From a virus, in IMG/VR virus record IMGVR_UViG_3300007512_000012, positions 1-64,000 of that record: a stretch of 64,000 nucleotides of DNA. The stretch is one strand, 5' to 3'. This document shows, in pieces, positions 1-64,000 of the stretch. Both the position numbers and the translations under genes were made by a program. The first letter of the stretch is position 1; each line of letters opens with the position of its first letter. Under the pieces are notes generated by a model. The model was not told the origin of the DNA. It saw only the letters and a program-made list of their open reading frames with translations, and ran no database searches.

Positions 1-1
1 C

Positions 2-3000
2 CGACGCGATGCGGATGTCGCCGGTCTTCGAGTCGTACTCCGCAGCACCGGCAGCCAGGTTGGCTGCCGTCCGCAGCGTCTCGGCCAGCGTGACCTGGCT
101 GGACTCGGCGTCCACGAGCAGGGTCGAGTTGAACTTCAGCTCGCCCTTGGGGTGCAGCACCCCGCTGCCGTCCGTCCAGGGGGCCGTCAGGTACTCGACA
201 TCCGCCGGGTCGTTCGAGAAGGCCGCCACGGCCAGCAGGTCGGTGCCCTGCACCTTCCGGTCGGTGCCCACCAGGATGTCGAAGGCCGCCTCGTCCACAT
301 GCGTCGTGGCGGGCAGGACGAGCTGCCCGTTGGTGATGACCCCGATCTCGGTCAGGGCGAGGGGCGTGAGCGTCGCCACCACGCCCGCCGCCGGGTGGAC
401 CGGGCCGAAGCGGAGGGAGAGCGGACGGCCGGAGGCGTTGGCGTCCTCGACGTTGCCGTTGAAGTCCACGGTGGCGGGGGCGATGAGGCCGAGCGGGCAG
501 AGCACCCGGATCTTGAAGGGCTCCTCCTCCAGGTGGTTGAACGGCTTGAACACCTGGTCGGCGACGATGGCCGGGTCGTAGACGCTGTCGGGGAAGCCCG
601 AGAAGGCCTCCCACGGGATCGCCCTGTCCGCGTCGGCGACGAACGGGGGCTGGACCTCGCAGTGAGTCGGATCGGTCACCGACTGGACGACGTAGAAGCC
701 CGCCGCGTCGCCCGAGGTCAGGGAGATGAGGGTCCCCGGAACGAGGGTCGCCTGGAAGTCCGCGTCCGGGTCCTCGAACGTCGTGCCGCCCTGCACGAAG
801 GAGCCCCGCCCGCCGAGGTCCACCCGTGCGCCGTAGCGCGTGATGAGCTGCGTCGTGCCGGAACCGCCATCGTCGGTGAACAGGTAGTCCACCCCCTGCC
901 GCTGCGCGACGTACCGGCCGCCGTCCTCGGCCGCAACGAGGGTGCCGTCGATGCCGGGGGCTCCGAGCAGGGACTCCGGCACCACGACGGGGTTGCCGAG
1001 GTTGATGACGGAGGTTCGCTGCTGGACCGGGTTCGACGAGATCGACTCCGCCAGCCAGGCGAACTTCCCCTGGTCGAAGCGGTGATGGACCTCGTCGAAG
1101 TGCCCGAGCCGCTTGTCGATGATGCGCAGGTCGTCGCCCTGGATCGCGACCGTCTGGAGGTTGAAGAACACCCCCTCGTCAAAGCCCGCGATGTCCTCGA
1201 CCGGCGGGAAGTCGAAGAAGGTGAAGGGGGTCCCCTGCACCGACTCCGTCAGCACCACGTCCTCGTGCCGCTGCTGCGCGTAGAAGTCCGAGTCCGGCTT
1301 GCTCCGGTCCAGGTTGAGCAGGCTGCGGGAGAGCCCCATCGAGACGCCTGCGTCCGTCAGCCAGTTGGCCTGGCCGCCGTCCACCTTCCAGCCGGGCAAG
1401 AACCCGAGGGCCGCCGCCCCGCTGATGTCCTTCGGGTCGCCCCAGCCGATCTCGACGGTCCCGGTCGCCAGGTTGTCCGCTTCGAGGACCACCCGGTCAC
1501 CGGCAGCTCGGCAGTTGCCCGCCCCGATGATGACCGCGTTGATGTCGGCCGCGACCTCATCCGCCGTGAAGAACTCGTTGAGCGGCAGGGCGGCCAGCAG
1601 GGTGCTGCTCGACCAGGTGTAGGCCGTCCCGTCGATGGCGAAGTAGAGCGTCTCGGTCCCGTCGAAGCGGAAGACGATGCGGCTCTTCGAGTAGATGGCC
1701 GCCTGGTCGGTGTACGAGGCCGGGTTGAAGGACGCCTGGAGGAAGTACACCGGGTCGGTGCCGAAGTTCTTGATCGCCTTGGCCCCGAGCTGCACCAGGG
1801 AGTGCAGCGTGCCGCCGATGTTCGTGCCCTCGCGGGCGATGTACGCCTCGTCCTCCGTGATGTCGAACTGCAAGGCGGGGACTTCGCTGTTGCGGGCCAC
1901 CACCACCAGGCTCTCGACCGCCCCGTTCTTCGAGAACAGGATGGTGTCACCGATGCCGTCTTCGATCTGGCGGATGAGGCCCAAGGTCTGCGGGGGACCA
2001 GCCAGCGTGTCGCCACCAGGCCGCACCGAGACCATGCTGTCGAGCGGAACCACCCCCTCGGGCGTCGGCACGGCACCCGTGCCGTCCGGCACCGAGAGCA
2101 CGCCGGAGAGCCCGAGCCCCCGGAACGCCGCGTCGCCCACGGCCAGGTCTTCCGGCCAGGGCAGCGAAGGCGGGAGGTACATCCGGCCGGTCGGGTGCAG
2201 GTCGGTGGTCACCCCGTCCACCTGCACGAGGGCCTGCGGGCCTCGAACCGGCTGCGGGATGGCGTTGAGGGCGACGCCGTCGTAGACGATGCGAGCCCCG
2301 AGGAAGTGCTTGCTGAACGTGGCGAGCTTCTCGGGGTCGGCCTTGTTCAGGTCGGCCTGCGCGAGCTTCACCCGCCCCGTCGTCAACGCCACGGCGCAAG
2401 AACCCTCGACCGGGTCGAGAGCGGCCAGCGTCGCCTCATCCGCTGCGAGGGTGACGGCCAGGGGCGTCCGGTTGTTGATGCGGATGAAGGGCCGGTCGGT
2501 CGGGCCGGGCACCGGGGCGATGAAGAGGTCCTCGTCGAGGATGCCCCCGGCCAGGCCGTCCGCGTCGGCCGAGAAGCCCTGGTAGACGTACCAGAGGGTC
2601 TTGCCCGCGTGCCTCTCGATGAACGCCGGGTTGAACTGGAGGACCCCGCTGGTCTGCCCGACCACCCCTGCGAGGGTGGACCCGGAGAAGTCGTAGGTCT
2701 CCTCCACCGCCGCATCCGAGACGACGCTGACCCCGGTGAACCCGTCCGGGTCGTTGAGGCCCACAGGGGCGCTCGTAGCGCCCGGAGACGTGCCGAGGCG
2801 GAGCATGGCGTACTGGTCGCCGACCGACCCGTCTCCGGGCAGCACAGAGCCCACAGGGAGGTTCGAGAGCGGGGGCGAGAGGGTGTACCGCTCGTCGAAC
2901 ACCAGGCTGCCGAGGTTGACCGGCCCGGAGCCCCTGTAGGGAGCCCATCGCTGGAGCGCGTTGTCCCACCCGAACCGCGTCTCGTAGCGGTCGTTGCGGG

Positions 3001-3697
3001 TCCACCAGAACTTCTGCGCCCCGAGCGTGTACCGGACCGACACCACCCGGTCGCCCCGGTCGAGCGAGATCCCGCCGCCGAAGGTCGCTGCCAGAGCCGT
3101 CTGCACCAGCGATGTCGCGGTCGGGATGTAGACGTTGGCGTCGGTGAGGGTGACCACCCCGGAGAGGGCGTCCTGGTCCGTCGCCAGCGGCTTGACGACG
3201 TAGTACGGGTCGGAGCCCTGGCGGCCCAGGTCCGGGTTGTCCGCGTTCGACCACCCGGCGTCGTCGTGCGCCTGGTCGCCACGAGAGATGACGATGTGGG
3301 TGATGACCCCGAGGACCCGCCCACCGTCGTCGGTGATGATGGTCTTGAGCGTGCCGTCCTCGGACGTGCCTGCACCGTTGGGCACGGTGATGCTGCCGAC
3401 CGGGATGCGGCCGGAGCCGTCCTCGACCCACCAGGTCGCGTCTTCCCGCATGGCGAGCTGCGACGAGAAGGCGGCCCACACCAGGTACTCGTGCGGGGAG
3501 GAGCCGGGGGCCTGAAGGACGGCAGCCCGGTACTGGTCGCCCGCGTAGTCCACGATGTCCGGCTGGGCGGCCGACCTGGTGTTGGGCGGCAAGCGCACGT
3601 CCCGCACCACCCCGTTGTCGGGATCACCCGTGGTGGCGATGTTCCCCGGCGCGATGCGGGGAGCACGAAGGACGTGACCGGAGAAGTCGAGGCTCAT
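2..3697 (-). CDS. Very large virion structural protein (baseplate wedge/tail-fibre class), partial, >1230 aa, runs off the left edge
   Basis: Absent from the ORF track because it has no stop in the window. Manual translation from ATG at 3697 (MSLDFSGHVLRAPRIAPGN...) stays open to position 2 with strong GC3 bias. It is G/T/V/D-rich with a beta-sandwich-like composition and lies directly downstream of the spike genes. Confidence 0.8.
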   Translation of the reverse strand, partial: MSLDFSGHVLRAPRIAPGNIATTGDPDNGVVRDVRLPPNTRSAAQPDIVDYAGDQYRAAVLQAPGSSPHEYLVWAAFSSQLAMREDATWWVEDGSGRIPVGSITVPNGAGTSEDGTLKTIITDDGGRVLGVITHIVISRGDQAHDDAGWSNADNPDLGRQGSDPYYVVKPLATDQDALSGVVTLTDANVYIPTATSLVQTALAATFGGGISLDRGDRVVSVRYTLGAQKFWWTRNDRYETRFGWDNALQRWAPYRGSGPVNLGSLVFDERYTLSPPLSNLPVGSVLPGDGSVGDQYAMLRLGTSPGATSAPVGLNDPDGFTGVSVVSDAAVEETYDFSGSTLAGVVGQTSGVLQFNPAFIERHAGKTLWYVYQGFSADADGLAGGILDEDLFIAPVPGPTDRPFIRINNRTPLAVTLAADEATLAALDPVEGSCAVALTTGRVKLAQADLNKADPEKLATFSKHFLGARIVYDGVALNAIPQPVRGPQALVQVDGVTTDLHPTGRMYLPPSLPWPEDLAVGDAAFRGLGLSGVLSVPDGTGAVPTPEGVVPLDSMVSVRPGGDTLAGPPQTLGLIRQIEDGIGDTILFSKNGAVESLVVVARNSEVPALQFDITEDEAYIAREGTNIGGTLHSLVQLGAKAIKNFGTDPVYFLQASFNPASYTDQAAIYSKSRIVFRFDGTETLYFAIDGTAYTWSSSTLLAALPLNEFFTADEVAADINAVIIGAGNCRAAGDRVVLEADNLATGTVEIGWGDPKDISGAAALGFLPGWKVDGGQANWLTDAGVSMGLSRSLLNLDRSKPDSDFYAQQRHEDVVLTESVQGTPFTFFDFPPVEDIAGFDEGVFFNLQTVAIQGDDLRIIDKRLGHFDEVHHRFDQGKFAWLAESISSNPVQQRTSVINLGNPVVVPESLLGAPGIDGTLVAAEDGGRYVAQRQGVDYLFTDDGGSGTTQLITRYGARVDLGGRGSFVQGGTTFEDPDADFQATLVPGTLISLTSGDAAGFYVVQSVTDPTHCEVQPPFVADADRAIPWEAFSGFPDSVYDPAIVADQVFKPFNHLEEEPFKIRVLCPLGLIAPATVDFNGNVEDANASGRPLSLRFGPVHPAAGVVATLTPLALTEIGVITNGQLVLPATTHVDEAAFDILVGTDRKVQGTDLLAVAAFSNDPADVEYLTAPWTDGSGVLHPKGELKFNSTLLVDAESSQVTLAETLRTAANLAAGAAEYDSKTGDIRIAS

Positions 3698-3700
3698 GCG

Positions 3701-4279
3701 CTACACCAACACCGACGTTGAAGTGCCCGAGGCTGCGGCCGGGCTGACAGACCCGACCACAGTACCCGCGCCTGTTGCCGTCAAGAGGAGCAAGGAGATT
3801 CCGGCCGCCAGGCCCTTCGCCATCTGCGGAGCTGCCGGTCCCGGCCCGAGCTGCGCCAGGATGAGCCCCGTCAAGGACGCCTGATCGGCTCGAACCACTT
3901 TCGACACGTCGGCCCCCACACCGACACCCACCGACGCCCCTGCGTACTGCCCGAACTTCGAGATCGCAGAAGCAAGCGCCAGGGAGACGACCGTGGAGAG
4001 CGAGAGGCTCAACGGCCCCACCATCCCGGCGGAGGCCATGCCGCCGATGAACAGCGGGGCGTTCGGGGTCAGAATCACCCTCGTCAAGGGGACGGCCATC
4101 GTGCCTGCCCCTGCCGTCCCGGCCGTGACCCCCTGAAGCTGCACGGTCGGCCCCCACGTCCCCATCGCCTTCGCGATGGCCCACGCCAGCTTGTCGAAGG
4201 CCGTACCCCCGAAGGGGAACGCCCCGGCGGCCCGGAAGGCAGCCAGCTCGGCGTAGTAGATGGCGGGGGTCAGGGCCAT
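3701..4279 (-). CDS. 192-aa Gly/Ala-rich baseplate-associated protein
   Basis: True start is ATG 4279 (MALTPAIYYAEL...), overlapping the TGA of the upstream spike gene (TGATG). It is the C-terminal part of track ORF 3701..6841. Confidence 0.75.
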   Translation of the reverse strand: MALTPAIYYAELAAFRAAGAFPFGGTAFDKLAWAIAKAMGTWGPTVQLQGVTAGTAGAGTMAVPLTRVILTPNAPLFIGGMASAGMVGPLSLSLSTVVSLALASAISKFGQYAGASVGVGVGADVSKVVRADQASLTGLILAQLGPGPAAPQMAKGLAAGISLLLLTATGAGTVVGSVSPAAASGTSTSVLV

Positions 4280-6693
4280 CAGAGCGCCACGAAGTTCTTG
4301 TGACCGAGCCCCCATGTCGCGAAGGGCAGGTTGGTGAAAGGCTCGCGAGAACCCGAGCACATGACCGGGCCGACATCGGGCAACTGGCCCTGTGCCTGAA
4401 CGAGGACGAAGCTGCCGGACTTGATGTGGACCGGCCCCTGCGACTCGACCAGGGCGATGACGGAGCCCTTCATGATCGCGGCTCCGGCCGTGGCGTTGAG
4501 CTTCACGTTGCCGGTCAGGGCGTCCCCGGTGATGCCGCCTGCGCTGATCTCCAGCGTGTTCTGGAGCGCACGGGCCTTCCAGGTGCCCAACTCCGTCTCG
4601 TAGCTCATGTCCCCGATGAGCACGCTGGTCGAGTGGCTGCCGAGCTGGAACGTCTCCTCCCGGTCGCCCATCTCGTAGGTGACCTCCTCGGCCACCAGGC
4701 CGGGGAAGTTCGGGGTGTAGCTCCGCTCGTGCAGAGGGGCGTTCGTCGGGAGCAGGCCCTTCGGCCCGGTGAAGTTGTCCGTCCGCTTGCCGCTGACCGA
4801 GAACTTCACGTCCTCCGCCGAGGCGGTGAGCTGCTTGCTGGTCGTCAGCTCGATCAGGTCGTGGCCGCGCACCGTGGCCGCCTTGCCGTTGACCTCGACC
4901 TCCTGGCCCTTGAGCAGCAGCTTCTTCTCGGCCCGGAACCGCCCGTTCGTCCGGGCGTGGATGTCCACGCTCGGCACGGTCTGCGCCTCGCCTCCTCCGG
5001 TGCCGAGCAGGCGCTCCATCGTCGCCTCCTCGTCGCGGATGGAGCCGCCGCCGTAGATGACCACCGGCCCCTGCTCGCTGCGCAGGCGGAGGCTGTTCTT
5101 CGAGAGGGTGCCGAAGTGGATGCCGCCCTTGAGCAGCAGCTCCAGCCCACCACCCACCGCCAGGCGCATCCCGCCCGCGATGGCCGCGTCCACGCTGTAG
5201 CCGTTGAGCGGCCCGGAGATGTTGATGCGGGCCTGGCCCTGCTTGTTCACCGACCACCAGGTCGGGGCGAGCGTCCCGTCGATGGGGGTCATGCGGAACA
5301 GCGACGCCGCGTGCTCGCGCAGAGGGGTGCCCCCGGACTGGCCCGGAGGAGCGATGCGGGCAGCCTCGATGCCGGGGGACAGGCCGCCCGTGTGGTCGAA
5401 GATGCGGGTGACCAGCGGGAGCCCGTACTCCTTGCGGCCCTGTGCGGAGAAGGGGTCGTTGCCGACCACCGACCCGACCACCCACTCGATGTAGGGCCGG
5501 TTCGGCGAGGTGCCTGGTGTCTGCGGGTCCGAGGGCGGCAGCCGCTCGGAGTCGAACCCATCCGTCTGCTCGGTGACCGGGAGGAGACCGTCCGAGGTGT
5601 GGGCCAGCTCGATGCGGTGCTCGGTCAGGGAGCGAGCACCTGGCAGCAGGGCGGTGTTGTCGAGCGTCTCCCCACCGATCCGGTAGATGTTCTTGCCGCC
5701 GTAGACCGCGTCGTTCGTCGGGGTGCCGGAGACGGCGACCCCGTCCTCGTCGATGTAGCCGCCGTTGCGGAGGAAGACGTAGGGGTCCAGGTACTTCGGG
5801 TAGGTGAGGACCGACCCTTCCAGGCCGATGAACCGCAAGCGGGTCAGCATCGGGTCCGGGGTGATGGCTCCTTCGGGGTACGTGCTGCTCTCGGGCAGGT
5901 CCAGCTCGTGGAGGCCCTGCCCGCCGATGGCCTGCACCAGGCCGTCCCACACGAACCCATCGCTGAACATCGTCGTGGGCAGGCGGGTGGCGTCCCGCTG
6001 GACCATGCCCGAGTAGACCCGGCTGCCCGCCAGGGCCGTGAACTGCTGGAGCGCCCGAACCAGGAACGCCTGGTCCGCGTCGCGGAGCATGATCTGGTTG
6101 CCCCGGCGGTTCGAGAGGAGCACGTCCTCGTCGAGCACCATGTCGGAGCCCTGCGAGCTGCTCGCGACGATGTTGCCCGGCTGCATGTGCCGGAGCTTGT
6201 GCCGGATGCGGTCGAAGATGCCCCGCAGCTCCTCCTTGTCGCGGCTCGTGCCTCCGTCGTGCTCGTCCTCGGTGAAGTTCGACATCACCAGCCAGTCGCG
6301 GCCAGGCCAGACGCCGGGGACGATCCAGTTGAGGATGACGGGGGAGGCCGAGCCTCCGAACTTCTCGGAGGACTCCTGCGGGAGCCAGCCGACCACGCAG
6401 TAGTCGCCGACCTCGGGCATCGCCCCGAAGAAGTGGCGGCAGCCAGCCCCAGGGAAGGTCAGCGGGACGGGGACCTTCTCGAAGTCCTGCTCGGTGCCGA
6501 CCACCGTGCGCAGGGTGACGTACTGCTCCTCGTAGTCGATGCCGATGACGCGGGCCACGCCGAGTCCGAGGTTGCCCCCCTTGTCGGGGTTCATCTCGTC
6601 GAGCTTCTTCTTCTTGACGAAGGTCTGCTGGACCAGCTCGCCACGATGGACGCGCCCGAGGGTGTTCCACGCTCGTCCGAGTTCGTCGGCCAT
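4279..6693 (-). CDS. Baseplate central spike protein (T4 gp5/gpV/VgrG-like OB fold plus beta-helix)
   Basis: The N-terminal GVARVIGID...FFGAMPEVGDYCVVGW pattern is typical of the gp5/gpV OB fold. The C-terminus has repetitive beta-strand segments. It follows the hub gene. Confidence 0.75.
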   Translation of the reverse strand: MADELGRAWNTLGRVHRGELVQQTFVKKKKLDEMNPDKGGNLGLGVARVIGIDYEEQYVTLRTVVGTEQDFEKVPVPLTFPGAGCRHFFGAMPEVGDYCVVGWLPQESSEKFGGSASPVILNWIVPGVWPGRDWLVMSNFTEDEHDGGTSRDKEELRGIFDRIRHKLRHMQPGNIVASSSQGSDMVLDEDVLLSNRRGNQIMLRDADQAFLVRALQQFTALAGSRVYSGMVQRDATRLPTTMFSDGFVWDGLVQAIGGQGLHELDLPESSTYPEGAITPDPMLTRLRFIGLEGSVLTYPKYLDPYVFLRNGGYIDEDGVAVSGTPTNDAVYGGKNIYRIGGETLDNTALLPGARSLTEHRIELAHTSDGLLPVTEQTDGFDSERLPPSDPQTPGTSPNRPYIEWVVGSVVGNDPFSAQGRKEYGLPLVTRIFDHTGGLSPGIEAARIAPPGQSGGTPLREHAASLFRMTPIDGTLAPTWWSVNKQGQARINISGPLNGYSVDAAIAGGMRLAVGGGLELLLKGGIHFGTLSKNSLRLRSEQGPVVIYGGGSIRDEEATMERLLGTGGGEAQTVPSVDIHARTNGRFRAEKKLLLKGQEVEVNGKAATVRGHDLIELTTSKQLTASAEDVKFSVSGKRTDNFTGPKGLLPTNAPLHERSYTPNFPGLVAEEVTYEMGDREETFQLGSHSTSVLIGDMSYETELGTWKARALQNTLEISAGGITGDALTGNVKLNATAGAAIMKGSVIALVESQGPVHIKSGSFVLVQAQGQLPDVGPVMCSGSREPFTNLPFATWGLGHKNFVAL

Positions 6694-9600
6694 CAGGAGT
6701 CCTCCCCGGTGATTGCGTCAGCGAAGGCCGCCAGGTTGGACTGCTCTCCATCGACCCCGATGAAGTTCTCCCTCGCCTCCCTGACCGCATCCTGCACGGA
6801 CTCGATGGCCTCGCTGGTCTGGCGGACGATGTGCGAGCCACCCCGGTCGAGCACCTGACCTCGAAGCGCCTGCTGCTGCACCCGCCACGAGTCGGCCGCC
6901 GCCGCAGCGTTCATCGCCACCCACCTCGTGCCCGCGTCGGCCGGGTCGGTGCCGAGGCCCTCGTGATGGGGCGTGCCCGACTGCGAGAAGGAGAGGAACT
7001 GCTCGTGCCCGTAGGCGGAGAGCAGCACGTCGGCCTCCGCCGCCTTGCAGTCGCAGATGTGCCCGCTCTGCTGGACGTTCATGTCGGCCAGCGAGTAGGC
7101 CGCGTTGATGACCGGGATCTTCTGGACGCCGTCGAGCTTGTTCTCCGAGAAGATGTTCGCCAGCGAGAACTGAAGCTGGTTCGGGTCGTCCGTCGTGAGC
7201 AGGAAGCCGTAGTCGAGGATCTGCTTGTCGGTCAGGCCGCGTGCCCGGAGCTGCGCGATCAGCTCGTCGTTGAGGTAGCGAGCCGTGTCGCCTCGGGGCT
7301 GCACGCCGACCTCGGCACCCTCCACCGGGCGGGTCACGGTCTTGCCGCCGACCACCACCGTCTCCATCGGAGGAGTCCTGATCTTCCGGTTCTGCACGAA
7401 GAACTGGAGGATCTGCTCGACGAGCTTCTTGTCGAGCAGGCTGAAGATGTCGGACTTGTGGAGCTGGTCGAAGACCCCGTCCGGCTCGATGCTCACGTCC
7501 CGGCCGTAGCGGTAGGTCCCGATGACCTCGTAGCCCCGCGCATCCGACACGGGGAACACCGGGCTGAAGGTCGTCTCCACCTTGCGGGCGTTGCGCTTGC
7601 CCTTGCGGCGGTTGCTCGCCGCGACCGTCGTGTTGAGGCTGCCCGCCAGAGCGTTGTTGAACGCCCCGAGGATCGCGTCCAGCTCGGTCCCCCTCTTGCC
7701 GCCCGACTTCACCACCGCCTTCGCGGCCGTCCTGCGGACCTGCTCGACCTGGCGGTAGAAGCTCGACCCGAGGCTCTTCGCCGCCACCTTCACCACGTCG
7801 GCGTAGGTGCCTCCGGCCAGGCCCGCACCGATGTCGATGGTCGCACTGGCCGCCGGGCTCTCCTTGCACTTGAGCAGGGCGAGCACCGTCGTCCCCGCGA
7901 CCTTCGTGGTCCCGATGGTCACGCTGGCCGGGAACGCCGGAGCACTCACCGCCCCGATGGACCTGTTCGTCTCGTCCGCCTTGGCCTTCATCGCGATGAT
8001 GGCCTCCGCGACCTTGACCCCCTCGGTGCTCCAGGCCGTCCCGAAGTACCCCTCGATGGTGTCCGAACCCTGTGGCGGGTTGGGGAGGTTCGCGAAAGCC
8101 CCGGAGAGCTTCGCCTTCGCCCCCTTGCCGAGCGAGCCGATGTTCGTCGTCGCGAAGTTCGTCGTGACGCTCTTGACGATGGTGACCGGCTGCACGCTGA
8201 ACATGAGTTCGAGGATCGCGCTCGTCGGGTAGGACCGACCGAACTTCTGGCCGCTGCTGTCCAGCACCTTGATCCCGACCTCCGGCTGCCCATCGACCAG
8301 CTCGGCCTCGGGGACGATGGCCCCGCTGAACGGGGCGTTCGGCGTCCGCGTGAACATCTTGATGGTCGGCCGGTCGCCGTCGATGGAGGCCGGGGCGGCC
8401 TCCTCCGTCCGCTTCTTGTTGTCCCCGACGTAGCTGACCACCTTCGGTCCCTGCTCGGCGGGGTCCGGGTGGGAGGCGGAGTAGTAGCGGTAGTTGCCCG
8501 GCTGCGAGCCGTTGCTGAAGGTCGCCTTCTTGTCCGAGAGCATGTCGAGCAGGTTGATGGTGCTCGACAGGTCGCCTCGACCCTGGAACTCCGCCGAGTT
8601 CCTGAAGCTCGCACCCACCCGGTCGCGCATCTCCAGCAGGAAGGCCACGCCCCCGGCCTGCGCGTTGTTGGGGTCCCGCCAGCTCGCCTCCAGGGCCTTG
8701 CGCTCCTGGTTGACCTGGTCGGACTTCTGCCGGAACTGCTTCTCCAGCGCGAGGATGTCCTCGTCGAGCTTCTCGATCTTCGTGATCGTGGCGGGCTTGC
8801 TGCGGTCCTTGCCGTTCGCCAGGTCGGACTTGCGGGCCTGCTTGTCGAGGATCTTGCCCTGGAGGTTGTCGAGGTCCTCCTGTGCGTCCTCCTTGCTCTT
8901 CGACGCCTTGCGGATGAGCCGCTCGTACTCGATGGCCTCGGCCACGATGTTGACGGTGGTGGCCCCCTGCTGCTGGTCAGACGGGACCGACGACGTACCC
9001 GTCAGGTCGTCCTCTTGGAAGTAGAACTGGACGGTGACGGGCTTCGCCTGGTCGCCTCGACCCACCGGCTTCGTCATCACGTAGACCAGGCCGCCGTTCT
9101 CCAGCTCCTTCGGGGCCTGGAGCACCTTCAAGTCCTGGCCCATCTTCAGCAGGGCCTTGATGACCCGCACGTCGCTCATGTCGTCGAGGTCGTTGCCGAC
9201 GACGAAGAACAGCGGGTTGATGGCCGTGGGGTCCAGGGCCATGACGACGTTGGGGAACCCGGAGAGACGAGGCTTGCCGTCCGGGTCGATCACCTGCAAG
9301 GGCCGCTGCGGCAGCACGGTGTCGCCGAGCTTGATGTCGTCGATGCCCCCACGCGAGCCCCCCACCGGCCGGTTGCCTGGGGCGTAGAACTTCGCCCGCT
9401 TGCCGACCAGGGTGAGCGAGGTCGTACACTGGCCGCCGACCGCGTGGGCGTGGGCGAAGCTGTTGCAGTAGTAGTAGGCGTCCAGATACGGGATGTAGAC
9501 CGGGAAGCCGGGTCGCAGCTCGGGCCGTACCGGGATGGTCACCTGGCAGGCGTTGATCCCGATGTTCATCACGTCCATCCGGTTGACGGCCGAGAAGAAC

Positions 9601-11843
9601 ATCGACTTGCTGTCGTTGAAGTACGCCGTCTCGTAGGTGCCCGGCCGCCAGCCGAACTGCGCGACGAGGCGGTAGTCGATGTACTGCCCCCGGACGCCCC
9701 ACTCGTTCTCCAGGCCGGTCCCGCCGAGGTTCTTGAACTGGCTGCCCTTGCAGGTCATGTAGGTGACCTGCGGCTCCTTCTCCGAGAAGCTGATGTTGAT
9801 GATGTCGATGTCTTCGAGGCGGTAGACGCGACTGCTGCTCGTGTCGAGGTTCCACATGGGCGGCTTGAAGACGAAGTCGCCGTCCACGTCCTGGTAGAAC
9901 TCGAACCCGGTGATCTCCATCACCTTCTGCGCCACGTCGAGCTTGCTCTCGTAGCTGGACTCGAACAGGTTGACCTGGCCCCAGTTGCCGATGTTCGAGA
10001 CGAACGCCTGCATCTCGACGATGTTCAGCTCGAACCGGGGCTTGTTCGCCTCGTTCTGCTGCGGGCCGAAGGCGGCCCGAGTCGCAGCCAGGGCCTTCCG
10101 CTTGCCCACGTTGTAGAGCCCGACCGACTGCGCCTGCTCCAGCACGCCCTTCGCGTTCTGCTTGGCGTCCTCGATGTTGAAGCGGTTCCGCATCAGCCGC
10201 ATGATGCTCGTGGACGACGTGCGGCCCAGCCAGGCAGCCGCCATCGTGCTGAACAGCTCGCCGGTCGCCCCGTGCATCCGCAGCCGGATGGCCCGGCCGG
10301 AGAAGCGCCGCTCCCAGTACCGGATGTTGAGCGAGAACAGGGACTCCTGCCCGACCTCGCTCACGGCTGACGTGTTCGACTTGCTGGCGAGCGCCCACGC
10401 CACCCCGCCAGCGGCCCCCACCATGTCGTGGTGGAGCGAGTACATGATCTGGTAGGGGTGCATCCCCGTGAAGTTGTGCCCCACCAGGCTCATCTTGAGC
10501 TTGCTGTTGCGGGGACGGGCACCGAACACCGAGGCGTTGGTGCTCATGTTGTGGTACTGCCAGAAGTGCAGCATCGACGAGCAGTTCACCGAGATGGTGT
10601 TCACCCCGCCCGAGTAGCTGTGGCTCACCTCCGTCACGACCCCGTGGAAGACGTGGTAGTAGGGGTAGGCCAGGGTGTTCTCGATGCCCTGGCCCGCCAG
10701 GCCGTACTCCTCCAGCAACGACGGCCCCACCACCGCCTGCGTCGCCGCCTGGCCCTCCGCCGCAACCACCCCCGTCGTGACCTTCGGCTCCGGGTAGGTC
10801 CCGTCCTGGTTCTGCTGCCAGTTGGCGACCGACGAGTTCGGGTCGGGCAGGGCGTCGATGCGCGGCTGCAAAGCCCGCAGCCACGCCCGCTTCTGGCTGC
10901 CCTTGAGCGACTCGTCGTGGTCCCGGCCGGGGACGACCGTGTGAATCCACTCACGACCTCGGCGGTAGCCCGTGCCGCCGTCCATGTGCGGGGCACTGCC
11001 CCACACCGGGCTCGACGTGGGCGACTGGCCCTCACCCTTGAGGTAGAGCCCGATGCCCGAGGTGCTCGGCAGGTGGCCCGAGTCGCGGAGCCGGTTGATC
11101 GACGCCCACGTCGTCGTGCGGTCGATCTCGACCCGGCGACCGCCCACCTGGTGCGACGCCACGAAGTCCACGGCCGACCCGCTGTGGTGCTGCGAGTTCG
11201 CCGAGTGCCCGGATGAGCGGAGGCCACCGTTCGGGGTGACCTGGATGTCCACGCCCTGGAAGCCCTGCTGCTCGTAATACTGGTGCAGCGTCTCCATCAT
11301 CGCGACGGTCTGCCGCATGTTGGCGTCGGTCGTGCCGCCGTCGCTCTGCTCCCGCCTCTCCAGGTCGGATGTGGCGTAGGGCTGGCCGTTCGGGCGGACC
11401 GGCTTCTCCGCAGTCGTGCCCACCTCGTCGGGGTTGGCTTCGAGCTGCTGCGCGTTGACCGCGTTCGACCCGGCGATCTCCCCCTGCGCCTTCGGCTCCG
11501 CCAGGTGGGCGAAGAGCCCCTGCACAGGGAAGTAGCCCCGCATGTAGACGTGGACTTCGAGGCCGGGCCGGAGGAGGAACTTCGCGTCGCGCCCGAAGGA
11601 CTCCGTGTGGTGCAGCGGAATGGAGAGCGAGAAGCTCGCCGAGGCCGAGCCGGGCTCGGTCCCTGCGTCCACCGACACCTCGGTCAAGAACCGCTGGATG
11701 TCGATCTTGCCGCTGCACTTCGCGCAACCCGGCAGCGCGGTGTCGCCGTTGAGGTACACCAGGGCGTCGGGCGTGTGCTGGACGAGCTGCTGCCCGTTCA
11801 GACGCCAGGTGCCGATGTACGGTCGCGCTTCGAGGCCCACCAA
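6693..11843 (-). CDS. Baseplate hub / tail-associated lysin (gp27-like) with an inserted M15-family Zn peptidase domain
   Basis: Hub-like motifs (LRPGLEVHVYMRGY, FHGVVTEVSHSYSGG, FEFYQDVDGDFVFKPP, RPELRPGFPVY). M15 motifs SQHHSGSAVD and GIGLY...HMD. The start may be GTG 11840, 6 nt after GGAGG. Confidence 0.75.
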   Translation of the reverse strand: MVGLEARPYIGTWRLNGQQLVQHTPDALVYLNGDTALPGCAKCSGKIDIQRFLTEVSVDAGTEPGSASASFSLSIPLHHTESFGRDAKFLLRPGLEVHVYMRGYFPVQGLFAHLAEPKAQGEIAGSNAVNAQQLEANPDEVGTTAEKPVRPNGQPYATSDLERREQSDGGTTDANMRQTVAMMETLHQYYEQQGFQGVDIQVTPNGGLRSSGHSANSQHHSGSAVDFVASHQVGGRRVEIDRTTTWASINRLRDSGHLPSTSGIGLYLKGEGQSPTSSPVWGSAPHMDGGTGYRRGREWIHTVVPGRDHDESLKGSQKRAWLRALQPRIDALPDPNSSVANWQQNQDGTYPEPKVTTGVVAAEGQAATQAVVGPSLLEEYGLAGQGIENTLAYPYYHVFHGVVTEVSHSYSGGVNTISVNCSSMLHFWQYHNMSTNASVFGARPRNSKLKMSLVGHNFTGMHPYQIMYSLHHDMVGAAGGVAWALASKSNTSAVSEVGQESLFSLNIRYWERRFSGRAIRLRMHGATGELFSTMAAAWLGRTSSTSIMRLMRNRFNIEDAKQNAKGVLEQAQSVGLYNVGKRKALAATRAAFGPQQNEANKPRFELNIVEMQAFVSNIGNWGQVNLFESSYESKLDVAQKVMEITGFEFYQDVDGDFVFKPPMWNLDTSSSRVYRLEDIDIINISFSEKEPQVTYMTCKGSQFKNLGGTGLENEWGVRGQYIDYRLVAQFGWRPGTYETAYFNDSKSMFFSAVNRMDVMNIGINACQVTIPVRPELRPGFPVYIPYLDAYYYCNSFAHAHAVGGQCTTSLTLVGKRAKFYAPGNRPVGGSRGGIDDIKLGDTVLPQRPLQVIDPDGKPRLSGFPNVVMALDPTAINPLFFVVGNDLDDMSDVRVIKALLKMGQDLKVLQAPKELENGGLVYVMTKPVGRGDQAKPVTVQFYFQEDDLTGTSSVPSDQQQGATTVNIVAEAIEYERLIRKASKSKEDAQEDLDNLQGKILDKQARKSDLANGKDRSKPATITKIEKLDEDILALEKQFRQKSDQVNQERKALEASWRDPNNAQAGGVAFLLEMRDRVGASFRNSAEFQGRGDLSSTINLLDMLSDKKATFSNGSQPGNYRYYSASHPDPAEQGPKVVSYVGDNKKRTEEAAPASIDGDRPTIKMFTRTPNAPFSGAIVPEAELVDGQPEVGIKVLDSSGQKFGRSYPTSAILELMFSVQPVTIVKSVTTNFATTNIGSLGKGAKAKLSGAFANLPNPPQGSDTIEGYFGTAWSTEGVKVAEAIIAMKAKADETNRSIGAVSAPAFPASVTIGTTKVAGTTVLALLKCKESPAASATIDIGAGLAGGTYADVVKVAAKSLGSSFYRQVEQVRRTAAKAVVKSGGKRGTELDAILGAFNNALAGSLNTTVAASNRRKGKRNARKVETTFSPVFPVSDARGYEVIGTYRYGRDVSIEPDGVFDQLHKSDIFSLLDKKLVEQILQFFVQNRKIRTPPMETVVVGGKTVTRPVEGAEVGVQPRGDTARYLNDELIAQLRARGLTDKQILDYGFLLTTDDPNQLQFSLANIFSENKLDGVQKIPVINAAYSLADMNVQQSGHICDCKAAEADVLLSAYGHEQFLSFSQSGTPHHEGLGTDPADAGTRWVAMNAAAAADSWRVQQQALRGQVLDRGGSHIVRQTSEAIESVQDAVREARENFIGVDGEQSNLAAFADAITGEDS

Positions 11844-13193
11844 CTACCTCCTGATGCCGAAGGGCACGAGCCTGGTTGAGGAAGCGGCCGGAGCAGCCGC
11901 CGTCGCAGAGGCAGCCTGGAAGCCAGATCCGCTCTTTGAAGCTACCCCTGCCAGGCCGGGGGAGGTGCGGGTCACCGGCTGACCGTCCGGCGTCACCCCA
12001 CCAGGCCGCTGCGTGTAGTCGTTGCGCGAGTAGAAGTCCTCGCCGCCCACCTGCACTCCGTCCGCCCCTACCGAGATGTCGCCGGGGCTCGCCGTACCCC
12101 GAGGGCCGTTGAGGCCGCTGAACCGGCGGTCGGACGCCGAGGGGATCGGGGAGCGCATCGGGGTGACGACGGGGCTCACCTTGCTGGTGTCCACCATCGC
12201 GTTGACCGTGAACTCCATGTCGAAGACCACGCCGCCGAGCTGGTTCGCCTCCTCGTAGGCGTAGGAGAACGACTCCATGTTCCCGTAGTAGACCCACCCG
12301 TCGTAGTGGATGGAGAGCGCCCCCACCATGTGGTTCGCGTTCGACTTGCCGACCGTGTCGTAGATGTAGCCGTTGTTCCTGTAGAAGTGGAACGCCGTCG
12401 CGAGGTTCTGCCAGGCAGCCGAGTCCCGGCGGGACGCCCACTGGACGCCCCGGCCCCCGCTGATGAAGGCACCGCACCTGGCGGAGATCGACAGCCGGGG
12501 CTGCTCCTCCCCCCACGCCTGGAACACGAAGCCGTACCGCGTCCGGTCGCTGAACTGCTGGATCTTCGTGTAGACCATGTTCAACGTCTGCGGGTTGATG
12601 AGCAGCACCAGGGGCGGGGTGTTCACGAGCGCCCGGAGCTGCATCGTGATGTCCGCCGCCACCTTCAGGTCGGTGATGGACGGCGTGCCCAAGCGGGACG
12701 GCCCGTCCCCCTTCACGTCGATGGTCCGGTCCTTCGTCCGGGGTCGGTTGATGAACCCCTGGCTCACGAAGCTCTCGACCGTGCCGCTGTTCGAGAGCTG
12801 CGACCCGCCGGGGAGGTCCTGCTGGATGGCCGTCCGAGCCGTCACGAAGGCGTTCGGGGCTCCCCGGTGGGCTCCCTCGAAGATGCCCGCGATGTTCTTC
12901 GCCCCGCCCGTGTCGAACGCCTGCGACATGATGAGCGGCGGCTCGACCTGGATCATGAAGGGCGACAGGACCCGCGAGAGATCCCGGCTGCCGTCGATGG
13001 CCGGGGCCGTGGCGGCCTCGTACTCGACCGAGAAGTCGGGGCCGACGCGCAGACCCTTGTACTCCAACGGCGGAGGGGGCGACTCCAACTGCGCGTTGCT
13101 GACATCCGGCTCGAAGGCGGTCCGCTCCGGCTCCTTCCCCTTCGAGGAGAAGCGAGAGGCCGAACCCACCTGGATGCTGCCAAGAACCGGCAT
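11844..13193 (-). CDS. Tail tube initiator / baseplate tube-like protein (gp48/gp54-like)
   Basis: LLINPQTLNMVYTK...WGEEQPRLSISA...YYGNMESFSYAYEE...FDMEFTV pattern. Lies between tape measure and hub. ATG 13193 follows GGAGG. Confidence 0.65.
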   Translation of the reverse strand: MPVLGSIQVGSASRFSSKGKEPERTAFEPDVSNAQLESPPPPLEYKGLRVGPDFSVEYEAATAPAIDGSRDLSRVLSPFMIQVEPPLIMSQAFDTGGAKNIAGIFEGAHRGAPNAFVTARTAIQQDLPGGSQLSNSGTVESFVSQGFINRPRTKDRTIDVKGDGPSRLGTPSITDLKVAADITMQLRALVNTPPLVLLINPQTLNMVYTKIQQFSDRTRYGFVFQAWGEEQPRLSISARCGAFISGGRGVQWASRRDSAAWQNLATAFHFYRNNGYIYDTVGKSNANHMVGALSIHYDGWVYYGNMESFSYAYEEANQLGGVVFDMEFTVNAMVDTSKVSPVVTPMRSPIPSASDRRFSGLNGPRGTASPGDISVGADGVQVGGEDFYSRNDYTQRPGGVTPDGQPVTRTSPGLAGVASKSGSGFQAASATAAAPAASSTRLVPFGIRR

Positions 13194-13195
13194 CG

Positions 13196-13981
13196 TCAAC
13201 CTCCCGCCACGGCCTTCGCCAGGGCCTCGTAGTCCGCCAGGGTGGCGTTGTCCGGCACCTGGATGCCTGCCGCACTCGCGGCCGTGCGCAGCCGTGCCAG
13301 GCGGGCCTCATCGACCGCCCGCCCGATGCCGCCGAAGCCCTCGACGAAGTTCTCGGCGGGCGTGAAGCTCCCAGGTGCTCCGGCCTGCGACATGCTCGTG
13401 CGCAGGCGCATGACCTCGTGGGCCACGGTGAACTCGGCCGTCAGGTCGAACTGGTAGGGCTTCTCGGCCGCCTCGCCGACGTTGAAGCTGCCGAACCAGC
13501 CCAGGTAGATGCCGCCATCGAAGCTGACCTTGATGATGCCCTGGAAGGCGATCTGCCCGGAGGCGTCGTAGATGCTGCCGTTGTTGTGGAACAGGGCCAG
13601 CAGGTCCAGGTACTTGTCGTAGGCGATGGTCTCCCGCCTGGTGCCCTCCGTGTCGAAGCCACCCCCGGTGACGTTCGAGAGGCCGGAGTACAGCCGCTTG
13701 AACCCGCCGGTCGCCATCGCGAACGAGATGCTCCGGGCGGCCTCGCCCCAGTGCTGCTCGACGAACCCGCCCTTCGTCTGGATGCGCTCGGTCTGCTTGG
13801 CGTAGCTCATCGACATCGACGAGGGGTTCACATGCAGGACCATCCGCACGTCCTCGGGGAGGATGCTCGTCGCCAGGTCGGGGCCGAGGATGTCGAAGAC
13901 CACCGGACGCACACCTGTCCCGTCGAACTCGCTCTCCGGGGAGACGAACGCGCTCTTGAAGACTGGCGTGCCCCTCGGCAT
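13196..13981 (-). CDS. Tail tube initiator / baseplate tube-like protein, paralog of 11844..13193
   Basis: HVNPSSMSMSYAK...HWGEAARSISF...FHNNGSIYD...YLGWFGSFNVGE...LTAEFTV aligns by eye with the neighbouring gene. Confidence 0.65.
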   Translation of the reverse strand: MPRGTPVFKSAFVSPESEFDGTGVRPVVFDILGPDLATSILPEDVRMVLHVNPSSMSMSYAKQTERIQTKGGFVEQHWGEAARSISFAMATGGFKRLYSGLSNVTGGGFDTEGTRRETIAYDKYLDLLALFHNNGSIYDASGQIAFQGIIKVSFDGGIYLGWFGSFNVGEAAEKPYQFDLTAEFTVAHEVMRLRTSMSQAGAPGSFTPAENFVEGFGGIGRAVDEARLARLRTAASAAGIQVPDNATLADYEALAKAVAGG

Positions 13982-16900
13982 CAGCTAAGGACCCCTGCGG
14001 CTGCGGCGGCCTGAAGGCCACGGATGATCTCGGCGGAGTTGCCGAAGCTGTTGATGACGATGCTGCCCTTGCCCCCACTCCGGGCCGTGTCGCGGGGGCC
14101 GCCGGAACGCCGACCCTCCATCGCCACGTTGTCCCGGCCGTTGAAGTCCACCCGGCCGGTGAACCGGCCCTTGCTGGCGCTGTAGAAGGCCGCGAAGTCG
14201 CCGCCTGGCTGGGTGGGAGGGGGCAGCGGCCCCATGAACGGCGAGCTGTGGCCCTTGCGGGACAGGGCCGTACCCATCGCTGCTGTGCCTGCCGCTCCGT
14301 GCAGAATGTCGCCGAGCGACTTCTCCTCGCCCGTGTTCGGGTCCTTGACCTTGCGCTGAAGATTCATCCCGCCGGTCCGGCCCTGGAGCAGCCCGCGAGC
14401 CTTGCTGACCAGAGCCGTTGCTCCGCCTTCCTCGCCGGAGCGGGCGAGCAGGGTGGCAAGCTCCTGAACCTGGCGTTCCTCGTTCTGGCTCTCGATGGCC
14501 TTCACCAGCTCGTCGGTCTGCTCCTTGAGCTGCTTCTCCTCCGCCGTCAGCTCCCGCTTCGAGCGGTCGTCGGCATCCCGCTTCTCGCCGATGTAGATGT
14601 CGCGGAGCCACTCCTCCATTGGTATCTCGTCCTTGATAGCGGCTGCCCCACCGAACTTCCGCCGCATCTCCCCTGCTGCCGGACCCTCCAGCGCCCCTTC
14701 CAGGCGATCGATGGAACGCACGCCCATCGGCAAGCCGAGGTACTCCTGTGCATACCCGGACCAGACCTTCTCGCTCTCCCGGCCCTCGATGTCGGAGACA
14801 AGCTGCTGTGCGGAGTCTCGACCACCCACCCAGGGCTTGTCGGCGAACGACGCGGATTGGATGTGGCGGCCCGCCTCCCACCCGGCGGAGGCCCCTGCCG
14901 ACCTCGCGTGCTCGGCGACATCGGCCCTCGGGTTGATCGCCATGATCGCCCGCCCGATGGCGTCCTTCGCCTGTGGGGAGGCCGCCGCCGCCCCGATCAT
15001 CCCCTTGGCGTCGAGGTTCTCCCCGTACTTGTGGGCATCCGCCGCCGTCATCCGGCCAAGGCTTCGACTGATGGCCCTGTAGGCATCCACCCGGCCGCCG
15101 AGCTTCTTCTTCGCCAGCTCCCGCTTGTCGATCTCCGCCTCGATCTCCGCCTTGCGCTCGGGCGAGGCACCGACCTTCAGTTCCAGCTTCAGCCGGTCGA
15201 TGGCCGACTGCTGGCGTCGCAGCTCCTTGCGGGACTCCTCCTCCTTCTCGGACACCTCGCCCATCGCCCGGCCTCGGGCGGCCTTCTCCTCGTCCGAGAA
15301 CTTGTCCTGGCCCATGATCGAGGCGATGTACTGGACGGACGAGTAGATCTTCGAGAGCAGGTACTCGATGCCCTGCTCCAGAATCTTCGCCATGTCGGTC
15401 GTGTTCCCGGCGATCTCCTGCGCGAGCATGATGTCCTCGGCGATCTTCTTGTCCTCCATCCCCTTGAGCCGGTCACCCTGGCTGAGGAAGAAGTCCTCCA
15501 AGGACCCGCCCATCTGCTCGAAGCGCGTCGTCCCGTCTGACGACTTGACGATCTTCTCCAACGCACCGGACGCCTCGTTGATGCGGACCCCCCACTCGTC
15601 GGCGAACTTCTGGTTGTACTCGGCCCACGCCTCCGGGCCACCCTCCTGCGCCTTGCGCATCGTGTCGTACTGACCACGCATCTCCATGCCGACCCGCCGG
15701 AGCTGCCTGGCAGCCTCCCCGCTCTTGCCGGTGATCTGCTCGAAGGCCATCAGTTGCTCCTTCTCCGAGAGGTCGATCTGGTCCAGAGAGCGGCCCAGGA
15801 CCCGCTGTGCCTCGTTGAGCTGGAGGAACAGGGTCGCACCCGCACCGGCCGATGAGCGGGCAGCCTGCGCACCACCCAGGCCGCCCTTGAAGGACTGCCC
15901 CTGCGTCGCCAGGTCCATCAGCGACCGGGCCAGGCCCGCCCCAGCACCGCCGGTCGCACCCACCTGCGCGGTGAGCATCCCGAGCTTCTGCGGGGACATC
16001 TTGCCGAGGGCCTTCGCGAGGTCCTCGCCCTTCAGCCCACCCAACCCGAAATCGCCGAGGATGCCCTGGATGGCGGACGCCTTGCCCTGGTCCTTCGAGG
16101 CAAGCTCTTCGAGCTTGCGCCCGAACTCCTCGGCCGACCGCACAGCGTCCTTCTGGAGAATGCGGGACGAGAGCTTCACGCCCGTCGTCATCGTCTTCTT
16201 GATGCGGTCCTGGGTGCCCTCGTCCTTGAAGCCCTTCATCAACTGCTGAAGGAAATCGCCGCCCATCTTCTGGCCGAGGATCTTGCCGAGGTTGATGAGC
16301 AGCCCGGCCGCTTCTTCGAGCCGGACGTTATACATCGACATCCCGCTCGTGGCCTGGAGCAGCATGTTGAAGAACCGCTTGGTCGCGAAGCCCGACTCCT
16401 TCGCCGCGACGGTGATGTTCGCGAACCTGCCCGAGACGCCTTCAAGGGTGAGCCCGAGTTCCTCCATGTAGGAGGCCATCGTCGAACTCATTTCCTGCGT
16501 GCTCAGGCCGAGCAGCTTGCTGTAGGTGAGGGCCGCGACCGTGTACTCCTCCAGCCGCTTCATCCCATCGGCGGCCTGGGCGATGCCCTCCTTCATCTGC
16601 CGGAATGAGACGCCTGCACTGGCGAACCCGCCGAGGATCTCCAAGTGGTCCTTCGCCGTGGTGCCCCACACGTTCTTGAGCGTGAACGCCTCGGCGAAGT
16701 GCTGGCTGATGTTGGTGAGGGTGTCACCGAGCCTGCCGTACTGGTCCGCCAGGTCGGCCCCTGCCAACCCGCTCGTCATCAGGGTGCGATTCAAGTCCTT
16801 CATCGCGGAGTCCGCAGCGACGGCGATGGCGACAAGCGCACCAATCCCTGCGGCGAGCGCACCGATGGCGGCGATGGCCGGTCCGACCTTCGTCAGGAGC

Positions 16901-17571
16901 CCTCCGAGGCCCTTGAGCAACCCGGCTCCAGCCCCTCCCTCCTGCGCCTTCTTCAGGGCCTTCGTCCCCGCCCCACCGACGCCCCCTCCGAGGCCCTTGA
17001 GCAACCCGCTCACGTCCCCGCTCTTGATCTTGCTGAAGGCCGACGTGATGCCGTCCGCGAAGGCGTCGCCCGCCTTGATGGTGCCCTTGAAATGCTCCTT
17101 CGAGGCGAGCTTCGCGGCCTGCACCATCGCCTTCTTGCGACGCTGCATGACCTCGTCGGTGGCGGTCTTCTCCGCCTTGAACTGCCGCTGCAAACCGGCC
17201 AGGCGTTCCTTCTCCTCCGCACGCAGAGCCTTGAGCCGCTGCTTCTCCTGCTGCTCGATGCCTCGGCGGCCCATCTCGATGCTCAACTCGAATACACGCT
17301 TGTTCGAGGTGGCGATCTGGTCGGACACCGAGGTCAGCTTGCGGGTGAGCCCCTGGATGTTCGTGAGCGCGAAGCCCTTGCCTGCCGCGTCCGCCACCGT
17401 GCCGGTGAGGATCTTCTGGATGTCCTTCTGCGAGCGGGCGAACTGACGGATGAGCGGAGTCGGGTTGAACCCGAGATCGACGTTGCCTGCCGCCTTGCGG
17501 AGGTCCTTGACGAACTTCTTCGTGTCCGCCTCAAGCTCGACTGTCAGGCCGAGGACATCGTTGATCGCCAT
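13981..17571 (-). CDS. Tape measure protein (1196 aa)
   Basis: Long helical A/K/G/E-rich protein with a hydrophobic segment (IAAIGALAAGIGALVAIAVAA), in the canonical position after tube and chaperones. Confidence 0.85.
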   Translation of the reverse strand: MAINDVLGLTVELEADTKKFVKDLRKAAGNVDLGFNPTPLIRQFARSQKDIQKILTGTVADAAGKGFALTNIQGLTRKLTSVSDQIATSNKRVFELSIEMGRRGIEQQEKQRLKALRAEEKERLAGLQRQFKAEKTATDEVMQRRKKAMVQAAKLASKEHFKGTIKAGDAFADGITSAFSKIKSGDVSGLLKGLGGGVGGAGTKALKKAQEGGAGAGLLKGLGGLLTKVGPAIAAIGALAAGIGALVAIAVAADSAMKDLNRTLMTSGLAGADLADQYGRLGDTLTNISQHFAEAFTLKNVWGTTAKDHLEILGGFASAGVSFRQMKEGIAQAADGMKRLEEYTVAALTYSKLLGLSTQEMSSTMASYMEELGLTLEGVSGRFANITVAAKESGFATKRFFNMLLQATSGMSMYNVRLEEAAGLLINLGKILGQKMGGDFLQQLMKGFKDEGTQDRIKKTMTTGVKLSSRILQKDAVRSAEEFGRKLEELASKDQGKASAIQGILGDFGLGGLKGEDLAKALGKMSPQKLGMLTAQVGATGGAGAGLARSLMDLATQGQSFKGGLGGAQAARSSAGAGATLFLQLNEAQRVLGRSLDQIDLSEKEQLMAFEQITGKSGEAARQLRRVGMEMRGQYDTMRKAQEGGPEAWAEYNQKFADEWGVRINEASGALEKIVKSSDGTTRFEQMGGSLEDFFLSQGDRLKGMEDKKIAEDIMLAQEIAGNTTDMAKILEQGIEYLLSKIYSSVQYIASIMGQDKFSDEEKAARGRAMGEVSEKEEESRKELRRQQSAIDRLKLELKVGASPERKAEIEAEIDKRELAKKKLGGRVDAYRAISRSLGRMTAADAHKYGENLDAKGMIGAAAASPQAKDAIGRAIMAINPRADVAEHARSAGASAGWEAGRHIQSASFADKPWVGGRDSAQQLVSDIEGRESEKVWSGYAQEYLGLPMGVRSIDRLEGALEGPAAGEMRRKFGGAAAIKDEIPMEEWLRDIYIGEKRDADDRSKRELTAEEKQLKEQTDELVKAIESQNEERQVQELATLLARSGEEGGATALVSKARGLLQGRTGGMNLQRKVKDPNTGEEKSLGDILHGAAGTAAMGTALSRKGHSSPFMGPLPPPTQPGGDFAAFYSASKGRFTGRVDFNGRDNVAMEGRRSGGPRDTARSGGKGSIVINSFGNSAEIIRGLQAAAAAGVLS

Positions 17572-17574
17572 CGG

Positions 17575-18768
17575 TTACTCCCCTGCCCCGAAGGCCGGGC
17601 TGCGGCCCTTGATCAGCTCTCCGAGCGTCCTCTGGTCTGTGTCCGCTTCGGCGTTCGGGTTCACCACACGACCCTCCTGCACCTGGAGATTGCCGGTGGA
17701 CGGCTTGATCCCGTACCTGTTGCGCACCCCCTCCGTGGCAGGGGCCTGCGGCAAGAACGCCACCTTCGAGCCCGGACCACGCTGCGCCAGCATCGCCTGG
17801 AGCTGCTCGCCGGTCACCGCCATGAGCGGGCGGGGCTTGAACTCGCCCGTCTCCCACTCCAGCTCCTCCCGCTTCTTCTGCAAGGCCGCCCGGCGAGCTT
17901 CACGCTCCTGCCTGGCCTGCTCGTGCTGCGCGAGGATGCGGGCCTTGTACTCGGCGACCACCCGGTCGTGGAGATCCTGGTCGTCGGTGACCCAACGCCT
18001 CATCTCCTCTTCGAGGTCCTCGACCGACTTCGACCCCTCGATGCGGTGCGTCGAGCCGTCGCCCTGTGCCTCGCCCTTCGGCTTCAGCACCCCGACCTGC
18101 TCGTAGAAGTAGCGGTCCAGCCGACCCTGCCGGTCCTTCGACTCGTCACCCCGACGCTGCTGGTCCTTCTTGTCCATCTTCGCGATGGCCTTGGGGGCGT
18201 TCGACGAGGCGACGAGCTTGAAGCCCTCCCACGCCGTCTCCTCCTGCCGCTTCGTGTCCTCCATCTCGTTGAAGGCGACCCAGATGCGCTGGATGGCGTT
18301 CAACCCGAGGGTCGCAGCACCAGGCACGCCGGAGTGCAGGAGCCCGGCAGAGCCGATGGACTTCCAGCGGTAGCGGCTGTTCGTCTCGTAGTTGTAGACC
18401 TCCACGGCCCCCACGGCGTCGCCCACCCGGACCCACAGGCCGAGCAGGATGCTGAACAGGATCTCCAGCACCGGGACGGGGAGCTGCCGGACGTACTCGG
18501 CGAGGAAGGGGATGGCGTTGTCGTGGCCGAGGACCGTGCGGCCGTTGACCATCCAGATCGCCGTCGCGACCGCCCACACCCGCCACTCGTACATGGAGAC
18601 GCCCGCCGTCCGGGCGTTGAGCATGAACAGGTCACCCGTGCCCAAGGACCGCATGTTCAGGCGAACGCCCCCGACGACCACGGAGTGCGTCAAGAACCCT
18701 GGCGACAGCAGGGCGTCAACGTCCTCGTAGAAGCGGTTGCGCTGCTCTGTGGTGGTCCTCGGGAGCAT
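17575..18768 (-). CDS. Tail assembly chaperone (second paralog)
   Basis: Lies between tube and tape measure. Shares an RxL...A(V/I)xxVxG...LxxL pattern with 18780..19949. Confidence 0.6.
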   Translation of the reverse strand: MLPRTTTEQRNRFYEDVDALLSPGFLTHSVVVGGVRLNMRSLGTGDLFMLNARTAGVSMYEWRVWAVATAIWMVNGRTVLGHDNAIPFLAEYVRQLPVPVLEILFSILLGLWVRVGDAVGAVEVYNYETNSRYRWKSIGSAGLLHSGVPGAATLGLNAIQRIWVAFNEMEDTKRQEETAWEGFKLVASSNAPKAIAKMDKKDQQRRGDESKDRQGRLDRYFYEQVGVLKPKGEAQGDGSTHRIEGSKSVEDLEEEMRRWVTDDQDLHDRVVAEYKARILAQHEQARQEREARRAALQKKREELEWETGEFKPRPLMAVTGEQLQAMLAQRGPGSKVAFLPQAPATEGVRNRYGIKPSTGNLQVQEGRVVNPNAEADTDQRTLGELIKGRSPAFGAGE

Positions 18769-18779
18769 CCGTCCTCATT

Positions 18780-19949
18780 TCAGGGCTTCGGGGGCGACTT
18801 GAACCTTGGGTTCCGCGACCCGCTGGCCTCCTTCGGGGGGTTGAGGACAGGGGCGGCCGAGGGAGTCCTCGCGGCCGGGGTGCCCAAGTCCTGCACGGGC
18901 ATCTCGAACACCGGGGCTCCGTCGATCTCCCCTCGCTGCGTGGCCTTCGCCGAGGCCGCCAGGGCTCCGACCTCCTCCTCCGCCTCTCGGGCGTCCAGGT
19001 GGGGCGCTCGGCGCACCTGCGGGTGGACCCCCTGCAAGGCCGACCCCTGGTCCACCGGCTGCTGCCCGGCGGCAGATCGCCGACGCATCTCCAGCAGGCG
19101 GTTGTGCTCGGCGTCCAGGGCCGCGTCCAGGTTGTCGTCGTCGTCCATGTTGATGAACGACGAGTCCGCCGGGGGCGTGGCGGGCCGCGTCTGTGCCGGG
19201 GCGGGCCGTGCAGGCCGGGGCTGCCGCTCCGGCGGGGGCGGGGCCGACGACGGGCTGATGGGGCCGGTGCGGCGAGCTGCGGCCGGGAGAGCCTGCTCGG
19301 GGTTGATGACCGGCTCGTCCGGGTCCACCTCGGGCTGCGGCGGAGCCTCGGGCTCCTGGTCGTCCGCCTTCGCGAGCGCGGCCACCTTGTCGGAGAACTT
19401 CGCCTGCTCGGCCGCCTTGCTCTGCTCCAACTGCGCCTGAAGGTCTTCCATGCGCTTCTGGAGCCGCTCGATCTCGGCCGGGATGCTGGACGGCTCGTAC
19501 TCGATCTGCTTCTCGGCCTCCGCCTCGGTCTTCGTGACCAGGTCGTTGAACTTGGCGAAGACGGCGGTCAGGGCGGCCCGGCTCCAGCGGGAGAGGAGCT
19601 GCCGCATGGCCTTGTACTTCTGGATCTTGATGGGGACGCCCGTGTCGAGCTTCTCGCCCGTCTCGACGTACTCGACGCCCCGGAAGCTCGTCTCGCCGAC
19701 CGCGATGACCGCGTGGGACAGGCAGCCGATGCGGAAGCGGTCGAGGTAGTCCACGGCCGAGTGCTCGCCCTGGTCGGACTCGTTGAGGGCTCCGGCGGCG
19801 TACTTCTGCGCCTCCACCTCCTCCGAGGGCAGGAGCACCCGGATGGTGATGGTCGTCGAACCAGCGTCGAACGTGAGTTCGCCCTGTCCGATCTCGGCGA
19901 TGGGAGCAAGTGCCTGCTCCAGGGCCTTGAAGTCGATCTGCATCTGCAC
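18780..19949 (-). CDS. Tail assembly chaperone with a Pro-rich disordered C-terminus
   Basis: ITIRVLLPSEEVEAQ...CLSHAVIAVG...LLSRWSRAALTAVFAKFNDL. Directly downstream of the tube gene. Confidence 0.6.
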   Translation of the reverse strand: MQMQIDFKALEQALAPIAEIGQGELTFDAGSTTITIRVLLPSEEVEAQKYAAGALNESDQGEHSAVDYLDRFRIGCLSHAVIAVGETSFRGVEYVETGEKLDTGVPIKIQKYKAMRQLLSRWSRAALTAVFAKFNDLVTKTEAEAEKQIEYEPSSIPAEIERLQKRMEDLQAQLEQSKAAEQAKFSDKVAALAKADDQEPEAPPQPEVDPDEPVINPEQALPAAARRTGPISPSSAPPPPERQPRPARPAPAQTRPATPPADSSFINMDDDDNLDAALDAEHNRLLEMRRRSAAGQQPVDQGSALQGVHPQVRRAPHLDAREAEEEVGALAASAKATQRGEIDGAPVFEMPVQDLGTPAARTPSAAPVLNPPKEASGSRNPRFKSPPKP

Positions 19950-20208
19950 GTTCCCCTACTGGTCGGGAAACAGCAGTGGCGGCGCTGGACAGGTCAAGCG
20001 GTCGTGATCAGGCCGTATCCGTCGTCAGCACATCGAGCCATCCCGCTGGGGGAGGAGTACAGAGCAAGCAGAGGGTCGTCACATTCGTCGAGTAGTCCGT
20101 CGCGGGCCACCGGCTGTTTCCGTGGTCACATGAACCATCGCCCCCACATGGGGACGAGGCAGTCGTCTACATCCTACCCAGCCCGGCTACTGCTTCCGGG
20201 CGGCTCGG
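19950..20208 (-). ncRNA. Candidate structured RNA leader between tail tube and tail chaperone genes
   Basis: A 259-nt gap in an otherwise overlapping operon. Long-range inverted repeat GGAAACAGC (19966-19974)/GCTGTTTCC (20113-20121), extended by GTGGC/GCCAC, plus several local hairpins. Confidence 0.45.
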
Positions 20209-21075
20209 TCAGCTCACGAAGGGCGAGATCGGGCTGCCGCCCGTGATGTCGCCGCCCGTCTGCGCGACCTGGAAGTTCGGGTCGGACTCGCCGAAGCGGA
20301 TGGAGCCGAGCTGCCCGATGGTCGGGTCGTTGCCGGTGGCGAGGAACTCGCCGTACATGGAGGCGAAGTCGTGAACGTCGCTGACGGTCACGTCGCCGGA
20401 CTCCATGATCATCCCGCTGTCCTTGGCGAAGGTCGCGGACCAGGACGTGAACCAGCACGCCTCGTAGATGGTGATGATGGCGCTGTGGCCTCGGGCGTTC
20501 TTCGGGGCCTTGCCCGCTCCGCCGCTGCCGGTCCCCGTCGCCGGGTTCCCCGCCGGGCCGAAGTCGTTGGTGACCTCGGGGTACTCGATGCGAGCGACGC
20601 CGCCGTCGAAGGAGCCCGCGTCGCCGCTGTGCCCGGTGTTCGCCTGGCCGAGGTCGATGTCCGCCAGGCTGGAGAACACGAGCTGCTGCTCGATGTCGAA
20701 GGGCCAGCGGTGGTGGGCCAGCGAGCGCACGGGGCCGTCCACGCCGGAGGCGTAGCCCGTCGCCTGCCAGAGGTTGCACAGGTAGAGCAGCGCCCGCTCG
20801 AACGAGCCGGTCGTCGGCTCGGTCACGCTCGGGACCAGCTCGGCGACCTGGTCGCCGAAGCCGATGCCGCGCACCGGCTCGACCGTGCGGCTCTGCGACG
20901 GGTTGAAGCTGGAGACGACGCCCATCTGGTGCATCGCTGCCGCCGACCCGTAGTGCGGCGTCAGCAGACGAACCTTCTGGCTCACCGCCGTCCTGGTGTT
21001 GGGGCTCGTCCCGAAGTTGTAGAGGTACGAGCTGCCGCCCAGGCCGTTCGCGGGGCCGTTGTCCATGTTCGCCAT
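20209..21075 (-). CDS. Tail tube protein (T4 gp19-like fold)
   Basis: MGVVSSFNPSQSRTVEPVRGIG...ELVPS...FERALLYL...PFDIEQ...YEACWFTSWSATF...MESGDVTVSD is a myovirus tube pattern. GGAGG RBS present. Confidence 0.8.
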   Translation of the reverse strand: MANMDNGPANGLGGSSYLYNFGTSPNTRTAVSQKVRLLTPHYGSAAAMHQMGVVSSFNPSQSRTVEPVRGIGFGDQVAELVPSVTEPTTGSFERALLYLCNLWQATGYASGVDGPVRSLAHHRWPFDIEQQLVFSSLADIDLGQANTGHSGDAGSFDGGVARIEYPEVTNDFGPAGNPATGTGSGGAGKAPKNARGHSAIITIYEACWFTSWSATFAKDSGMIMESGDVTVSDVHDFASMYGEFLATGNDPTIGQLGSIRFGESDPNFQVAQTGGDITGGSPISPFVS

Positions 21076-21112
21076 GAGAGGTCCTCCGTGCGGGCGATCA
21101 ATGCCGTCTCGC

Positions 21113-21132
21113 TCACTACCTGCGGCGTATAG
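21113..21132 (-). promoter_or_regulatory. Putative late promoter (CTAT-N12-GTGA) upstream of tail tube
   Basis: Variant of the motif found before seven structural transcription units. Confidence 0.5.
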
Positions 21133-21152
21133 AAGCCCTAGCGAAAACGAAA

Positions 21153-21557
21153 ATGGACTTGATTTTGGGGGCGAAGTACGCTGGTCAGGTGAACAAGCGG
21201 CTCACCAGCGACCAGGCACAGGCCATCATCGACCGGGCAGCCGAGGGCGAGCTTCAGAAGGATCTGGCCGCCGAGTTCGGTGTCAGCCCGAGCGCGATCT
21301 CGAACATCGTCAAGGGGAAGGCCTGGCCGGATCTCGACCGGCCCGACCCACCTGCGGTTCGAGTTCGAGGGGCGAAGCTCAAGGCCGAGGACATCCCCAC
21401 CATCCTCGCCCGCCTGGCGACCGAGAAGCCCTCCTCCGTGGCTCGGGACTACGGGGTCACCCGCCAGGCCATCGCCGACATCGGCCGGGGGAAGACCTGG
21501 TCACACATCCCACGGCCGGAGCCGACCCGCCGTCGCCGGAAGGTGTGGGAGAGCTAG
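21153..21557 (+). CDS. Tandem-HTH DNA-binding protein (HNH-endonuclease-type C-terminal HTH, two copies)
   Basis: Two repeats: LAAEFGVSPSAISNIVKGKAW and VARDYGVTRQAIADIGRGKTW. Confidence 0.7.
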   Translation: MDLILGAKYAGQVNKRLTSDQAQAIIDRAAEGELQKDLAAEFGVSPSAISNIVKGKAWPDLDRPDPPAVRVRGAKLKAEDIPTILARLATEKPSSVARDYGVTRQAIADIGRGKTWSHIPRPEPTRRRRKVWES

Positions 21558-22003
21558 TAGGCGTTCAGCTTCCAGATGCGCTCGAACTCCTTCTGGAACG
21601 CCCGCACGGCGTACTTCAGCCGGATGATCACGAAGTTCTCGGCGTTGTGCTTGTCCGCGTTCTTCGACCAGTTGAACGAGCCGGTGATCACGGCGGAGGA
21701 GTCGCCGATGCACACCTTGTGGTGCATCGCCCCGGCCTGCGTGTCCTTGCGGACATCGACGCCCATCACCTTGAGCTTCTCGTCGTCCGACCCCTTGTTC
21801 GTGGACATGAGGTGGTCGGTGATGACGCGGACCTTCACCCCGCGCTTGTGCGCTCGGGCGATGGCCTCGGCGATCTCGTCGTGCGTGATGGCGTAGACCG
21901 CGATGTCCAGGGTGGATTCGCAGTGGTCGATGAAGCCGATGATCTGGTCGGCAGCCCCCTGGCGGGGGGAGAAGTACGTCGAGACGTGGGGCCTGCGGGC
22001 CAT
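21554..22003 (-). CDS. Phospholipase D-family nuclease (Nuc/Zucchini-like, single HKD motif)
   Basis: YFSP...LDIAVY...MHHKVCIGD...ITGSFNWS...NAEN. Confidence 0.9.
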   Translation of the reverse strand: MARRPHVSTYFSPRQGAADQIIGFIDHCESTLDIAVYAITHDEIAEAIARAHKRGVKVRVITDHLMSTNKGSDDEKLKVMGVDVRKDTQAGAMHHKVCIGDSSAVITGSFNWSKNADKHNAENFVIIRLKYAVRAFQKEFERIWKLNAY

Positions 22004-22009
22004 GAGGAA

Positions 22010-22051
22010 CCTCCTGCGGGGATTGGGATCTTGACCCTACCCCGCAGGAGG
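22010..22051 (-). promoter_or_regulatory. 12-bp stem hairpin occluding the Shine-Dalgarno site of the PLD nuclease gene
   Basis: CCTCCTGCGGGG (22010-22021) and CCCCGCAGGAGG (22040-22051) form a perfect inverted repeat. On the minus-strand mRNA the 3' arm contains GGAGG 6 nt before the ATG. Confidence 0.6.
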
Positions 22052-22061
22052 CTCCAGCTCG

Positions 22062-23968
22062 TCAGATGGACGCGCGGATGGTCGGCCAGGGGTCGTCGGA
22101 GGCGAACAGGGCCTCGTAGTCGGCCTGCTTGCCCTTGAGCCGCTCGGGCTTCCGGGCCGCCAGGATGGCCTTGCGGACCGCGACCGACTGGCCGTTGACC
22201 GCCTCCTTGTTGGCGGCGAGGAAGTTCGCCATCCGGTCGAGGTGCTGCTCGTAGACGCCGGGCATCTCCTTCGCCGCCGCCGCGACCACCAGCATCAGGA
22301 TGGTGGTGTTGAGCACCCGCTCCTCGATGGTGTCGCCGATGACGCCGCCGTCCGCCGCGAGCCCCGCCACGTCCACCAGCAGGTTGCCGCTGAAGGTGAA
22401 GGACAGGTCGAAGTCGTCCACCGAGGAGGCGAAGGCCGACACCGCCGCCACGGGGATCGCCTCGTGCTCCCGGTTCAGGTCCCCGCCGAACGACAGGCTG
22501 CGGGAGCCGCCGCCCTTCATCATGCTGCCGCCGCGCGTCGTCTCGAAGCTGCCGAAGCCCAGGGAGGCGTCCGCCGACATCGAGTACATGGCCGCCGAGG
22601 GGCGGCTCCGGGTGACGCTCCGGCGGATGCCCCGCGAGGCGAAGCCGCCCGCCACGGGAGCCGTCTGGCCGAGGATCGAGGCGTAGTTGACCGACACCGG
22701 GAAGACGCCCGCCGGGTCCTGCCCCTCGGGGGTGCCGACCGAGACGACCTTCTGCTCGGGCGTGATGCCCGCCTGGTCGCCGATGCGCTCGACGACCGTG
22801 ACCAGGCTCATCACCCGGCTGGCGAGGCCGAAGCCCTCGGAGACCGCGACCATCTTCTGCTCGACGCGGTCGCGGGTCGGGGTGCCCGCCCCGGCCATGT
22901 CCATCTTCGAGGAGAGGTCACGTCGAACTTCACCGAGTCCGAGCCGAAGTGGACGATGCCGAACTCGTCGTCCGGCTGGAGGACCGACAGGCAGGCCAGG
23001 AGCGCCTGCTTCGCCTTCTCGATGGGCGCACCGTGCATCGAGCCGGAGCGGTCGATCAGGAAGCACACCCGGCGGGGCTGCCGCTTCACCTTCGGGAAGG
23101 CGGAGGAGGGCAGGAAGGCGGTCCAGCGGGCCGCGTCCTTGGGCACCACCGGCTCGTCACCCGTCGCCGTGGCCCCGAGCAGGGTCGCGTCGCCGAAGAT
23201 GAGCGCCTGCGCCTCGGGCACCTCCACGTCGATCACCAGGTCGCGGTTCGGCGTGTCGTTCATCCCGGCGAGGCTCACCAGCTTGCTGCCGTCCGCCTGC
23301 GGAGCGACCTTGATGCGGTGGCTCGGGGAGGAGACGGTCGCCAGGTCGGTGCCGCCGAAGCACGTCAGGTTGAAGGTCACCTCGTGCAGCCCGAAGCCGC
23401 TGTTCTTCCACTCGGGCAGCACCAGGTCGCCGAAGATGTCCGAGGGCAGCTCGATGGAGCCCCCGTCCTCGGACGCCGACGCCTTCGCCTGCGGGTGGTA
23501 GTTGGGGGCCAGGGTGAAGGGGTAGCGGAAGCGGAAGCCCTTGTCCTTGGTGTCCACGCCGACGACCACGTCCATGATGACGCTGATCTCCTCGTCGGGC
23601 TGCACCTGGCCGACCGTCAGGTTGACCATGCCGTCGATGTTCGTCTCGGCGAGCACCGACAGGTGCCCGGCCGCCACGCCCGTCTCGTACTCCTTGCGGG
23701 CCTTGTCGCGCTTCTCCAGCCGGGACTCCGACTCGAAGTTCTCGCCGATGACCTTGAAGCGGCGGAGCGTGCCGCCGGTCGGGAGCTGCGAGACGTACAC
23801 GGCCTCCATCGGTCGCGTGCCGAGGCACCGGAAGCGGTGGATGACGCGCACGAAGCTGCCGATGGGGTAGACCCGGCCGGTGACTTCGAGGCTCTGCATC
23901 GCCAGGTCGATCTGCTGGCCGGTGCTCGTGTCGATCAGGGTGTTCACTGCGTGGGCGTTCATCTTCAT
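22062..23968 (-). pseudogene. VIT-vWA (inter-alpha-trypsin-inhibitor/VWA5A-like) gene disrupted by an internal deletion and frameshift near 22920
   Basis: N-terminal VIT domain (EAVYVSQLP...ARKEYE...NLTVGQVQP) and the vWA start (FLIDRSGSMHG...FGIVHFGS) are in one frame. The typical C-terminal motif (MVAVSEGFGLASRVMSLVTVVER) continues in another frame. The rest of the vWA domain is missing. Confidence 0.7.
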
Positions 23969-24375
23969 GCTCCCTCGGACGAATCCGGGCTCTCGTTGGG
24001 GTCCTGAACCGCTCGGACGAACGAGATCAGGGCGCGGTCGATCTTGTGCCTCCGCCAGGGCGGGACATCCGAGCGCACCATCACGGCCACGTCGGGCGTG
24101 GGCTGGATGATGAGCCAGGGCTGCGGAACGGGCAGGCTCGGGTCCAGCTCGCCACGCTCTTCCATCTGGACCCGGATGTGGTCGAGCGTCAGCCCGGCCT
24201 CCTTCAGCTCCTTGACGGTGTTGAGGGCGTCGAGGTGAACCCGGCCGTAGGTCGCGTCGCGACCCGCCTTGAGCGGCGGCGGCAGTAGCTTCTTGCTGAT
24301 GTAGTGGCGAATGGTCCGGGCACTGAAGCCCGTCCGGTCTGCCAACTCCAACAGCGTGTAGGTCTCTCCACTCAT
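23965..24375 (-). CDS. MerR-family HTH regulator (136 aa)
   Basis: YTLLELADRTGFSARTIRHYISKKLLPPP...YGRVHL...LKEAGLTLDHI. Stop overlaps the VIT gene start (ATGA). Confidence 0.85.
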   Translation of the reverse strand: MSGETYTLLELADRTGFSARTIRHYISKKLLPPPLKAGRDATYGRVHLDALNTVKELKEAGLTLDHIRVQMEERGELDPSLPVPQPWLIIQPTPDVAVMVRSDVPPWRRHKIDRALISFVRAVQDPNESPDSSEGA

Positions 24376-24382
24376 GCGGAGG

Positions 24383-24411
24383 AAGCTACGGCAAGAATCC
24401 GACAGTGTCAA
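24383..24411 (-). promoter_or_regulatory. Sigma70-type promoter TTGACA-N17-TAGCTT, probably a leaderless merR mRNA
   Basis: Perfect -35 box. The -10 box lies 7 nt upstream of ATG 24375 and there is no SD. Confidence 0.6.
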
Positions 24412-24489
24412 GTGGGTGTCGCGTTTTCTGTGGGGGTCCACCCCGAGCCCCAGCGGGTAGGCGGGCTGAACGCCGAACGGAGACACGAC

Positions 24490-25548
24490 ATGGCCGTCAA
24501 CGCCCGCACCTTCCAGATCCTCTACATCGTCCGGCAGCGGGCGGTCGCCGACCAGACCACCAGCTCCGGCGAGATCAGCGAGTTCATCGCCGACCGCCGG
24601 AAGTCCGCCCCCGAGTCCTACGGCAAGGCGTACATCGCCCCCTCGGCCCTCACGCAGATGCTCCAGCGGATGACCACCGTGGAGCACCTGCTGACGGTGG
24701 ACGACGGGGTCTACGAGTTCACGCCGCAGGGGTCGCAGATGGCGGACCTCCTGGTGGACGTGGACGCCTGCTCGGACCTGTTCATCGACTCCTACAAGGA
24801 GGCGGTCTGCCTCGCGGTGCTCCAGCAGCGGCAGCGGCTCGGGCAGCCCCCGGCCAACCCCCGTGAGGTGGCCGCCATCGCGAACATCTCGCTGGACTCC
24901 GCCCGTCGCGGCCTGACCGCCCTCGCCGAGCACGACAAGATCGTCGAGGACCGCTCGTCCCGCACGCCGGTCTACGCCATGCCGGACCCCCCGGCCCCGC
25001 CCGTCCTGGTCCCCGACCCCGAGGACGAGGTGCCCGGAGCCCCCGGCATCACGGAGGCGGACATCGAGAACGCGGCCCGCCTACCGGACGCGGTGGCCCC
25101 GGACGAGATCGCCGCCGCCCTGGCGGGCATCGACGAGGACGACGACGACTGGCTCAACAAGCAGCCTGCGGACACGACCGACATGGGGGACGAGCTGCCC
25201 CTGCTCCCCGTGGACCTCGGCAAGGTGCTGGGGGATGACGACGAAGAGGAGGGGGACGACGAGCCCGTGCCCGATGCCGACCCCTTCCAGTTCGTGCCGC
25301 CGCGTGCGGAGGATGAGCCAGAAGAAGAGGAAGAAGGCGACACGAAGGCCGACCCCTACGACTGGAACGCGGTCTCAGATGCGGTTCGGGAAGGGGTCCT
25401 CATCCAGGCCAAGGCTACCGGGATGTCCCTGAACGAGTTCCTCGACACCCTGAACCGGCTGCACGAGGCCAAGGTCCGCGAGGCCCTGTTCGAGGGCTTC
25501 GACCGCGCGGACCTCACCCTCCAGTTGTGCTGTCCCGAAGGCTGCTAG
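24490..25548 (+). CDS. Putative winged-helix DNA-binding protein with a highly acidic C-terminal region (352 aa)
   Basis: Two wHTH-like segments (TTSSGEISEF...YEFTPQG; REVAAIANISLDSARRGLTALAEHDKI) and D/E-rich tracts. ATG 24490 follows GGAG. Confidence 0.6.
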   Translation: MAVNARTFQILYIVRQRAVADQTTSSGEISEFIADRRKSAPESYGKAYIAPSALTQMLQRMTTVEHLLTVDDGVYEFTPQGSQMADLLVDVDACSDLFIDSYKEAVCLAVLQQRQRLGQPPANPREVAAIANISLDSARRGLTALAEHDKIVEDRSSRTPVYAMPDPPAPPVLVPDPEDEVPGAPGITEADIENAARLPDAVAPDEIAAALAGIDEDDDDWLNKQPADTTDMGDELPLLPVDLGKVLGDDDEEEGDDEPVPDADPFQFVPPRAEDEPEEEEEGDTKADPYDWNAVSDAVREGVLIQAKATGMSLNEFLDTLNRLHEAKVREALFEGFDRADLTLQLCCPEGC

Positions 25549-26654
25549 TGGCCGTAGGCTCCGCCCGTCTGTGACTTGGGCTTGCCGTCCCACTTGTAGG
25601 CGGAGGCGTAGCTGTTCAGGTTGACGTAGGCCCGCCCCTGGTACTCCTTGAGCTTCTTGCGAAGCTCCGGCCCCGCCATCGAGTTCGGGATGGGCATCAC
25701 CTTCTCCTGCGGCTGCCCCTTCCCACCGACGATCTTCTTCTGGATCTTCTTGAGCTTCACCATCGTCCGGGTCGTGCCCGTCACCTGATAGAAGTCGATG
25801 TTCGTCTGGTCGTAGCCCCAGGACGAGTAGAAGATGTCGCCGACGATGACGGCTGAAGCCTGCTTCTGCGAGGCCAGCCGGTAGTTCTTGACGATGGCCC
25901 CCATACCGCCGTGGCTGAGGCTGATGTAGCCGCCCTCCCGCTTGAACAGGATGAACTTCGCCCCGCCCTTGTGCGGCTTGCCGTCGATGATGGGGAACAG
26001 GCGGATGGAGTACACGTCGTACTTCTTCGAGTAGGTCTTGCGGCCCACCTCGAACTCGGCCATCCCGTCGTCGTTCGTGAAGACGTAGCTCGTGGACAGG
26101 CCGAACCAGATCCGCTGGCGAGGACGCAGCGAGTCGTACTCGCGCTCCGACAGCATCGCCGCCTGCTTCGAGGCAGCCAGGCGGACAAGACGCGGGGTCT
26201 TGCTGCCGCCGAACCGCTGGAAGTCGTACTCCTCCGCGATCAGCTTGCCGTAGCGGCCGAAGTTGACGAGCACGGTGTCGCCGTCGTAGGCCCCCATCCC
26301 CATCTGGTCGAGCAGCCCGGCAGAGGGCATCCCCGCCTCGACCACTTCGAGGACCGTGCCGATGGTCCCGGCAGGCACCTTCACGCTGCTGCCATTCTCC
26401 TTGTCGAACGGCGTGTCCACCGTGACTTTGACCTTCTGCCCTCTGCGGGGCAGGCCTCGGGCCTCTTTGTCGAAGGGCACGCCCGCCTGACGGCAGAGGT
26501 GCGCCTGGGCCACCCGGTCGATGTGCCGCATGATGTGCTCGGGCACGTACCGGGGCATCTCGCCCTCGGCCGCCAGCACCGGGACGAGCATCGGCCGCAG
26601 CTCGGGCACCTCGTTCGCCAGCTTCTTGAGTTCCTGTCGCAAGGGCGTCGTCAT
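25545..26654 (-). CDS. Modular hypothetical protein, probable internal head/cargo protein
   Basis: N-terminal LRQELKKLANEVPELRPMLVPVL. Domains are separated by RLAASKQAA and RLASQKQAS linkers, with a C-terminal GDIFYSSWGYDQTNIDFYQV domain. It has its own late-type promoter motif. Confidence 0.6.
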   Translation of the reverse strand: MTTPLRQELKKLANEVPELRPMLVPVLAAEGEMPRYVPEHIMRHIDRVAQAHLCRQAGVPFDKEARGLPRRGQKVKVTVDTPFDKENGSSVKVPAGTIGTVLEVVEAGMPSAGLLDQMGMGAYDGDTVLVNFGRYGKLIAEEYDFQRFGGSKTPRLVRLAASKQAAMLSEREYDSLRPRQRIWFGLSTSYVFTNDDGMAEFEVGRKTYSKKYDVYSIRLFPIIDGKPHKGGAKFILFKREGGYISLSHGGMGAIVKNYRLASQKQASAVIVGDIFYSSWGYDQTNIDFYQVTGTTRTMVKLKKIQKKIVGGKGQPQEKVMPIPNSMAGPELRKKLKEYQGRAYVNLNSYASAYKWDGKPKSQTGGAYGH

Positions 26655-26672
26655 CGAGGGCCTCCACTGGTC

Positions 26673-26692
26673 CTACCTTCCGGCCCGGATAG
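26673..26692 (-). promoter_or_regulatory. Putative late promoter CTAT-N12-GTAG
   Basis: Recurring motif, 18 nt upstream of ATG 26654. Confidence 0.6.
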
Positions 26693-26705
26693 ACAAAAAA
26701 ACGGG

Positions 26706-26733
26706 GGCTCAACCTGGCCCGGTCGAGGGTGGT
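26706..26733 (+). promoter_or_regulatory. Putative early/middle promoter GGCTCA-N17-GTGGT
   Basis: Recurring motif with exact 17-nt spacing, upstream of 26751. Confidence 0.6.
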
Positions 26734-26750
26734 TGTGGGGAAGGAGGCGT

Positions 26751-27419
26751 ATGCCCGGCAACGAACTATTCGGCGACCTCGCCCTCGAACTCGCGAAGGA
26801 AGACGGCGGCCCGCAGGGCGTCGCCCAGGCCGTGGACTTCGCGCAGAAGTTCGCCGAGGGTCAGATCCCCGACAACGCGGAGTTCCGCAAGGCTCTGGGC
26901 CTGTGGGGCATCGAGGTGCTCGGCGAGGGGCAGGGCATCACCAAGCTCGTCGGCCGCGAGCCGACGATGCGGGTCAAGCTCCCCGAGGGCTGGGTCGCCA
27001 AGCGGCACGGCGGGGGCGGGCACAACGGCCTGTTCGACGACCAGGGCCGCCAGCGGCTCTGGTGGCACATCCACGGGTGGGAGCCGATCTCGTACCGCAC
27101 CAACGCCCGCTACATCATTCGCGAGACCGACGTAGGCCCCAAGCACGCGGTCGCGCAGGTGCTCGACGGCGGCACCCCGGTTCACGCCGTCCCCTTCGAG
27201 TACCCCACGAGCCGCGACGACATCCGCACCTACGGGGACGACGTGCCGACGCGCTACTACCTCGACTGGGACGCCCTCCCCGAGGACCAGCGGGAGTCCC
27301 TCAACAGGGCGAACAACGCCGCCAACCACGAGGCGAAGAACGCGGCCCGAGCCTGGCTCGACGAGAACCGGCCGGGCTGGAGGGACACCGCGAAGTCCTG
27401 GCTGGTGGAAGGCCCCTGA
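26751..27419 (+). CDS. Hypothetical protein (222 aa)
   Basis: AAGGAGG RBS, ATG 26751, strong GC3 bias. Confidence 0.75.
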   Translation: MPGNELFGDLALELAKEDGGPQGVAQAVDFAQKFAEGQIPDNAEFRKALGLWGIEVLGEGQGITKLVGREPTMRVKLPEGWVAKRHGGGGHNGLFDDQGRQRLWWHIHGWEPISYRTNARYIIRETDVGPKHAVAQVLDGGTPVHAVPFEYPTSRDDIRTYGDDVPTRYYLDWDALPEDQRESLNRANNAANHEAKNAARAWLDENRPGWRDTAKSWLVEGP

Positions 27420-27667
27420 TGGAGCAGAAGCACTTCATCGCCGACATCGACGAGATGATCGCCGGGCTGGAGGCCCGACGACAGCGGAACATCGAGGCGG
27501 TGAAGGCGATGGGCCGGGAGTTGACCCCGGCGGAAGACGCCCGGTTCGAGGTGGGCTGGGGGATGCTCACCGACATGATCACCGACCTGACCAAGCTGCG
27601 CGATGGCTGGAGGGACGGCCACCCCATGTACCGCAAGACCGAGAAGATGCTGGAGGCAACCGAATGA
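27419..27667 (+). CDS. Hypothetical protein (82 aa, MEQKHFIAD...)
   Basis: TGATG coupling to the upstream gene and typical codon bias. Confidence 0.7.
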   Translation: MEQKHFIADIDEMIAGLEARRQRNIEAVKAMGRELTPAEDARFEVGWGMLTDMITDLTKLRDGWRDGHPMYRKTEKMLEATE

Positions 27668-27981
27668 TCCGCGTACAGGCCCCGGCCGACATCCCCGAGG
27701 GGCCGCACTTCGCGGTCCACGTCTACAAGAGCAACAGCGTCCACGTCCCCGGCGACGAGCGGAGCCGCACCCACCCAGGGCACGGTTACCCCGCGCACAC
27801 GGCCACCAACGAGACCTTCGAGCACTGGGTGACCACCGACGAGGCGGCCCTCAACGCGAAGGTGGCTGAACTCTCGAAGGTCCCGAAGCACAGCTACGGC
27901 TGGAAGCAGCCCGTCTTCGCGGTCCTGAAGGTCGAGCGCAAGCTGACCGTGACGACCACGACGACCGTGGGCATCAAGTAG
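27664..27981 (+). CDS. Hypothetical protein (105 aa)
   Basis: ATGA overlap and typical codon bias. Confidence 0.7.
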   Translation: MIRVQAPADIPEGPHFAVHVYKSNSVHVPGDERSRTHPGHGYPAHTATNETFEHWVTTDEAALNAKVAELSKVPKHSYGWKQPVFAVLKVERKLTVTTTTTVGIK

Positions 27982-27986
27982 CCGCC

Positions 27987-28250
27987 GTGCGATTCCTCAC
28001 CGTCTTCCTCAAGGACGGGGACACCACCCGGCGGATGGATGTCAACAGCGAGTACCGCGTCGGCGACCTGCTGACGCAGACGGACTTCGAGTTGCTCCGC
28101 AGCGGGGAGATCCTCGTCGTGCAGGGGGCCGCCATCTGCATGAGCGAGTCGCACCTGAGCGACAACGGCACCTTCGAGATTCTCCGTGACCCCGACGCCA
28201 TCAAGGCCCGCGTCCAGGGGATGTTCAAGGTGCCCTCATGCTCGTCGTGA
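27987..28250 (+). CDS. Hypothetical protein (87 aa)
   Basis: Fills the operon gap with typical codon bias. Confidence 0.55.
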   Translation: MRFLTVFLKDGDTTRRMDVNSEYRVGDLLTQTDFELLRSGEILVVQGAAICMSESHLSDNGTFEILRDPDAIKARVQGMFKVPSCSS

Positions 28251-28486
28251 AGATCGAAATCTGGCCCCTCGGCCACGAGGACCAGGCGGAGGAGATCGGC
28301 CGGATGCTGATCCACAACCGGGGCGACCACAAGAACCGGCCCCGACGCGGCAACTACGGCGTCCGCCTGATGCGCAAGGGGGCCGCCAGGACCGTCCAGC
28401 GCACCGCCGAGGTGCTGGACTACCCCCGGCTCTCGTACCCCGTCTGGAAGCTCGTCAGACGCGCCCTCGAAGCCCTGGACGTGTAG
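28238..28486 (+). CDS. Hypothetical protein (82 aa)
   Basis: Typical codon bias; AAGG upstream. Confidence 0.65.
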   Translation: MLVVKIEIWPLGHEDQAEEIGRMLIHNRGDHKNRPRRGNYGVRLMRKGAARTVQRTAEVLDYPRLSYPVWKLVRRALEALDV

Positions 28487-28514
28487 GGCTCAAGACCCCG
28501 AGCCCGCAGGTGGT
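28487..28514 (+). promoter_or_regulatory. Putative early/middle promoter GGCTCA-N17-GTGGT (leaderless gene follows)
   Basis: Recurring motif ending 6 nt before ATG 28521. Confidence 0.6.
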
Positions 28515-28520
28515 AGCTGT

Positions 28521-29526
28521 ATGGACAAGGAGCCCCACATCTGGACCCTGATGGGGTCCGGCCATCGCGTGACGACGTGCTACGAGCGCCCGCTCGCACG
28601 AGTGATGCACGAGGGCCAGGAGTACATCACCACCGACCGGCTCTCCTGCTACGTGTCCCATCCGCTGCTCGACCTGTTCACAGGCACCGTCGAGGAGGTC
28701 TGGCTGACGCAGGAGCAGATGAGGGGGTTCGATCAGCCCACCTACCGAGACGACGAGCCACACCCCCGGACGTTCGACCTGCCCGAGATCGGCCTGCCCG
28801 ACCGCGCAACGGAGCGGAAGATCGGGCAGACGACGGGGCGGTTGGAGGGCCACAGCGCCCCCAACAGCCTGCACCGCATCGTGCAGGACAACGGGGGGCC
28901 ACTGGTGGTCCGGGGACATCACCGAGCCGAGCATCCGCCCCTACTGGATCAAGCCCGCCAGGAAAGGCCGGACCCTGTTCCGGCCTCGACTCCAGTTCGT
29001 GATGCCGCATCTGCGCTACCTGAACTGCGTGGGCGACGACGAAGTCTGGGTCCAGCCCTGGGGCCGGTCCGACCGCAAGGACCGGGTGACCGTCTGCACC
29101 CACAAGGTCCGCAAGGTCATCGAGGACCTCGGCATGTGGGGCCACTACTACCCCAAGGGTGAGGCCCGGTTCGACGAAGATCTGGCCCGCCAGGAGTGCC
29201 TGGCCCGCAAGAACGAGCTGGTGACCACGATGCTCGCCGATGGCACGGCAGCCATCGAGGAGCGCAAGGAACTCCGGCTGGAGAACGACCGGCTCACCCA
29301 GGAGCGGCTGGCGGCAGAGAGGCGGATGCAGGCCGCCGAGAAGTCCCTGAAGGAGATGGTGGCGCGTGTGCCCGACGACGTGGAGCAGGCCCTCACCGAA
29401 CTCCGCAGGGAGCGCGACGAGGCCCTGGAGGCCGCCAGGAAGGCCGATGAGACGCTGGAGACGGCCCGCCGGGAGAACACCGGCTGGGACTGGAGCCGGT
29501 TCCTGGGAGGCGACGACGAGGACTGA
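28521..29526 (+). pseudogene. Hypothetical coiled-coil protein split by a +1 frameshift in a G6 run (28893-28898)
   Basis: Removing one G gives ...VQDNGGHWWSGDITEPSIRPYW...QFVMPHLRY..., joining track ORFs 28521..29162 and 28999..29526 with continuous GC3 bias. Confidence 0.65.
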
Positions 29527-29527
29527 C

Positions 29528-29555
29528 GCCCCGGCGGCTCAAGAACCGCCGGGGC
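29528..29555. terminator. Hairpin between convergent genes (probable bidirectional terminator)
   Basis: GCCCCGGCGG-N8-CCGCCGGGGC perfect 10-bp stem, without a U-tract. Confidence 0.6.
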
Positions 29556-29565
29556 TGGTCAGGGT

Positions 29566-32500
29566 CTACAGGCTCGCCCGCAGGTGGAACCGCAGGACGA
29601 TGTAGAGCAGCGGGAAGACCGGCTGGTAGAAGGCCTCGACGTTGGCGACCGTGGGGTCGTCGGCGTCGGGGGTGGCCTTCAGGCCGGTGTAGATCGCGAT
29701 GATCTGCTGCTTCACGAGCGTCTGCATCATCTTCGCGAGCCGCCCCTCGACCTGCGAGAGGATGCCGGGCAGGAACTTCAGCCCGATGAACGGGTCGAGC
29801 GTGGCCCGGCTCTGCTGCTGGACGTGATCCGCGATGAGCCGGACGGTCGGCGTCTTCGTCAGGATGTTCGTCATGTCGGTCGTCAGACCGTGACGCACCC
29901 GGATGAAGGGGGGCTTGTCGTCCAGCACCGTGATGCCCGCGACGGCGAGCTGGTTCTGCTGCACCGCGTCGAGGGTCCGGGCGAGCTGGCTCGGGCCGAC
30001 GAGCTTCCGCCGCGTCCACGGGGACGCCACGTCGTAGTTCGGCGACACGACCGAGCCGACCATCATGGCGGCCAGCATCGGGCCGTCGATCAGGTGCTCC
30101 TTGCTCGTCCCGTTGTCGTCCTCGATGTCGATGAGGGCCATGTCCGGGTAGACCAGGCGCATCCGGTCGCTGGAGAGGACCCCCGCGAGCGTCTTCGCCT
30201 GCTCCTCCGTCGAGCCCGCCGACATGCCGATGACCGACGTGCGCTCGCTCCGGTAGCGGATGGACGACTGGATGTCGTTGGACCGCGAGAGGAGCTGGTA
30301 GAGCTGCGTCGAGCTGCCGAGCAGCGGGGTGATGAGGTCCGGCTCGATGTGGCCGGGCAGCACGCCCTCCAGCTCGGTGACGGCCGACACGTAGGTCGTC
30401 ACGTCGGCGAAGTTGCTGCCCTCGGCCCTCGGCACCTGCTTGATGCCGACCAGGACCGCCCCGTTGATCATCGCCAGGTAGGCCGCCAGCGACACCGGGT
30501 TCTCCGGGTGGATGGAGCCGTAGGCCGCGATGATGGACGACATGCGGGTGAAGAAGGCCGTCGTGAAGTCCTGCTTCTGGTAGACGTAGCTGGCGTAGTA
30601 GAGGTCCCCGATGGCGGGCTCCTCGCCCCCACGCGGGTACGTCGTCACGGTCGCCGTGTCCCCCACGCCCACGTCGGACGTGTTCGCCACCTTCAGCTCG
30701 ATGCCGGGGATGGACCGGATGGGCAGGTTGGCGTCGGTCGTGACCGTCTTGCTCACCCGGAACAGGAACGTCGCCGCGTCCGGGTAGGCGATCCACGGCC
30801 CGGCCGAGTTGTCGTGCCAGCCGCGCGGCAGGATGGTGAAGGTCAGGCCCGTCACCGCGTCGCGGTAGGTCTGGCCGATGGTGCCGTCCTGCCCCGTGCC
30901 CGCGTTCAGGATCGAGGTGTCCGCCGAGCCGGAGCCGTTCACCGCGTCCGAGGACGTGACGAAGAACCCGTTGATCCCGGCCTCACCCGCCGAGCCGTTG
31001 CTGTCCAGCTCGTCGATGCCCGTCCCGACGAACAGCCAGGAGCGGGTCGTCGCGTCGAGCAGGGTGATGGTGGAGCCGGTGCCGTAGTCGGTGGCCGCCG
31101 GTCCCGCCGAGATGATGTGCAGGTACTTCCGCGACGCGGCGTCCGTCACCACCTTGGCGAGCGCCTGGCCCGCGAACTCCGTCGCCGCTCCGCCGATGGA
31201 GGAGAAGTCGTGGAGGAAGTTCGACAGGCTGCCCGGCTCGCGGTGCGAGTTGAGGGCCGAGGCCAGCAGCTCCGCCGTCACCAGCACCCGAGCCGCCACC
31301 GTGCCCTCGGTCAGGCCGAGCAGCGTGTTGGCCGACCCGGCACCCACCTCGACGCGGTGCGTCTCGTGGAAGCCCTGGCTGGTGATGCGGAAGCCCGCAC
31401 CCTCGGCCTGGACGATGCCCGCCGCCTGGACCGCCCCCAGGTTCCCGAAGGGGGCACCCGGCAGGTTGGCGATGGCCGTCTGGATCTGGAGGATGATGCG
31501 GTTGCCCGCCCCCGCCGCGATGCCGAGGATGTTCACCGTCCCCGCCGCAGCAGCCGCGAACTCGACCCGCACCGGCTCACCGTCGAGGGTGAACTCCAGC
31601 ACGTTGTTGGCCGCCTGCGCGCCCGTGCCGTCGAAGAAGGTGACCTGCGGCTCGCCCACGGCGTCGGTGCCGCCCGCGAAGCCGACCCGGCCGAGGACGG
31701 AGGCCGCCAGGACCGTGCCGCCGTGACCGGCCTCGCCGTACTCGGCGTTGCTGATCCCGGCCTTCGTGTTGCCCGAGCCCGCCCCGACGAGGAGCTGGCA
31801 CTGGTCCACCGCGTCGTGCGCCGTGACGGACACGCCGCCCGGCTGGAGCCGGTTGCGGAGGACCAGGCGGTCGTAGTTGAACGTGCCGGTCGCGGCGGGC
31901 ACCTGGAGGCGGTAGCCCCGCGCGATGCCCACGTCGGAGCCGACGCCGCCGTTCGGCCCGCTGATGAGCTTGGCCTGCTGACCGGCCGCCCCCGCCACGT
32001 CGAACCCGGCGAGGACACCGAGGTCGTCCGCCGCCGCGCCCTGCGCCACGATCTCCAGGTAGGCCGCCTGGTCCAGGGGACCGGGCTGGAACTGCACCTG
32101 GAGGCGACCGTCGCCGTCCGCCGAGAAGATGAAGTCCGTGCCGAGGTTGGCCGCCGCCAGCGTCGCCACCGCCGACGCCGCCGCCGGGCCGATGAGGAAC
32201 GTGTGGCCGCCGACCGGGGCTCCCCGGAAGGCCTCGTTGAGGTCCGTCGCCAGGTCGGTGACCGAGCTGTGCAGGGCCGCCACGGTGGCGCTCAGGGAGA
32301 CCGCCGCCTGGGTGTCGCCGAGGATGCGAACGGTGATGGTGTCGAAGCCCGCACCACCGGCCAGGTCCACCGGGCCGTTGAAGCGCGTCGCGCCCTTCAG
32401 GACCGGCATCGTGTCCGGGTTGTAGAGCTTGTAGGGGTCGGCCAGGACGAAGGCGTTCACGCCGTCGATGGCCGCCGTCAGGGTGACGACGCCCGTGGTC

Positions 32501-34908
32501 CCGTTGTAGTCGAGGACCTCGCCGACCGAGCCCGCCGTGATGGCCGTCGCCCCGTTGCCGACGACGACGAGCCAGCCGTTGTAGTAGTCGTCGATGGGCA
32601 CGCGGTAGGTCGCGTCCAGCTCGAAGGTCGTCGTCGCCGGGGCAGCCGCGCCCGCGACGCCGACGTGGCCGTCCGCCGCCTCGTTGATGGCCGCCGCGAT
32701 GTCCGCGACCGTGGTGTTCGCCACGGCCGGGACGGTGGCGGTGATCTCCACCCCGTCCACGGTGAGGATGATCTGCTCGGCACCCGCCGTGAAGTCGGCC
32801 ACGTCGAAGTCGGTGCCGTCCGGGTACTCCAGCGGCTCGCCGACGAAGTGGGCCATGACGCCCGCCGCACCACCGGAGATGGTGTCGAGGTCGGTGCCCG
32901 CCGCCGGGAGGACCGTGTCGCCGTTGATGGTCATCGCCACCAGGTCGGACTCGGCGGGGATGAAGGCGTAGGGGGCCGGTCCGGCGACCGTGTACTTCGC
33001 CGGGGTGTCCGAGGTGTCCGAGAAGGTGACCGTGACCACCTCCTCCACCGGACCCTGGAAGGTCGTGCCGGAGCCGCCCTCGAAGTGCAGGTCCGGGGTC
33101 AGCTCGCTGCCGCTCGGGAACACGATGTCGATGCCGGTGAGGCCCGCCGACTTCGTGCTGTTGTCGAACGTCGGCGTGAACACGTCGTTGCTGCCGGAGT
33201 CCTGAATCGTGTAGGTCCCGACGCCGCTGACGCCGGGGATGACCACGGCCAGGGTGTAGGCCATGTCCACGATGAGGGAGTGGTAGAAGCTGGCGTAGAC
33301 GCTCGCCCCGACCGGGACGGGCTCGCGCAGCGTGACCACGCTCCCCTCGACCTTGACGGCGTCCACCTTGCCCCGTGCCAGGGCGTCGTCCACCGAGAAG
33401 CCCCAGTAGACATCGACCACGTCGGGCCGGTTCACCGGGACGCCGATGCGGTCGTTGGCGACGCTCTGGAAGAGGCTCTGCCCGAGGCTCGTCGAGCGGC
33501 CGTTGCCGAGGGTCGGGTTCAGCGGGAGCTGGAACTCGGTCGCGCTCGCGGCACCCTGCGACGACACGACGGCCGTGCAGGGGGACATGAAGGTGCGGTT
33601 GTCGATCAGGGTCGGGGTGATCTGCGTGTCGTCGAACAGCTCGGAGCCGGTCGTCGTGATGCCGCTGGCGACCAGGGCCGCCGTGCCCCACATGACCCGG
33701 TCGTTCTCCAGCACGAAGTCCGCGCCCTGGATGTACTGGCTGCCGCCCGGCACGTCGCCGACGCGGGTGAGGCTCGTCACGTTGACGTGCGCCAGGTGGT
33801 CGTAGGTGTCCTGCCAGGTGTTGAACCAGTAGGTCACCGTCACCGTCGCACCGGCCACCGGGGCCTGCGTCAGGGTGATGGCCCGCGTCGCGCCGTCCAC
33901 GCTCTCGGGGATGACCTGCGTGCCGTCCACCTTCACCGTGACGTGGCTCGGGTCGGTCGTCGTGACGCCGCCGTTGGTGCCGTCCACGATGGGGCCGTTG
34001 AAGGTGTAGAAGGTCTTGCGGCGGGTGCTCGTGCTCCCGGCCACCAGGCCGAGCAGCGCGTTCGCCGTGCCGTCGAGGACCGTCAGGTCGTGGTCGGCGT
34101 TGAGCGACAGGGTGCTCTCGCCGTGGTTGTTGACGAAGGTCGCGCCCGTCAGCGTCCCGATGCCCGCACCGGAGATCACGTTCGCGATCTGCTGCATCGT
34201 GTAGTCGGACTTGGGCGTCAGCGTCAGCGTGGTCTGCGTGCCGTCCACGACGAGGTTCAGCACGTTGTTCGCCGGGACGACCACCTGGCCGTTGGGGCCG
34301 AGGGTGTCCGCGTGGATGTCGAGGGTCGTGGTCCCCGGCGTCGGGGCGTTCACGTCCTTGATGCCGACGCTGGCCCGGATGATGGCCGCCTCGGCCGTCA
34401 CCTGGTCGGACACGTCGTCCGTGACGAGGGTGTCCTCGCGGTTGAAGAAGTAGCTGACCCGGACCAGGTCGCCGAGCTTCGGAGCCGTCGCCAGCTCGAT
34501 GATGCCGGTCGCACCCGTCACCGACAGGACCACGATGGGCAGCCCGTTGATGGTGACGCTCACGTCGCTGCGGCTGTTGCTGGTCGTGCCCCGACCCGTG
34601 CCGTCCACGATGGGCAGGTTCCGCACCTGCACCTTCGTCAGCGTGCCGTCGAAGTTGCCCCGCGTCACCGCCCCGGTCGCCGAGACGCTGACCACCGAGC
34701 GGCCGGTCATGTCCTCGCCGACGATCCGCTGGTCCACCGTGGCGGAGGAGCCGCGCACGACCTCCAGGTCGGTCTGCGAGAGGTACTCGTTGCCCTCACC
34801 GATGAGGACCGGGACCTTCAGGGACTCGATGGCCCCGATGAGCGGGTTCTCGAAGTCCGTCTCGGTGTAGACGTTGGGGGGAGCGTAGTTCAGTCCGGGG
34901 AAAGCCAT
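29566..34908 (-). CDS. Contractile tail sheath protein, giant (1780 aa)
   Basis: N-terminal YAPPNVYTET...VPVLIGEG. C-terminal sheath domain (YG...NPVSLAAYLAMING, RMRLVYP, QLAVAGITVL, IRVRHGLTT, YQPVFPLLYI). Confidence 0.9.
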   Translation of the reverse strand: MAFPGLNYAPPNVYTETDFENPLIGAIESLKVPVLIGEGNEYLSQTDLEVVRGSSATVDQRIVGEDMTGRSVVSVSATGAVTRGNFDGTLTKVQVRNLPIVDGTGRGTTSNSRSDVSVTINGLPIVVLSVTGATGIIELATAPKLGDLVRVSYFFNREDTLVTDDVSDQVTAEAAIIRASVGIKDVNAPTPGTTTLDIHADTLGPNGQVVVPANNVLNLVVDGTQTTLTLTPKSDYTMQQIANVISGAGIGTLTGATFVNNHGESTLSLNADHDLTVLDGTANALLGLVAGSTSTRRKTFYTFNGPIVDGTNGGVTTTDPSHVTVKVDGTQVIPESVDGATRAITLTQAPVAGATVTVTYWFNTWQDTYDHLAHVNVTSLTRVGDVPGGSQYIQGADFVLENDRVMWGTAALVASGITTTGSELFDDTQITPTLIDNRTFMSPCTAVVSSQGAASATEFQLPLNPTLGNGRSTSLGQSLFQSVANDRIGVPVNRPDVVDVYWGFSVDDALARGKVDAVKVEGSVVTLREPVPVGASVYASFYHSLIVDMAYTLAVVIPGVSGVGTYTIQDSGSNDVFTPTFDNSTKSAGLTGIDIVFPSGSELTPDLHFEGGSGTTFQGPVEEVVTVTFSDTSDTPAKYTVAGPAPYAFIPAESDLVAMTINGDTVLPAAGTDLDTISGGAAGVMAHFVGEPLEYPDGTDFDVADFTAGAEQIILTVDGVEITATVPAVANTTVADIAAAINEAADGHVGVAGAAAPATTTFELDATYRVPIDDYYNGWLVVVGNGATAITAGSVGEVLDYNGTTGVVTLTAAIDGVNAFVLADPYKLYNPDTMPVLKGATRFNGPVDLAGGAGFDTITVRILGDTQAAVSLSATVAALHSSVTDLATDLNEAFRGAPVGGHTFLIGPAAASAVATLAAANLGTDFIFSADGDGRLQVQFQPGPLDQAAYLEIVAQGAAADDLGVLAGFDVAGAAGQQAKLISGPNGGVGSDVGIARGYRLQVPAATGTFNYDRLVLRNRLQPGGVSVTAHDAVDQCQLLVGAGSGNTKAGISNAEYGEAGHGGTVLAASVLGRVGFAGGTDAVGEPQVTFFDGTGAQAANNVLEFTLDGEPVRVEFAAAAAGTVNILGIAAGAGNRIILQIQTAIANLPGAPFGNLGAVQAAGIVQAEGAGFRITSQGFHETHRVEVGAGSANTLLGLTEGTVAARVLVTAELLASALNSHREPGSLSNFLHDFSSIGGAATEFAGQALAKVVTDAASRKYLHIISAGPAATDYGTGSTITLLDATTRSWLFVGTGIDELDSNGSAGEAGINGFFVTSSDAVNGSGSADTSILNAGTGQDGTIGQTYRDAVTGLTFTILPRGWHDNSAGPWIAYPDAATFLFRVSKTVTTDANLPIRSIPGIELKVANTSDVGVGDTATVTTYPRGGEEPAIGDLYYASYVYQKQDFTTAFFTRMSSIIAAYGSIHPENPVSLAAYLAMINGAVLVGIKQVPRAEGSNFADVTTYVSAVTELEGVLPGHIEPDLITPLLGSSTQLYQLLSRSNDIQSSIRYRSERTSVIGMSAGSTEEQAKTLAGVLSSDRMRLVYPDMALIDIEDDNGTSKEHLIDGPMLAAMMVGSVVSPNYDVASPWTRRKLVGPSQLARTLDAVQQNQLAVAGITVLDDKPPFIRVRHGLTTDMTNILTKTPTVRLIADHVQQQSRATLDPFIGLKFLPGILSQVEGRLAKMMQTLVKQQIIAIYTGLKATPDADDPTVANVEAFYQPVFPLLYIVLRFHLRASL

Positions 34909-35108
34909 CAGGGCACCTCACGAGTTGGTCCACGGGGTTCGAGCATCCGGCTGTCCGCATCGAATCCATCCGCCCCTTCAAGGGGGGAGGCAGATCTCCC
35001 GAAGGAGAGCACCAGCTAGTGATCCATCCAGTCGTTCATCCCCATCGTGACCATCTCCCCGCAGGGAGAGGAGGTGCCCAGGCGTCGTCCCGAAGAACTC
35101 GCCCTTCG
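34909..35108 (-). ncRNA. Candidate structured 5' leader of the sheath gene
   Basis: GGGCACCTC (34911-34919) and GAGGTGCCC (35071-35079) form a long-range stem that includes the GAGG RBS. Internal hairpins include a C(UUCG)G tetraloop. Confidence 0.5.
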
Positions 35109-35128
35109 CTGTAACTGCTGCGGGATAG
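35109..35128 (-). promoter_or_regulatory. Putative late promoter variant (GTTaggCTAT-N12-ACAG) upstream of the sheath leader
   Basis: Partial match to the recurring motif. Confidence 0.4.
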
Positions 35129-35133
35129 CCTAA

Positions 35134-35562
35134 CTAACGGCTGTCCCGCTTCCACTCGCCCGCCTTCTCGTGGATCTTCTGTGCTCGGTCGTGGACTGCA
35201 CGCTCCTCCGGCTTGAGCACGCCGTAGCTGCCGTCCGGCCGCTTCGAGAGGTCCTTGCCGGTGACCCCCTCGGCGGCCATGACCTCTTCCTTCTGCCGCT
35301 TCCGGCCCTCGGCGACATCCCACCCCTGGCGGGAGGACTGGCCGATCACGCGATCGATGTGCGTGTCCAGGTCGTGGATGCCGGTGTTCTGCGGGCCGGG
35401 GCCGTCCACGTTCTTGTTGAAGTGCCCGGCCACCGTCGAAGGCGGCATCGGAGGGGCGTCCTCGCCACAGTCCGGGCACTCCTTCGGCTTCCGCCGGTCG
35501 GCGACAGGCGCACGCCCGTCGAAGCGCACGCCACAGGCGCACTGGTACTCGTAGGTGGGCAT
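35134..35562 (-). CDS. FmdB-family zinc-ribbon protein
   Basis: MPTYEYQCACG...KECPDCG. Confidence 0.8.
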   Translation of the reverse strand: MPTYEYQCACGVRFDGRAPVADRRKPKECPDCGEDAPPMPPSTVAGHFNKNVDGPGPQNTGIHDLDTHIDRVIGQSSRQGWDVAEGRKRQKEEVMAAEGVTGKDLSKRPDGSYGVLKPEERAVHDRAQKIHEKAGEWKRDSR

Positions 35563-35852
35563 CAGCAGAACCTCCCGACGAGCATCTTCCGGCCTTCCGG
35601 GGTGCGGATGAGCCCACGAAGGGTCGGCTCCGTCTGCACCTCCAGTTCCTCGACCGACAGCGGCGGCCCGAGAGCTTCGTCGATGGTGTGGGAGAGCGCG
35701 TTCAGGTTGATGAGGTGGTGCTTCTCATCGGTGTGGTCGATGAACCCGATGCTCCGCCTCACCGTCTCGTCGGCGGAGACGAGTTCGTGCCCCCGGCAGG
35801 CTTCGAGCTGGTCGAACCAGGACTTCGCCGTCTTGTGTCGTACTTCTTCCAT
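35562..35852 (-). CDS. Hypothetical protein (96 aa)
   Basis: Translationally coupled within the operon. Confidence 0.6.
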   Translation of the reverse strand: MEEVRHKTAKSWFDQLEACRGHELVSADETVRRSIGFIDHTDEKHHLINLNALSHTIDEALGPPLSVEELEVQTEPTLRGLIRTPEGRKMLVGRFC

Positions 35853-35858
35853 CGGGTC

Positions 35859-37073
35859 CTACTTGATCATCGGGAAGGTGCCTGCCTTGCCCGACCAGAA
35901 GGGGTCCTGCACGGCCTGGACACCAAGGTCTTCCAGTGCCTTGATGTTACCGTCCTCCCCCCGAAGTTCATCATCGGACAGGGCCTCGATCTCCGCTGCC
36001 TGCTCCCGCGTCAGCGGAGCGGCCTGCCGGAGCCAGCCGTCGATGGGGACGTGAAGGGACCAGTCGGTCTGGCAGGTGATCGAGAAGTTCGCGTTGTAGA
36101 AGTAGTCGTCGCCGTTCTCGTCGTACACCTCCTCCGACTCCCCGCCCAGCGAGACATCGGTGATCTCGATGCCCTGGTGGGACAGGTGGGATCGGAGGAC
36201 GCCCCACAGGTACACGACCGTCTGATCGACGATCTCCTGCTGCGAGTACACGTCGCGGCTCATCACGTCGCAGTCGAGCTGCAACTCCCACTTGCCGCCG
36301 TACTCCAGGGCCGCCGGGCGGCGGATGTCGTGGACCACGATGGCGAGCTGGTCACCGGCCTGTGCCCGGCGACCGAAGGCCAGCACCACGCCCGGCAGGG
36401 CGGTGTTGTTGGCGTGCATCTCGGTGATGGGGTACGGCCCCTGCGACTCCAGCGGGTAGCGGTAGTCGGCCTGCAACCACCGCCCACCCGTCAGCGGCCT
36501 CGCCAGGGTGATGCCCCCGGTGAGCTGCTCGCCTCCGGCGTCGGTGTCCAGGGTGTAGCCCACCCCCTCGGTCATGCGGAAGCCGGAGGGCTGCTCGAAC
36601 AGGCGGAGGCTGCCCGGCAGCGGGGCCTGCGCAAGCTGTGCCGTCGTATCGGTGAGCAGGGTGACCGGCTCGCGGACCACCTCGATGAGCGGGTCCACGT
36701 AGAAGACCAGGCTCCCGGCCTCCTCCACGATGTCGATGTAGTAGATGCCGGGGTCGGTCGGGAACAGGCCGCCGTTGTTCTGGACCGCGACGGCATCCTC
36801 GCGCACCCACTCCAGCGAGAGGCCGGGCTTGTTCTTGACCTTGGTGAGCAGGCAGTAGCTCTCGACGACGCCGACGTAGTTGTCGGCGGAGAGGTCCACC
36901 CGGTTGCCCGAGCCGGTCTTGATGATGATCCCGTGCTGCGGGCGCTCCTTGAAGCTGAACTTCCCCTGGATGTTCTCGACCAGGTCGTCGCGGTACTTCG
37001 GGTGGTAGGACCAGTAGCGACGCAGCTCTTCGATGAAGCGTCGCTTCAGCGCCTCGGTGAGCTGGAAGTACAT
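35859..37073 (-). CDS. Putative tail terminator / tail completion protein
   Basis: C-terminal LQLDCDVMSRD...QQEIVD...YNANFSITCQTDW resembles the terminator fold. Lies upstream of the sheath. Confidence 0.5.
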   Translation of the reverse strand: MYFQLTEALKRRFIEELRRYWSYHPKYRDDLVENIQGKFSFKERPQHGIIIKTGSGNRVDLSADNYVGVVESYCLLTKVKNKPGLSLEWVREDAVAVQNNGGLFPTDPGIYYIDIVEEAGSLVFYVDPLIEVVREPVTLLTDTTAQLAQAPLPGSLRLFEQPSGFRMTEGVGYTLDTDAGGEQLTGGITLARPLTGGRWLQADYRYPLESQGPYPITEMHANNTALPGVVLAFGRRAQAGDQLAIVVHDIRRPAALEYGGKWELQLDCDVMSRDVYSQQEIVDQTVVYLWGVLRSHLSHQGIEITDVSLGGESEEVYDENGDDYFYNANFSITCQTDWSLHVPIDGWLRQAAPLTREQAAEIEALSDDELRGEDGNIKALEDLGVQAVQDPFWSGKAGTFPMIK

Positions 37074-37093
37074 GGCGTCGCCTCCACGGGGGT

Positions 37094-37113
37094 CTACCCT
37101 CCGCCGTCGATAG
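37094..37113 (-). promoter_or_regulatory. Putative late promoter CTAT-N12-GTAG
   Basis: Recurring motif, 20 nt upstream of ATG 37073. Confidence 0.6.
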
Positions 37114-37315
37114 GCGAATCAGGGAGGGCCACCACGACAGGGGCCTCGTGGCAGGGGCAGTCGCAGAGGATCTCGACCCCCTCCAGCCGGTGCTCGGAGC
37201 CCGTGCAAGCGAAGGTCGTCTCGTTGTCCGCCTCGGAGGCGCAGACGAACCTGTAGTCCTTGCCCTGGTGCGGGACGGATCGTTCCGGGTCGCAGAGCCG
37301 AGCCCGGATCTGCAT
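37094..37315 (-). CDS. Small Cys/His-rich hypothetical protein (73 aa)
   Basis: TGATG coupling; C..C...H...CDCPCH. Confidence 0.55.
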   Translation of the reverse strand: MQIRARLCDPERSVPHQGKDYRFVCASEADNETTFACTGSEHRLEGVEILCDCPCHEAPVVVALPDSPIDGGG

Positions 37316-37551
37316 CAGTCGGTCTTCTTCCCGGTCAGCACGGTGACGGTGAGCTTGTCGGGCACCAGCTCGACCACGTTGCCCGCCCCGTCCGTCTTCT
37401 TGTGGACCTCGCGGCTCTGCTCGATGTGCAGCTCGTCGAAGTCGAACACCGTCTTCGGCACGTCCGGGTCGGCGAACTCGACGGTCACCCGTGCGCCCTG
37501 CGCGGGCCGCTCGTCCAGAAAAGAAACCTGCTCGAAGCCTTCGTCGCTCAT
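37315..37551 (-). CDS. Hypothetical protein (78 aa, MSDEGFEQVSF...)
   Basis: ATGA overlap with the actin gene stop; typical codon bias. Confidence 0.6.
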   Translation of the reverse strand: MSDEGFEQVSFLDERPAQGARVTVEFADPDVPKTVFDFDELHIEQSREVHKKTDGAGNVVELVPDKLTVTVLTGKKTD

Positions 37552-38558
37552 TCCTCGTACTCCTGCATCGCCTGGACCAGCATCCCGAAGGCGACGGCGT
37601 TGAGGGGGTCCTTGGCCGCGCGGACTTCGCTGACCTCGATGGGGAACTTGCGCTTCTTCTTCCGCCAGACCTTGTTGAAGAGGTCGAGGAAGCTGCCCGC
37701 CTGGCTCGTGCCGCCGGAGACGATGATCGGGATCGGCTTCGGGAAGGTGTACTGCCCGGCCTTCGAGGCGAAGTGGGCCACGACCTGGTCGAGCGCGAAC
37801 TCGATCATCGCCTTGTAGTACAGGGCGAGCGCCTCCTCCGGCTGCGTCTCGTGCGTCACCAGGTCGATGCCCGCCTCCTTGAGGGCGCACATCTGAGCCT
37901 GCGTCATGCCCACCGCCTGAGCGGCGTGCTTGTCGATCCAGTCCCCACCCCGCTGCACGGAGAAGGACAGCACCTCGGTCGTGTTCAGGGCCAGGGCCAC
38001 GTTCGTCATGCCCGAGCCGAAGCTGAAGGACAGGCCGCTGAAGCCCTCGGGGGCGCACTCGGAGAAGATGATCGCCATCGCCTCGTTCGCGGGGAACGGG
38101 TCGAAGCCGCACTCCTCCACGATGCGCTCGAAGACGCCCCGGTGGTAGATGATGTCCCGGTCCGGCTGGTCCAGGGGCGGAGCGGGCACCGAGAAGTAGC
38201 AGACCTCGTCGGAGGTCGCGGGGTCGCCGAGCACGTTCTGGATGAGCAGCTTCAGCACGCCGAGGGCGTCCTGCTCGCTGGCGGAGATCAGGCCCCCGGC
38301 CAGCGGGCGTCGCGGATCGCCGCCGAAGACGTTCGCCATCTCCATCGCCGCGTCGCCGAGGATGAGCATGTCGTCCTCACGCTCGACGTAGCTCGTGTCC
38401 GAGAGCTTGAGCATCCGGCTCTTGCTCTTCGGCAAGGACATGAAGGCGTCGCGCATCCGCTTCGTCTCGATGCCGCTGGCGGCCCGGCGAGCGGAGACGA
38501 TGTTCATCGTCCCGATGTCCAGCCCGACCCCGAAGGTCTGCTTCTTCTTCGCGCTCAT
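37548..38558 (-). CDS. Actin-like ATPase, volactin-like
   Basis: Phosphate-1 GLDIGTMNI, connect-1 ANEAMAII, phosphate-2 SFGSGMTNV, RGGDWID, adenosine IIVSGGTS and connect-2 DPLNAVAFG motifs are all intact. Confidence 0.85.
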   Translation of the reverse strand: MSAKKKQTFGVGLDIGTMNIVSARRAASGIETKRMRDAFMSLPKSKSRMLKLSDTSYVEREDDMLILGDAAMEMANVFGGDPRRPLAGGLISASEQDALGVLKLLIQNVLGDPATSDEVCYFSVPAPPLDQPDRDIIYHRGVFERIVEECGFDPFPANEAMAIIFSECAPEGFSGLSFSFGSGMTNVALALNTTEVLSFSVQRGGDWIDKHAAQAVGMTQAQMCALKEAGIDLVTHETQPEEALALYYKAMIEFALDQVVAHFASKAGQYTFPKPIPIIVSGGTSQAGSFLDLFNKVWRKKKRKFPIEVSEVRAAKDPLNAVAFGMLVQAMQEYEE

Positions 38559-39211
38559 TCCGGCTTCTCCGTGCGTCGTTTCTTACCAGCCCCACGGGCT
38601 GCCCGCAGAGCGGCTGCTGCGTCCGACACTACCCCTTCGTCCGCCTTCTCCGACTCCAGCCCCAGATCGGCCTGGAGTCCGTCGATCTTCGACGGGACGA
38701 ACACGGGCACGTCTCCATCGACAGGCACCGTACCCGCCTGCGGGGCCTGTGCCGCCACCTGCTGCACCGGATTGACTTTCAGGGACGCCAGGACCCCCTC
38801 GACCACGCGGGCCACGAGACGGTCTTCGAGGGCCTGTACCTGGCGACCCACCTCTACCCGCACGGCGGCCGTGATGGGGTTGCGGCCCAGCTCGTGAACG
38901 ACCCGTGCGGCGATCTCGCCAGGGTCCACGATGACGATCTCGGTGGTCGCCTCGTCAATGGGCTCCGGCGGAGCTGCGACCATGCCGCGAGCCGGGATGA
39001 GGGGGTGCGGGGCCACGGGGGCCTTCCTGCGCTCCTTGAATCGCTCGACGTACTTCACCGCCACCGCGCCTACTCGCCAGGCCCTCTGCATGTCCTTCGA
39101 GGCACGGGCCTTCGCGGCGTCCATGAACACCACCTGACCCCTCGTCAGGTGCAGGTCCAGGTCGGACAGGGTGATCCCCTGGCACTCGCACTCGATGCGG
39201 GCCTCGATCAC
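38555..39211 (-). CDS. Hypothetical protein (218 aa) coupled to the actin gene
   Basis: GTG 39211 overlaps the upstream stop, and its own stop overlaps the actin ATG. Basic C-terminus. Confidence 0.65.
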   Translation of the reverse strand: MIEARIECECQGITLSDLDLHLTRGQVVFMDAAKARASKDMQRAWRVGAVAVKYVERFKERRKAPVAPHPLIPARGMVAAPPEPIDEATTEIVIVDPGEIAARVVHELGRNPITAAVRVEVGRQVQALEDRLVARVVEGVLASLKVNPVQQVAAQAPQAGTVPVDGDVPVFVPSKIDGLQADLGLESEKADEGVVSDAAAALRAARGAGKKRRTEKPE

Positions 39212-39822
39212 TGGCTCAACGCCTTGACGACGCCCTTGAGAGCCTCCGCCTGGAGGATCTTGATGCACCCGGCCTTGCCCGTCCTGACCGCGCGCTCGAT
39301 GAACGTGAAGCGGGCGATACCGGGGTGGACCCAGGCGTCCTCCAACTTCAGCGGGGCCGTTCGGAAGACCACCGTGCCACCTCCTCGGGGCTTGATGGGG
39401 ACCACCAAAGGCATCCGGTCCCCGTCTCGCACCCTACCCGCCCGCTTCATCCCCTTCTTCTTCTCGGCGTCCGTCAGCGGGTAGCGGGTGGGCCTGGTGT
39501 TCTTCGCCTCCTGGGTGAGCCAGGTCATCCGGTAGCGGGGGGTGTTGCGGGTGGTCAGCTCGTCGAGGTGGGGGTACGTGCTCAGGACTTCGAGGGTGCT
39601 CTCCCCCCGGATCTTGAAGCTGAACGAGTCCCAGATCATGGCCGAGCCGTCCTCGGCCTCACCCGACCAGCCTCGCTTGGCGAAGTCCTTCTTCGCCTCC
39701 TTGATGAAGGCGTCCACCAGGCACTCGCCGAGCTTCTCCAGCAGGTCCCTGGTGACCGGGATCTGCATCTTGCTCGCGACGGGGCCACCGTAGACGCCCC
39801 GGATTCGTCCGAGGTCGCCCAT
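39208..39822 (-). CDS. Putative neck / tail completion protein
   Basis: Lies after the head-closure-like gene. WVHPGIARFTFIERA C-terminal motif resembles neck (Ne1) proteins. Confidence 0.5.
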   Translation of the reverse strand: MGDLGRIRGVYGGPVASKMQIPVTRDLLEKLGECLVDAFIKEAKKDFAKRGWSGEAEDGSAMIWDSFSFKIRGESTLEVLSTYPHLDELTTRNTPRYRMTWLTQEAKNTRPTRYPLTDAEKKKGMKRAGRVRDGDRMPLVVPIKPRGGGTVVFRTAPLKLEDAWVHPGIARFTFIERAVRTGKAGCIKILQAEALKGVVKALSQ

Positions 39823-41228
39823 CAGTATTCGGTGTTCTCCCAGACCCTCGTGCGGCCCCTGCGCTCGTTCTCGTCGCAGATCTCAGCCTTCTCGGTCTGC
39901 ATCGGGTGCTGCGCATCGGTGCCCACAGGCCACGGGGCCGGACCCGCCATCGGGTGGTCCACCGGCTGCGGCGTGAAGGGCCGCACGCAGTGCTGGCCGC
40001 GAGTCTCGGGCCAGGCCAGTTCGGTCGTGCCGTAGACCGGGACCTTGTAGCGGATGTCGCCCTGGTCCAGGTAGGCGATGTTGAAGTGCTGCTGCATCAG
40101 GTTGCCCCGATGGGAAGGCCGCCGCACCGGACCGACCGAGTACCGCTCGTTGGTCTGCTTGATCACGAAGTCGCGCTGCGTGAGCAGCGGGCTCGGGCCG
40201 GTCCACACCTCGTAGGTGTGCTCCTTCCGCCGCCCGGACACCGCCTGCGAGATCCGCCGCTCGGCGTCGTCGGGGACGATGATGACCTCGTAGGGGCCTT
40301 CGTACCCGCCCTTGAAGCCCGTGCCGAAGCACGTCAGGCAGCGGTTCGAGGGCTGCTTGCTGTACTCCCTGGTCTTGTCCTCGATGGTGCAGTCGCAGGG
40401 GATGCCGAGGATCTTGCGGACGAACATCTTCACCCGCTCGCCGCCCTGCTGGAGAATCCAGGCGTTCCGCCGCATGGCCTCACGCCAGATGTAGTCCAGC
40501 TCCTCCACCTGGACGACGGACTTCGGCTCGGCCCACTCCAGGGGCGACTCGACGTACCCGCTCGGGGTCGTGGCGTCCACGGCGACCGTGGTCACCCTGT
40601 ACCAGATGTTGTGCTCCAGCCCGGACGGGACGTGGTTCGTCGGCGTGTAGTAGCTGATCTCCACCCGGTCGGCCTCGGTGGGCAAGACCGGGTCCACCTG
40701 CTGCTCGGTGCCCACGTCGAAGGTCGGCCGGTTGATGAGCGTGACCTCGCCGGTCTTCCCGAAGACCGTCTCGACCACCACCTCTTCGCCGTTGACGAAG
40801 AGCTGCACGTCGGTCGGCGAGTCCGCGAAGTTCACGTCCTGGTTGGGGGCCGAGTCGTACCGCTTCGCGATGGGGTTCTTGGTGCAGAACACCCATCGCC
40901 GGTCGTTCGGGGCGTCGCCCCGGTAGCGCCAGCTCGACCCCCACACCACCGTCTCCTTGGTGACGCGGGAGTAGTTCGTGCGGTCGCGGTAGAACCCGCC
41001 GCCGATGGGGAACTCGTTGATGCGGCGGAACGGGCCTCGGTCAGACGCCTCGGAGCGGTAGATGTTGACCCCGACGATGGTGAAGCCCGCGTTGCGGGCA
41101 AGCACAGAGGGGTCCTCCCACCGGATGTCGAGCATCCCGATGACGTAGGGGCTGACGACCTGCGGGTTCTTTGGGGGGAGCGGCTTGCCTGCCGCCCCCG
41201 CGCTCGTCCACTGCCACGCGGTCGTCAT
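39822..41228 (-). CDS. Putative head-closure/neck protein with a Zn-binding motif and Fn3-like N-terminus
   Basis: GGERVKMF...CDC...CLTCFGTGFKGGY...WTGPSPLLTQRDF...RYSV; N-terminal W...NIYRS. Confidence 0.6.
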   Translation of the reverse strand: MTTAWQWTSAGAAGKPLPPKNPQVVSPYVIGMLDIRWEDPSVLARNAGFTIVGVNIYRSEASDRGPFRRINEFPIGGGFYRDRTNYSRVTKETVVWGSSWRYRGDAPNDRRWVFCTKNPIAKRYDSAPNQDVNFADSPTDVQLFVNGEEVVVETVFGKTGEVTLINRPTFDVGTEQQVDPVLPTEADRVEISYYTPTNHVPSGLEHNIWYRVTTVAVDATTPSGYVESPLEWAEPKSVVQVEELDYIWREAMRRNAWILQQGGERVKMFVRKILGIPCDCTIEDKTREYSKQPSNRCLTCFGTGFKGGYEGPYEVIIVPDDAERRISQAVSGRRKEHTYEVWTGPSPLLTQRDFVIKQTNERYSVGPVRRPSHRGNLMQQHFNIAYLDQGDIRYKVPVYGTTELAWPETRGQHCVRPFTPQPVDHPMAGPAPWPVGTDAQHPMQTEKAEICDENERRGRTRVWENTEY

Positions 41229-41240
41229 CTACACCTCGTA

Positions 41241-41615
41241 TCACCCCGCTTCGGGGGCCTCCGGGGCCTCGGGGTTGTCGGCGGGCGGGTTGGGCACCGG
41301 GCGGAGGATCGGGGGAGCCCCGACCTGCACGGCCTTGCCGTCCTGCGTCACCGACCAGGCGGTCCCCTCGGGGATGCCGAGCCGCTTGCCCTCCTCCATC
41401 ACCACCTGGTTCGTCGCGTTCTCCAGGCGACGAAGCTGATCCATCAGCCGGTGCTCCTGCACCCGGTGGACGCCGATCTGGTGGACCGTCTGATCCGCCT
41501 GCTGCTTCAGGCCGGTGAGCTTCGCCAGGGCCTCGGGGAGAACCTCGCCGAGGACGATCTGGCCGGGCTGGCCGGGGTGCTGCTGGACGGTCGCGTTGTT
41601 GTTGTCGTCGCTCAT
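41241..41615 (-). CDS. Hypothetical coiled-coil protein (124 aa)
   Basis: ATG 41615 after GGAAGGA. Confidence 0.65.
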   Translation of the reverse strand: MSDDNNNATVQQHPGQPGQIVLGEVLPEALAKLTGLKQQADQTVHQIGVHRVQEHRLMDQLRRLENATNQVVMEEGKRLGIPEGTAWSVTQDGKAVQVGAPPILRPVPNPPADNPEAPEAPEAG

Positions 41616-41649
41616 GTTTCCTTCCGGGTTCGGGTAGCCGAGCGCCACC

Positions 41650-41874
41650 CTACCCCTCTGGCCCCTGGAGGCTCTCGCTCAGCCGCCGCAGCCGCGTCAG
41701 GAAGTTGATCAGGTGGACCCCGACCTTGCTCTTCATCCGCAACCGCTTCGGCGGGCTGATGATGTTCGGAGCCCGCGTGAAGGAGTAGTAGACGACGCCT
41801 TCGTCGTCCCTGTACTCGTAGACCCGCTGCCCGAAGGCCGCCTGGATCTCGCGCTTGGTCGGGTGCTCGCTCAC
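41650..41874 (-). CDS. Hypothetical protein (74 aa)
   Basis: GTGA overlap with the upstream stop. Confidence 0.6.
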   Translation of the reverse strand: MSEHPTKREIQAAFGQRVYEYRDDEGVVYYSFTRAPNIISPPKRLRMKSKVGVHLINFLTRLRRLSESLQGPEG

Positions 41875-42581
41875 TTCGTCGGCTCCGGCGGCTCGAACAG
41901 CAGCTTCAGCTCCCGCCACTCGCTCCACCAGCTCATCACCTCGGGGTTGTTCGCAGCCTCGGGCGGGGGCGTGTCGAACTGCCAGTTGTGGACGGTGGCG
42001 AACTCCGACAGGCGCTCGTACCGCTGCTGCTTCACCGCAAGGGCGAGATCCTCGACATCCCGGTCCAGCGCCTTGATCTTCTTGTAGGTCCGCTTGACGA
42101 CCTTCTGCTGTGCCTGCACCGCCTTGACCGGCTCGGGCGTCGGATCAGGGGTCGCCTTCGGTGTGGGCTTCGGCGTCGGGGTCACCGCCTGTGCGAGCAT
42201 CGGGGGCGTCGGCCCCTCCGCACCGGCATCCACCTCGCCCGAGGGGTCCGGGGCAGGCTGGACCTCCACATGCTCCGGGGCCGCACCGACCGGCGTCGCG
42301 AGCTGCGCAAGCAGGACCGGCTCTGGCGTGGGGGCCATCACCGGGGGCGGGGCCGCCATCGCCATCGCAGGCATGGGCTCGGGCTCAGGCATGGCCTCGA
42401 CCTCGTCTGCGACGGGGTCCTCGACGACCTCGACGGCCACCGGGGCCATCTCGTCGGCCGCCATCATCTCGTAGGCGACCGGCTCGGCCTCTGCGCTGGC
42501 CTCTCGCTGGCAGCCGCTACCGAGGAGGCAGAGAGCGCCGAAGGTCAGAGCGAATGTCGTCCAGTCGCCTGTTGGTCGCAT
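41871..42581 (-). CDS. Pro-rich lipoprotein, candidate o-spanin
   Basis: Signal peptide with lipobox-like LLGSG-C followed by Q, Pro/Ala-rich linker, C-terminal coiled coil. Overlaps the 3' end of the TM protein gene in another frame. Confidence 0.5.
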   Translation of the reverse strand: MRPTGDWTTFALTFGALCLLGSGCQREASAEAEPVAYEMMAADEMAPVAVEVVEDPVADEVEAMPEPEPMPAMAMAAPPPVMAPTPEPVLLAQLATPVGAAPEHVEVQPAPDPSGEVDAGAEGPTPPMLAQAVTPTPKPTPKATPDPTPEPVKAVQAQQKVVKRTYKKIKALDRDVEDLALAVKQQRYERLSEFATVHNWQFDTPPPEAANNPEVMSWWSEWRELKLLFEPPEPTK

Positions 42582-42792
42582 CGAGCTTCTCCTCCACCCT
42601 GCCGAGAGACGTGGTGTTCGCGGTCACGCCGTCCTTGATCGCCTTCGCAGCCGCCACCTCGGACTCCAGCCGCTCGATCTTCTCGTCCTGCACAGCCTGT
42701 CCGACTTCGAGCTTCACGCCCCACAGCAGCAACGGAATGACCAGGACCGACAGGATCTTGAACGCGAGGTCTGTCCACTTTGATTTGTCCAT
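42517..42792 (-). CDS. N-terminal TM plus coiled-coil protein, candidate i-spanin (or holin-like)
   Basis: ILSVLVIPLLLWGV TM segment followed by a heptad-rich region; GGAGG RBS. Confidence 0.5.
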   Translation of the reverse strand: MDKSKWTDLAFKILSVLVIPLLLWGVKLEVGQAVQDEKIERLESEVAAAKAIKDGVTANTTSLGRVEEKLDATNRRLDDIRSDLRRSLPPR

Positions 42793-42820
42793 CGGTTCCT
42801 CCGGTCAGGGGGACAGCTTC

Positions 42821-42840
42821 TTATCCTCTGCCGGGTATAG
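42821..42840 (-). promoter_or_regulatory. Putative late promoter CTAT-N12-ATAA
   Basis: Recurring motif at the head of the 42.8-37 kb operon. Confidence 0.55.
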
Positions 42841-42882
42841 GAAGACCACCACCCCACCAGCGACCGGCTTCGGCCCGGAGAG

Positions 42883-43854
42883 ATGCACATGCCCGTTCCC
42901 GAGCGACTCCAGAAGTTCACGACCCCCATGCCCGTCCTCGACGACGGCCACATCCAGCTCATCGACGTGATGGGGGACGACCTCGCCATCATCGACGCCG
43001 CCCGCGTCAGCTTCTTCGGCCACTCCTCCGAGCACACCGACGCGCAGAACCGCAGCCTGCTCCGCTACCTCATGCGGGGGCGGCACACGACGCCGTTCGA
43101 GATGTGCGAGCTGAAGATCCGCGTGCGGGTCCCGATGGACGCCTGGCGGCAGTGGATTCGCCACCGCACGGCGAACGTGAACGAGTCCTCGACCCGCTAC
43201 GCCCCGGCCATCGACTCCGCGCAGAAGGTCACCACCTGGCGGTCGCAGAGCAAGGACAACAAGCAGGGGTCGGCGGGCGAGGTCGGCGGCTGGCCCGAGG
43301 GCTTCGAGATCCGCATGGACGACGACAACGGCGAGTTCCCGTTCGGCGGGTGGGTCGGCAGCGACTACTTCACCAGCCCGGCCAACTACCTGACGGAGCG
43401 GGAGAGCGAGGCGCAGCGCACGGCCCGCGAGGTGTACGAGGAGCGGCTGTCCTTCGGCGTCGCGAAGGAGCAGGCCCGCAAGGACCTCCCGCTCTCCACG
43501 TACACCGAGGCGTACTGGAAGATGGACCTCCACAACCTGTTCCACTTCCTCGGCCTGCGGCTCGACCCCCACGCGCAGCAGGAGATTCGCGAGTACGCCA
43601 ACGCCATCGCCGAGATCGTGAAGGTGTGGGTGCCCTGGGCGTGGGAGGCGTTCGAGGACTACCGGCTCCAGGCCATGTACCTGACGCGGGCCGACGTGGT
43701 CGGGCTCTCCAGCCTCCTGCGGATGCTCCCCGAGGCCATCGACAAGAGCGTCGCCGAGATCGTCGCCGCCGGGGTGGCCGAGGCCGGGGTCAAGGGCCGC
43801 GAGAAGAAGGAGCTGACCGCGAAGCTCAACCGCCTGCTCACGCCCAGCGGGTAG
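42883..43854 (+). CDS. thyX: FAD-dependent thymidylate synthase ThyX
   Basis: AARVS, HTTPFEM, RQWIRHRTANVNESSTRY, GVAKEQARKDLP, LRLDPHAQQEIR. Confidence 0.95.
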   Translation: MHMPVPERLQKFTTPMPVLDDGHIQLIDVMGDDLAIIDAARVSFFGHSSEHTDAQNRSLLRYLMRGRHTTPFEMCELKIRVRVPMDAWRQWIRHRTANVNESSTRYAPAIDSAQKVTTWRSQSKDNKQGSAGEVGGWPEGFEIRMDDDNGEFPFGGWVGSDYFTSPANYLTERESEAQRTAREVYEERLSFGVAKEQARKDLPLSTYTEAYWKMDLHNLFHFLGLRLDPHAQQEIREYANAIAEIVKVWVPWAWEAFEDYRLQAMYLTRADVVGLSSLLRMLPEAIDKSVAEIVAAGVAEAGVKGREKKELTAKLNRLLTPSG

Positions 43855-43913
43855 ATGGAGCCCCCGTTAGTCACCTTATACTCCGCAGTATAGTGTGACC
43901 AGCGGAGACCCTG

Positions 43914-44495
43914 ATGCGAACCTGCACCGTCTGCGAGAAGCCCAAACCTCTCGACGAGTTCCCCGGCAAGGCCCAGCGGTGTCTGGAGTGCCGCAAGGAA
44001 GCCAACCGCCAGAAGCAGCAGCGGTATAGGGAGAGGCTGGCCGCCATGCCCAACCGCGTCTGCCCGCACTGCGAGCAAGACCTGCCCGCGTCGGCGTTCA
44101 CCGGGGGCAACACGCTCTGCCGGGCCTGCCACCGCGACTACCAGAACGCCTGGCGATGTTCGTCGCCGCAGCGGAAGCTCAAGCAGTTGCGGAACGCCGC
44201 CCGGAACAACGCCCGGAAGCAGGGCGTCCCGTTCGACCTCCCCGTCACCCACCTGGAGGCTCTGTGGGAGCAACAGGAGGGCAAGTGCCTCTACACGGGC
44301 ACCGAACTCACCTGGGCCAGCGACAGGGCGGACACGGCCATCAGCCTCGACCGGAGGGTTCCCGCCGAGGGGTACGTTGAGGGCAACGTCGTGCTGGCGT
44401 GTTGGGCGTTCAACCGGATGAAGCAGAACTTCACCTTCGAGGAGCTGGCGGGCTACTGCCGCCGCTACCTCGACTGGTACGAGAGGGCGGCATGA
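43914..44495 (+). CDS. Zn-finger HNH-type endonuclease
   Basis: Several CxxC pairs; QEGKCLYTG...SLDRRVPAEGYVEGNVVLACWAFNRMK. Confidence 0.75.
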   Translation: MRTCTVCEKPKPLDEFPGKAQRCLECRKEANRQKQQRYRERLAAMPNRVCPHCEQDLPASAFTGGNTLCRACHRDYQNAWRCSSPQRKLKQLRNAARNNARKQGVPFDLPVTHLEALWEQQEGKCLYTGTELTWASDRADTAISLDRRVPAEGYVEGNVVLACWAFNRMKQNFTFEELAGYCRRYLDWYERAA

Positions 44496-44884
44496 GGGGC
44501 GGAGCCCATTTGTATGTGATCCAGAGCCACACGACGGGGGCCTTCAAGGTCGGACGAAGCTCTGACCCCGAACGGCGGCTGCGGGACCTTCAGGTCGGCT
44601 CACCGTTCGAGCTGCGCATCATTCTTGTCGTCGAGAACGCGGGGTGGCGGGAGCGGCGGGTCCACCACGCACTCCGGGGCTACCGCTCGCAGGGGACGTA
44701 CAAGGGGGAGTGGTTCATCGAGCCCGGCCTCGGGAGCCTGCCCGACGACCTGTACGACCTGCTCGATCTCGAAGTGGTCAACTCGTGGTGGGAGACGGCC
44801 GCCGGGCCGATCCACCCGCCCGGTCCCCCGAGGGGGTGGATGGCGGGTCGAATCGACCTGACGCGGCCCCGCGAAGACGACTAG
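44492..44884 (+). CDS. GIY-YIG / T5orf172-family nuclease
   Basis: LYVIQ...FKVGRSSDPERRLRDLQVGSP...ERRVH...GEWF; ATG 44492. Confidence 0.8.
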   Translation: MRGGAHLYVIQSHTTGAFKVGRSSDPERRLRDLQVGSPFELRIILVVENAGWRERRVHHALRGYRSQGTYKGEWFIEPGLGSLPDDLYDLLDLEVVNSWWETAAGPIHPPGPPRGWMAGRIDLTRPREDD

Positions 44885-45633
44885 GCCGTCTCAGCCCACA
44901 TCTCCGCCAGCATCGCCTCGGTCTGCCTGCGGGCCTCCTTGAGGTGCTCGTCGCGCTCGGCCTTCGCCTCCGCCGAGAGCGTCAGGTCGGTCAGCGGCAC
45001 CTCGACATCCTCGCCGTCGATGATGACGAAGACGTGGTCGGGGGAACCCTCCTGCTCGGCCACGGCCACCGTCTCGCCCTGGTAGACGACCGTGATGCCG
45101 GGCTTGTTGGCGATCCACTGGAGGACGTGCCGGGCCTGCCGCTTGGCCTCGTCCGCCTTCATCTTGGCCGTGTCCGCCGCCCGGTCGAACTTCTCGGGGC
45201 CGAGGTCGAAGTTGGCGACCCACCGCGCGACGGCCTTCTCGTCCTCCATCCAGGCGGTGAACTCGGGCATGGCCTCGGCGACGTGCGGGTACAGATCGAT
45301 GAGCGAGGCCCACCAGCCGATAGCCTTCACCATCGTCATGCGGCACTCGACCACGTTGAACGTGTCGTACTTCGGGTTCGGGAACTCCTCGCCGTCCTTG
45401 CGGTAGGTCGCGTTGGTGTCCTGCCGGGTGCGGATGCCGAAGGAGATCATCGACTCCAGCAGCCGACCGACGCCGATGGCGTAGCTCCGGTTGAGCGGCT
45501 GCGCGCGGCGGACCTTCCAGTGCGCCTGGTGAACCTCGGGCGTCCAGGCCGCGTACCAGGCCAGGACGGTCAGGTCGCCCTTCGAGAGGGGCACCAGGAT
45601 GTTCAGGTCGGGCGTCGTCATCGGGATCTCCAT
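44881..45633 (-). CDS. Hypothetical protein (about 250 aa)
   Basis: Typical codon bias; promoter motif upstream. Confidence 0.7.
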   Translation of the reverse strand: MEIPMTTPDLNILVPLSKGDLTVLAWYAAWTPEVHQAHWKVRRAQPLNRSYAIGVGRLLESMISFGIRTRQDTNATYRKDGEEFPNPKYDTFNVVECRMTMVKAIGWWASLIDLYPHVAEAMPEFTAWMEDEKAVARWVANFDLGPEKFDRAADTAKMKADEAKRQARHVLQWIANKPGITVVYQGETVAVAEQEGSPDHVFVIIDGEDVEVPLTDLTLSAEAKAERDEHLKEARRQTEAMLAEMWAETA

Positions 45634-45644
45634 CGTCCGTGTCC

Positions 45645-45721
45645 ACCACTGGCGACGAGCCCTTTCTGAGCCTCGATCTTTTTCTGCTTTCAGGGCTCAG
45701 ACGAAGGAACCCGCCAGTAGT
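45645..45721. promoter_or_regulatory. Back-to-back divergent GGCTCA-N17-GTRGT promoters (minus 45645-45672, plus 45694-45721)
   Basis: Two exact motif copies flanking a T-rich spacer. Confidence 0.65.
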
Positions 45722-45742
45722 GGGGGTGGACGACGGAGAACG

Positions 45743-46447
45743 ATGATGACCACGACCCGCAAGTACGACCCCGCCAGCATCCGCCACCGCGAAGACCTGG
45801 CACACGAGCTTCAGACGATGCTCCGCACGGCGGGCTTCGAGCAGGTGACGCTGCCGGGCACGAACGAGGAGGTCTGGGGCCGCGTGAGCGACCGCAACGC
45901 CGACATCCGGGTCCTGGTCTACACGACCATCGAGCACGGCAAGGCTCGCCGCTGCGGCAAGGACGCCATCCGCGTCTGCGCCGTCTACAAGTCGGACCGC
46001 GACGGCAAGGAGCGAGGGCTGGCGAAAGCCGAGAAGCGGGTCAACCGGACCGGCACCATCGAGGCCATCTGCGAGCGCACCCTGACCCGGATGCGCAGCG
46101 TGTTCGGGCTGGCCCGGAACCCCGAGCGGTGCTCCTGCGGTGCCCCGAAGTTCAAGGCGAAGTCCGACAAGCACGTCTGCGCCCGCCTCTGCTGGCTCTC
46201 CGACGAGCAGCTTCGCCGACCGGCCCCCCGCCGGTCCACCCGCCGAGGCCGCCGGGGCTGGGGCCGCCGGAGCCACACCCCCGCCGCCACCACCAGCTAC
46301 CGCAGCGCCGTCCCGGCCGGTGCCCCGCTGCCCGCCTCCTGGGAGAACGCCCCGCTCGCCAAGCAGGTCGCTTGGATGATGGCGGCTGGCGACACCAGCG
46401 GCGAGGTCGATTGGGACCGCTGGGCCGACGAGCAGATGGGGAACTGA
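45743..46447 (+). CDS. Hypothetical protein with a Zn-finger-like CSC...CxxLC motif (234 aa)
   Basis: ATG 45743 after GGAG; RRCGKDAIRVC...KRVNRTG motif. Confidence 0.7.
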   Translation: MMTTTRKYDPASIRHREDLAHELQTMLRTAGFEQVTLPGTNEEVWGRVSDRNADIRVLVYTTIEHGKARRCGKDAIRVCAVYKSDRDGKERGLAKAEKRVNRTGTIEAICERTLTRMRSVFGLARNPERCSCGAPKFKAKSDKHVCARLCWLSDEQLRRPAPRRSTRRGRRGWGRRSHTPAATTSYRSAVPAGAPLPASWENAPLAKQVAWMMAAGDTSGEVDWDRWADEQMGN

Positions 46448-46449
46448 CG

Positions 46450-46698
46450 ATGAGCGCACCGAACGGCATCACCGCCAAGGTCACGAAGATGAAGGGCCGA
46501 GGCCGCAACCGCATGGCCTTCGTGGTCCCGCAGGCCGAGGCCCCGGCCGACATCGCCAAGGGCGACTGGTTCCGCGTCCCCTGCGCTCAGGTGGGAGACG
46601 AGGGGGTGTTGCTGGCCCCGACGCCGGGTAGTCGGTTGCAGCAGTGGTTGTTCGCCCCGGCACGGATGAACCCGCACTGGCAGGAGAGCGCCGCATGA
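46450..46698 (+). CDS. Hypothetical protein (82 aa)
   Basis: Operon spacing and codon bias. Confidence 0.6.
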   Translation: MSAPNGITAKVTKMKGRGRNRMAFVVPQAEAPADIAKGDWFRVPCAQVGDEGVLLAPTPGSRLQQWLFAPARMNPHWQESAA

Positions 46699-46991
46699 CC
46701 GTCAAGCTCCCCACCGACTTCGGGCTCGACGCCCGCCGCAAGGCCGAGGACTGCCCCTTCGTCCTAGACGACCGGGCGACGGGCTGCGACCTCACCCCCG
46801 GCACGGTGGTGGTCGGTCAGGACGTGCCCGGCCTGGAGGAGTCCTTCGGGTTCGACCGGGCACTCCAGAAGCCCAGCCGTGTCCGCATGGTCCTGTTCGG
46901 GTTCACCCGCCCGCACGCCTACGCCTGCTGCCTCGACCGGGAGGGCAACTGGTGGAACGTCCACCCTGAAGCCCTGGAGCCGACCACATGA
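46695..46991 (+). CDS. Hypothetical protein (98 aa)
   Basis: ATGA overlaps at both ends. Confidence 0.6.
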   Translation: MTVKLPTDFGLDARRKAEDCPFVLDDRATGCDLTPGTVVVGQDVPGLEESFGFDRALQKPSRVRMVLFGFTRPHAYACCLDREGNWWNVHPEALEPTT

Positions 46992-47902
46992 GCCGGATCA
47001 CGGCATCGCAAGCCCTGGAGCTTCAGCACGAGCAGTTCGCCTTCGCACAGAGCCACAAGGGCCTGCGCTACTGGACGAGCTTCTCGAAGATGGACAGCGA
47101 GGACGAGGCCCGGCCGTTCCAAGCGGTCGAGGTCGTCACCTTGAAGCTGGCCCCCACCTACCTCGTCGCCGAGGAGATGTACCAGCTCGCCCTGCACGCC
47201 GCCCGGTCCATGCCCGACGTGCCCCTCGCCGAAGGCGACCTCCCCAGCCCCTCTGGCTTCTGCCTGCTGGAGCAGCCCATCGTGGCCCCGGACGTACACG
47301 GCAAGCTGGTGTCGATGGCCGGGTTCACCTGGCACATCGCCATCCAGGGGGGCAAGAAGGGCGTCTTCTGGACCATCTACAGTGACACCCGTGACCCCCG
47401 CGACGACTACTACGACGCCGAGCTGATCGAAGGGATGCCACGCCTCCTCCCGGTGGGCCGCAACATGGAGCTGTTCGGCGACCTCTCCCTCACCCTGGAA
47501 GAAGTCCAGGCCCGCCAAGGCGGGAGCGAGGAGACGATTGCCGAGGCCATCCTGCACATGCGGACCCTGCCCCTGTGCATCTTCACCCTGATGCAGCAGA
47601 CCATCGTGGTGCAGACGCCGGAGAAGCCCCGGCGGCACGTCCGGCGGCGGCTCAAGCGCAAGGACTCCCCGCTGCACGAGAAGATGGTCAAGATCGTCCG
47701 GCTGCGGAGGGTTCGGCACCGGGAGACGCCGAAGGGCGAGTCACAGCCCGTGGACTGGTCGCACCGCTGGGTCGTGAGCGGCCACTGGCGGCTTCAGCCG
47801 ACCAACCAGGGGGTGAAGCGCATTTACATCATGCCCTTCGTGAAAGGGCCGGAGGACAAGCCGTTGTTGATCAAGGAGACGGTCCACGTCCTCGACCGCT
47901 AG
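46988..47902 (+). CDS. Phage hypothetical protein (304 aa) with C-terminal HRWVVSGHWR...YIMPFVKGP motif
   Basis: This C-terminal motif is recalled as common in phage proteins of unknown function. Confidence 0.75.
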   Translation: MSRITASQALELQHEQFAFAQSHKGLRYWTSFSKMDSEDEARPFQAVEVVTLKLAPTYLVAEEMYQLALHAARSMPDVPLAEGDLPSPSGFCLLEQPIVAPDVHGKLVSMAGFTWHIAIQGGKKGVFWTIYSDTRDPRDDYYDAELIEGMPRLLPVGRNMELFGDLSLTLEEVQARQGGSEETIAEAILHMRTLPLCIFTLMQQTIVVQTPEKPRRHVRRRLKRKDSPLHEKMVKIVRLRRVRHRETPKGESQPVDWSHRWVVSGHWRLQPTNQGVKRIYIMPFVKGPEDKPLLIKETVHVLDR

Positions 47903-48615
47903 TCGAGGGGGGACGGCCCCATCACCTCGTCCGAGTCCTGGTAGTGGTGCCCCTTGCCGTGCCCGTAGAGGTCGTCCACTTCCAGCAGTGGGTCACGGTG
48001 CAGGGGCTCACCATCCTCCTGCCGCCCACCGGCATCGACGTACTGCGGGTCCAGCTTGCAGATGTCGGCGATGAAGTTGCAGTCCACCCGGTTGTGGATG
48101 AGGTGGGCCAGCCCGGCACCCCAGGCCGGGGTGAAGTAGACCTGGAACAGCCGGTCGCCCGGACGCACCAGCACCGGCTCCGTCGCCTCGATCTCCAGCG
48201 TCCAGCGGCCGTGGAAGCCGTTGTCGCCGACGCCCGCCGTCTTGTGGGCCTCGATGGACAGCCGACCGCAGGTGGACCTCCCGTCCAGGTGGGGGACGAC
48301 CCCCCGGCAGTACGTCTCCTCCAGCGTCACGCCCAGGTAGAACTGGCCGGGCACGAGCACCCAACAGTCCCGGTAGCCGTCCTTGTCCACCTTCGGCACG
48401 TCGATGAGCGGCGGTGGATTCTTGGGGTCGAGAGCCATCTGCAAGCCCTCGTACACCGGGTCGAACACCGGCACCCGCCCCTCCTTGGGGTGGTACATCT
48501 TGAGCGAGTCGCCGAGGCGGAGGTCGATGCTGTTCGGCCCGATGTTCACCGGGGCCGGGCTCACCTTGATGAGCCGGGCCCCGATGAGGGTCTTGATGGC
48601 AGGTCGGGTGAGCAC
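47899..48615 (-). CDS. dcd: dCTP deaminase
   Basis: IGPNSIDLRLG, PGQFYLGVTLE, DGRSTCGRL, TAGVGDNGFHGRWTLEI. GTG start at 48615 (C-terminal part of track ORF 47899..50946). Confidence 0.9.
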   Translation of the reverse strand: MLTRPAIKTLIGARLIKVSPAPVNIGPNSIDLRLGDSLKMYHPKEGRVPVFDPVYEGLQMALDPKNPPPLIDVPKVDKDGYRDCWVLVPGQFYLGVTLEETYCRGVVPHLDGRSTCGRLSIEAHKTAGVGDNGFHGRWTLEIEATEPVLVRPGDRLFQVYFTPAWGAGLAHLIHNRVDCNFIADICKLDPQYVDAGGRQEDGEPLHRDPLLEVDDLYGHGKGHHYQDSDEVMGPSPLD

Positions 48616-48617
48616 GC

Positions 48618-51086
48618 CTACGCCTGGAGCGCCTTGGCGGCTTCCAGGCCACGCTCCGTCGAGAAGTGCTCGGCCTTGGTGAACACGCCGAGGATCATCC
48701 CGGTGCCCGGCACCTTGTAGAAGGTGCCCTCCTTCTCGGCCTTCGCCAGCTTGACGGCCGGGAACGCCTCGACGAGCTGGTCGGCGGTCATGGCCGAGCC
48801 GAAGCCCTCGGGCATGAGGCCGGTGGCCCCGATGTAGAAGGCCAGCGGGGTCAGGTGCTCGGCGTACAGGGCGTCGATGGCCGCGTTGACCTGGCCCAGG
48901 GCCGCCTTGAACACGCCCAGCGCCTCGTCGGCGTCCATGCCGCCCGCGAGCACGTCCATGAAGGCGTCCACGTCGGCGTGGGCGGCCTCCAGGGCGTCGC
49001 GCAGGGCCGCGTCGCTGCCGGTGCGCAGGAAGCCCTCGTAGATGGGGAAGGACAGCTCGTCCACCGCGTCGAGCTTCGTCCGGGCGGACAGGCTCTTGAG
49101 GGACCAGGCGTTGCCGTCCGCCCACCAGTCGGAGAGCTTCGGCTTCTTGACCTTCGTGCCGTCGCTGGCCGTCAGGTCGAAGCGCCGCTGGAGGTAGGCG
49201 TTGCCGCTCTTCAGCTTGCCGACGTTGGTGATGTCGGGCGTGCCGAGCTTCACCTTGTAGGACAGCTTGGTGTCCACCTCGCCCGTCGCGAGCGCCTGCG
49301 CCAGGTCGGCGTAGGGGGTCGTCGTCGGCGGGGTGAAGTACATGGCCGGGCTGATGTAGCAGGCCTTGAGGTCGGCGATCTGCTCGGCCGTCAGGGCCTC
49401 CGACGTGCCCGCCGTCAGGCCGGACAGGAGCTTCTGGAGGACGGTCAGCTTGGCGATGTCCTCGAACAGGTCCGGCACCATGTCGCCGAACTCCTGGTCG
49501 TAGTCCACCAGCGGCATGTCGCCCAGCGGGATGCTGATCTCCTGGTTGGGGTCGAAGTCGCCCTGGACCAGCCCCATCGTCTTGAGCGCGGCGAAGCACC
49601 GCTTGTCGCTCGTGCGGAAGGGCAGCACCGCCACGTTGATCGCACCGTCGCCGACCAGCGTGTAGTTGCGGTAGCTCTTGAGGTCCAGCTTGATGCCCGC
49701 GACCTCCCCCACCGGGTTGCCGGTGGCCGTCTCCATGAGCTTGCCGTCCTCGACGAGCCGGATGTTGGCCGTGGCCGTGTCCCGGTTGATGTCGAAGCCG
49801 GACACCGCGACCGCCGTGTTGTCGCGGGGCGTCTGGAGCTTGTGGGTGGGCGGCTCGATGACGCCCTGGTCGTTGCGCTTGCCGGGCACGCGCTTCAGGC
49901 CCCGGCGGGTGTAGCCGTTGGCGAGCTTCGCGACGTTGACCCGGAGGCTGCCCCGGTAGGTGTTGAGCACCGACAGCAGGTCGAGCACGGCCGGGCCGGT
50001 ATCCCCGAGGCCGTAGCCCGTGGTCAGGCTCTCGCCCTTGTCGCCGAGCAGGTAGGCCTCGATGTCGGTCGCCATCGACGCGACCTCGGAGGCGACGAGC
50101 GCACGGGCGTTGCGGTGGATGAGGCCGCCGATGCGGGTGCTGACCATCGCGAACTTCGCGGTGTTCAGGTTGCCCAGCGCGATCTGCGCCTTCGCGAAGG
50201 CGAGCAGGGCGGTCGGCTCGGTGAGGCCGTCGCAGATGGGGCCGGAGGCCGCGTTGTAGGCCGCCTCGTCCACCTCCTTGTAGCGGTAGACGGTCGCGTC
50301 GTCGTCGCCGGAGAGGCCGCGCACGGTCAGGGGCTTGGTGCTGCCGAGCACCTTGCCGCCCTTCTTGCTGACGAAGGTCATGAAGTCGAAGCCGCCGATG
50401 CCCGCCTCGATGACCGGCGACATCTGCCCGGCCAGGAGGGTCTGCGTGTCGTGCAGGGCCTTGTAGACCTCGCGGGCGTTGCTGGCCTGCATCGACTTGC
50501 CGGACAGCCGGTTGGCGATGGCCGCCAGCAGGGCGAAGTCGCACCAGGAGCGGTAGCCGACCGTGTTGCAGAAGACGTTGGGGTGCCGCTCGATGGCCTC
50601 GACCGCCGCGACGATGCTCTGGGCCTCGCGGTAGGGCGACGGGTCGTTGGCGTAGCCGTCCGTGTGGAGGCTGATGCAGGTGACCTCGGCGTCGTCGATG
50701 AGCTTCTCGGCCTCGACGAGCGCCTGGCTCATGCCGGTGAGGCCGCGCACGCGGAGGTTGCGGATCTCGGCCAGGTGCGGGCTGCCGGGGGCCATCACCT
50801 CCTCGACCGTCACCTTCTCGAAGTGGACCCGGCAGTCGCCGTTGGACGAGTAGGTGAGCAGGCTGATCTTCATCGACGGGTCGTTGAACTCCTCCGCCGT
50901 GAAGACCTTCTCGATGACCGACTTCACCTGGTCGAGGTCGCCCCACATGGAGCCGCTCACGTCGAGGACGGCGATGTGGTGGCTCGGGGCCGTGGCCCCC
51001 GCACTCGGGTCGGGCGTCACGTCCTGGGACTCGACGGTGAAGAAGCGGACGGGCTTGCCGCCGTAGTTGTGCAGGGCGAACTTCAT
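48618..51086 (-). CDS. vWA-domain protein (822 aa) with a large uncharacterised C-terminal region
   Basis: MIDAS motif DVSGS, GLTGM and LHTDGY; AAGGAGG RBS. Confidence 0.8.
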   Translation of the reverse strand: MKFALHNYGGKPVRFFTVESQDVTPDPSAGATAPSHHIAVLDVSGSMWGDLDQVKSVIEKVFTAEEFNDPSMKISLLTYSSNGDCRVHFEKVTVEEVMAPGSPHLAEIRNLRVRGLTGMSQALVEAEKLIDDAEVTCISLHTDGYANDPSPYREAQSIVAAVEAIERHPNVFCNTVGYRSWCDFALLAAIANRLSGKSMQASNAREVYKALHDTQTLLAGQMSPVIEAGIGGFDFMTFVSKKGGKVLGSTKPLTVRGLSGDDDATVYRYKEVDEAAYNAASGPICDGLTEPTALLAFAKAQIALGNLNTAKFAMVSTRIGGLIHRNARALVASEVASMATDIEAYLLGDKGESLTTGYGLGDTGPAVLDLLSVLNTYRGSLRVNVAKLANGYTRRGLKRVPGKRNDQGVIEPPTHKLQTPRDNTAVAVSGFDINRDTATANIRLVEDGKLMETATGNPVGEVAGIKLDLKSYRNYTLVGDGAINVAVLPFRTSDKRCFAALKTMGLVQGDFDPNQEISIPLGDMPLVDYDQEFGDMVPDLFEDIAKLTVLQKLLSGLTAGTSEALTAEQIADLKACYISPAMYFTPPTTTPYADLAQALATGEVDTKLSYKVKLGTPDITNVGKLKSGNAYLQRRFDLTASDGTKVKKPKLSDWWADGNAWSLKSLSARTKLDAVDELSFPIYEGFLRTGSDAALRDALEAAHADVDAFMDVLAGGMDADEALGVFKAALGQVNAAIDALYAEHLTPLAFYIGATGLMPEGFGSAMTADQLVEAFPAVKLAKAEKEGTFYKVPGTGMILGVFTKAEHFSTERGLEAAKALQA

Positions 51087-51146
51087 CTCGGGGAACCTCC
51101 TTGTGGTGCTGCCGGGTCTACTCGCTGGGGGCCAGAGCCGGTCCCC

Positions 51147-51530
51147 TCATCGACGAGCGCGCTTCGCCCGCTTCGCGGCCATCATCTCGTCGTGGACCTG
51201 CTCGAACCGCTTGACGCCGATGAGGTGCAGGCCGATCTCCTCCGCGTAGTTCTGGAGCATGTAGGGGCTCCAGGTGCCGCCGGGGATGCGCAGCCGCCGC
51301 GAGTCGATGACCTTCAGGTCGCCCTTGCGGCCCTCGAAGAAGATCGGGCTGCGGAAGATGAAGATCACCTGGTCGCCGCCCTTCGACAGGAACAGGAACG
51401 CCTCACCCTCCTCCAGGTCGCCGGGGTAGTGCCCCTCCTTGCTGAACAGGACCAGGTTCGTCGCCTCGCTGCGACTGAAGGAACAGCGGACCACGGCCTT
51501 CAGCCGCAGGCGCGTCTTGCCTTTGCTCAT
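51147..51530 (-). CDS. 127-aa protein, weakly IS66 TnpB(Orf2)-like
   Basis: GEAFLFLSKGGDQVIFIF...RRL..GGTW resembles IS66 Orf2. ATGA overlap with the upstream gene. Confidence 0.5.
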   Translation of the reverse strand: MSKGKTRLRLKAVVRCSFSRSEATNLVLFSKEGHYPGDLEEGEAFLFLSKGGDQVIFIFRSPIFFEGRKGDLKVIDSRRLRIPGGTWSPYMLQNYAEEIGLHLIGVKRFEQVHDEMMAAKRAKRARR

Positions 51531-52153
51531 TCGATGCCTCCGATGTCGAACTCGTGGCGGGCGAGGACAGAGAGCTTCCCCTCCCGCGTCAGGTGCAGCT
51601 CCACGGCGTCGATGTCCTGCATCCACGCCTGGAGTGCCTTCATGTTCTTGAGGGTGCCGTTGGGGCCGTGCGGGGCATGGACCACCAGGTCGTTGCCCCC
51701 TTCCACTGGCTCCAGCAGGTCTTCGGGGTCCTCGTGCAGCATCTCCGGCGGGAGAGCCACCGCCTCGATGGCGTCCTCGGGGTCGAGGTTCTGGCCCTCG
51801 GCCTCCAGCTCGGCCTTGACGGCCAGCAGGACTTCGTTGCCCACGCTGCCGCCGAGCTGCTCCTTGCACGCCTTGTTCGCGGCGTACCCGGTGCCCCCGG
51901 CAGACATCACCTCACGGACGAGCGCCCGCTTCTTCGCGGCCAGCTCCCGGCGGGCCTCGCCTCGGGCCGCCTTCGCCTCCCGCTCGGCCTCCCGCTCGGC
52001 GGCCAGCTTCCGGGCCTTCGTCCCTTGCCGCCACTCACCGAACTTCCGGGTGGCGACCCCGGAGCCGTACTCCTCGCGGAGAGTCGCGTTGATCTCCGCA
52101 TTCGTCCGACCCTCATCGACCAGCTCGATTGCTCGCTGCCACTTCTCGTTCAA
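51527..52153 (-). CDS. HTH-like protein (208 aa), weakly IS66 TnpA-like
   Basis: TTG start after AAGGAGG; EKWQRAIELVDEGRTNAEI...; C-terminal VELHLTREGKLSV. Confidence 0.55.
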   Translation of the reverse strand: MNEKWQRAIELVDEGRTNAEINATLREEYGSGVATRKFGEWRQGTKARKLAAEREAEREAKAARGEARRELAAKKRALVREVMSAGGTGYAANKACKEQLGGSVGNEVLLAVKAELEAEGQNLDPEDAIEAVALPPEMLHEDPEDLLEPVEGGNDLVVHAPHGPNGTLKNMKALQAWMQDIDAVELHLTREGKLSVLARHEFDIGGIE

Positions 52154-52194
52154 CGGACACCTCCTTGCCGCACCGTTTACCCGGTAGACGCAGA

Positions 52195-52225
52195 AGTGTA
52201 TCCCCCGAAAATCGGGGGGTGTCAA
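52195..52225 (-). promoter_or_regulatory. Sigma70-type promoter TTGACA-N19-TACACT with a dyad in the spacer (MerR-type architecture)
   Basis: The spacer contains the CCCCCGA/TCGGGGG inverted repeat. Confidence 0.55.
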
Positions 52226-52234
52226 ATCGAAGGG

Positions 52235-52564
52235 CTAGTCCTGGCTGATTTTCGGGTCCTCGAAGGCCCACTTCTCGAAGATGTCGTCCTGCCGGATCGT
52301 GGGTCGCTTGCCCGTCAGGAGCCAGCGCAGCAGGTGGTACTCGCAGGGGACGTAGCCCTGCTGGTCCTGCTCGGAGAACCGGCGGCGGGGGTCGTACTTG
52401 AAGACGTTGATCCGGTGGGAGAGCCGCAGACCCGTGCGTGTCCAGTACAGGGGCTTGGGGCGAGCTGCGCTGATACCGAACCGGATGCCGCAGCAGGTGG
52501 GGATGCCGTGCTTGTGGCCTTCCTCGGCCCACGACCACACTTCTCGCAGAAAGCTCATTCCCAC
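52235..52564 (-). CDS. Hypothetical protein (about 107-109 aa)
   Basis: GIPTCC...GYVPC motif; a GGGTCC-N17-GTAGA motif lies at 52591-52618. Confidence 0.6.
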   Translation of the reverse strand: MGMSFLREVWSWAEEGHKHGIPTCCGIRFGISAARPKPLYWTRTGLRLSHRINVFKYDPRRRFSEQDQQGYVPCEYHLLRWLLTGKRPTIRQDDIFEKWAFEDPKISQD

Positions 52565-52619
52565 CTGTCCGGTTCGCTGGTCCTCCTGCGTCTACCCCCT
52601 GAACGCGATGGAGGACCCC

Positions 52620-52769
52620 ATGAACGACGAGGACGTGCAGCCGCCGTCAGACGACCTGCTGGAGCGGGCTGTGGACTGGTTGCAGGACAACCGCGAGAGG
52701 CTGCCGGACGAGCTGGCCGAAGCGTTGATCGACCTGTGGATCGACCACCAGCACCCGCCGGACCCCTAG
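52620..52769 (+). CDS. Small acidic protein (49 aa)
   Basis: GGAGG RBS and typical codon bias. Confidence 0.5.
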   Translation: MNDEDVQPPSDDLLERAVDWLQDNRERLPDELAEALIDLWIDHQHPPDP

Positions 52770-53113
52770 ATGTTCCAGGCCAGGGGCTTCGTGTAGGGGT
52801 CGCACTGGACCGAGTAGAACTCGGGAGGCGGGCGCACCACCGCGTCGGCCGTGGCGATGTTGATCTCGCCCCCGTCCACCGGGGAGCCGTCCGGCTCGAC
52901 CAGGCGGAAGATGTGCCCCTTCTTGAGCTGACCCCACTCGGCCTTCGCCCACCCGGACATAGTGAACACCTGCACCTTCCGCAGCTCCGGGTCCGCGAGC
53001 ACGGTGCGGGGGATGTCGAGGGACAGGGGCGGGGTCGAAGCCAGGCCGGTCGCGGGGACGGCGGCGGCGACCAGAGTTGCTGCGCTGGTGAGGATGAAGT
53101 CGCGTCGGTTCAC
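52766..53113 (-). CDS. Small protein with a twin-arginine (Tat) signal peptide (115 aa)
   Basis: GTG start after AGGAGG; MNRRDFILTSAATLVAAAVPATGLA. Confidence 0.65.
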   Translation of the reverse strand: MNRRDFILTSAATLVAAAVPATGLASTPPLSLDIPRTVLADPELRKVQVFTMSGWAKAEWGQLKKGHIFRLVEPDGSPVDGGEINIATADAVVRPPPEFYSVQCDPYTKPLAWNI

Positions 53114-53141
53114 GGGCACCTCCTGTGAGCACCCTACCCGG

Positions 53142-54035
53142 CTACAGGAAGTTCCGGGGCGAGAGGACGCCACGACCGACGCGGGGACCGAAGGCCGAGC
53201 GGATGCCGATGCCGTAGCGGGGCTGCTGGAGCCCCCGGATGAACTTCACGGTCCGCTGCTTCGCCTCGGTGGCCTTGTCGAACTGCCCCTCGGCGTTCGA
53301 CTTGAGGCTCTCGTACTTCGACGACTTCTCGATGGAGAGGCTGACGCCGCCGATGGAGTAGTCGAACTCCTCGTGGACCCAGTTGATGGCGAGGGCCATG
53401 AGGGCGAACATCATCGCCCCGTAGTGGATGGCGGTCTGCCAGTCGTTGCTGCCGCTCATCAGGCAGTCCAGGTCGCTGATGCCCGTCCGGGGCGGGAACA
53501 TATTCCACCAGTCCAGAGCGCGCTCCAGGTAGGTGAACAGCTCCTCGTCGGTCCAGACGTAGCCGAAGACCCGGTTGTACTCGCCGATGTCGCACTCGTG
53601 CTCGGGCGGGCGGAAGTGGTAGTTCCGGTCCGGGTTGTTGTCCCGCAGCATGATCCGCAGCGTGTTGATGAGCTGCTGCTCGACATCGCTGTACGGGCTC
53701 GCCGCGATCTCCGTGTCGGTGATGACCGCGAACTCCTGAACCACCTGCATGAGCGGGGTGCCCACGGCCTCGCGGATCGTCCACCGGATGCGGTAGGTCC
53801 CGACCGTCGCGTTCGCCGGGACCATCAGGGCCGCGTAGAACTCGCCCACGGCCGGGTTCTCGGGCACCCGGTCGGCCAGGCCGATGAGCACCTCCAGCTC
53901 GGGCGGGCCGGGGTCCACGTAGAAGATCGAGTAGGTGATCTCCGCCGGGTTGATGGGGGCCTGGCTGGAGTCCTTGATGAAGATGTCCAGGTCGCCCCGG
54001 CCAATCTCATCGCCTCGGTGGAATGCGACGGCCAT
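53142..54035 (-). CDS. Putative head-tail adaptor with an N-terminal Ig-like domain
   Basis: LRIMLRD...WTDEELFTYL...FDYSIGGVSLSI adaptor-like pattern. Confidence 0.6.
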   Translation of the reverse strand: MAVAFHRGDEIGRGDLDIFIKDSSQAPINPAEITYSIFYVDPGPPELEVLIGLADRVPENPAVGEFYAALMVPANATVGTYRIRWTIREAVGTPLMQVVQEFAVITDTEIAASPYSDVEQQLINTLRIMLRDNNPDRNYHFRPPEHECDIGEYNRVFGYVWTDEELFTYLERALDWWNMFPPRTGISDLDCLMSGSNDWQTAIHYGAMMFALMALAINWVHEEFDYSIGGVSLSIEKSSKYESLKSNAEGQFDKATEAKQRTVKFIRGLQQPRYGIGIRSAFGPRVGRGVLSPRNFL

Positions 54036-54352
54036 CAGTTCACCTGCACGTCTTCGGGCCAGACGATGGTGAGGCCCTCGCTCGGGGCCTCGATGAGGTC
54101 CACGGAGAGCCGGTCCCGAATCGACTCCAGGGCATCTTCATGCACCCGGAGCCGACAGACCACCTCGGCCATCAGGCGTGCCGGGGAGTAGTGGATGAAG
54201 TCGAGGAAGTAGGAGCGCCCCGTGTCCGCCAGCACCCGGAAGGCGTTCACCTCCTCGGACACCTCGGGGGGATCGTCCACCACGACCGGACAGTTCACGC
54301 GATGGTCGGCCAACGCTCTGCCTCCACTACCCAGATCCCATCGAAGCATCAC
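54035..54352 (-). CDS. Hypothetical protein (about 105 aa)
   Basis: Coupled within the operon. Confidence 0.55.
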   Translation of the reverse strand: MMLRWDLGSGGRALADHRVNCPVVVDDPPEVSEEVNAFRVLADTGRSYFLDFIHYSPARLMAEVVCRLRVHEDALESIRDRLSVDLIEAPSEGLTIVWPEDVQVN

Positions 54353-54361
54353 CGGACCCCC

Positions 54362-54727
54362 TTACGGCACGAACTCGATGATGAGCCCCGTCGTGAAGGT
54401 CCCCGACCTGGTGGCGGCGATGAGGACGACCTCGTCGGCCTGCACGAGCAGGTTGCCTCCGCCGTCTTCCCCGTTCACCTCGTAGTACAGCATGTCGCCG
54501 TCCGTGAAGGTGTCGGGGATGGAGTAGACGTAGGTGAACCGACCGACCTCGGCCGGGGTCACTGCGACCATCGCGGCGGCGTTCACGAGGACGTTCTTCG
54601 CCCCCGCCAGGCTGAAGGAGAAGATGGTGATCGTCGGGCCGACCGTGGGGTCGAACGGCGTGTTCGTCCCGTCCAAGAACCTGGCCTGGAAGGTGAAGTC
54701 GGTGTCGATGACCGCCTGCTTGCCCAC
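54362..54727 (-). CDS. Small Ig-like structural protein (121 aa)
   Basis: Beta-rich; FLDGTNTPFDP...VGRFTYVY resembles the adaptor N-terminal domain. Confidence 0.6.
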   Translation of the reverse strand: MGKQAVIDTDFTFQARFLDGTNTPFDPTVGPTITIFSFSLAGAKNVLVNAAAMVAVTPAEVGRFTYVYSIPDTFTDGDMLYYEVNGEDGGGNLLVQADEVVLIAATRSGTFTTGLIIEFVP

Positions 54728-54728
54728 G

Positions 54729-54974
54729 TCAGTCCTCCATGTGCGTCAGGGTCTTGAGGGCCTTGATCTCGTCAGCGTAGGTCATGGCCGCGACCTTCGC
54801 TCGACGGGTGAAGAACTGGTTCTTCAGGTCGCGGATGTTGTCGGGCTTGGTGAAGACGAACACCGTCCGGTCCCCATCCTTCTCCGTCCCCAGGAACTCC
54901 ACGGCCGCCGTCTTGAGGAAGGCTGCGTAGTAGAGGTCGGCGGTCTTGTACTTGCCGTCGTTGGGCGTGCTCAT
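54729..54974 (-). CDS. DUF5659-like small protein (81 aa)
   Basis: YKTADLYYAAFL...VFVF...Y...IKALK; ATG 54974 after GGAG. Confidence 0.6.
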   Translation of the reverse strand: MSTPNDGKYKTADLYYAAFLKTAAVEFLGTEKDGDRTVFVFTKPDNIRDLKNQFFTRRAKVAAMTYADEIKALKTLTHMED

Positions 54975-55023
54975 GTCGTGCTCCTGCATCGTCCATCCCC
55001 GATCGCGGGGAGGTAGTTCAGCT

Positions 55024-55043
55024 CTACCCACCGGAGGCTATAG
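55024..55043 (-). promoter_or_regulatory. Putative late promoter CTAT-N12-GTAG
   Basis: Recurring motif directly after a terminator. Confidence 0.6.
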
Positions 55044-55070
55044 GCAGACGACCGCAGGACCAGAAACGCA

Positions 55071-55103
55071 ACGACCCGCAGACCGGGCAGGCCTGCGGGT
55101 CGT
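55071..55103 (-). terminator. Intrinsic terminator after the three-paralog array
   Basis: ACGACCCGCAG/CTGCGGGTCGT 11-bp stem followed by TGCGTTTCT on the minus strand. Confidence 0.7.
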
Positions 55104-55137
55104 CACATGGAGGAGCGGGATGGCGACCCGCTGTCGA

Positions 55138-56106
55138 TCAGGCGAGGTTGTTGCCGAGGTGGTCGTAGGCCGCGATGGCCGGGGCGATGCCCGTGGCCGG
55201 GACGACGGTCTGATCCAGGTACGTCGCGCGGGGCCGCCAGGCCAGCACGTCGGCCGCCGCGTAGGCGTGGTTGTTGGTGTTCAGCAGCGTGATGCCCGGA
55301 GCCGCCGCGAGGCCCGAGATGACGCCCGAGGCCACCGACAGGTTGAACGCCCCGGTCCGCACCAGGGTCGGCCGGGCCTGGTAGCCCGCGTCGTCCGCCG
55401 CGAGGAAGTCCCCGGAGGCGTAGAACTGGCCGTAGGTGGTCACGTCCGTCACGAGCTGCGCCGCGACGATGGCCTGCCGGGCCACGAGGCCGAGGAAGTC
55501 CGACGTGCCGCCCGTGTCGTCACCGACGATGGTCAGGAGCGGGACCCGGTAGATCTCGCCCGCCAGGATGCGCAGGATGTCCTCGACCGACCCGAAGGAG
55601 TCGGAGGTGGCCGCCGCCCCGTCCAGGTCGGTGTTCGCCACGACCGCCGACAGGATGACGTTGATCGCCGCCAGGGTGAGCGCGTTGCCCGCCGCAGCCG
55701 CCTGCATGATGTCGATGGCGAGCGCGTTGGCGTTGGCGAACGCGATCGGGTTGGTGCCCGCACCACCCGCACCACCGGGGTCGATGCGGTCCATGATGTA
55801 GGCCGCCAGGCCGAAGGCCGTCTGCTGGGTGGCCTGCACGTTGTTGCCGCCTGCGGCGACGGACGTGCGGTCGTCGATGAAGTTGTGGGCGGCGGCCAAG
55901 GTGGTCTCCTTGGAGCCGCTCACGTAGGCCAGGCCGTTGACGACGGTCGCCCCCGGAACGCCGATCATCTCCGCGAGATAGACGTTCTGGTGCGTGCCGT
56001 CGTAGACGCCGTTCTTCTGGCCCGCGTTGGGGTGAAGATCGTTGAGGTGAATCCCCACGCCGACGAGATCGTTCCGCCGAGGGATGATGAAGACGCGATT
56101 CGCCAT
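55138..56106 (-). CDS. Virion structural protein, family A paralog 3 (322 aa)
   Basis: Shared motifs DLxPNxxQ, GLxAYL/I, G(S/T)VxxxLxxLAG, YDxxG. Confidence 0.7.
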   Translation of the reverse strand: MANRVFIIPRRNDLVGVGIHLNDLHPNAGQKNGVYDGTHQNVYLAEMIGVPGATVVNGLAYVSGSKETTLAAAHNFIDDRTSVAAGGNNVQATQQTAFGLAAYIMDRIDPGGAGGAGTNPIAFANANALAIDIMQAAAAGNALTLAAINVILSAVVANTDLDGAAATSDSFGSVEDILRILAGEIYRVPLLTIVGDDTGGTSDFLGLVARQAIVAAQLVTDVTTYGQFYASGDFLAADDAGYQARPTLVRTGAFNLSVASGVISGLAAAPGITLLNTNNHAYAAADVLAWRPRATYLDQTVVPATGIAPAIAAYDHLGNNLA

Positions 56107-56129
56107 TGTGAAGTTCCTCCGGGTTCAGC

Positions 56130-57056
56130 TCAGATGACGTTGCCGAGCACGTCGTACACGACGACGGCCCGTGCGACACCCGTCGCGGGGACGTTGGCGG
56201 CAGCGATGGTCTGCGCCGGGGTAGCACCACCGCCGTAGGTGAACGCCGGGTTCAGGAACGTGAAGGTGGCGTCCTTCAGCTCGGCCAGCACCCCGTCCGT
56301 CGCGGACAGGTGCAGGTGGCCCGTGTCCACCACCTGGCGCACGTCGTTGAAGTTCGTGTCCTGAAGGCCCGTCTGCACGGCCGCCTGGCGGGGCTCGCCG
56401 GGGCGGATGTACGGGAAGGGCGACGTGGACGACCGGCCGCGCAGGGCACGAGCGGCCGTCTGCGTCGTGCGGACGCTGTCGGGCAGCTCGACGTTGGCGG
56501 CCGTGACGAACGCGCCCCGGACCACCGCGTCGAACAGACCGGGGTTCGTCCGAACCTGCGACGCCGCCGGGAGACGCCACCGCTCACCCGCCAGGATGCG
56601 CAGGATCTCCTCGACCGTGCCGGTCGAGTTGCCGAGCGTGCCGTCGAGGTCGGAGCCCGCGACGCCCGCCGGGTTGTTGATGTGGACGTTGATCCGGGCC
56701 AGCGTCAGCGCGACACCGGCCGCCACGTCCGCCTCGATGAGGCCGGAGATCGCCACCGCCTCGGCCGCCGTCAGCGACTCGTTGCCGCCCGTGTCCTCGA
56801 CGTGGTCGAGGAGGTAGGCCGACAGGCCGTAGGTCACGGCGGCGGTGTCGAGAGACGCACCACCGCCCGCACCGGCCACCGTCGCGACGGCGGCGTTCAC
56901 GCCGTCGAGCAGGTAGTGCGTCGAGTAGTGCGTCTGCACGTTGTCCTGCCCGTCGTAGGCGGGCGAGAACTGCGAGGCGTTCGGGCGAAGGTCGAGCACC
57001 TGGAGGAGGGAGTCGTCCAGGTCGTTCCGTGCGAGCACGATGTAGGCGCGGGCCAT
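56130..57056 (-). CDS. Virion structural protein, family A paralog 2 (308 aa)
   Basis: Same motifs as the neighbouring genes. Confidence 0.7.
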   Translation of the reverse strand: MARAYIVLARNDLDDSLLQVLDLRPNASQFSPAYDGQDNVQTHYSTHYLLDGVNAAVATVAGAGGGASLDTAAVTYGLSAYLLDHVEDTGGNESLTAAEAVAISGLIEADVAAGVALTLARINVHINNPAGVAGSDLDGTLGNSTGTVEEILRILAGERWRLPAASQVRTNPGLFDAVVRGAFVTAANVELPDSVRTTQTAARALRGRSSTSPFPYIRPGEPRQAAVQTGLQDTNFNDVRQVVDTGHLHLSATDGVLAELKDATFTFLNPAFTYGGGATPAQTIAAANVPATGVARAVVVYDVLGNVI

Positions 57057-57071
57057 CAGGGTCCTCCAGAG

Positions 57072-58418
57072 TCAGACGAGAAGCGTGCCGTCATCGTCGT
57101 AGACGGTGACGAGACGCTGGTTGAGCAGCGGTGCCTGCCGCTGGAGCGCGAGCGGGCTCAGGGCCGAGCGACGGTCCACGAAGGCCTGCACGTCGGGGTC
57201 GGGGAACAGGTTGACGCCCGCCGCGAACTGGGCGAGCTGCCCGGTGTTGATCGACGCCTGGAAGTGGGTCGAGTCCAGCGTGTCGCGAGCATCGCCGATC
57301 TCGTTGTTCACCACGTCGCCGCCGCCGCCCGCGTTGAAGATCGGCTTGTTGTTGCCGCCGCTGGTCTTCAGCCACTTCACGTCGGCGGTCGTGGCCCCCC
57401 ACTCCCCGGAATCCATGTCGGTGTCCCAGGTGGTGTTGGGCGTGGTGAAGCTGCCGCGCAGCGTGTTCGACCAGATGTGGGCCTGGTCGGGGGCCGTGAC
57501 GGCCGTGAACTTCAGCCCCGCCGCCGGGAGGCGGTAGGTGCGGCCCGCGAGCACCGAGAGGAACTCCAGCACCGTGCCGACCGAGCCGCTCGTGGCCGCC
57601 GCGCCCGTCAGGTCCGCCCCGGCGTTCGCCGTGAGCAGCGCGACGATGGCCGCCAGGTTCATGTTGGCCGTGCCCGCGTCCACCGCCGCCATGATGGCCG
57701 CCGTGGTCGCGGCGATGTTCGCCGCCGTCCAGGCCTCGTTGGTCCGGGCCAGCCGGTTCGGGACCGGCAGGGTGATCCGGGTGGCCGCACCGACGCCCGC
57801 CAGGGCGAGGGTCAGGTCACCCGTGTTGCCGAGCTGGTTGTTCTCACCGCCGCCCGTGTCGAACACCGCGTCGAGCTGGACGACACCGGCACCCGGAGCC
57901 GTGCCGAGGACGTAGATGTTGCCGTTGAGGCCGCGCATCGTGACCTTGGCCGCCGCCGCGTTGATCACGTTGTTGACCAGCTCGACCGCCGTGAGGGCCG
58001 CCGTGCCCTGGATCTGGCAGATGAAGGGGTCGCCCACGGTTCCGGCCGTGGTCGCGTCCGTCGCGCCCGCCGAGAACTCGATGTAGATCACGCCGTCGAT
58101 GACGATGCGGTCGAGGGCGTTCGGGTTCACCGCGAGGGTGATGTTCGCCGTCGCCTGCTCCAGCGCCCCCGGCTCGACCTTGTCCACCAGGTAGGCCCCG
58201 AGGCCGTCGAAGTTCTGGAGGTTGGCGACCGCCGGAGCACCCGCCACGACCCCCGTCACCAGATGGACCGCCGGGGCGTCCAGCACCGGACGCCGCAGGT
58301 AGCGGTTCTGCCCGGCCGGGAAGGTCGGGTTGTTGTGCTGCGACACGTTCGGCCACAGGTCCGTGATCTGGAGGACGCCCTCGGGGACGTTTGCGTTTGC
58401 CAGGCAGATGAACGGCAT
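57072..58418 (-). CDS. Virion structural protein, family A paralog 1 (448 aa, with an inserted domain)
   Basis: Same motifs plus an insert of about 140 aa. Confidence 0.7.
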   Translation of the reverse strand: MPFICLANANVPEGVLQITDLWPNVSQHNNPTFPAGQNRYLRRPVLDAPAVHLVTGVVAGAPAVANLQNFDGLGAYLVDKVEPGALEQATANITLAVNPNALDRIVIDGVIYIEFSAGATDATTAGTVGDPFICQIQGTAALTAVELVNNVINAAAAKVTMRGLNGNIYVLGTAPGAGVVQLDAVFDTGGGENNQLGNTGDLTLALAGVGAATRITLPVPNRLARTNEAWTAANIAATTAAIMAAVDAGTANMNLAAIVALLTANAGADLTGAAATSGSVGTVLEFLSVLAGRTYRLPAAGLKFTAVTAPDQAHIWSNTLRGSFTTPNTTWDTDMDSGEWGATTADVKWLKTSGGNNKPIFNAGGGGDVVNNEIGDARDTLDSTHFQASINTGQLAQFAAGVNLFPDPDVQAFVDRRSALSPLALQRQAPLLNQRLVTVYDDDGTLLV

Positions 58419-58470
58419 GATCGACTCTCCGTGTGGGCTCCAGAACCAGTCGCAGGCAGAGCACCCTCGC

Positions 58471-58490
58471 CTACTTCTCCCCGGCTATAG
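58471..58490 (-). promoter_or_regulatory. Putative late promoter CTAT-N12-GTAG
   Basis: Recurring motif heading the family A array. Confidence 0.6.
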
Positions 58491-58499
58491 AGGAACTAT

Positions 58500-59282
58500 T
58501 CAACCTCGGCCCAGAACTCCGTGGATCGAGTACGGACAGCCACCGGCCGCCGCTGTGGCAAGGACCACGCCCTTCGTGGACCCCGAGTAGATCTGCACCT
58601 CATCACCCGCAGCGACCGTCTGCATGATCTGGTTCGGGCCGAGGGCGACGAGAAGATCCTTCGCCCCGTCCAGGTTGCGGAGCGTGAACTCCACCATCGG
58701 GACGGGGAAGACCAGGTAGAGCGGGCGGGGTGCCGCCGTCGTCAGGTCTTCGTCGAAGGGGGGCACGGCACCCGCCGCAACACCGACCACCGCCGAGGGG
58801 GCGATCCCCTGGAGGGTGAAGGTCGGCTTCGGCAGGGCGTGCATCGCAGCGGGAGGAACGACGTAGATCGCCCCGAGCACCGGGAGCGGACCAGGAACGG
58901 TCAGCAGCCCGACGCCGTTGCGGTTCTCCTGCACGCGCAAGAACAACCACCCCTCGTCCGGCGGGAGCCCGCCAGCGGGGGCGACGTAGTCGTCCATGTC
59001 GAACATCGCGTGCGTGGTTCCGCGAAGGTTCTCATCCACCCGGCCCAGGCCCCTGCGTCGCAGGGCGGGCGAGATGAACTTCGTGTCGCGGTTCACCGTG
59101 AACATCGCGTTCGCACCACCACCACCCACGCCGCTCGCCGCCGGGTTGCCGTAGGCGTCGTCGGGGGTCTGTGCGCCCCAGAACTGGTAGGCCACGACCG
59201 CCGGGTCATTGGGCAGGTACGTGTGGATCAGGTGTGGAGCCCGCTCCAGCAGCCCTGCGTAGTTGTGGAAGGGATTCGCCAT
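58500..59282 (-). CDS. Virion structural protein, family B paralog 2 (260 aa)
   Basis: HxYAGLLER...YQFWGA...SGVGG...RGTTH is shared with 59282..60493. Confidence 0.7.
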   Translation of the reverse strand: MANPFHNYAGLLERAPHLIHTYLPNDPAVVAYQFWGAQTPDDAYGNPAASGVGGGGANAMFTVNRDTKFISPALRRRGLGRVDENLRGTTHAMFDMDDYVAPAGGLPPDEGWLFLRVQENRNGVGLLTVPGPLPVLGAIYVVPPAAMHALPKPTFTLQGIAPSAVVGVAAGAVPPFDEDLTTAAPRPLYLVFPVPMVEFTLRNLDGAKDLLVALGPNQIMQTVAAGDEVQIYSGSTKGVVLATAAAGGCPYSIHGVLGRG

Positions 59283-60493
59283 CAGACCGACTCCCCGGCG
59301 ACCACGCCGTGCAGCGAGAAGGCAGCTCCGGCCACTCCGTCAGGGCAGGCCAGGCACACGAACTTCGTGGTCCCGTCCATCAGCGTGAGGAAGTCACCGG
59401 CCGGGATGTTGCGCATCATCTGGTACGGACCGAAGGAGACGAGCAGGTTCACCGCCGACAGGTTGCGGACGGCCAGCTCCTTGAGCTGCTTCGGGAACAC
59501 CAGGAACAGAGCCCTCGGCCCGGCCAGCGTCAGATCCTCGCTGAGGTCCGGCGGAGCGCCTGCGACACTCGCTGTGCTTGAAGGCGCGGTGCCCTGGAGC
59601 GAGAAGCTCGGCTCGCGGGTGCCGAAGAAGGCTGCCGGGGGGACGCAGTAGACCGGCCCGAGGACCGGGTCGTTCGCGTTGGCGACCGCCACCAGCGTCC
59701 CGGCTGCCACCGAGGCGGCGTCCAGGGCGATGCGCGGGGCGTCGGCCGTCGTGATCGTGAAGGCCGCCACGCTGCCGGGCACCAGGGCCGGGGTCCCGTC
59801 CTCCGGCTGGATGACCACCACCGCCGAGGGCGCACCGGGGTTCGTCGCGAAGGTGTGGTAGCCCGCCGGGGCTGCCAGGTCGAGCTGCGCACCGACATCG
59901 GCCGCGTCGTTCAAGGCCGCCGTCAGGTTCGCTGCCGCGTCGTTGTCGCCCGCACCGAGCCCGATGATGAACTCGTCGGCCGGGACACCCGTCCGACCCG
60001 CGATGTTGTTGGCCCCGGCCTGGAACTGGAAGATCAGGCCCTTGATGACCAGCTCGTCCCCGGCCCCCACGGCGGCCAGCGTGACCGTCGTCTCGGGGAT
60101 GCCGAGGTTCTGGAGGAGGCCGATGCCGTTCCGGTTCTCCTGCGCCCGCAGGAACATCCAGCCGGTGTCGGGCTCCAGGGGAACGCCCGCACCGATGTAG
60201 TCCTCCACGTCGTACAGCAGGTGGGTCGTGCCCCGCCTGACCTCCTCGATGAGGCCGAGCCGCTTGCGGCGGAGGGTGGGCGAGCGGAAGCTCGCTCCCC
60301 GGTTGACCGTGAACAGGGCCGCCCGACCCGTGCCGCCCACACCGCTGTCCAGCGGGTCGCCGTAGGCGTTGTCCACCGTGTCGGCACCCCAGAACTGGTA
60401 GCCCACCACCTCCGCCTGGTCGCGCACGTAGGCGTGGACGAGGTTCTTCGACCTCTCCAGCAGACCGGCGTAGGTGTGGAGGGGCGAACTCAT
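59282..60493 (-). CDS. Virion structural protein, family B paralog 1 (403 aa, with an inserted domain)
   Basis: Colinear with 58500..59282 apart from an insert of about 145 aa. Confidence 0.7.
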   Translation of the reverse strand: MSSPLHTYAGLLERSKNLVHAYVRDQAEVVGYQFWGADTVDNAYGDPLDSGVGGTGRAALFTVNRGASFRSPTLRRKRLGLIEEVRRGTTHLLYDVEDYIGAGVPLEPDTGWMFLRAQENRNGIGLLQNLGIPETTVTLAAVGAGDELVIKGLIFQFQAGANNIAGRTGVPADEFIIGLGAGDNDAAANLTAALNDAADVGAQLDLAAPAGYHTFATNPGAPSAVVVIQPEDGTPALVPGSVAAFTITTADAPRIALDAASVAAGTLVAVANANDPVLGPVYCVPPAAFFGTREPSFSLQGTAPSSTASVAGAPPDLSEDLTLAGPRALFLVFPKQLKELAVRNLSAVNLLVSFGPYQMMRNIPAGDFLTLMDGTTKFVCLACPDGVAGAAFSLHGVVAGESV

Positions 60494-60891
60494 GCGCGCT
60501 TACCCCGGTTCTTCGCCGCGCGAGCACGCTTGTCGTACTCGGTGGTGTCCTTGCCCTTCGAGGCGGCCAGCTTCCCGGCCTCGGTCCAGTTGTCCACCCG
60601 CTCGCCTTCGACGTTGGGGGCCAGGCCGAACTGCGGGCCGTCCATCTTGAGCTGGTGCTCGCGCTGTCCGACCCGAGCACGCCGCTCGGCCATCTGGCGC
60701 TTCACCTGGATGTTCTTGCCGGGCCACACGTCGCCCCGCAGGACTCCGCCGACGCCGGGGGCGATCTTCTTCTCGGCCGGGGCCTCGCAGTCCGGGCACA
60801 CCTGCGGGGCGTTCCGGTTCGTGATGGACAGGGTTCGGAAGAAGGCGGTCCCGCACTCCTTGTCGCTGCACTCGTAGGCGTAGTCAGGCAT
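60490..60891 (-). CDS. FmdB-family zinc-ribbon protein (second copy)
   Basis: MPDYAYECSDKECG...QVCPDCE; ATG 60891 after GGAGG. Confidence 0.75.
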   Translation of the reverse strand: MPDYAYECSDKECGTAFFRTLSITNRNAPQVCPDCEAPAEKKIAPGVGGVLRGDVWPGKNIQVKRQMAERRARVGQREHQLKMDGPQFGLAPNVEGERVDNWTEAGKLAASKGKDTTEYDKRARAAKNRGKRA

Positions 60892-63775
60892 CTCGTAGCA
60901 CCTCCTGTGCTGCAAGATACCGAGCTGCCACGCGACGACTGCTCTGCTCGAACTCGGGGTGCTCTGCGATCATCTCACCCAGACGCAGAGTATCGGCTAG
61001 ATAGTGGAGATCGGGGCCGTCCCGGCCCTCGCTCCCCATCCGCTTGCGGAACTTCGGGATGTCCCACCGCTTCGAGACGACGTGGTCGAACACCGCCAGG
61101 ACGTGCTTGCAGGCCCGGTGCTGGCCGCTCGGGTCCTTCACCTTGGGCTTCGTCGCCAGGCCACGAGCCCGCCCGTAGAGGTAGTCGCCCTGCTTCGCGT
61201 GGAACTCCGGCCCCTGCCACTGCCAGAAGGGGCATGAGCAGCTCACCTTGACGTGGGCCTTCCGCATGTCGCGGACGTTGCCCTTGCGCAGCGCCTTGAG
61301 GCGGACCCGGTGTGCGCCCTTCGACCCCTGCACGTCGAACAGCCACACGGCGTTCTTCGAGTCCACGCGGGCGAGCCTGAGCTTGATGCCCCGGCTGCGG
61401 GCCACCAGGTCGGGGCCGCAGCCCTCGCGGATGTCGCGGATGAGGGCCGCCTGCCGCTGGATGTGCCCGGCCTCTTCACCAGGCAGGACCCGGCTGCCGG
61501 GCTCGCCCTTGACCTGGTCCTCGTGCGGGCCGAGCAGGCCGGGGTCGCCCGGCTTCTTCTTGCGGTCCCGCTTGCCCTTGCTCTTCGGCGTGCCCCGGTC
61601 GTACTTCGTGTCCGGGTCCATGTCCGGGGGCCGCTGCTCGCGGAAGAAGGTGGCGAGCACCTCGGAGGCGAGCTTGTTGACCGCCCCGTAGTAGAAGTCG
61701 TCGTCCTCGGGGTCGATGAGCTGGTCGTCGAGGGGCTCGTCTCCCCACCGCTTGTCGGTCGGGTGCATGAACTCCGACTCGATGGTGTAGAGGTTGACCA
61801 GGCTGTCGCCGATCTCCTCCGGGTCGCCATACGCCTCGATGCCGACCTCGGCGTCGATGAGGCCGAACATGGCGTCCTCGTCCTCCTCCGAGAGGAACCC
61901 GGCCACCACCAGGAACTCGCGCACGGGCATCGAGCGCAACATCCGGCTGCCAGGCTCCACCAGGTAGAAGTGGACCAGTCCGGTCATGCCGCTGATGTTG
62001 CGGACGTAGCCGAGCACCAGGTTGCCGTCTTCGGGTGCATCCGTCCGCACGAAGTCGCCCCCGAGGCCGATCTCCAGCACGAACGCGATGTCCGGGGCGG
62101 TGAGCACCTCACCGAGCCGCATCTTGAACCGCTCGGGGTGCTTGCGGCGAATCTGCTGCTGCTTCTTGAACTGCGGGTTCCGCTTGAGCCGCTTGTACCG
62201 CTTGCGCGACTGCTGCCGCGACTTCATCCGGTTGCGCTTGTAGCGCATCTTTGCCCGGATCTTGTCGATGCCTCGCTGCTTGCGACGCCGCTTGGTCGGC
62301 CGCCGCTTGAGCCGGAAGCCCGCGTAGGCCAGCCGGGTCAGCCAGGTGTCGAACAGGTCGTCGTCCTCGACGATGGGATCGTCCTCGCCGCCCTCGAACT
62401 CGAACACCTGGTCGAGGTAGGCGAACAGCTCGTCGGGGTCTTCGACGACGGCCTCGTCGAGGAACGTCCCGAGGCTCGCCGTGTCCCGGTCACCGTCGTC
62501 CCACTCGATGTGGACGGTGCCGAGCGGGCTCACCTCGATGATCTCGCCCCACTCCTCCGTGGGGAAGTGCAGGAACGGGATCTCGACGGTGGCGTATGCC
62601 CTCTTCTTCGCCTTCTCCCGCTGCCGCTTGCTGCGCTCGGCGATGTTCCGGGCTCCGCCGCCAGGCCGCCGCTTGTGCCGCTGCGGCAGCTCCTCCCGCC
62701 ACTCCTTGCGCTGGTTCCACATCCCGTGGTTGCGGAGCTGCCGCTGGCGGAGCTTCACCTTGCGGAGCTTCGGCCCCCGGTGCGTCCGATACCACTTGCG
62801 GTCGTACCGGGCGACCTGTGCCTTCTGCTCTCGCTCCCGCTGCTGGCCGGAGGGGTGGGGCGAGCGGTAGCGGGGCTTGTAGCTGATGGCCTCGCGGAAC
62901 AACCACTCGTCGTCGAACTCGTCGAACTCGCCCTCGGCCGTCATGCCGGGCCGCCGGACAGGGCCTTCCGTCCGGGCCGGGGTCGTCGGGTGGGTCTTGC
63001 CGCCGTCGTACTGACCGCCAGGCACGCCCTTCGTCCGGGCCTTGTCCTTGTGGATCGAGCCGCCGGAGTCACTGCCGGACTCGCCAGGCACGTTGAAGGT
63101 CACGGGGCCTTCGACCGGCTTCTTGCGCGACCAGGGCGGGGAGGGCAGGCCACGGGTCGGGTACTTGCCCGTCCCCGAGGTGTCGCCCGTGTCGGACTTC
63201 GTGGGGGACGGGGTCTTCGTCCACGTCTGGACCCCGAACTCCTTCTCCGGCTGGATGCCCGCATGTCGCGGGTGCAGGCCGCACATCTCCGGCCGGGGGT
63301 CCTTCATCCCCTTCCAGAACGTCGAGACGATACGGGCGACGCCCCGGTCGTTGACGAAGACCACCTGGAGGTCGCCGATGGTCTTGTCCACCCACTCGAC
63401 GGGCTCGCCGTAGTTGGTGGCCCGCTGAAAGTCGTTCCACTGCCAGGACTTCTGCGACTTCCAGTCGTTGAGCTTCTTGCTGAAGTTCCGCAGGGCGACC
63501 CGCAGGTCACCGACCGTGATGCCCCGCTGGTCCATCCGGTACTGCGCGTGGGGCGTGATCTGCATCTGCTTGAAGATGCCGCCGCCCTTCTCGCGCTCCA
63601 GGTCGTAGACCTTGCGGGCCTCGGGGTTCGTGAGCTTGCGGCCGTGCTCGACCTTCTCGGCCAGGTCGTGCTTCAGCCGGGGGCTGCGCACCTCGTCCTC
63701 GATGCGCTCGACGACCTGGCAAGGGCCACCGGGCCAGCCGAGGCTCGGGCTGAGGTCTGCGGCACGCTCCCCCAT
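60884..63775 (-). CDS. 963-aa multidomain protein with a DUF4258-like domain, R/K-rich tracts and a C-terminal SWIM-like Zn finger
   Basis: ITPHAQYRMDQRGI; VSCSCPFWQWQG...CKHVLAV; ends in RRVAARYLAAQ. Confidence 0.7.
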   Translation of the reverse strand: MGERAADLSPSLGWPGGPCQVVERIEDEVRSPRLKHDLAEKVEHGRKLTNPEARKVYDLEREKGGGIFKQMQITPHAQYRMDQRGITVGDLRVALRNFSKKLNDWKSQKSWQWNDFQRATNYGEPVEWVDKTIGDLQVVFVNDRGVARIVSTFWKGMKDPRPEMCGLHPRHAGIQPEKEFGVQTWTKTPSPTKSDTGDTSGTGKYPTRGLPSPPWSRKKPVEGPVTFNVPGESGSDSGGSIHKDKARTKGVPGGQYDGGKTHPTTPARTEGPVRRPGMTAEGEFDEFDDEWLFREAISYKPRYRSPHPSGQQREREQKAQVARYDRKWYRTHRGPKLRKVKLRQRQLRNHGMWNQRKEWREELPQRHKRRPGGGARNIAERSKRQREKAKKRAYATVEIPFLHFPTEEWGEIIEVSPLGTVHIEWDDGDRDTASLGTFLDEAVVEDPDELFAYLDQVFEFEGGEDDPIVEDDDLFDTWLTRLAYAGFRLKRRPTKRRRKQRGIDKIRAKMRYKRNRMKSRQQSRKRYKRLKRNPQFKKQQQIRRKHPERFKMRLGEVLTAPDIAFVLEIGLGGDFVRTDAPEDGNLVLGYVRNISGMTGLVHFYLVEPGSRMLRSMPVREFLVVAGFLSEEDEDAMFGLIDAEVGIEAYGDPEEIGDSLVNLYTIESEFMHPTDKRWGDEPLDDQLIDPEDDDFYYGAVNKLASEVLATFFREQRPPDMDPDTKYDRGTPKSKGKRDRKKKPGDPGLLGPHEDQVKGEPGSRVLPGEEAGHIQRQAALIRDIREGCGPDLVARSRGIKLRLARVDSKNAVWLFDVQGSKGAHRVRLKALRKGNVRDMRKAHVKVSCSCPFWQWQGPEFHAKQGDYLYGRARGLATKPKVKDPSGQHRACKHVLAVFDHVVSKRWDIPKFRKRMGSEGRDGPDLHYLADTLRLGEMIAEHPEFEQSSRRVAARYLAAQEVLRDA

Positions 63776-63777
63776 CG

Positions 63778-63999
63778 TCAGCTCCCCTTGAGCTGCGCCA
63801 GCAAGTAGCGGACGGCCACTCGGTCCATGACCAGGGCCTCGTGGGAGGCGTAGCGGTGCGCTCCGCCGCCGAAGGCGGGAAGGACCGCCTCGTCCACCTG
63901 GGTCTTGTCGTGAAGGGGCAGCCGGGCTTCGAGGAACTTCTCGCCCATCTTCGTCAGGGCGAGCGACGTGCGGTCGAGGTCCAGCTCCAGCTTCTCCAG
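63778..63999 (-). CDS. 3' end of a gene entering from the right edge (partial)
   Basis: Open frame ...LDRTSLAL...RYASHEALVMDRVAVRYLLAQLKGS*. Confidence 0.65.
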   Translation of the reverse strand: MEKLELDLDRTSLALTKMGEKFLEARLPLHDKTQVDEAVLPAFGGGAHRYASHEALVMDRVAVRYLLAQLKGS

Positions 64000-64000
64000 G

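Follow-up and report, generated by a model that had tools for sequence, protein, structure and literature searches.

To our knowledge, work on phage cytoskeletons has so far concerned the tubulin PhuZ and the prophage actin AlpC, and the volactin family is known from one archaeal study. In addition to positioning the phage nucleus, PhuZ traffics capsids. In the ParM-ParR-parC system, the C-terminal helix of ParR is held in the IA/IIA cleft of ParM at the filament end. This cleft is also the binding site for cleft-binding partners of other actins, and structures of actin-like proteins with a peptide in the cleft exist. In actin filaments, the IA/IIA cleft is a longitudinal contact site.

PhuZ is not essential, and many relatives lack it (PMC13282480). 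AlpAC, from the Corynebacterium prophage CGP3, is encoded in an early operon whose own promoter carries the repeats bound by the adaptor, and its role is in DNA replication or transport (PMC4446434). The volactin of H. volcanii (VolA, HVO_2015) forms dynamic filaments in vivo, and volactin-binding factors, their identity then unspecified, have been postulated for this organism (PMC10869688). No description of a phage volactin with an adaptor, or of actin filaments in virion assembly, was found in the searchable literature.

A locus that combines a volactin-family actin with virion genes is present in an uncultured marine huge phage. The window analyzed is a stretch of 64,000 nucleotides, positions 1 to 64,000 of IMGVR_UViG_3300007512_000012, and its relevant features are collected in Table 1. 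The sequencing runs that carry the locus are DNA only and come from marine or seawater metagenomes of two studies, with no RNA run among them.

Table 1. Features of the actin-containing locus, in window coordinates.
Feature	Position	Strand	Description
CTATASSC-type motif CTATACCC	42833..42840	-	promoter-like; 41 nt before the operon's first gene
p468	39822..41228	-	468-aa virion-module protein with a CxC...CxxC cluster; candidate neck role
p204	39208..39822	-	conserved protein of 204 aa; next gene upstream of the partner
Partner/adaptor	38555..39211	-	218 aa; positional orthologue in every locus covering the spot
Actin	37548..38558	-	336-aa Volactin-family actin-fold ATPase; PF25216, E 4.3e-72
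78-aa ORF	37315..37551	-	start overlaps the actin stop (ATGA); lineage-specific; GC3 0.92
73-aa Cys-rich ORF	37094..37315	-	poorly conserved; GC3 0.88
p404 tail terminator	35859..37073	-	404 aa; inserted domain at about residues 70-250
Zn-ribbon protein	35134..35562	-	142 aa; PF09723, E 1.5e-8; between terminator and sheath
Giant tail sheath	29566..34908	-	1780 aa; phrog_2839 'tail sheath', E 1.8e-21, residues 1432-1776

The actin gene belongs to a chain of overlapping reading frames. A preliminary description of this DNA had proposed that the actin is translationally coupled to its 218-aa upstream partner and to two small downstream ORFs, and the start/stop overlaps can be read directly: GTGA (39211..39208) joins the p204 stop to the partner start, ATGA (38558..38555) the partner stop to the actin start, ATGA (37551..37548) the actin stop to the 78-aa ORF, and TGATG (37317..37313) the 78-aa to the 73-aa ORF. 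The 73-aa ORF is followed by a 20-nt gap with GGAGG and then the next gene, and there is no intergenic space flanking the partner and actin genes. Both small ORFs have a coding-like GC3, yet they lack conservation; homologues of the 78-aa ORF occur in 0 of 24 related loci, and those of the 73-aa ORF only in the related loci L005 and L022. The promoter-type motif previously noted upstream of the operon also holds up. CTATASSC occurs five times in the window against 0.64 expected, each time in an intergenic position upstream of minus-strand genes, and the site in Table 1 is the nearest one upstream on the actin's strand. We infer that the motif is a promoter of late type, from which the operon would be expressed late in infection. 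Between 34.5 and 43.2 kb, neither a sigma-70-like promoter nor an excess of terminators was detected. Gene position by itself is no proof of timing or function.

The neighboring genes suggest a neck/tail operon. The p404 protein, modeled by AF2 with a pLDDT of 79.9, matches the phage 812 neck in Foldseek (8qkh_G, E 5.7e-8) and, in VIA, 8q01_M (Z 14.4, rmsd 2.8, 153 aligned), lambda gpU (Z 11.6, rmsd 3.5, 126 aligned) and T4 gp15 (Z 10.0). Its homologue in Tunturi_5 bears the annotation 'tail terminator'. The predicted structure thus confirms a tail-terminator fold, and the position of the actin before the tail terminator, as first described, is part of a widely conserved order. p468 has homologues in Tunturi_5 (gp322, 'minor tail protein') and in phage G (gp175), its sole further match being phrog_2806, and nearly all related loci keep it upstream of the cassette. 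p204 is found in all loci spanning its position and has no Pfam, PHROG or PDB family; a Pfam search with all 17 p204 orthologues was also empty, and its profile shows no similarity to Tunturi_5 gp323 or phage G gp176. Profiles of the terminator, p468 and p204 returned nothing meaningful from the PDB.

Judged by its sequence, the actin gene encodes a full-length member of the Volactin family. Its match to PF25216 scores 243.8 bits, where the curated cut-off is 35 bits, spans profile positions 3-321 of 321, and was repeated on the whole record. The initial assignment to volactin rather than MreB, ParM or FtsA agrees with the Pfam search, in which PF25216 alone scores: at E up to 0.1 there is no MreB, FtsA, ParM/StbA, Hsp70, PilM or sugar-kinase family. 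A phmmer search of the PDB gave nothing at E 0.01, and a profile of the phage actins gave nothing there except a weak C-terminal FtsA match (E 0.0087). Among cellular members of the family, FtsA and MreB matches are likewise faint and below the cut-off.

The actin-fold motifs had been described as all intact, which is true of phosphate-1 (D14, G16, T17), connect-1 (N158, E159), adenosine (G282, G283, T284) and connect-2 (G325). A caveat concerns phosphate-2, which reads S179-x-G-x-G..N186, with Ser in place of the Asp of DxGxG. An alignment of 26 family sequences, the window actin included, has invariant D14, G16, T17, E159, S179, G181, G183, N186, D206, D209, G282, G283 and G325, and 90% or more of its rows keep T284. 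Because Ser occupies the phosphate-2 position in 26/26 sequences, it is apparently a family trait rather than a lesion. Mean column identity is 75% for the actin (17 phage orthologues), 69% for the terminator, 42% for p204 and 34% for the partner. A set of 5.8 billion proteins holds 1365 relatives of the actin, on contigs of up to 402 kb.

The partner protein consists of an N-terminal alpha/beta domain (residues 1-57), a Pro-rich basic linker, a long helix (97-146), a P-V-F-V-P motif (169-173), an amphipathic helix (193-212) and a strongly basic tail. Orthologues in 20 loci share its 218-aa start, and P169, P173, A198 and L202 are invariant in partner alignment A1. The N-domain is modeled by AF2 with a pLDDT of 96-98. 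Structure searches with the partner gave a best Foldseek E of 0.15 and, in a wide VIA search, no match at Z of at least 5, with matches confined to the long helix; a protein-atlas search gave no usable match, and the partner profile shows no similarity to Tunturi_5 gp323 or phage G gp176.

Complex prediction pairs the partner with the actin at an ipSAE of 0.79, compared with 0.58 for the best control, one unrelated protein. This score exceeds the applied mark by just 0.01; the mark was met by 58/80 solved complexes and 2/110 mismatched pairs, counts that apply here in approximation, since custom alignments were used. Contact agreement between the runs is at least 79%, with a partner pLDDT of at least 64. 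In the model, partner residues 171-206 lie on the actin, with residues 195-206 touching its two connect helices (165-173 and 324-332). The FIP motif and C-terminal helix of the partner are predicted to sit in the IA/IIA cleft of the actin, in a pose that may partly reflect recall by likeness, since peptide-in-cleft complexes of actin-like proteins have already been solved.

The gene order is shared by many relatives. Of 22 IMG/VR loci, nearly all show the series p468, p204, partner, actin, a variable segment, terminator, Zn ribbon and sheath, which is also found in the 485-kb LR745208, and the partner gene stands before that of the actin in every locus. Members of the clade are marine and have a GC content of about 68%. 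A synteny survey, which the preliminary description had called for, was anchored on the terminator and found the actin upstream in 45 of 56 related IMG/VR loci, at distances of 24-3038 nt, in a clade whose terminators are 47-82% identical. The actin is missing in the other 11 (about 20%). The interval between actin and terminator is an insertion hotspot that varies among loci. Inserts in the slot between p204 and the terminator include homing-endonuclease-like genes and lineage-specific small ORFs.

Independently of the complex model, the docking tail of the partner occurs together with the actin. The FIP motif and helix are present in 49/49 complete partners that stand beside an actin (40/49 by regular expression, the remainder being variants judged by eye) and in 0/8 partners without an adjoining actin. 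In these eight actin-less loci, which represent a few lineages and not independent events, a short homologue of the partner N-domain alone, with no docking tail, lies between p204 and the terminator; these short homologues carry basic tails at their ends. One of these eight sits in a 536-kb genome that CheckV rates complete and that has no Volactin gene at any position; the module is also missing from two distant relatives in culture, Tunturi_5 and phage G. The partner-actin module is dispensable.

Two further actin lineages carried by viruses also have the cassette; their IMG/VR contigs reach 277 kb and have a GC content of 23-53%. The FIP motif and helix recur in a clade of 23-34% GC whose actin is 37% identical. 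A more distant clade (L108, L109), with an actin 42% identical, keeps the order actin, terminator, sheath. In the P0301-type clade, the cassette adjoins a NUDIX hydrolase and genes of no recognized family, and no terminator or sheath is detectable within 8 kb of it; the neighbors at L111 show no similarity to the p404, p468 or p204 profiles. The actin had been called hard-wired into the neck/tail operon. This was an overstatement, because the module is not universal, being absent from some 20% of relatives including a complete genome, and because a distant phage clade places the cassette beside other genes. The proposal that the upstream gene encodes an adaptor has gained support from its conserved position, its C-terminal motif, a complex model that narrowly passes, and docking motifs that are missing precisely from the loci without an actin.

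These observations are consistent with a phage cytoskeletal actin and a dedicated adaptor that ties neck or tail-end assembly to filaments, a reading that we consider to have about an even chance of being correct. The locus would then be a two-gene cytoskeletal cassette that a huge, myovirus-like marine phage carries in its neck/tail-terminator operon. By analogy with volactin, a relative roughly one-third identical to it, the phage actin probably forms dynamic ATP-dependent filaments. The C-terminal segment of the adaptor, with its FIP-type motif and amphipathic helix, would dock on the actin, the helix in the hydrophobic IA/IIA cleft, and its long central helix may oligomerize. The N-domain would belong to the neck module independently of the actin, being kept alone at the same place in actin-less relatives. 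The adaptor could in this manner link a neck or tail-end assembly intermediate, or the assembly site, to filaments, so that bulky heads and tails are positioned or joined in the host cell. A role of the actin in virion assembly is plausible. A more specific version, which we advance tentatively and think rather doubtful as it stands, is that volactin filaments, by growth or treadmilling, form an assembly-line cytoskeleton, an actin counterpart of PhuZ capsid trafficking, that captures and moves giant heads or tails so that they are joined within a crowded cell. Here the adaptor N-domain would be, or would bind, a neck or tail-end component, and the adaptor would have originated by fusion of an actin-docking tail onto a pre-existing neck-module protein.

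An unlikely alternative, the first of four to be weighed, is that the pair handles DNA in the manner of AlpAC or ParMR, with the adaptor binding phage DNA by its basic linker and tail or by its N-domain, and the filaments moving, separating or anchoring replicating genomes or delivering DNA to procapsids; finished heads and tails would then not be carried. AlpA-AlpC of CGP3, the nearest published phage system, shares the order of adaptor first and actin second, and its adaptor tethers DNA to filaments (PMC4446434). The Pro-rich linker of the partner is basic and its C-terminal tail strongly so, its short homologues have basic tails as well, and the P0301-type cassette lies away from recognizable structural genes. 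However, the 64-kb window contains no centromere-like repeat array (dispersed or degenerate sites are possible), and the cassette is embedded in a chain of overlapping virion genes that leaves no intergenic space around it, whereas AlpAC forms an early operon with binding sites in its own promoter. In structure searches with the full-length partner, whose VIA matches lay in the long helix, the N-domain showed no likeness to any known DNA-binding fold, and its short homologue holds the slot between p204 and the tail terminator.

In a second alternative, the phage actin is a viral copy of a cellular volactin-type cytoskeleton and targets the shape, division, membrane or integrity of the host cell rather than virions. 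Volactin influences the rod-to-disk shape change in H. volcanii (PMC10869688), and PF25216 genes are very common on the chromosomes of Planctomycetota, with more than 500 matches on contigs of up to 1.18 Mb, so that volactin-type actins extend well beyond haloarchaea. These planctomycete genes are the nearest cellular homologues of the phage actin (40-42% identical, 270-276 bits). However, the phage actins form a monophyletic clade (support 99) that is separate from, and not nested in, the planctomycete clade. The partner is phage-specific, with homologues near 0/75 planctomycete actins; about 40% of the planctomycete loci have an unrelated coiled-coil protein upstream, as found by tblastn with a reference ORF. 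The partner also has no evident transmembrane segment, and its N-domain belongs to the neck module. Host remodeling is given a small probability. Planctomycetota were considered as hosts of the phage clade on the basis of the 40-42% identity, and this assignment was dropped because the phage clade does not nest in theirs. The best 'genome' matches lie on short contigs binned into MAGs of five unrelated taxa and are probably phage DNA assigned to the wrong bin.

It is less probable still that the protein is a non-polymerizing actin-fold ATPase, acting as an assembly chaperone or as a nucleotide-dependent clamp for neck or tail completion, with the partner as a co-factor or substrate-delivery protein. 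The actin fold is common to Hsp70 and sugar kinases, phosphate-2 is without its canonical Asp, and the operon codes for very large structural proteins such as the 1780-aa sheath. Tight binding of the partner could also block polymerization, since the docking cleft is the longitudinal contact site in actin filaments. Against this, the actin has neither a match to Hsp70, PilM or sugar kinases in Pfam at E 0.1 nor a substrate-binding domain, and the sole studied member of its family makes filaments in vivo. An accessory, moron-like insertion into a permissive hotspot of the structural operon, with a function unrelated to its neighbors, would fit a p204-terminator slot that accepts insertions and an actin missing in 20% of relatives, but it is very improbable given an actin that is very strongly conserved and holds the same place in 80% of the clade, an adaptor fused to a resident neck-module domain, and a cassette that recurs in other virus-borne actin lineages.

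Among uncultured huge phages, a large clade with contigs of up to about 0.5 Mb commonly carries a volactin-family actin and conserves it strongly. Should filaments form and transport virion parts, prokaryotic viruses would have their first example of actin-based virion assembly or trafficking. The cassette would also, if this holds, offer a compact model for the origin of actin-binding adaptors, in which a docking tail is added to a structural-module protein. The predicted docking peptide is a concrete handle for finding cellular volactin-binding factors.

We hypothesize that the phage volactin cassette is a different kind of system from those described so far. It resembles ParM-ParR-parC in pairing an actin-like ATPase with an adaptor whose helix is modeled in the equivalent cleft. 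However, the gene order is reversed (in ParMRC the motor comes first, here the adaptor), the window has no centromere array, and the actin has no ParM/StbA match in Pfam. AlpA-AlpC likewise consists of a phage actin with a co-transcribed adaptor gene upstream (PMC4446434). The window actin belongs to a different family, no repeats were found in the window, the genes are embedded among neck and tail genes, and the N-domain of the adaptor is a resident of the neck module. PhuZ is comparable as a phage-encoded cytomotive filament of large phages, but it is a tubulin, is encoded outside the neck and tail genes and has no comparable docking adaptor; a tubulin gene (PF00091) was not found in the 485-kb LR745208 or in four partial relatives. 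The Volactin genes of Planctomycetota are the closest cellular homologues, although they form a separate clade and have no partner homologue nearby. Volactin itself shares with the phage actin the full-length PF25216 match and a motif set that includes S-x-G-x-G..N at phosphate-2 and GGDWID. The phage actin implies no role in shape control and, unlike volactin, is phage-encoded, falls in a separate monophyletic virus-borne clade, and is accompanied by a phage-specific adaptor within a virion operon.

The 336-aa actin of the window belongs to the Volactin family. PF25216 (Volactin) is the sole Pfam family that matches it (E 4.3e-72, 243.8 bits, profile positions 3-321 of 321), and MreB, FtsA, ParM, Hsp70 and PilM gave no Pfam match with the threshold relaxed to E 0.1; the likeness to volactin given in the preliminary description was correct. 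The actin has no match in PHROG or, by phmmer, among PDB sequences, and a profile built from 17 phage orthologues finds in the PDB a weak C-terminal FtsA stretch alone (E 0.0087). Across a 26-sequence family alignment, invariant residues include D14, G16 and T17 (phosphate-1), E159 (connect-1), S179-x-G181-x-G183..N186 (phosphate-2), D206 and D209 of GGDWID, and G282-G283 of the adenosine motif, where T284 is nearly so; R36, R84-P85, G89, P125, H139, K227-E228 and G325 are invariant as well. Ser replaces the usual Asp of phosphate-2 in all 26 members, so the gene is intact by its family's own standard. The earlier statement that all actin-fold motifs are intact holds in this sense, but not for the usual Asp.

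The actin is part of a chain of overlapping minus-strand genes. The p204 stop and the start of the 218-aa partner overlap as GTGA, partner and actin as ATGA, and actin and the 78-aa ORF as ATGA, while the 78-aa and 73-aa ORFs join at TGATG, which bears out the proposed translational coupling of the actin to its upstream partner and two small ORFs. A 20-nt gap with GGAGG lies between the 73-aa ORF and the 404-aa gene. Both small ORFs have coding-like GC3 (0.92 and 0.88, respectively) and are lineage-specific in a comparison of related loci. The motif CTATASSC has five matches in the window against 0.64 expected, each lying between genes and preceding one on the minus strand, and the site at 42833..42840 lies 41 nt ahead of the first gene in the chain that runs through the actin. 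The preliminary description had placed the actin downstream of a late-type promoter motif; an enriched motif does head the chain, and the genes downstream of it suggest that it may be a late promoter. Neither a sigma-70-like promoter nor an excess of terminators was seen inside the chain. Looser CTATCC variants precede the sheath leader (~35125) and gene 25545..26654, and one stands at the beginning of the untranslated gap ahead of the giant sheath gene, the chain being otherwise overlapping. The operon opens with two overlapping genes that resemble a spanin-type pair: a 91-aa protein that combines an N-terminal membrane helix with a coiled coil, and a 236-aa Pro/Ala-rich protein with a lipoprotein-like signal (end LLGSGC). 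The ThyX gene and the head of the structural operon are divergently oriented, an arrangement kept in the closest relatives.

Features of the actin locus and its surroundings (window positions unless a surveyed locus, L, is named)
Feature	Position	Strand	Remarks
CTATASSC sites	21125..21132, 42833..42840, 55036..55045, 58483..58490
VIT+VWA-domain protein and MerR-type HTH protein	22811..24933	-	accessory island between tail genes
Giant tail sheath	29566..34908		1780 aa; phrog_2839, E 1.8e-21
Untranslated gap	34909..35133		225 nt
Zn-ribbon protein	35134..35562	-
Terminator	35859..37073	-	404 aa
73-aa ORF	37094..37315	-
78-aa ORF	37315..37551	-
Actin	37548..38558	-	336 aa
Partner	38555..39211	-	218 aa
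p204	39208..39822	-
p468	39822..41228	-
Candidate spanin pair	41871..42792	-
ThyX thymidylate synthase	42883..43854	+	PF02511, E 6e-48
Homing-endonuclease-like inserts	L004:5549-6331, L007:3138-3920, L008:1916-2692 / L025:11741-12517, L022:11516-12394		258-292 aa

The source record is linear, with 110,937 bases of which the window (GC ~68%) is the first 64 kb; its CheckV completeness of ~25% implies a whole genome of probably ~0.4 Mb. DNA near-identical to the locus comes only from marine/seawater metagenomes of two studies. Relatives of the actin number 1365 at E <1e-5 in a set of 5.8 billion proteins; the best 120 all belong to PF25216, share at least 60% identity and come from contigs of up to 402 kb. 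An exhaustive search yielded 1036 actin clusters among 50%-identity representatives. In INPHARED, matches are confined to the uncultured huge phages LR745208 (485 kb) and LR756511 (595 kb). No tubulin/FtsZ/PhuZ-type gene (PF00091) was found in the actin-bearing LR745208 or in four partial relatives.

Among 22 IMG/VR loci with actins 56-94% identical, the shared order is p468-p204-partner-actin-(variable)-terminator-(p96)-Zn ribbon-sheath, except for one subclade without a terminator within 10 kb. A survey anchored on the terminator covered 56 loci with 3.5 kb or more of sequence upstream and placed an actin ahead of the terminator in 45, at a median of 748 nt; the other 11 are without actin. 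The suggested order of putative neck genes, partner, actin and terminator is widespread but not universal. Mean column identity within the block is highest for the actin (75%), followed by the terminator (69%), p468 (59%), p204 (42%) and the partner (34%). Between actin and terminator lies a variable hotspot, 24-3038 nt long. In some relatives, homing-endonuclease-like genes are inserted at the partner-actin or the actin-terminator junction, and the L022 insert opens by repeating the first seven codons of the terminator (MYFQLTE). IMGVR_UViG_3300025141_000016 (297 kb; L011, L014) has two partner-actin cassettes with different partners, at ~131 kb and at the contig end, through either true duplication or chimeric assembly of two related phages.

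The 404-aa protein directly downstream of the cassette has a tail-terminator core, interrupted by an inserted domain. Its modelled structure (pLDDT 79.9) matches 8qkh_G in Foldseek (E 5.7e-8) and, in VIA, the phage 812 neck (Z 14.4, rmsd 2.8, 153 aligned), lambda gpU (Z 11.6) and T4 gp15 (Z 10.0); together with a homologue annotated 'tail terminator' in the cultured Tunturiibacter phage Tunturi_5, these matches uphold the terminator assignment made earlier. Tunturi_5 and Bacillus phage G both have the module of the window, with a p468-like gene, one small gene and a terminator-like gene; the sheath gene comes next in Tunturi_5, as it probably does in phage G. The actin has no match in either record.

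A positional orthologue of the partner spans the interval from p204 stop to actin start in every locus covering it. Four elements persist in this fast-evolving protein: the N-terminal domain (~57 aa), the motif P-x-F/Y-I/V-P, a C-terminal LDxAAxALKAxR-type helix, and a basic tail. AlphaFold folds the N-domain as beta-beta-beta-beta-alpha-alpha-beta (pLDDT 96-98), followed by a Pro/basic linker predicted as disordered, a long helix at 97-146, a second disordered stretch and the C-terminal helix (193-212). Modelling of actin with partner, as had been proposed, was carried out with partner residues 155-218 and gave an ipSAE of 0.79 (runs 0.76, 0.79, 0.81) versus 0.58 for the best control, a narrow pass of +0.21 where 0.20 is needed, to which likeness to solved peptide-in-cleft complexes of actin-like proteins may contribute. 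Among solved complexes, 58 of 80 reach the ipSAE mark, as do 2 of 110 mismatched pairs, counts that are rough since own alignments were used. Contact agreement between runs is at least 79%, and partner pLDDT at least 64. The model sandwiches partner helix residues 195-206 between actin 165-173 and 324-332, the helices after connect-1 and connect-2, which puts the predicted docking site in the cleft of subdomains IA and IIA; partner residues 171-195 cross the actin surface. End-binding partners of other actin-like proteins use the same cleft.

Both C-terminal motifs of the partner are also found upstream of 37% identical actins in a phage clade of GC 23-34% (L111, L114-L118). Beside actin, the helix motif is recognized by regex in 40 of 49 partners, with variants visible by eye in the rest. 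Eight actin-less relatives have instead a short protein (~125-180 aa) in the p204-terminator slot, which matches the N-terminal part of the partner only (E 1e-15 to 1e-23; median last matched profile position 101/215 versus 213 with actin). These short proteins keep the basic tail, but the FIP motif occurs in one of the eight, probably by chance, and the helix in none. The docking tail thus goes with the actin, and the N-domain is itself a resident of the neck/terminator module, a consistent pattern among eight loci from few lineages rather than statistical proof. One actin-less record is a CheckV-complete 536-kb genome without any PF25216 gene. The N-domain-only homologues and this genome-wide absence are additions of the present analysis.

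Volactin-family genes also occur in cellular genomes. Screening one genome for each prokaryotic species found >548 relatives of the actin. The five nearest, 50-65% identical, come from short contigs of MAGs that belong to unrelated taxa; at least four of them are accompanied by the partner, so the five are probably phage DNA. Nearly all others are Planctomycetota MAG genes, 40-42% identical, on contigs up to 1.18 Mb, which score 270-276 bits on PF25216; such genes are very common on planctomycete chromosomes (>500 matches, including contigs L033-L107). No partner homologue was found at the Planctomycetota actin loci, where an unrelated coiled-coil protein precedes the actin in ~40%. In a FastTree phylogeny of 102 sequences the phage actins are monophyletic (support 99) and fall in the half of the tree without the planctomycete clade, for which reason a planctomycete host was not proposed. 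Other virus-borne lineages also belong to the phage half: the P0269 type, with actin-terminator-sheath conserved (GC 43-53%), the P0301 type (contigs up to 277 kb), whose cassette has a NUDIX hydrolase gene and unknown genes as neighbours, and the LR756511 type. Several representatives have unusual architectures. P0288 (1160 aa) fuses Volactin to Wzz/GNVR/ParA-like (tyrosine-kinase-type) domains, and P0244 (729 aa) is a tandem double actin. Some phage volactins, such as P0242 (684 aa, with 60% identity to the actin of the window), contain an intein with an HNH endonuclease (PF14890, PF13392) directly after phosphate-2, at ~residue 188; many representatives of ~700 aa are likewise split at residues 180-205.

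Actin and partner are best read as a two-component cytomotive module, in which a filament former of the Volactin type would be co-translated with an adaptor whose tail may dock in the actin cleft and whose head would belong to the neck module, so that the adaptor would link a neck/tail-end intermediate, or the assembly site of such an intermediate, to filaments. We infer the polymerisation, late timing and cargo of this module. A DNA system similar to AlpAC or ParMR is a possible rival explanation, with the AlpAC gene order in its favor and the lack of repeats and the genomic context against it. Host remodelling by the phage actin and a non-polymerising chaperone are other possible rivals of the cytomotive module, as is an unrelated passenger gene. 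Among the listed papers that mention volactin, none concerns phages, and two jumbo-phage reviews make no mention of a phage actin of this kind; literature searches for phage actins led to AlpC, to plasmid prophage systems and to giant-virus viractins, and to nothing else. AlpAC has its adaptor gene followed by its actin gene (PMC4446434). No repeats were found in the window, and its cassette is like AlpAC in gene order but differs from it in genomic context.
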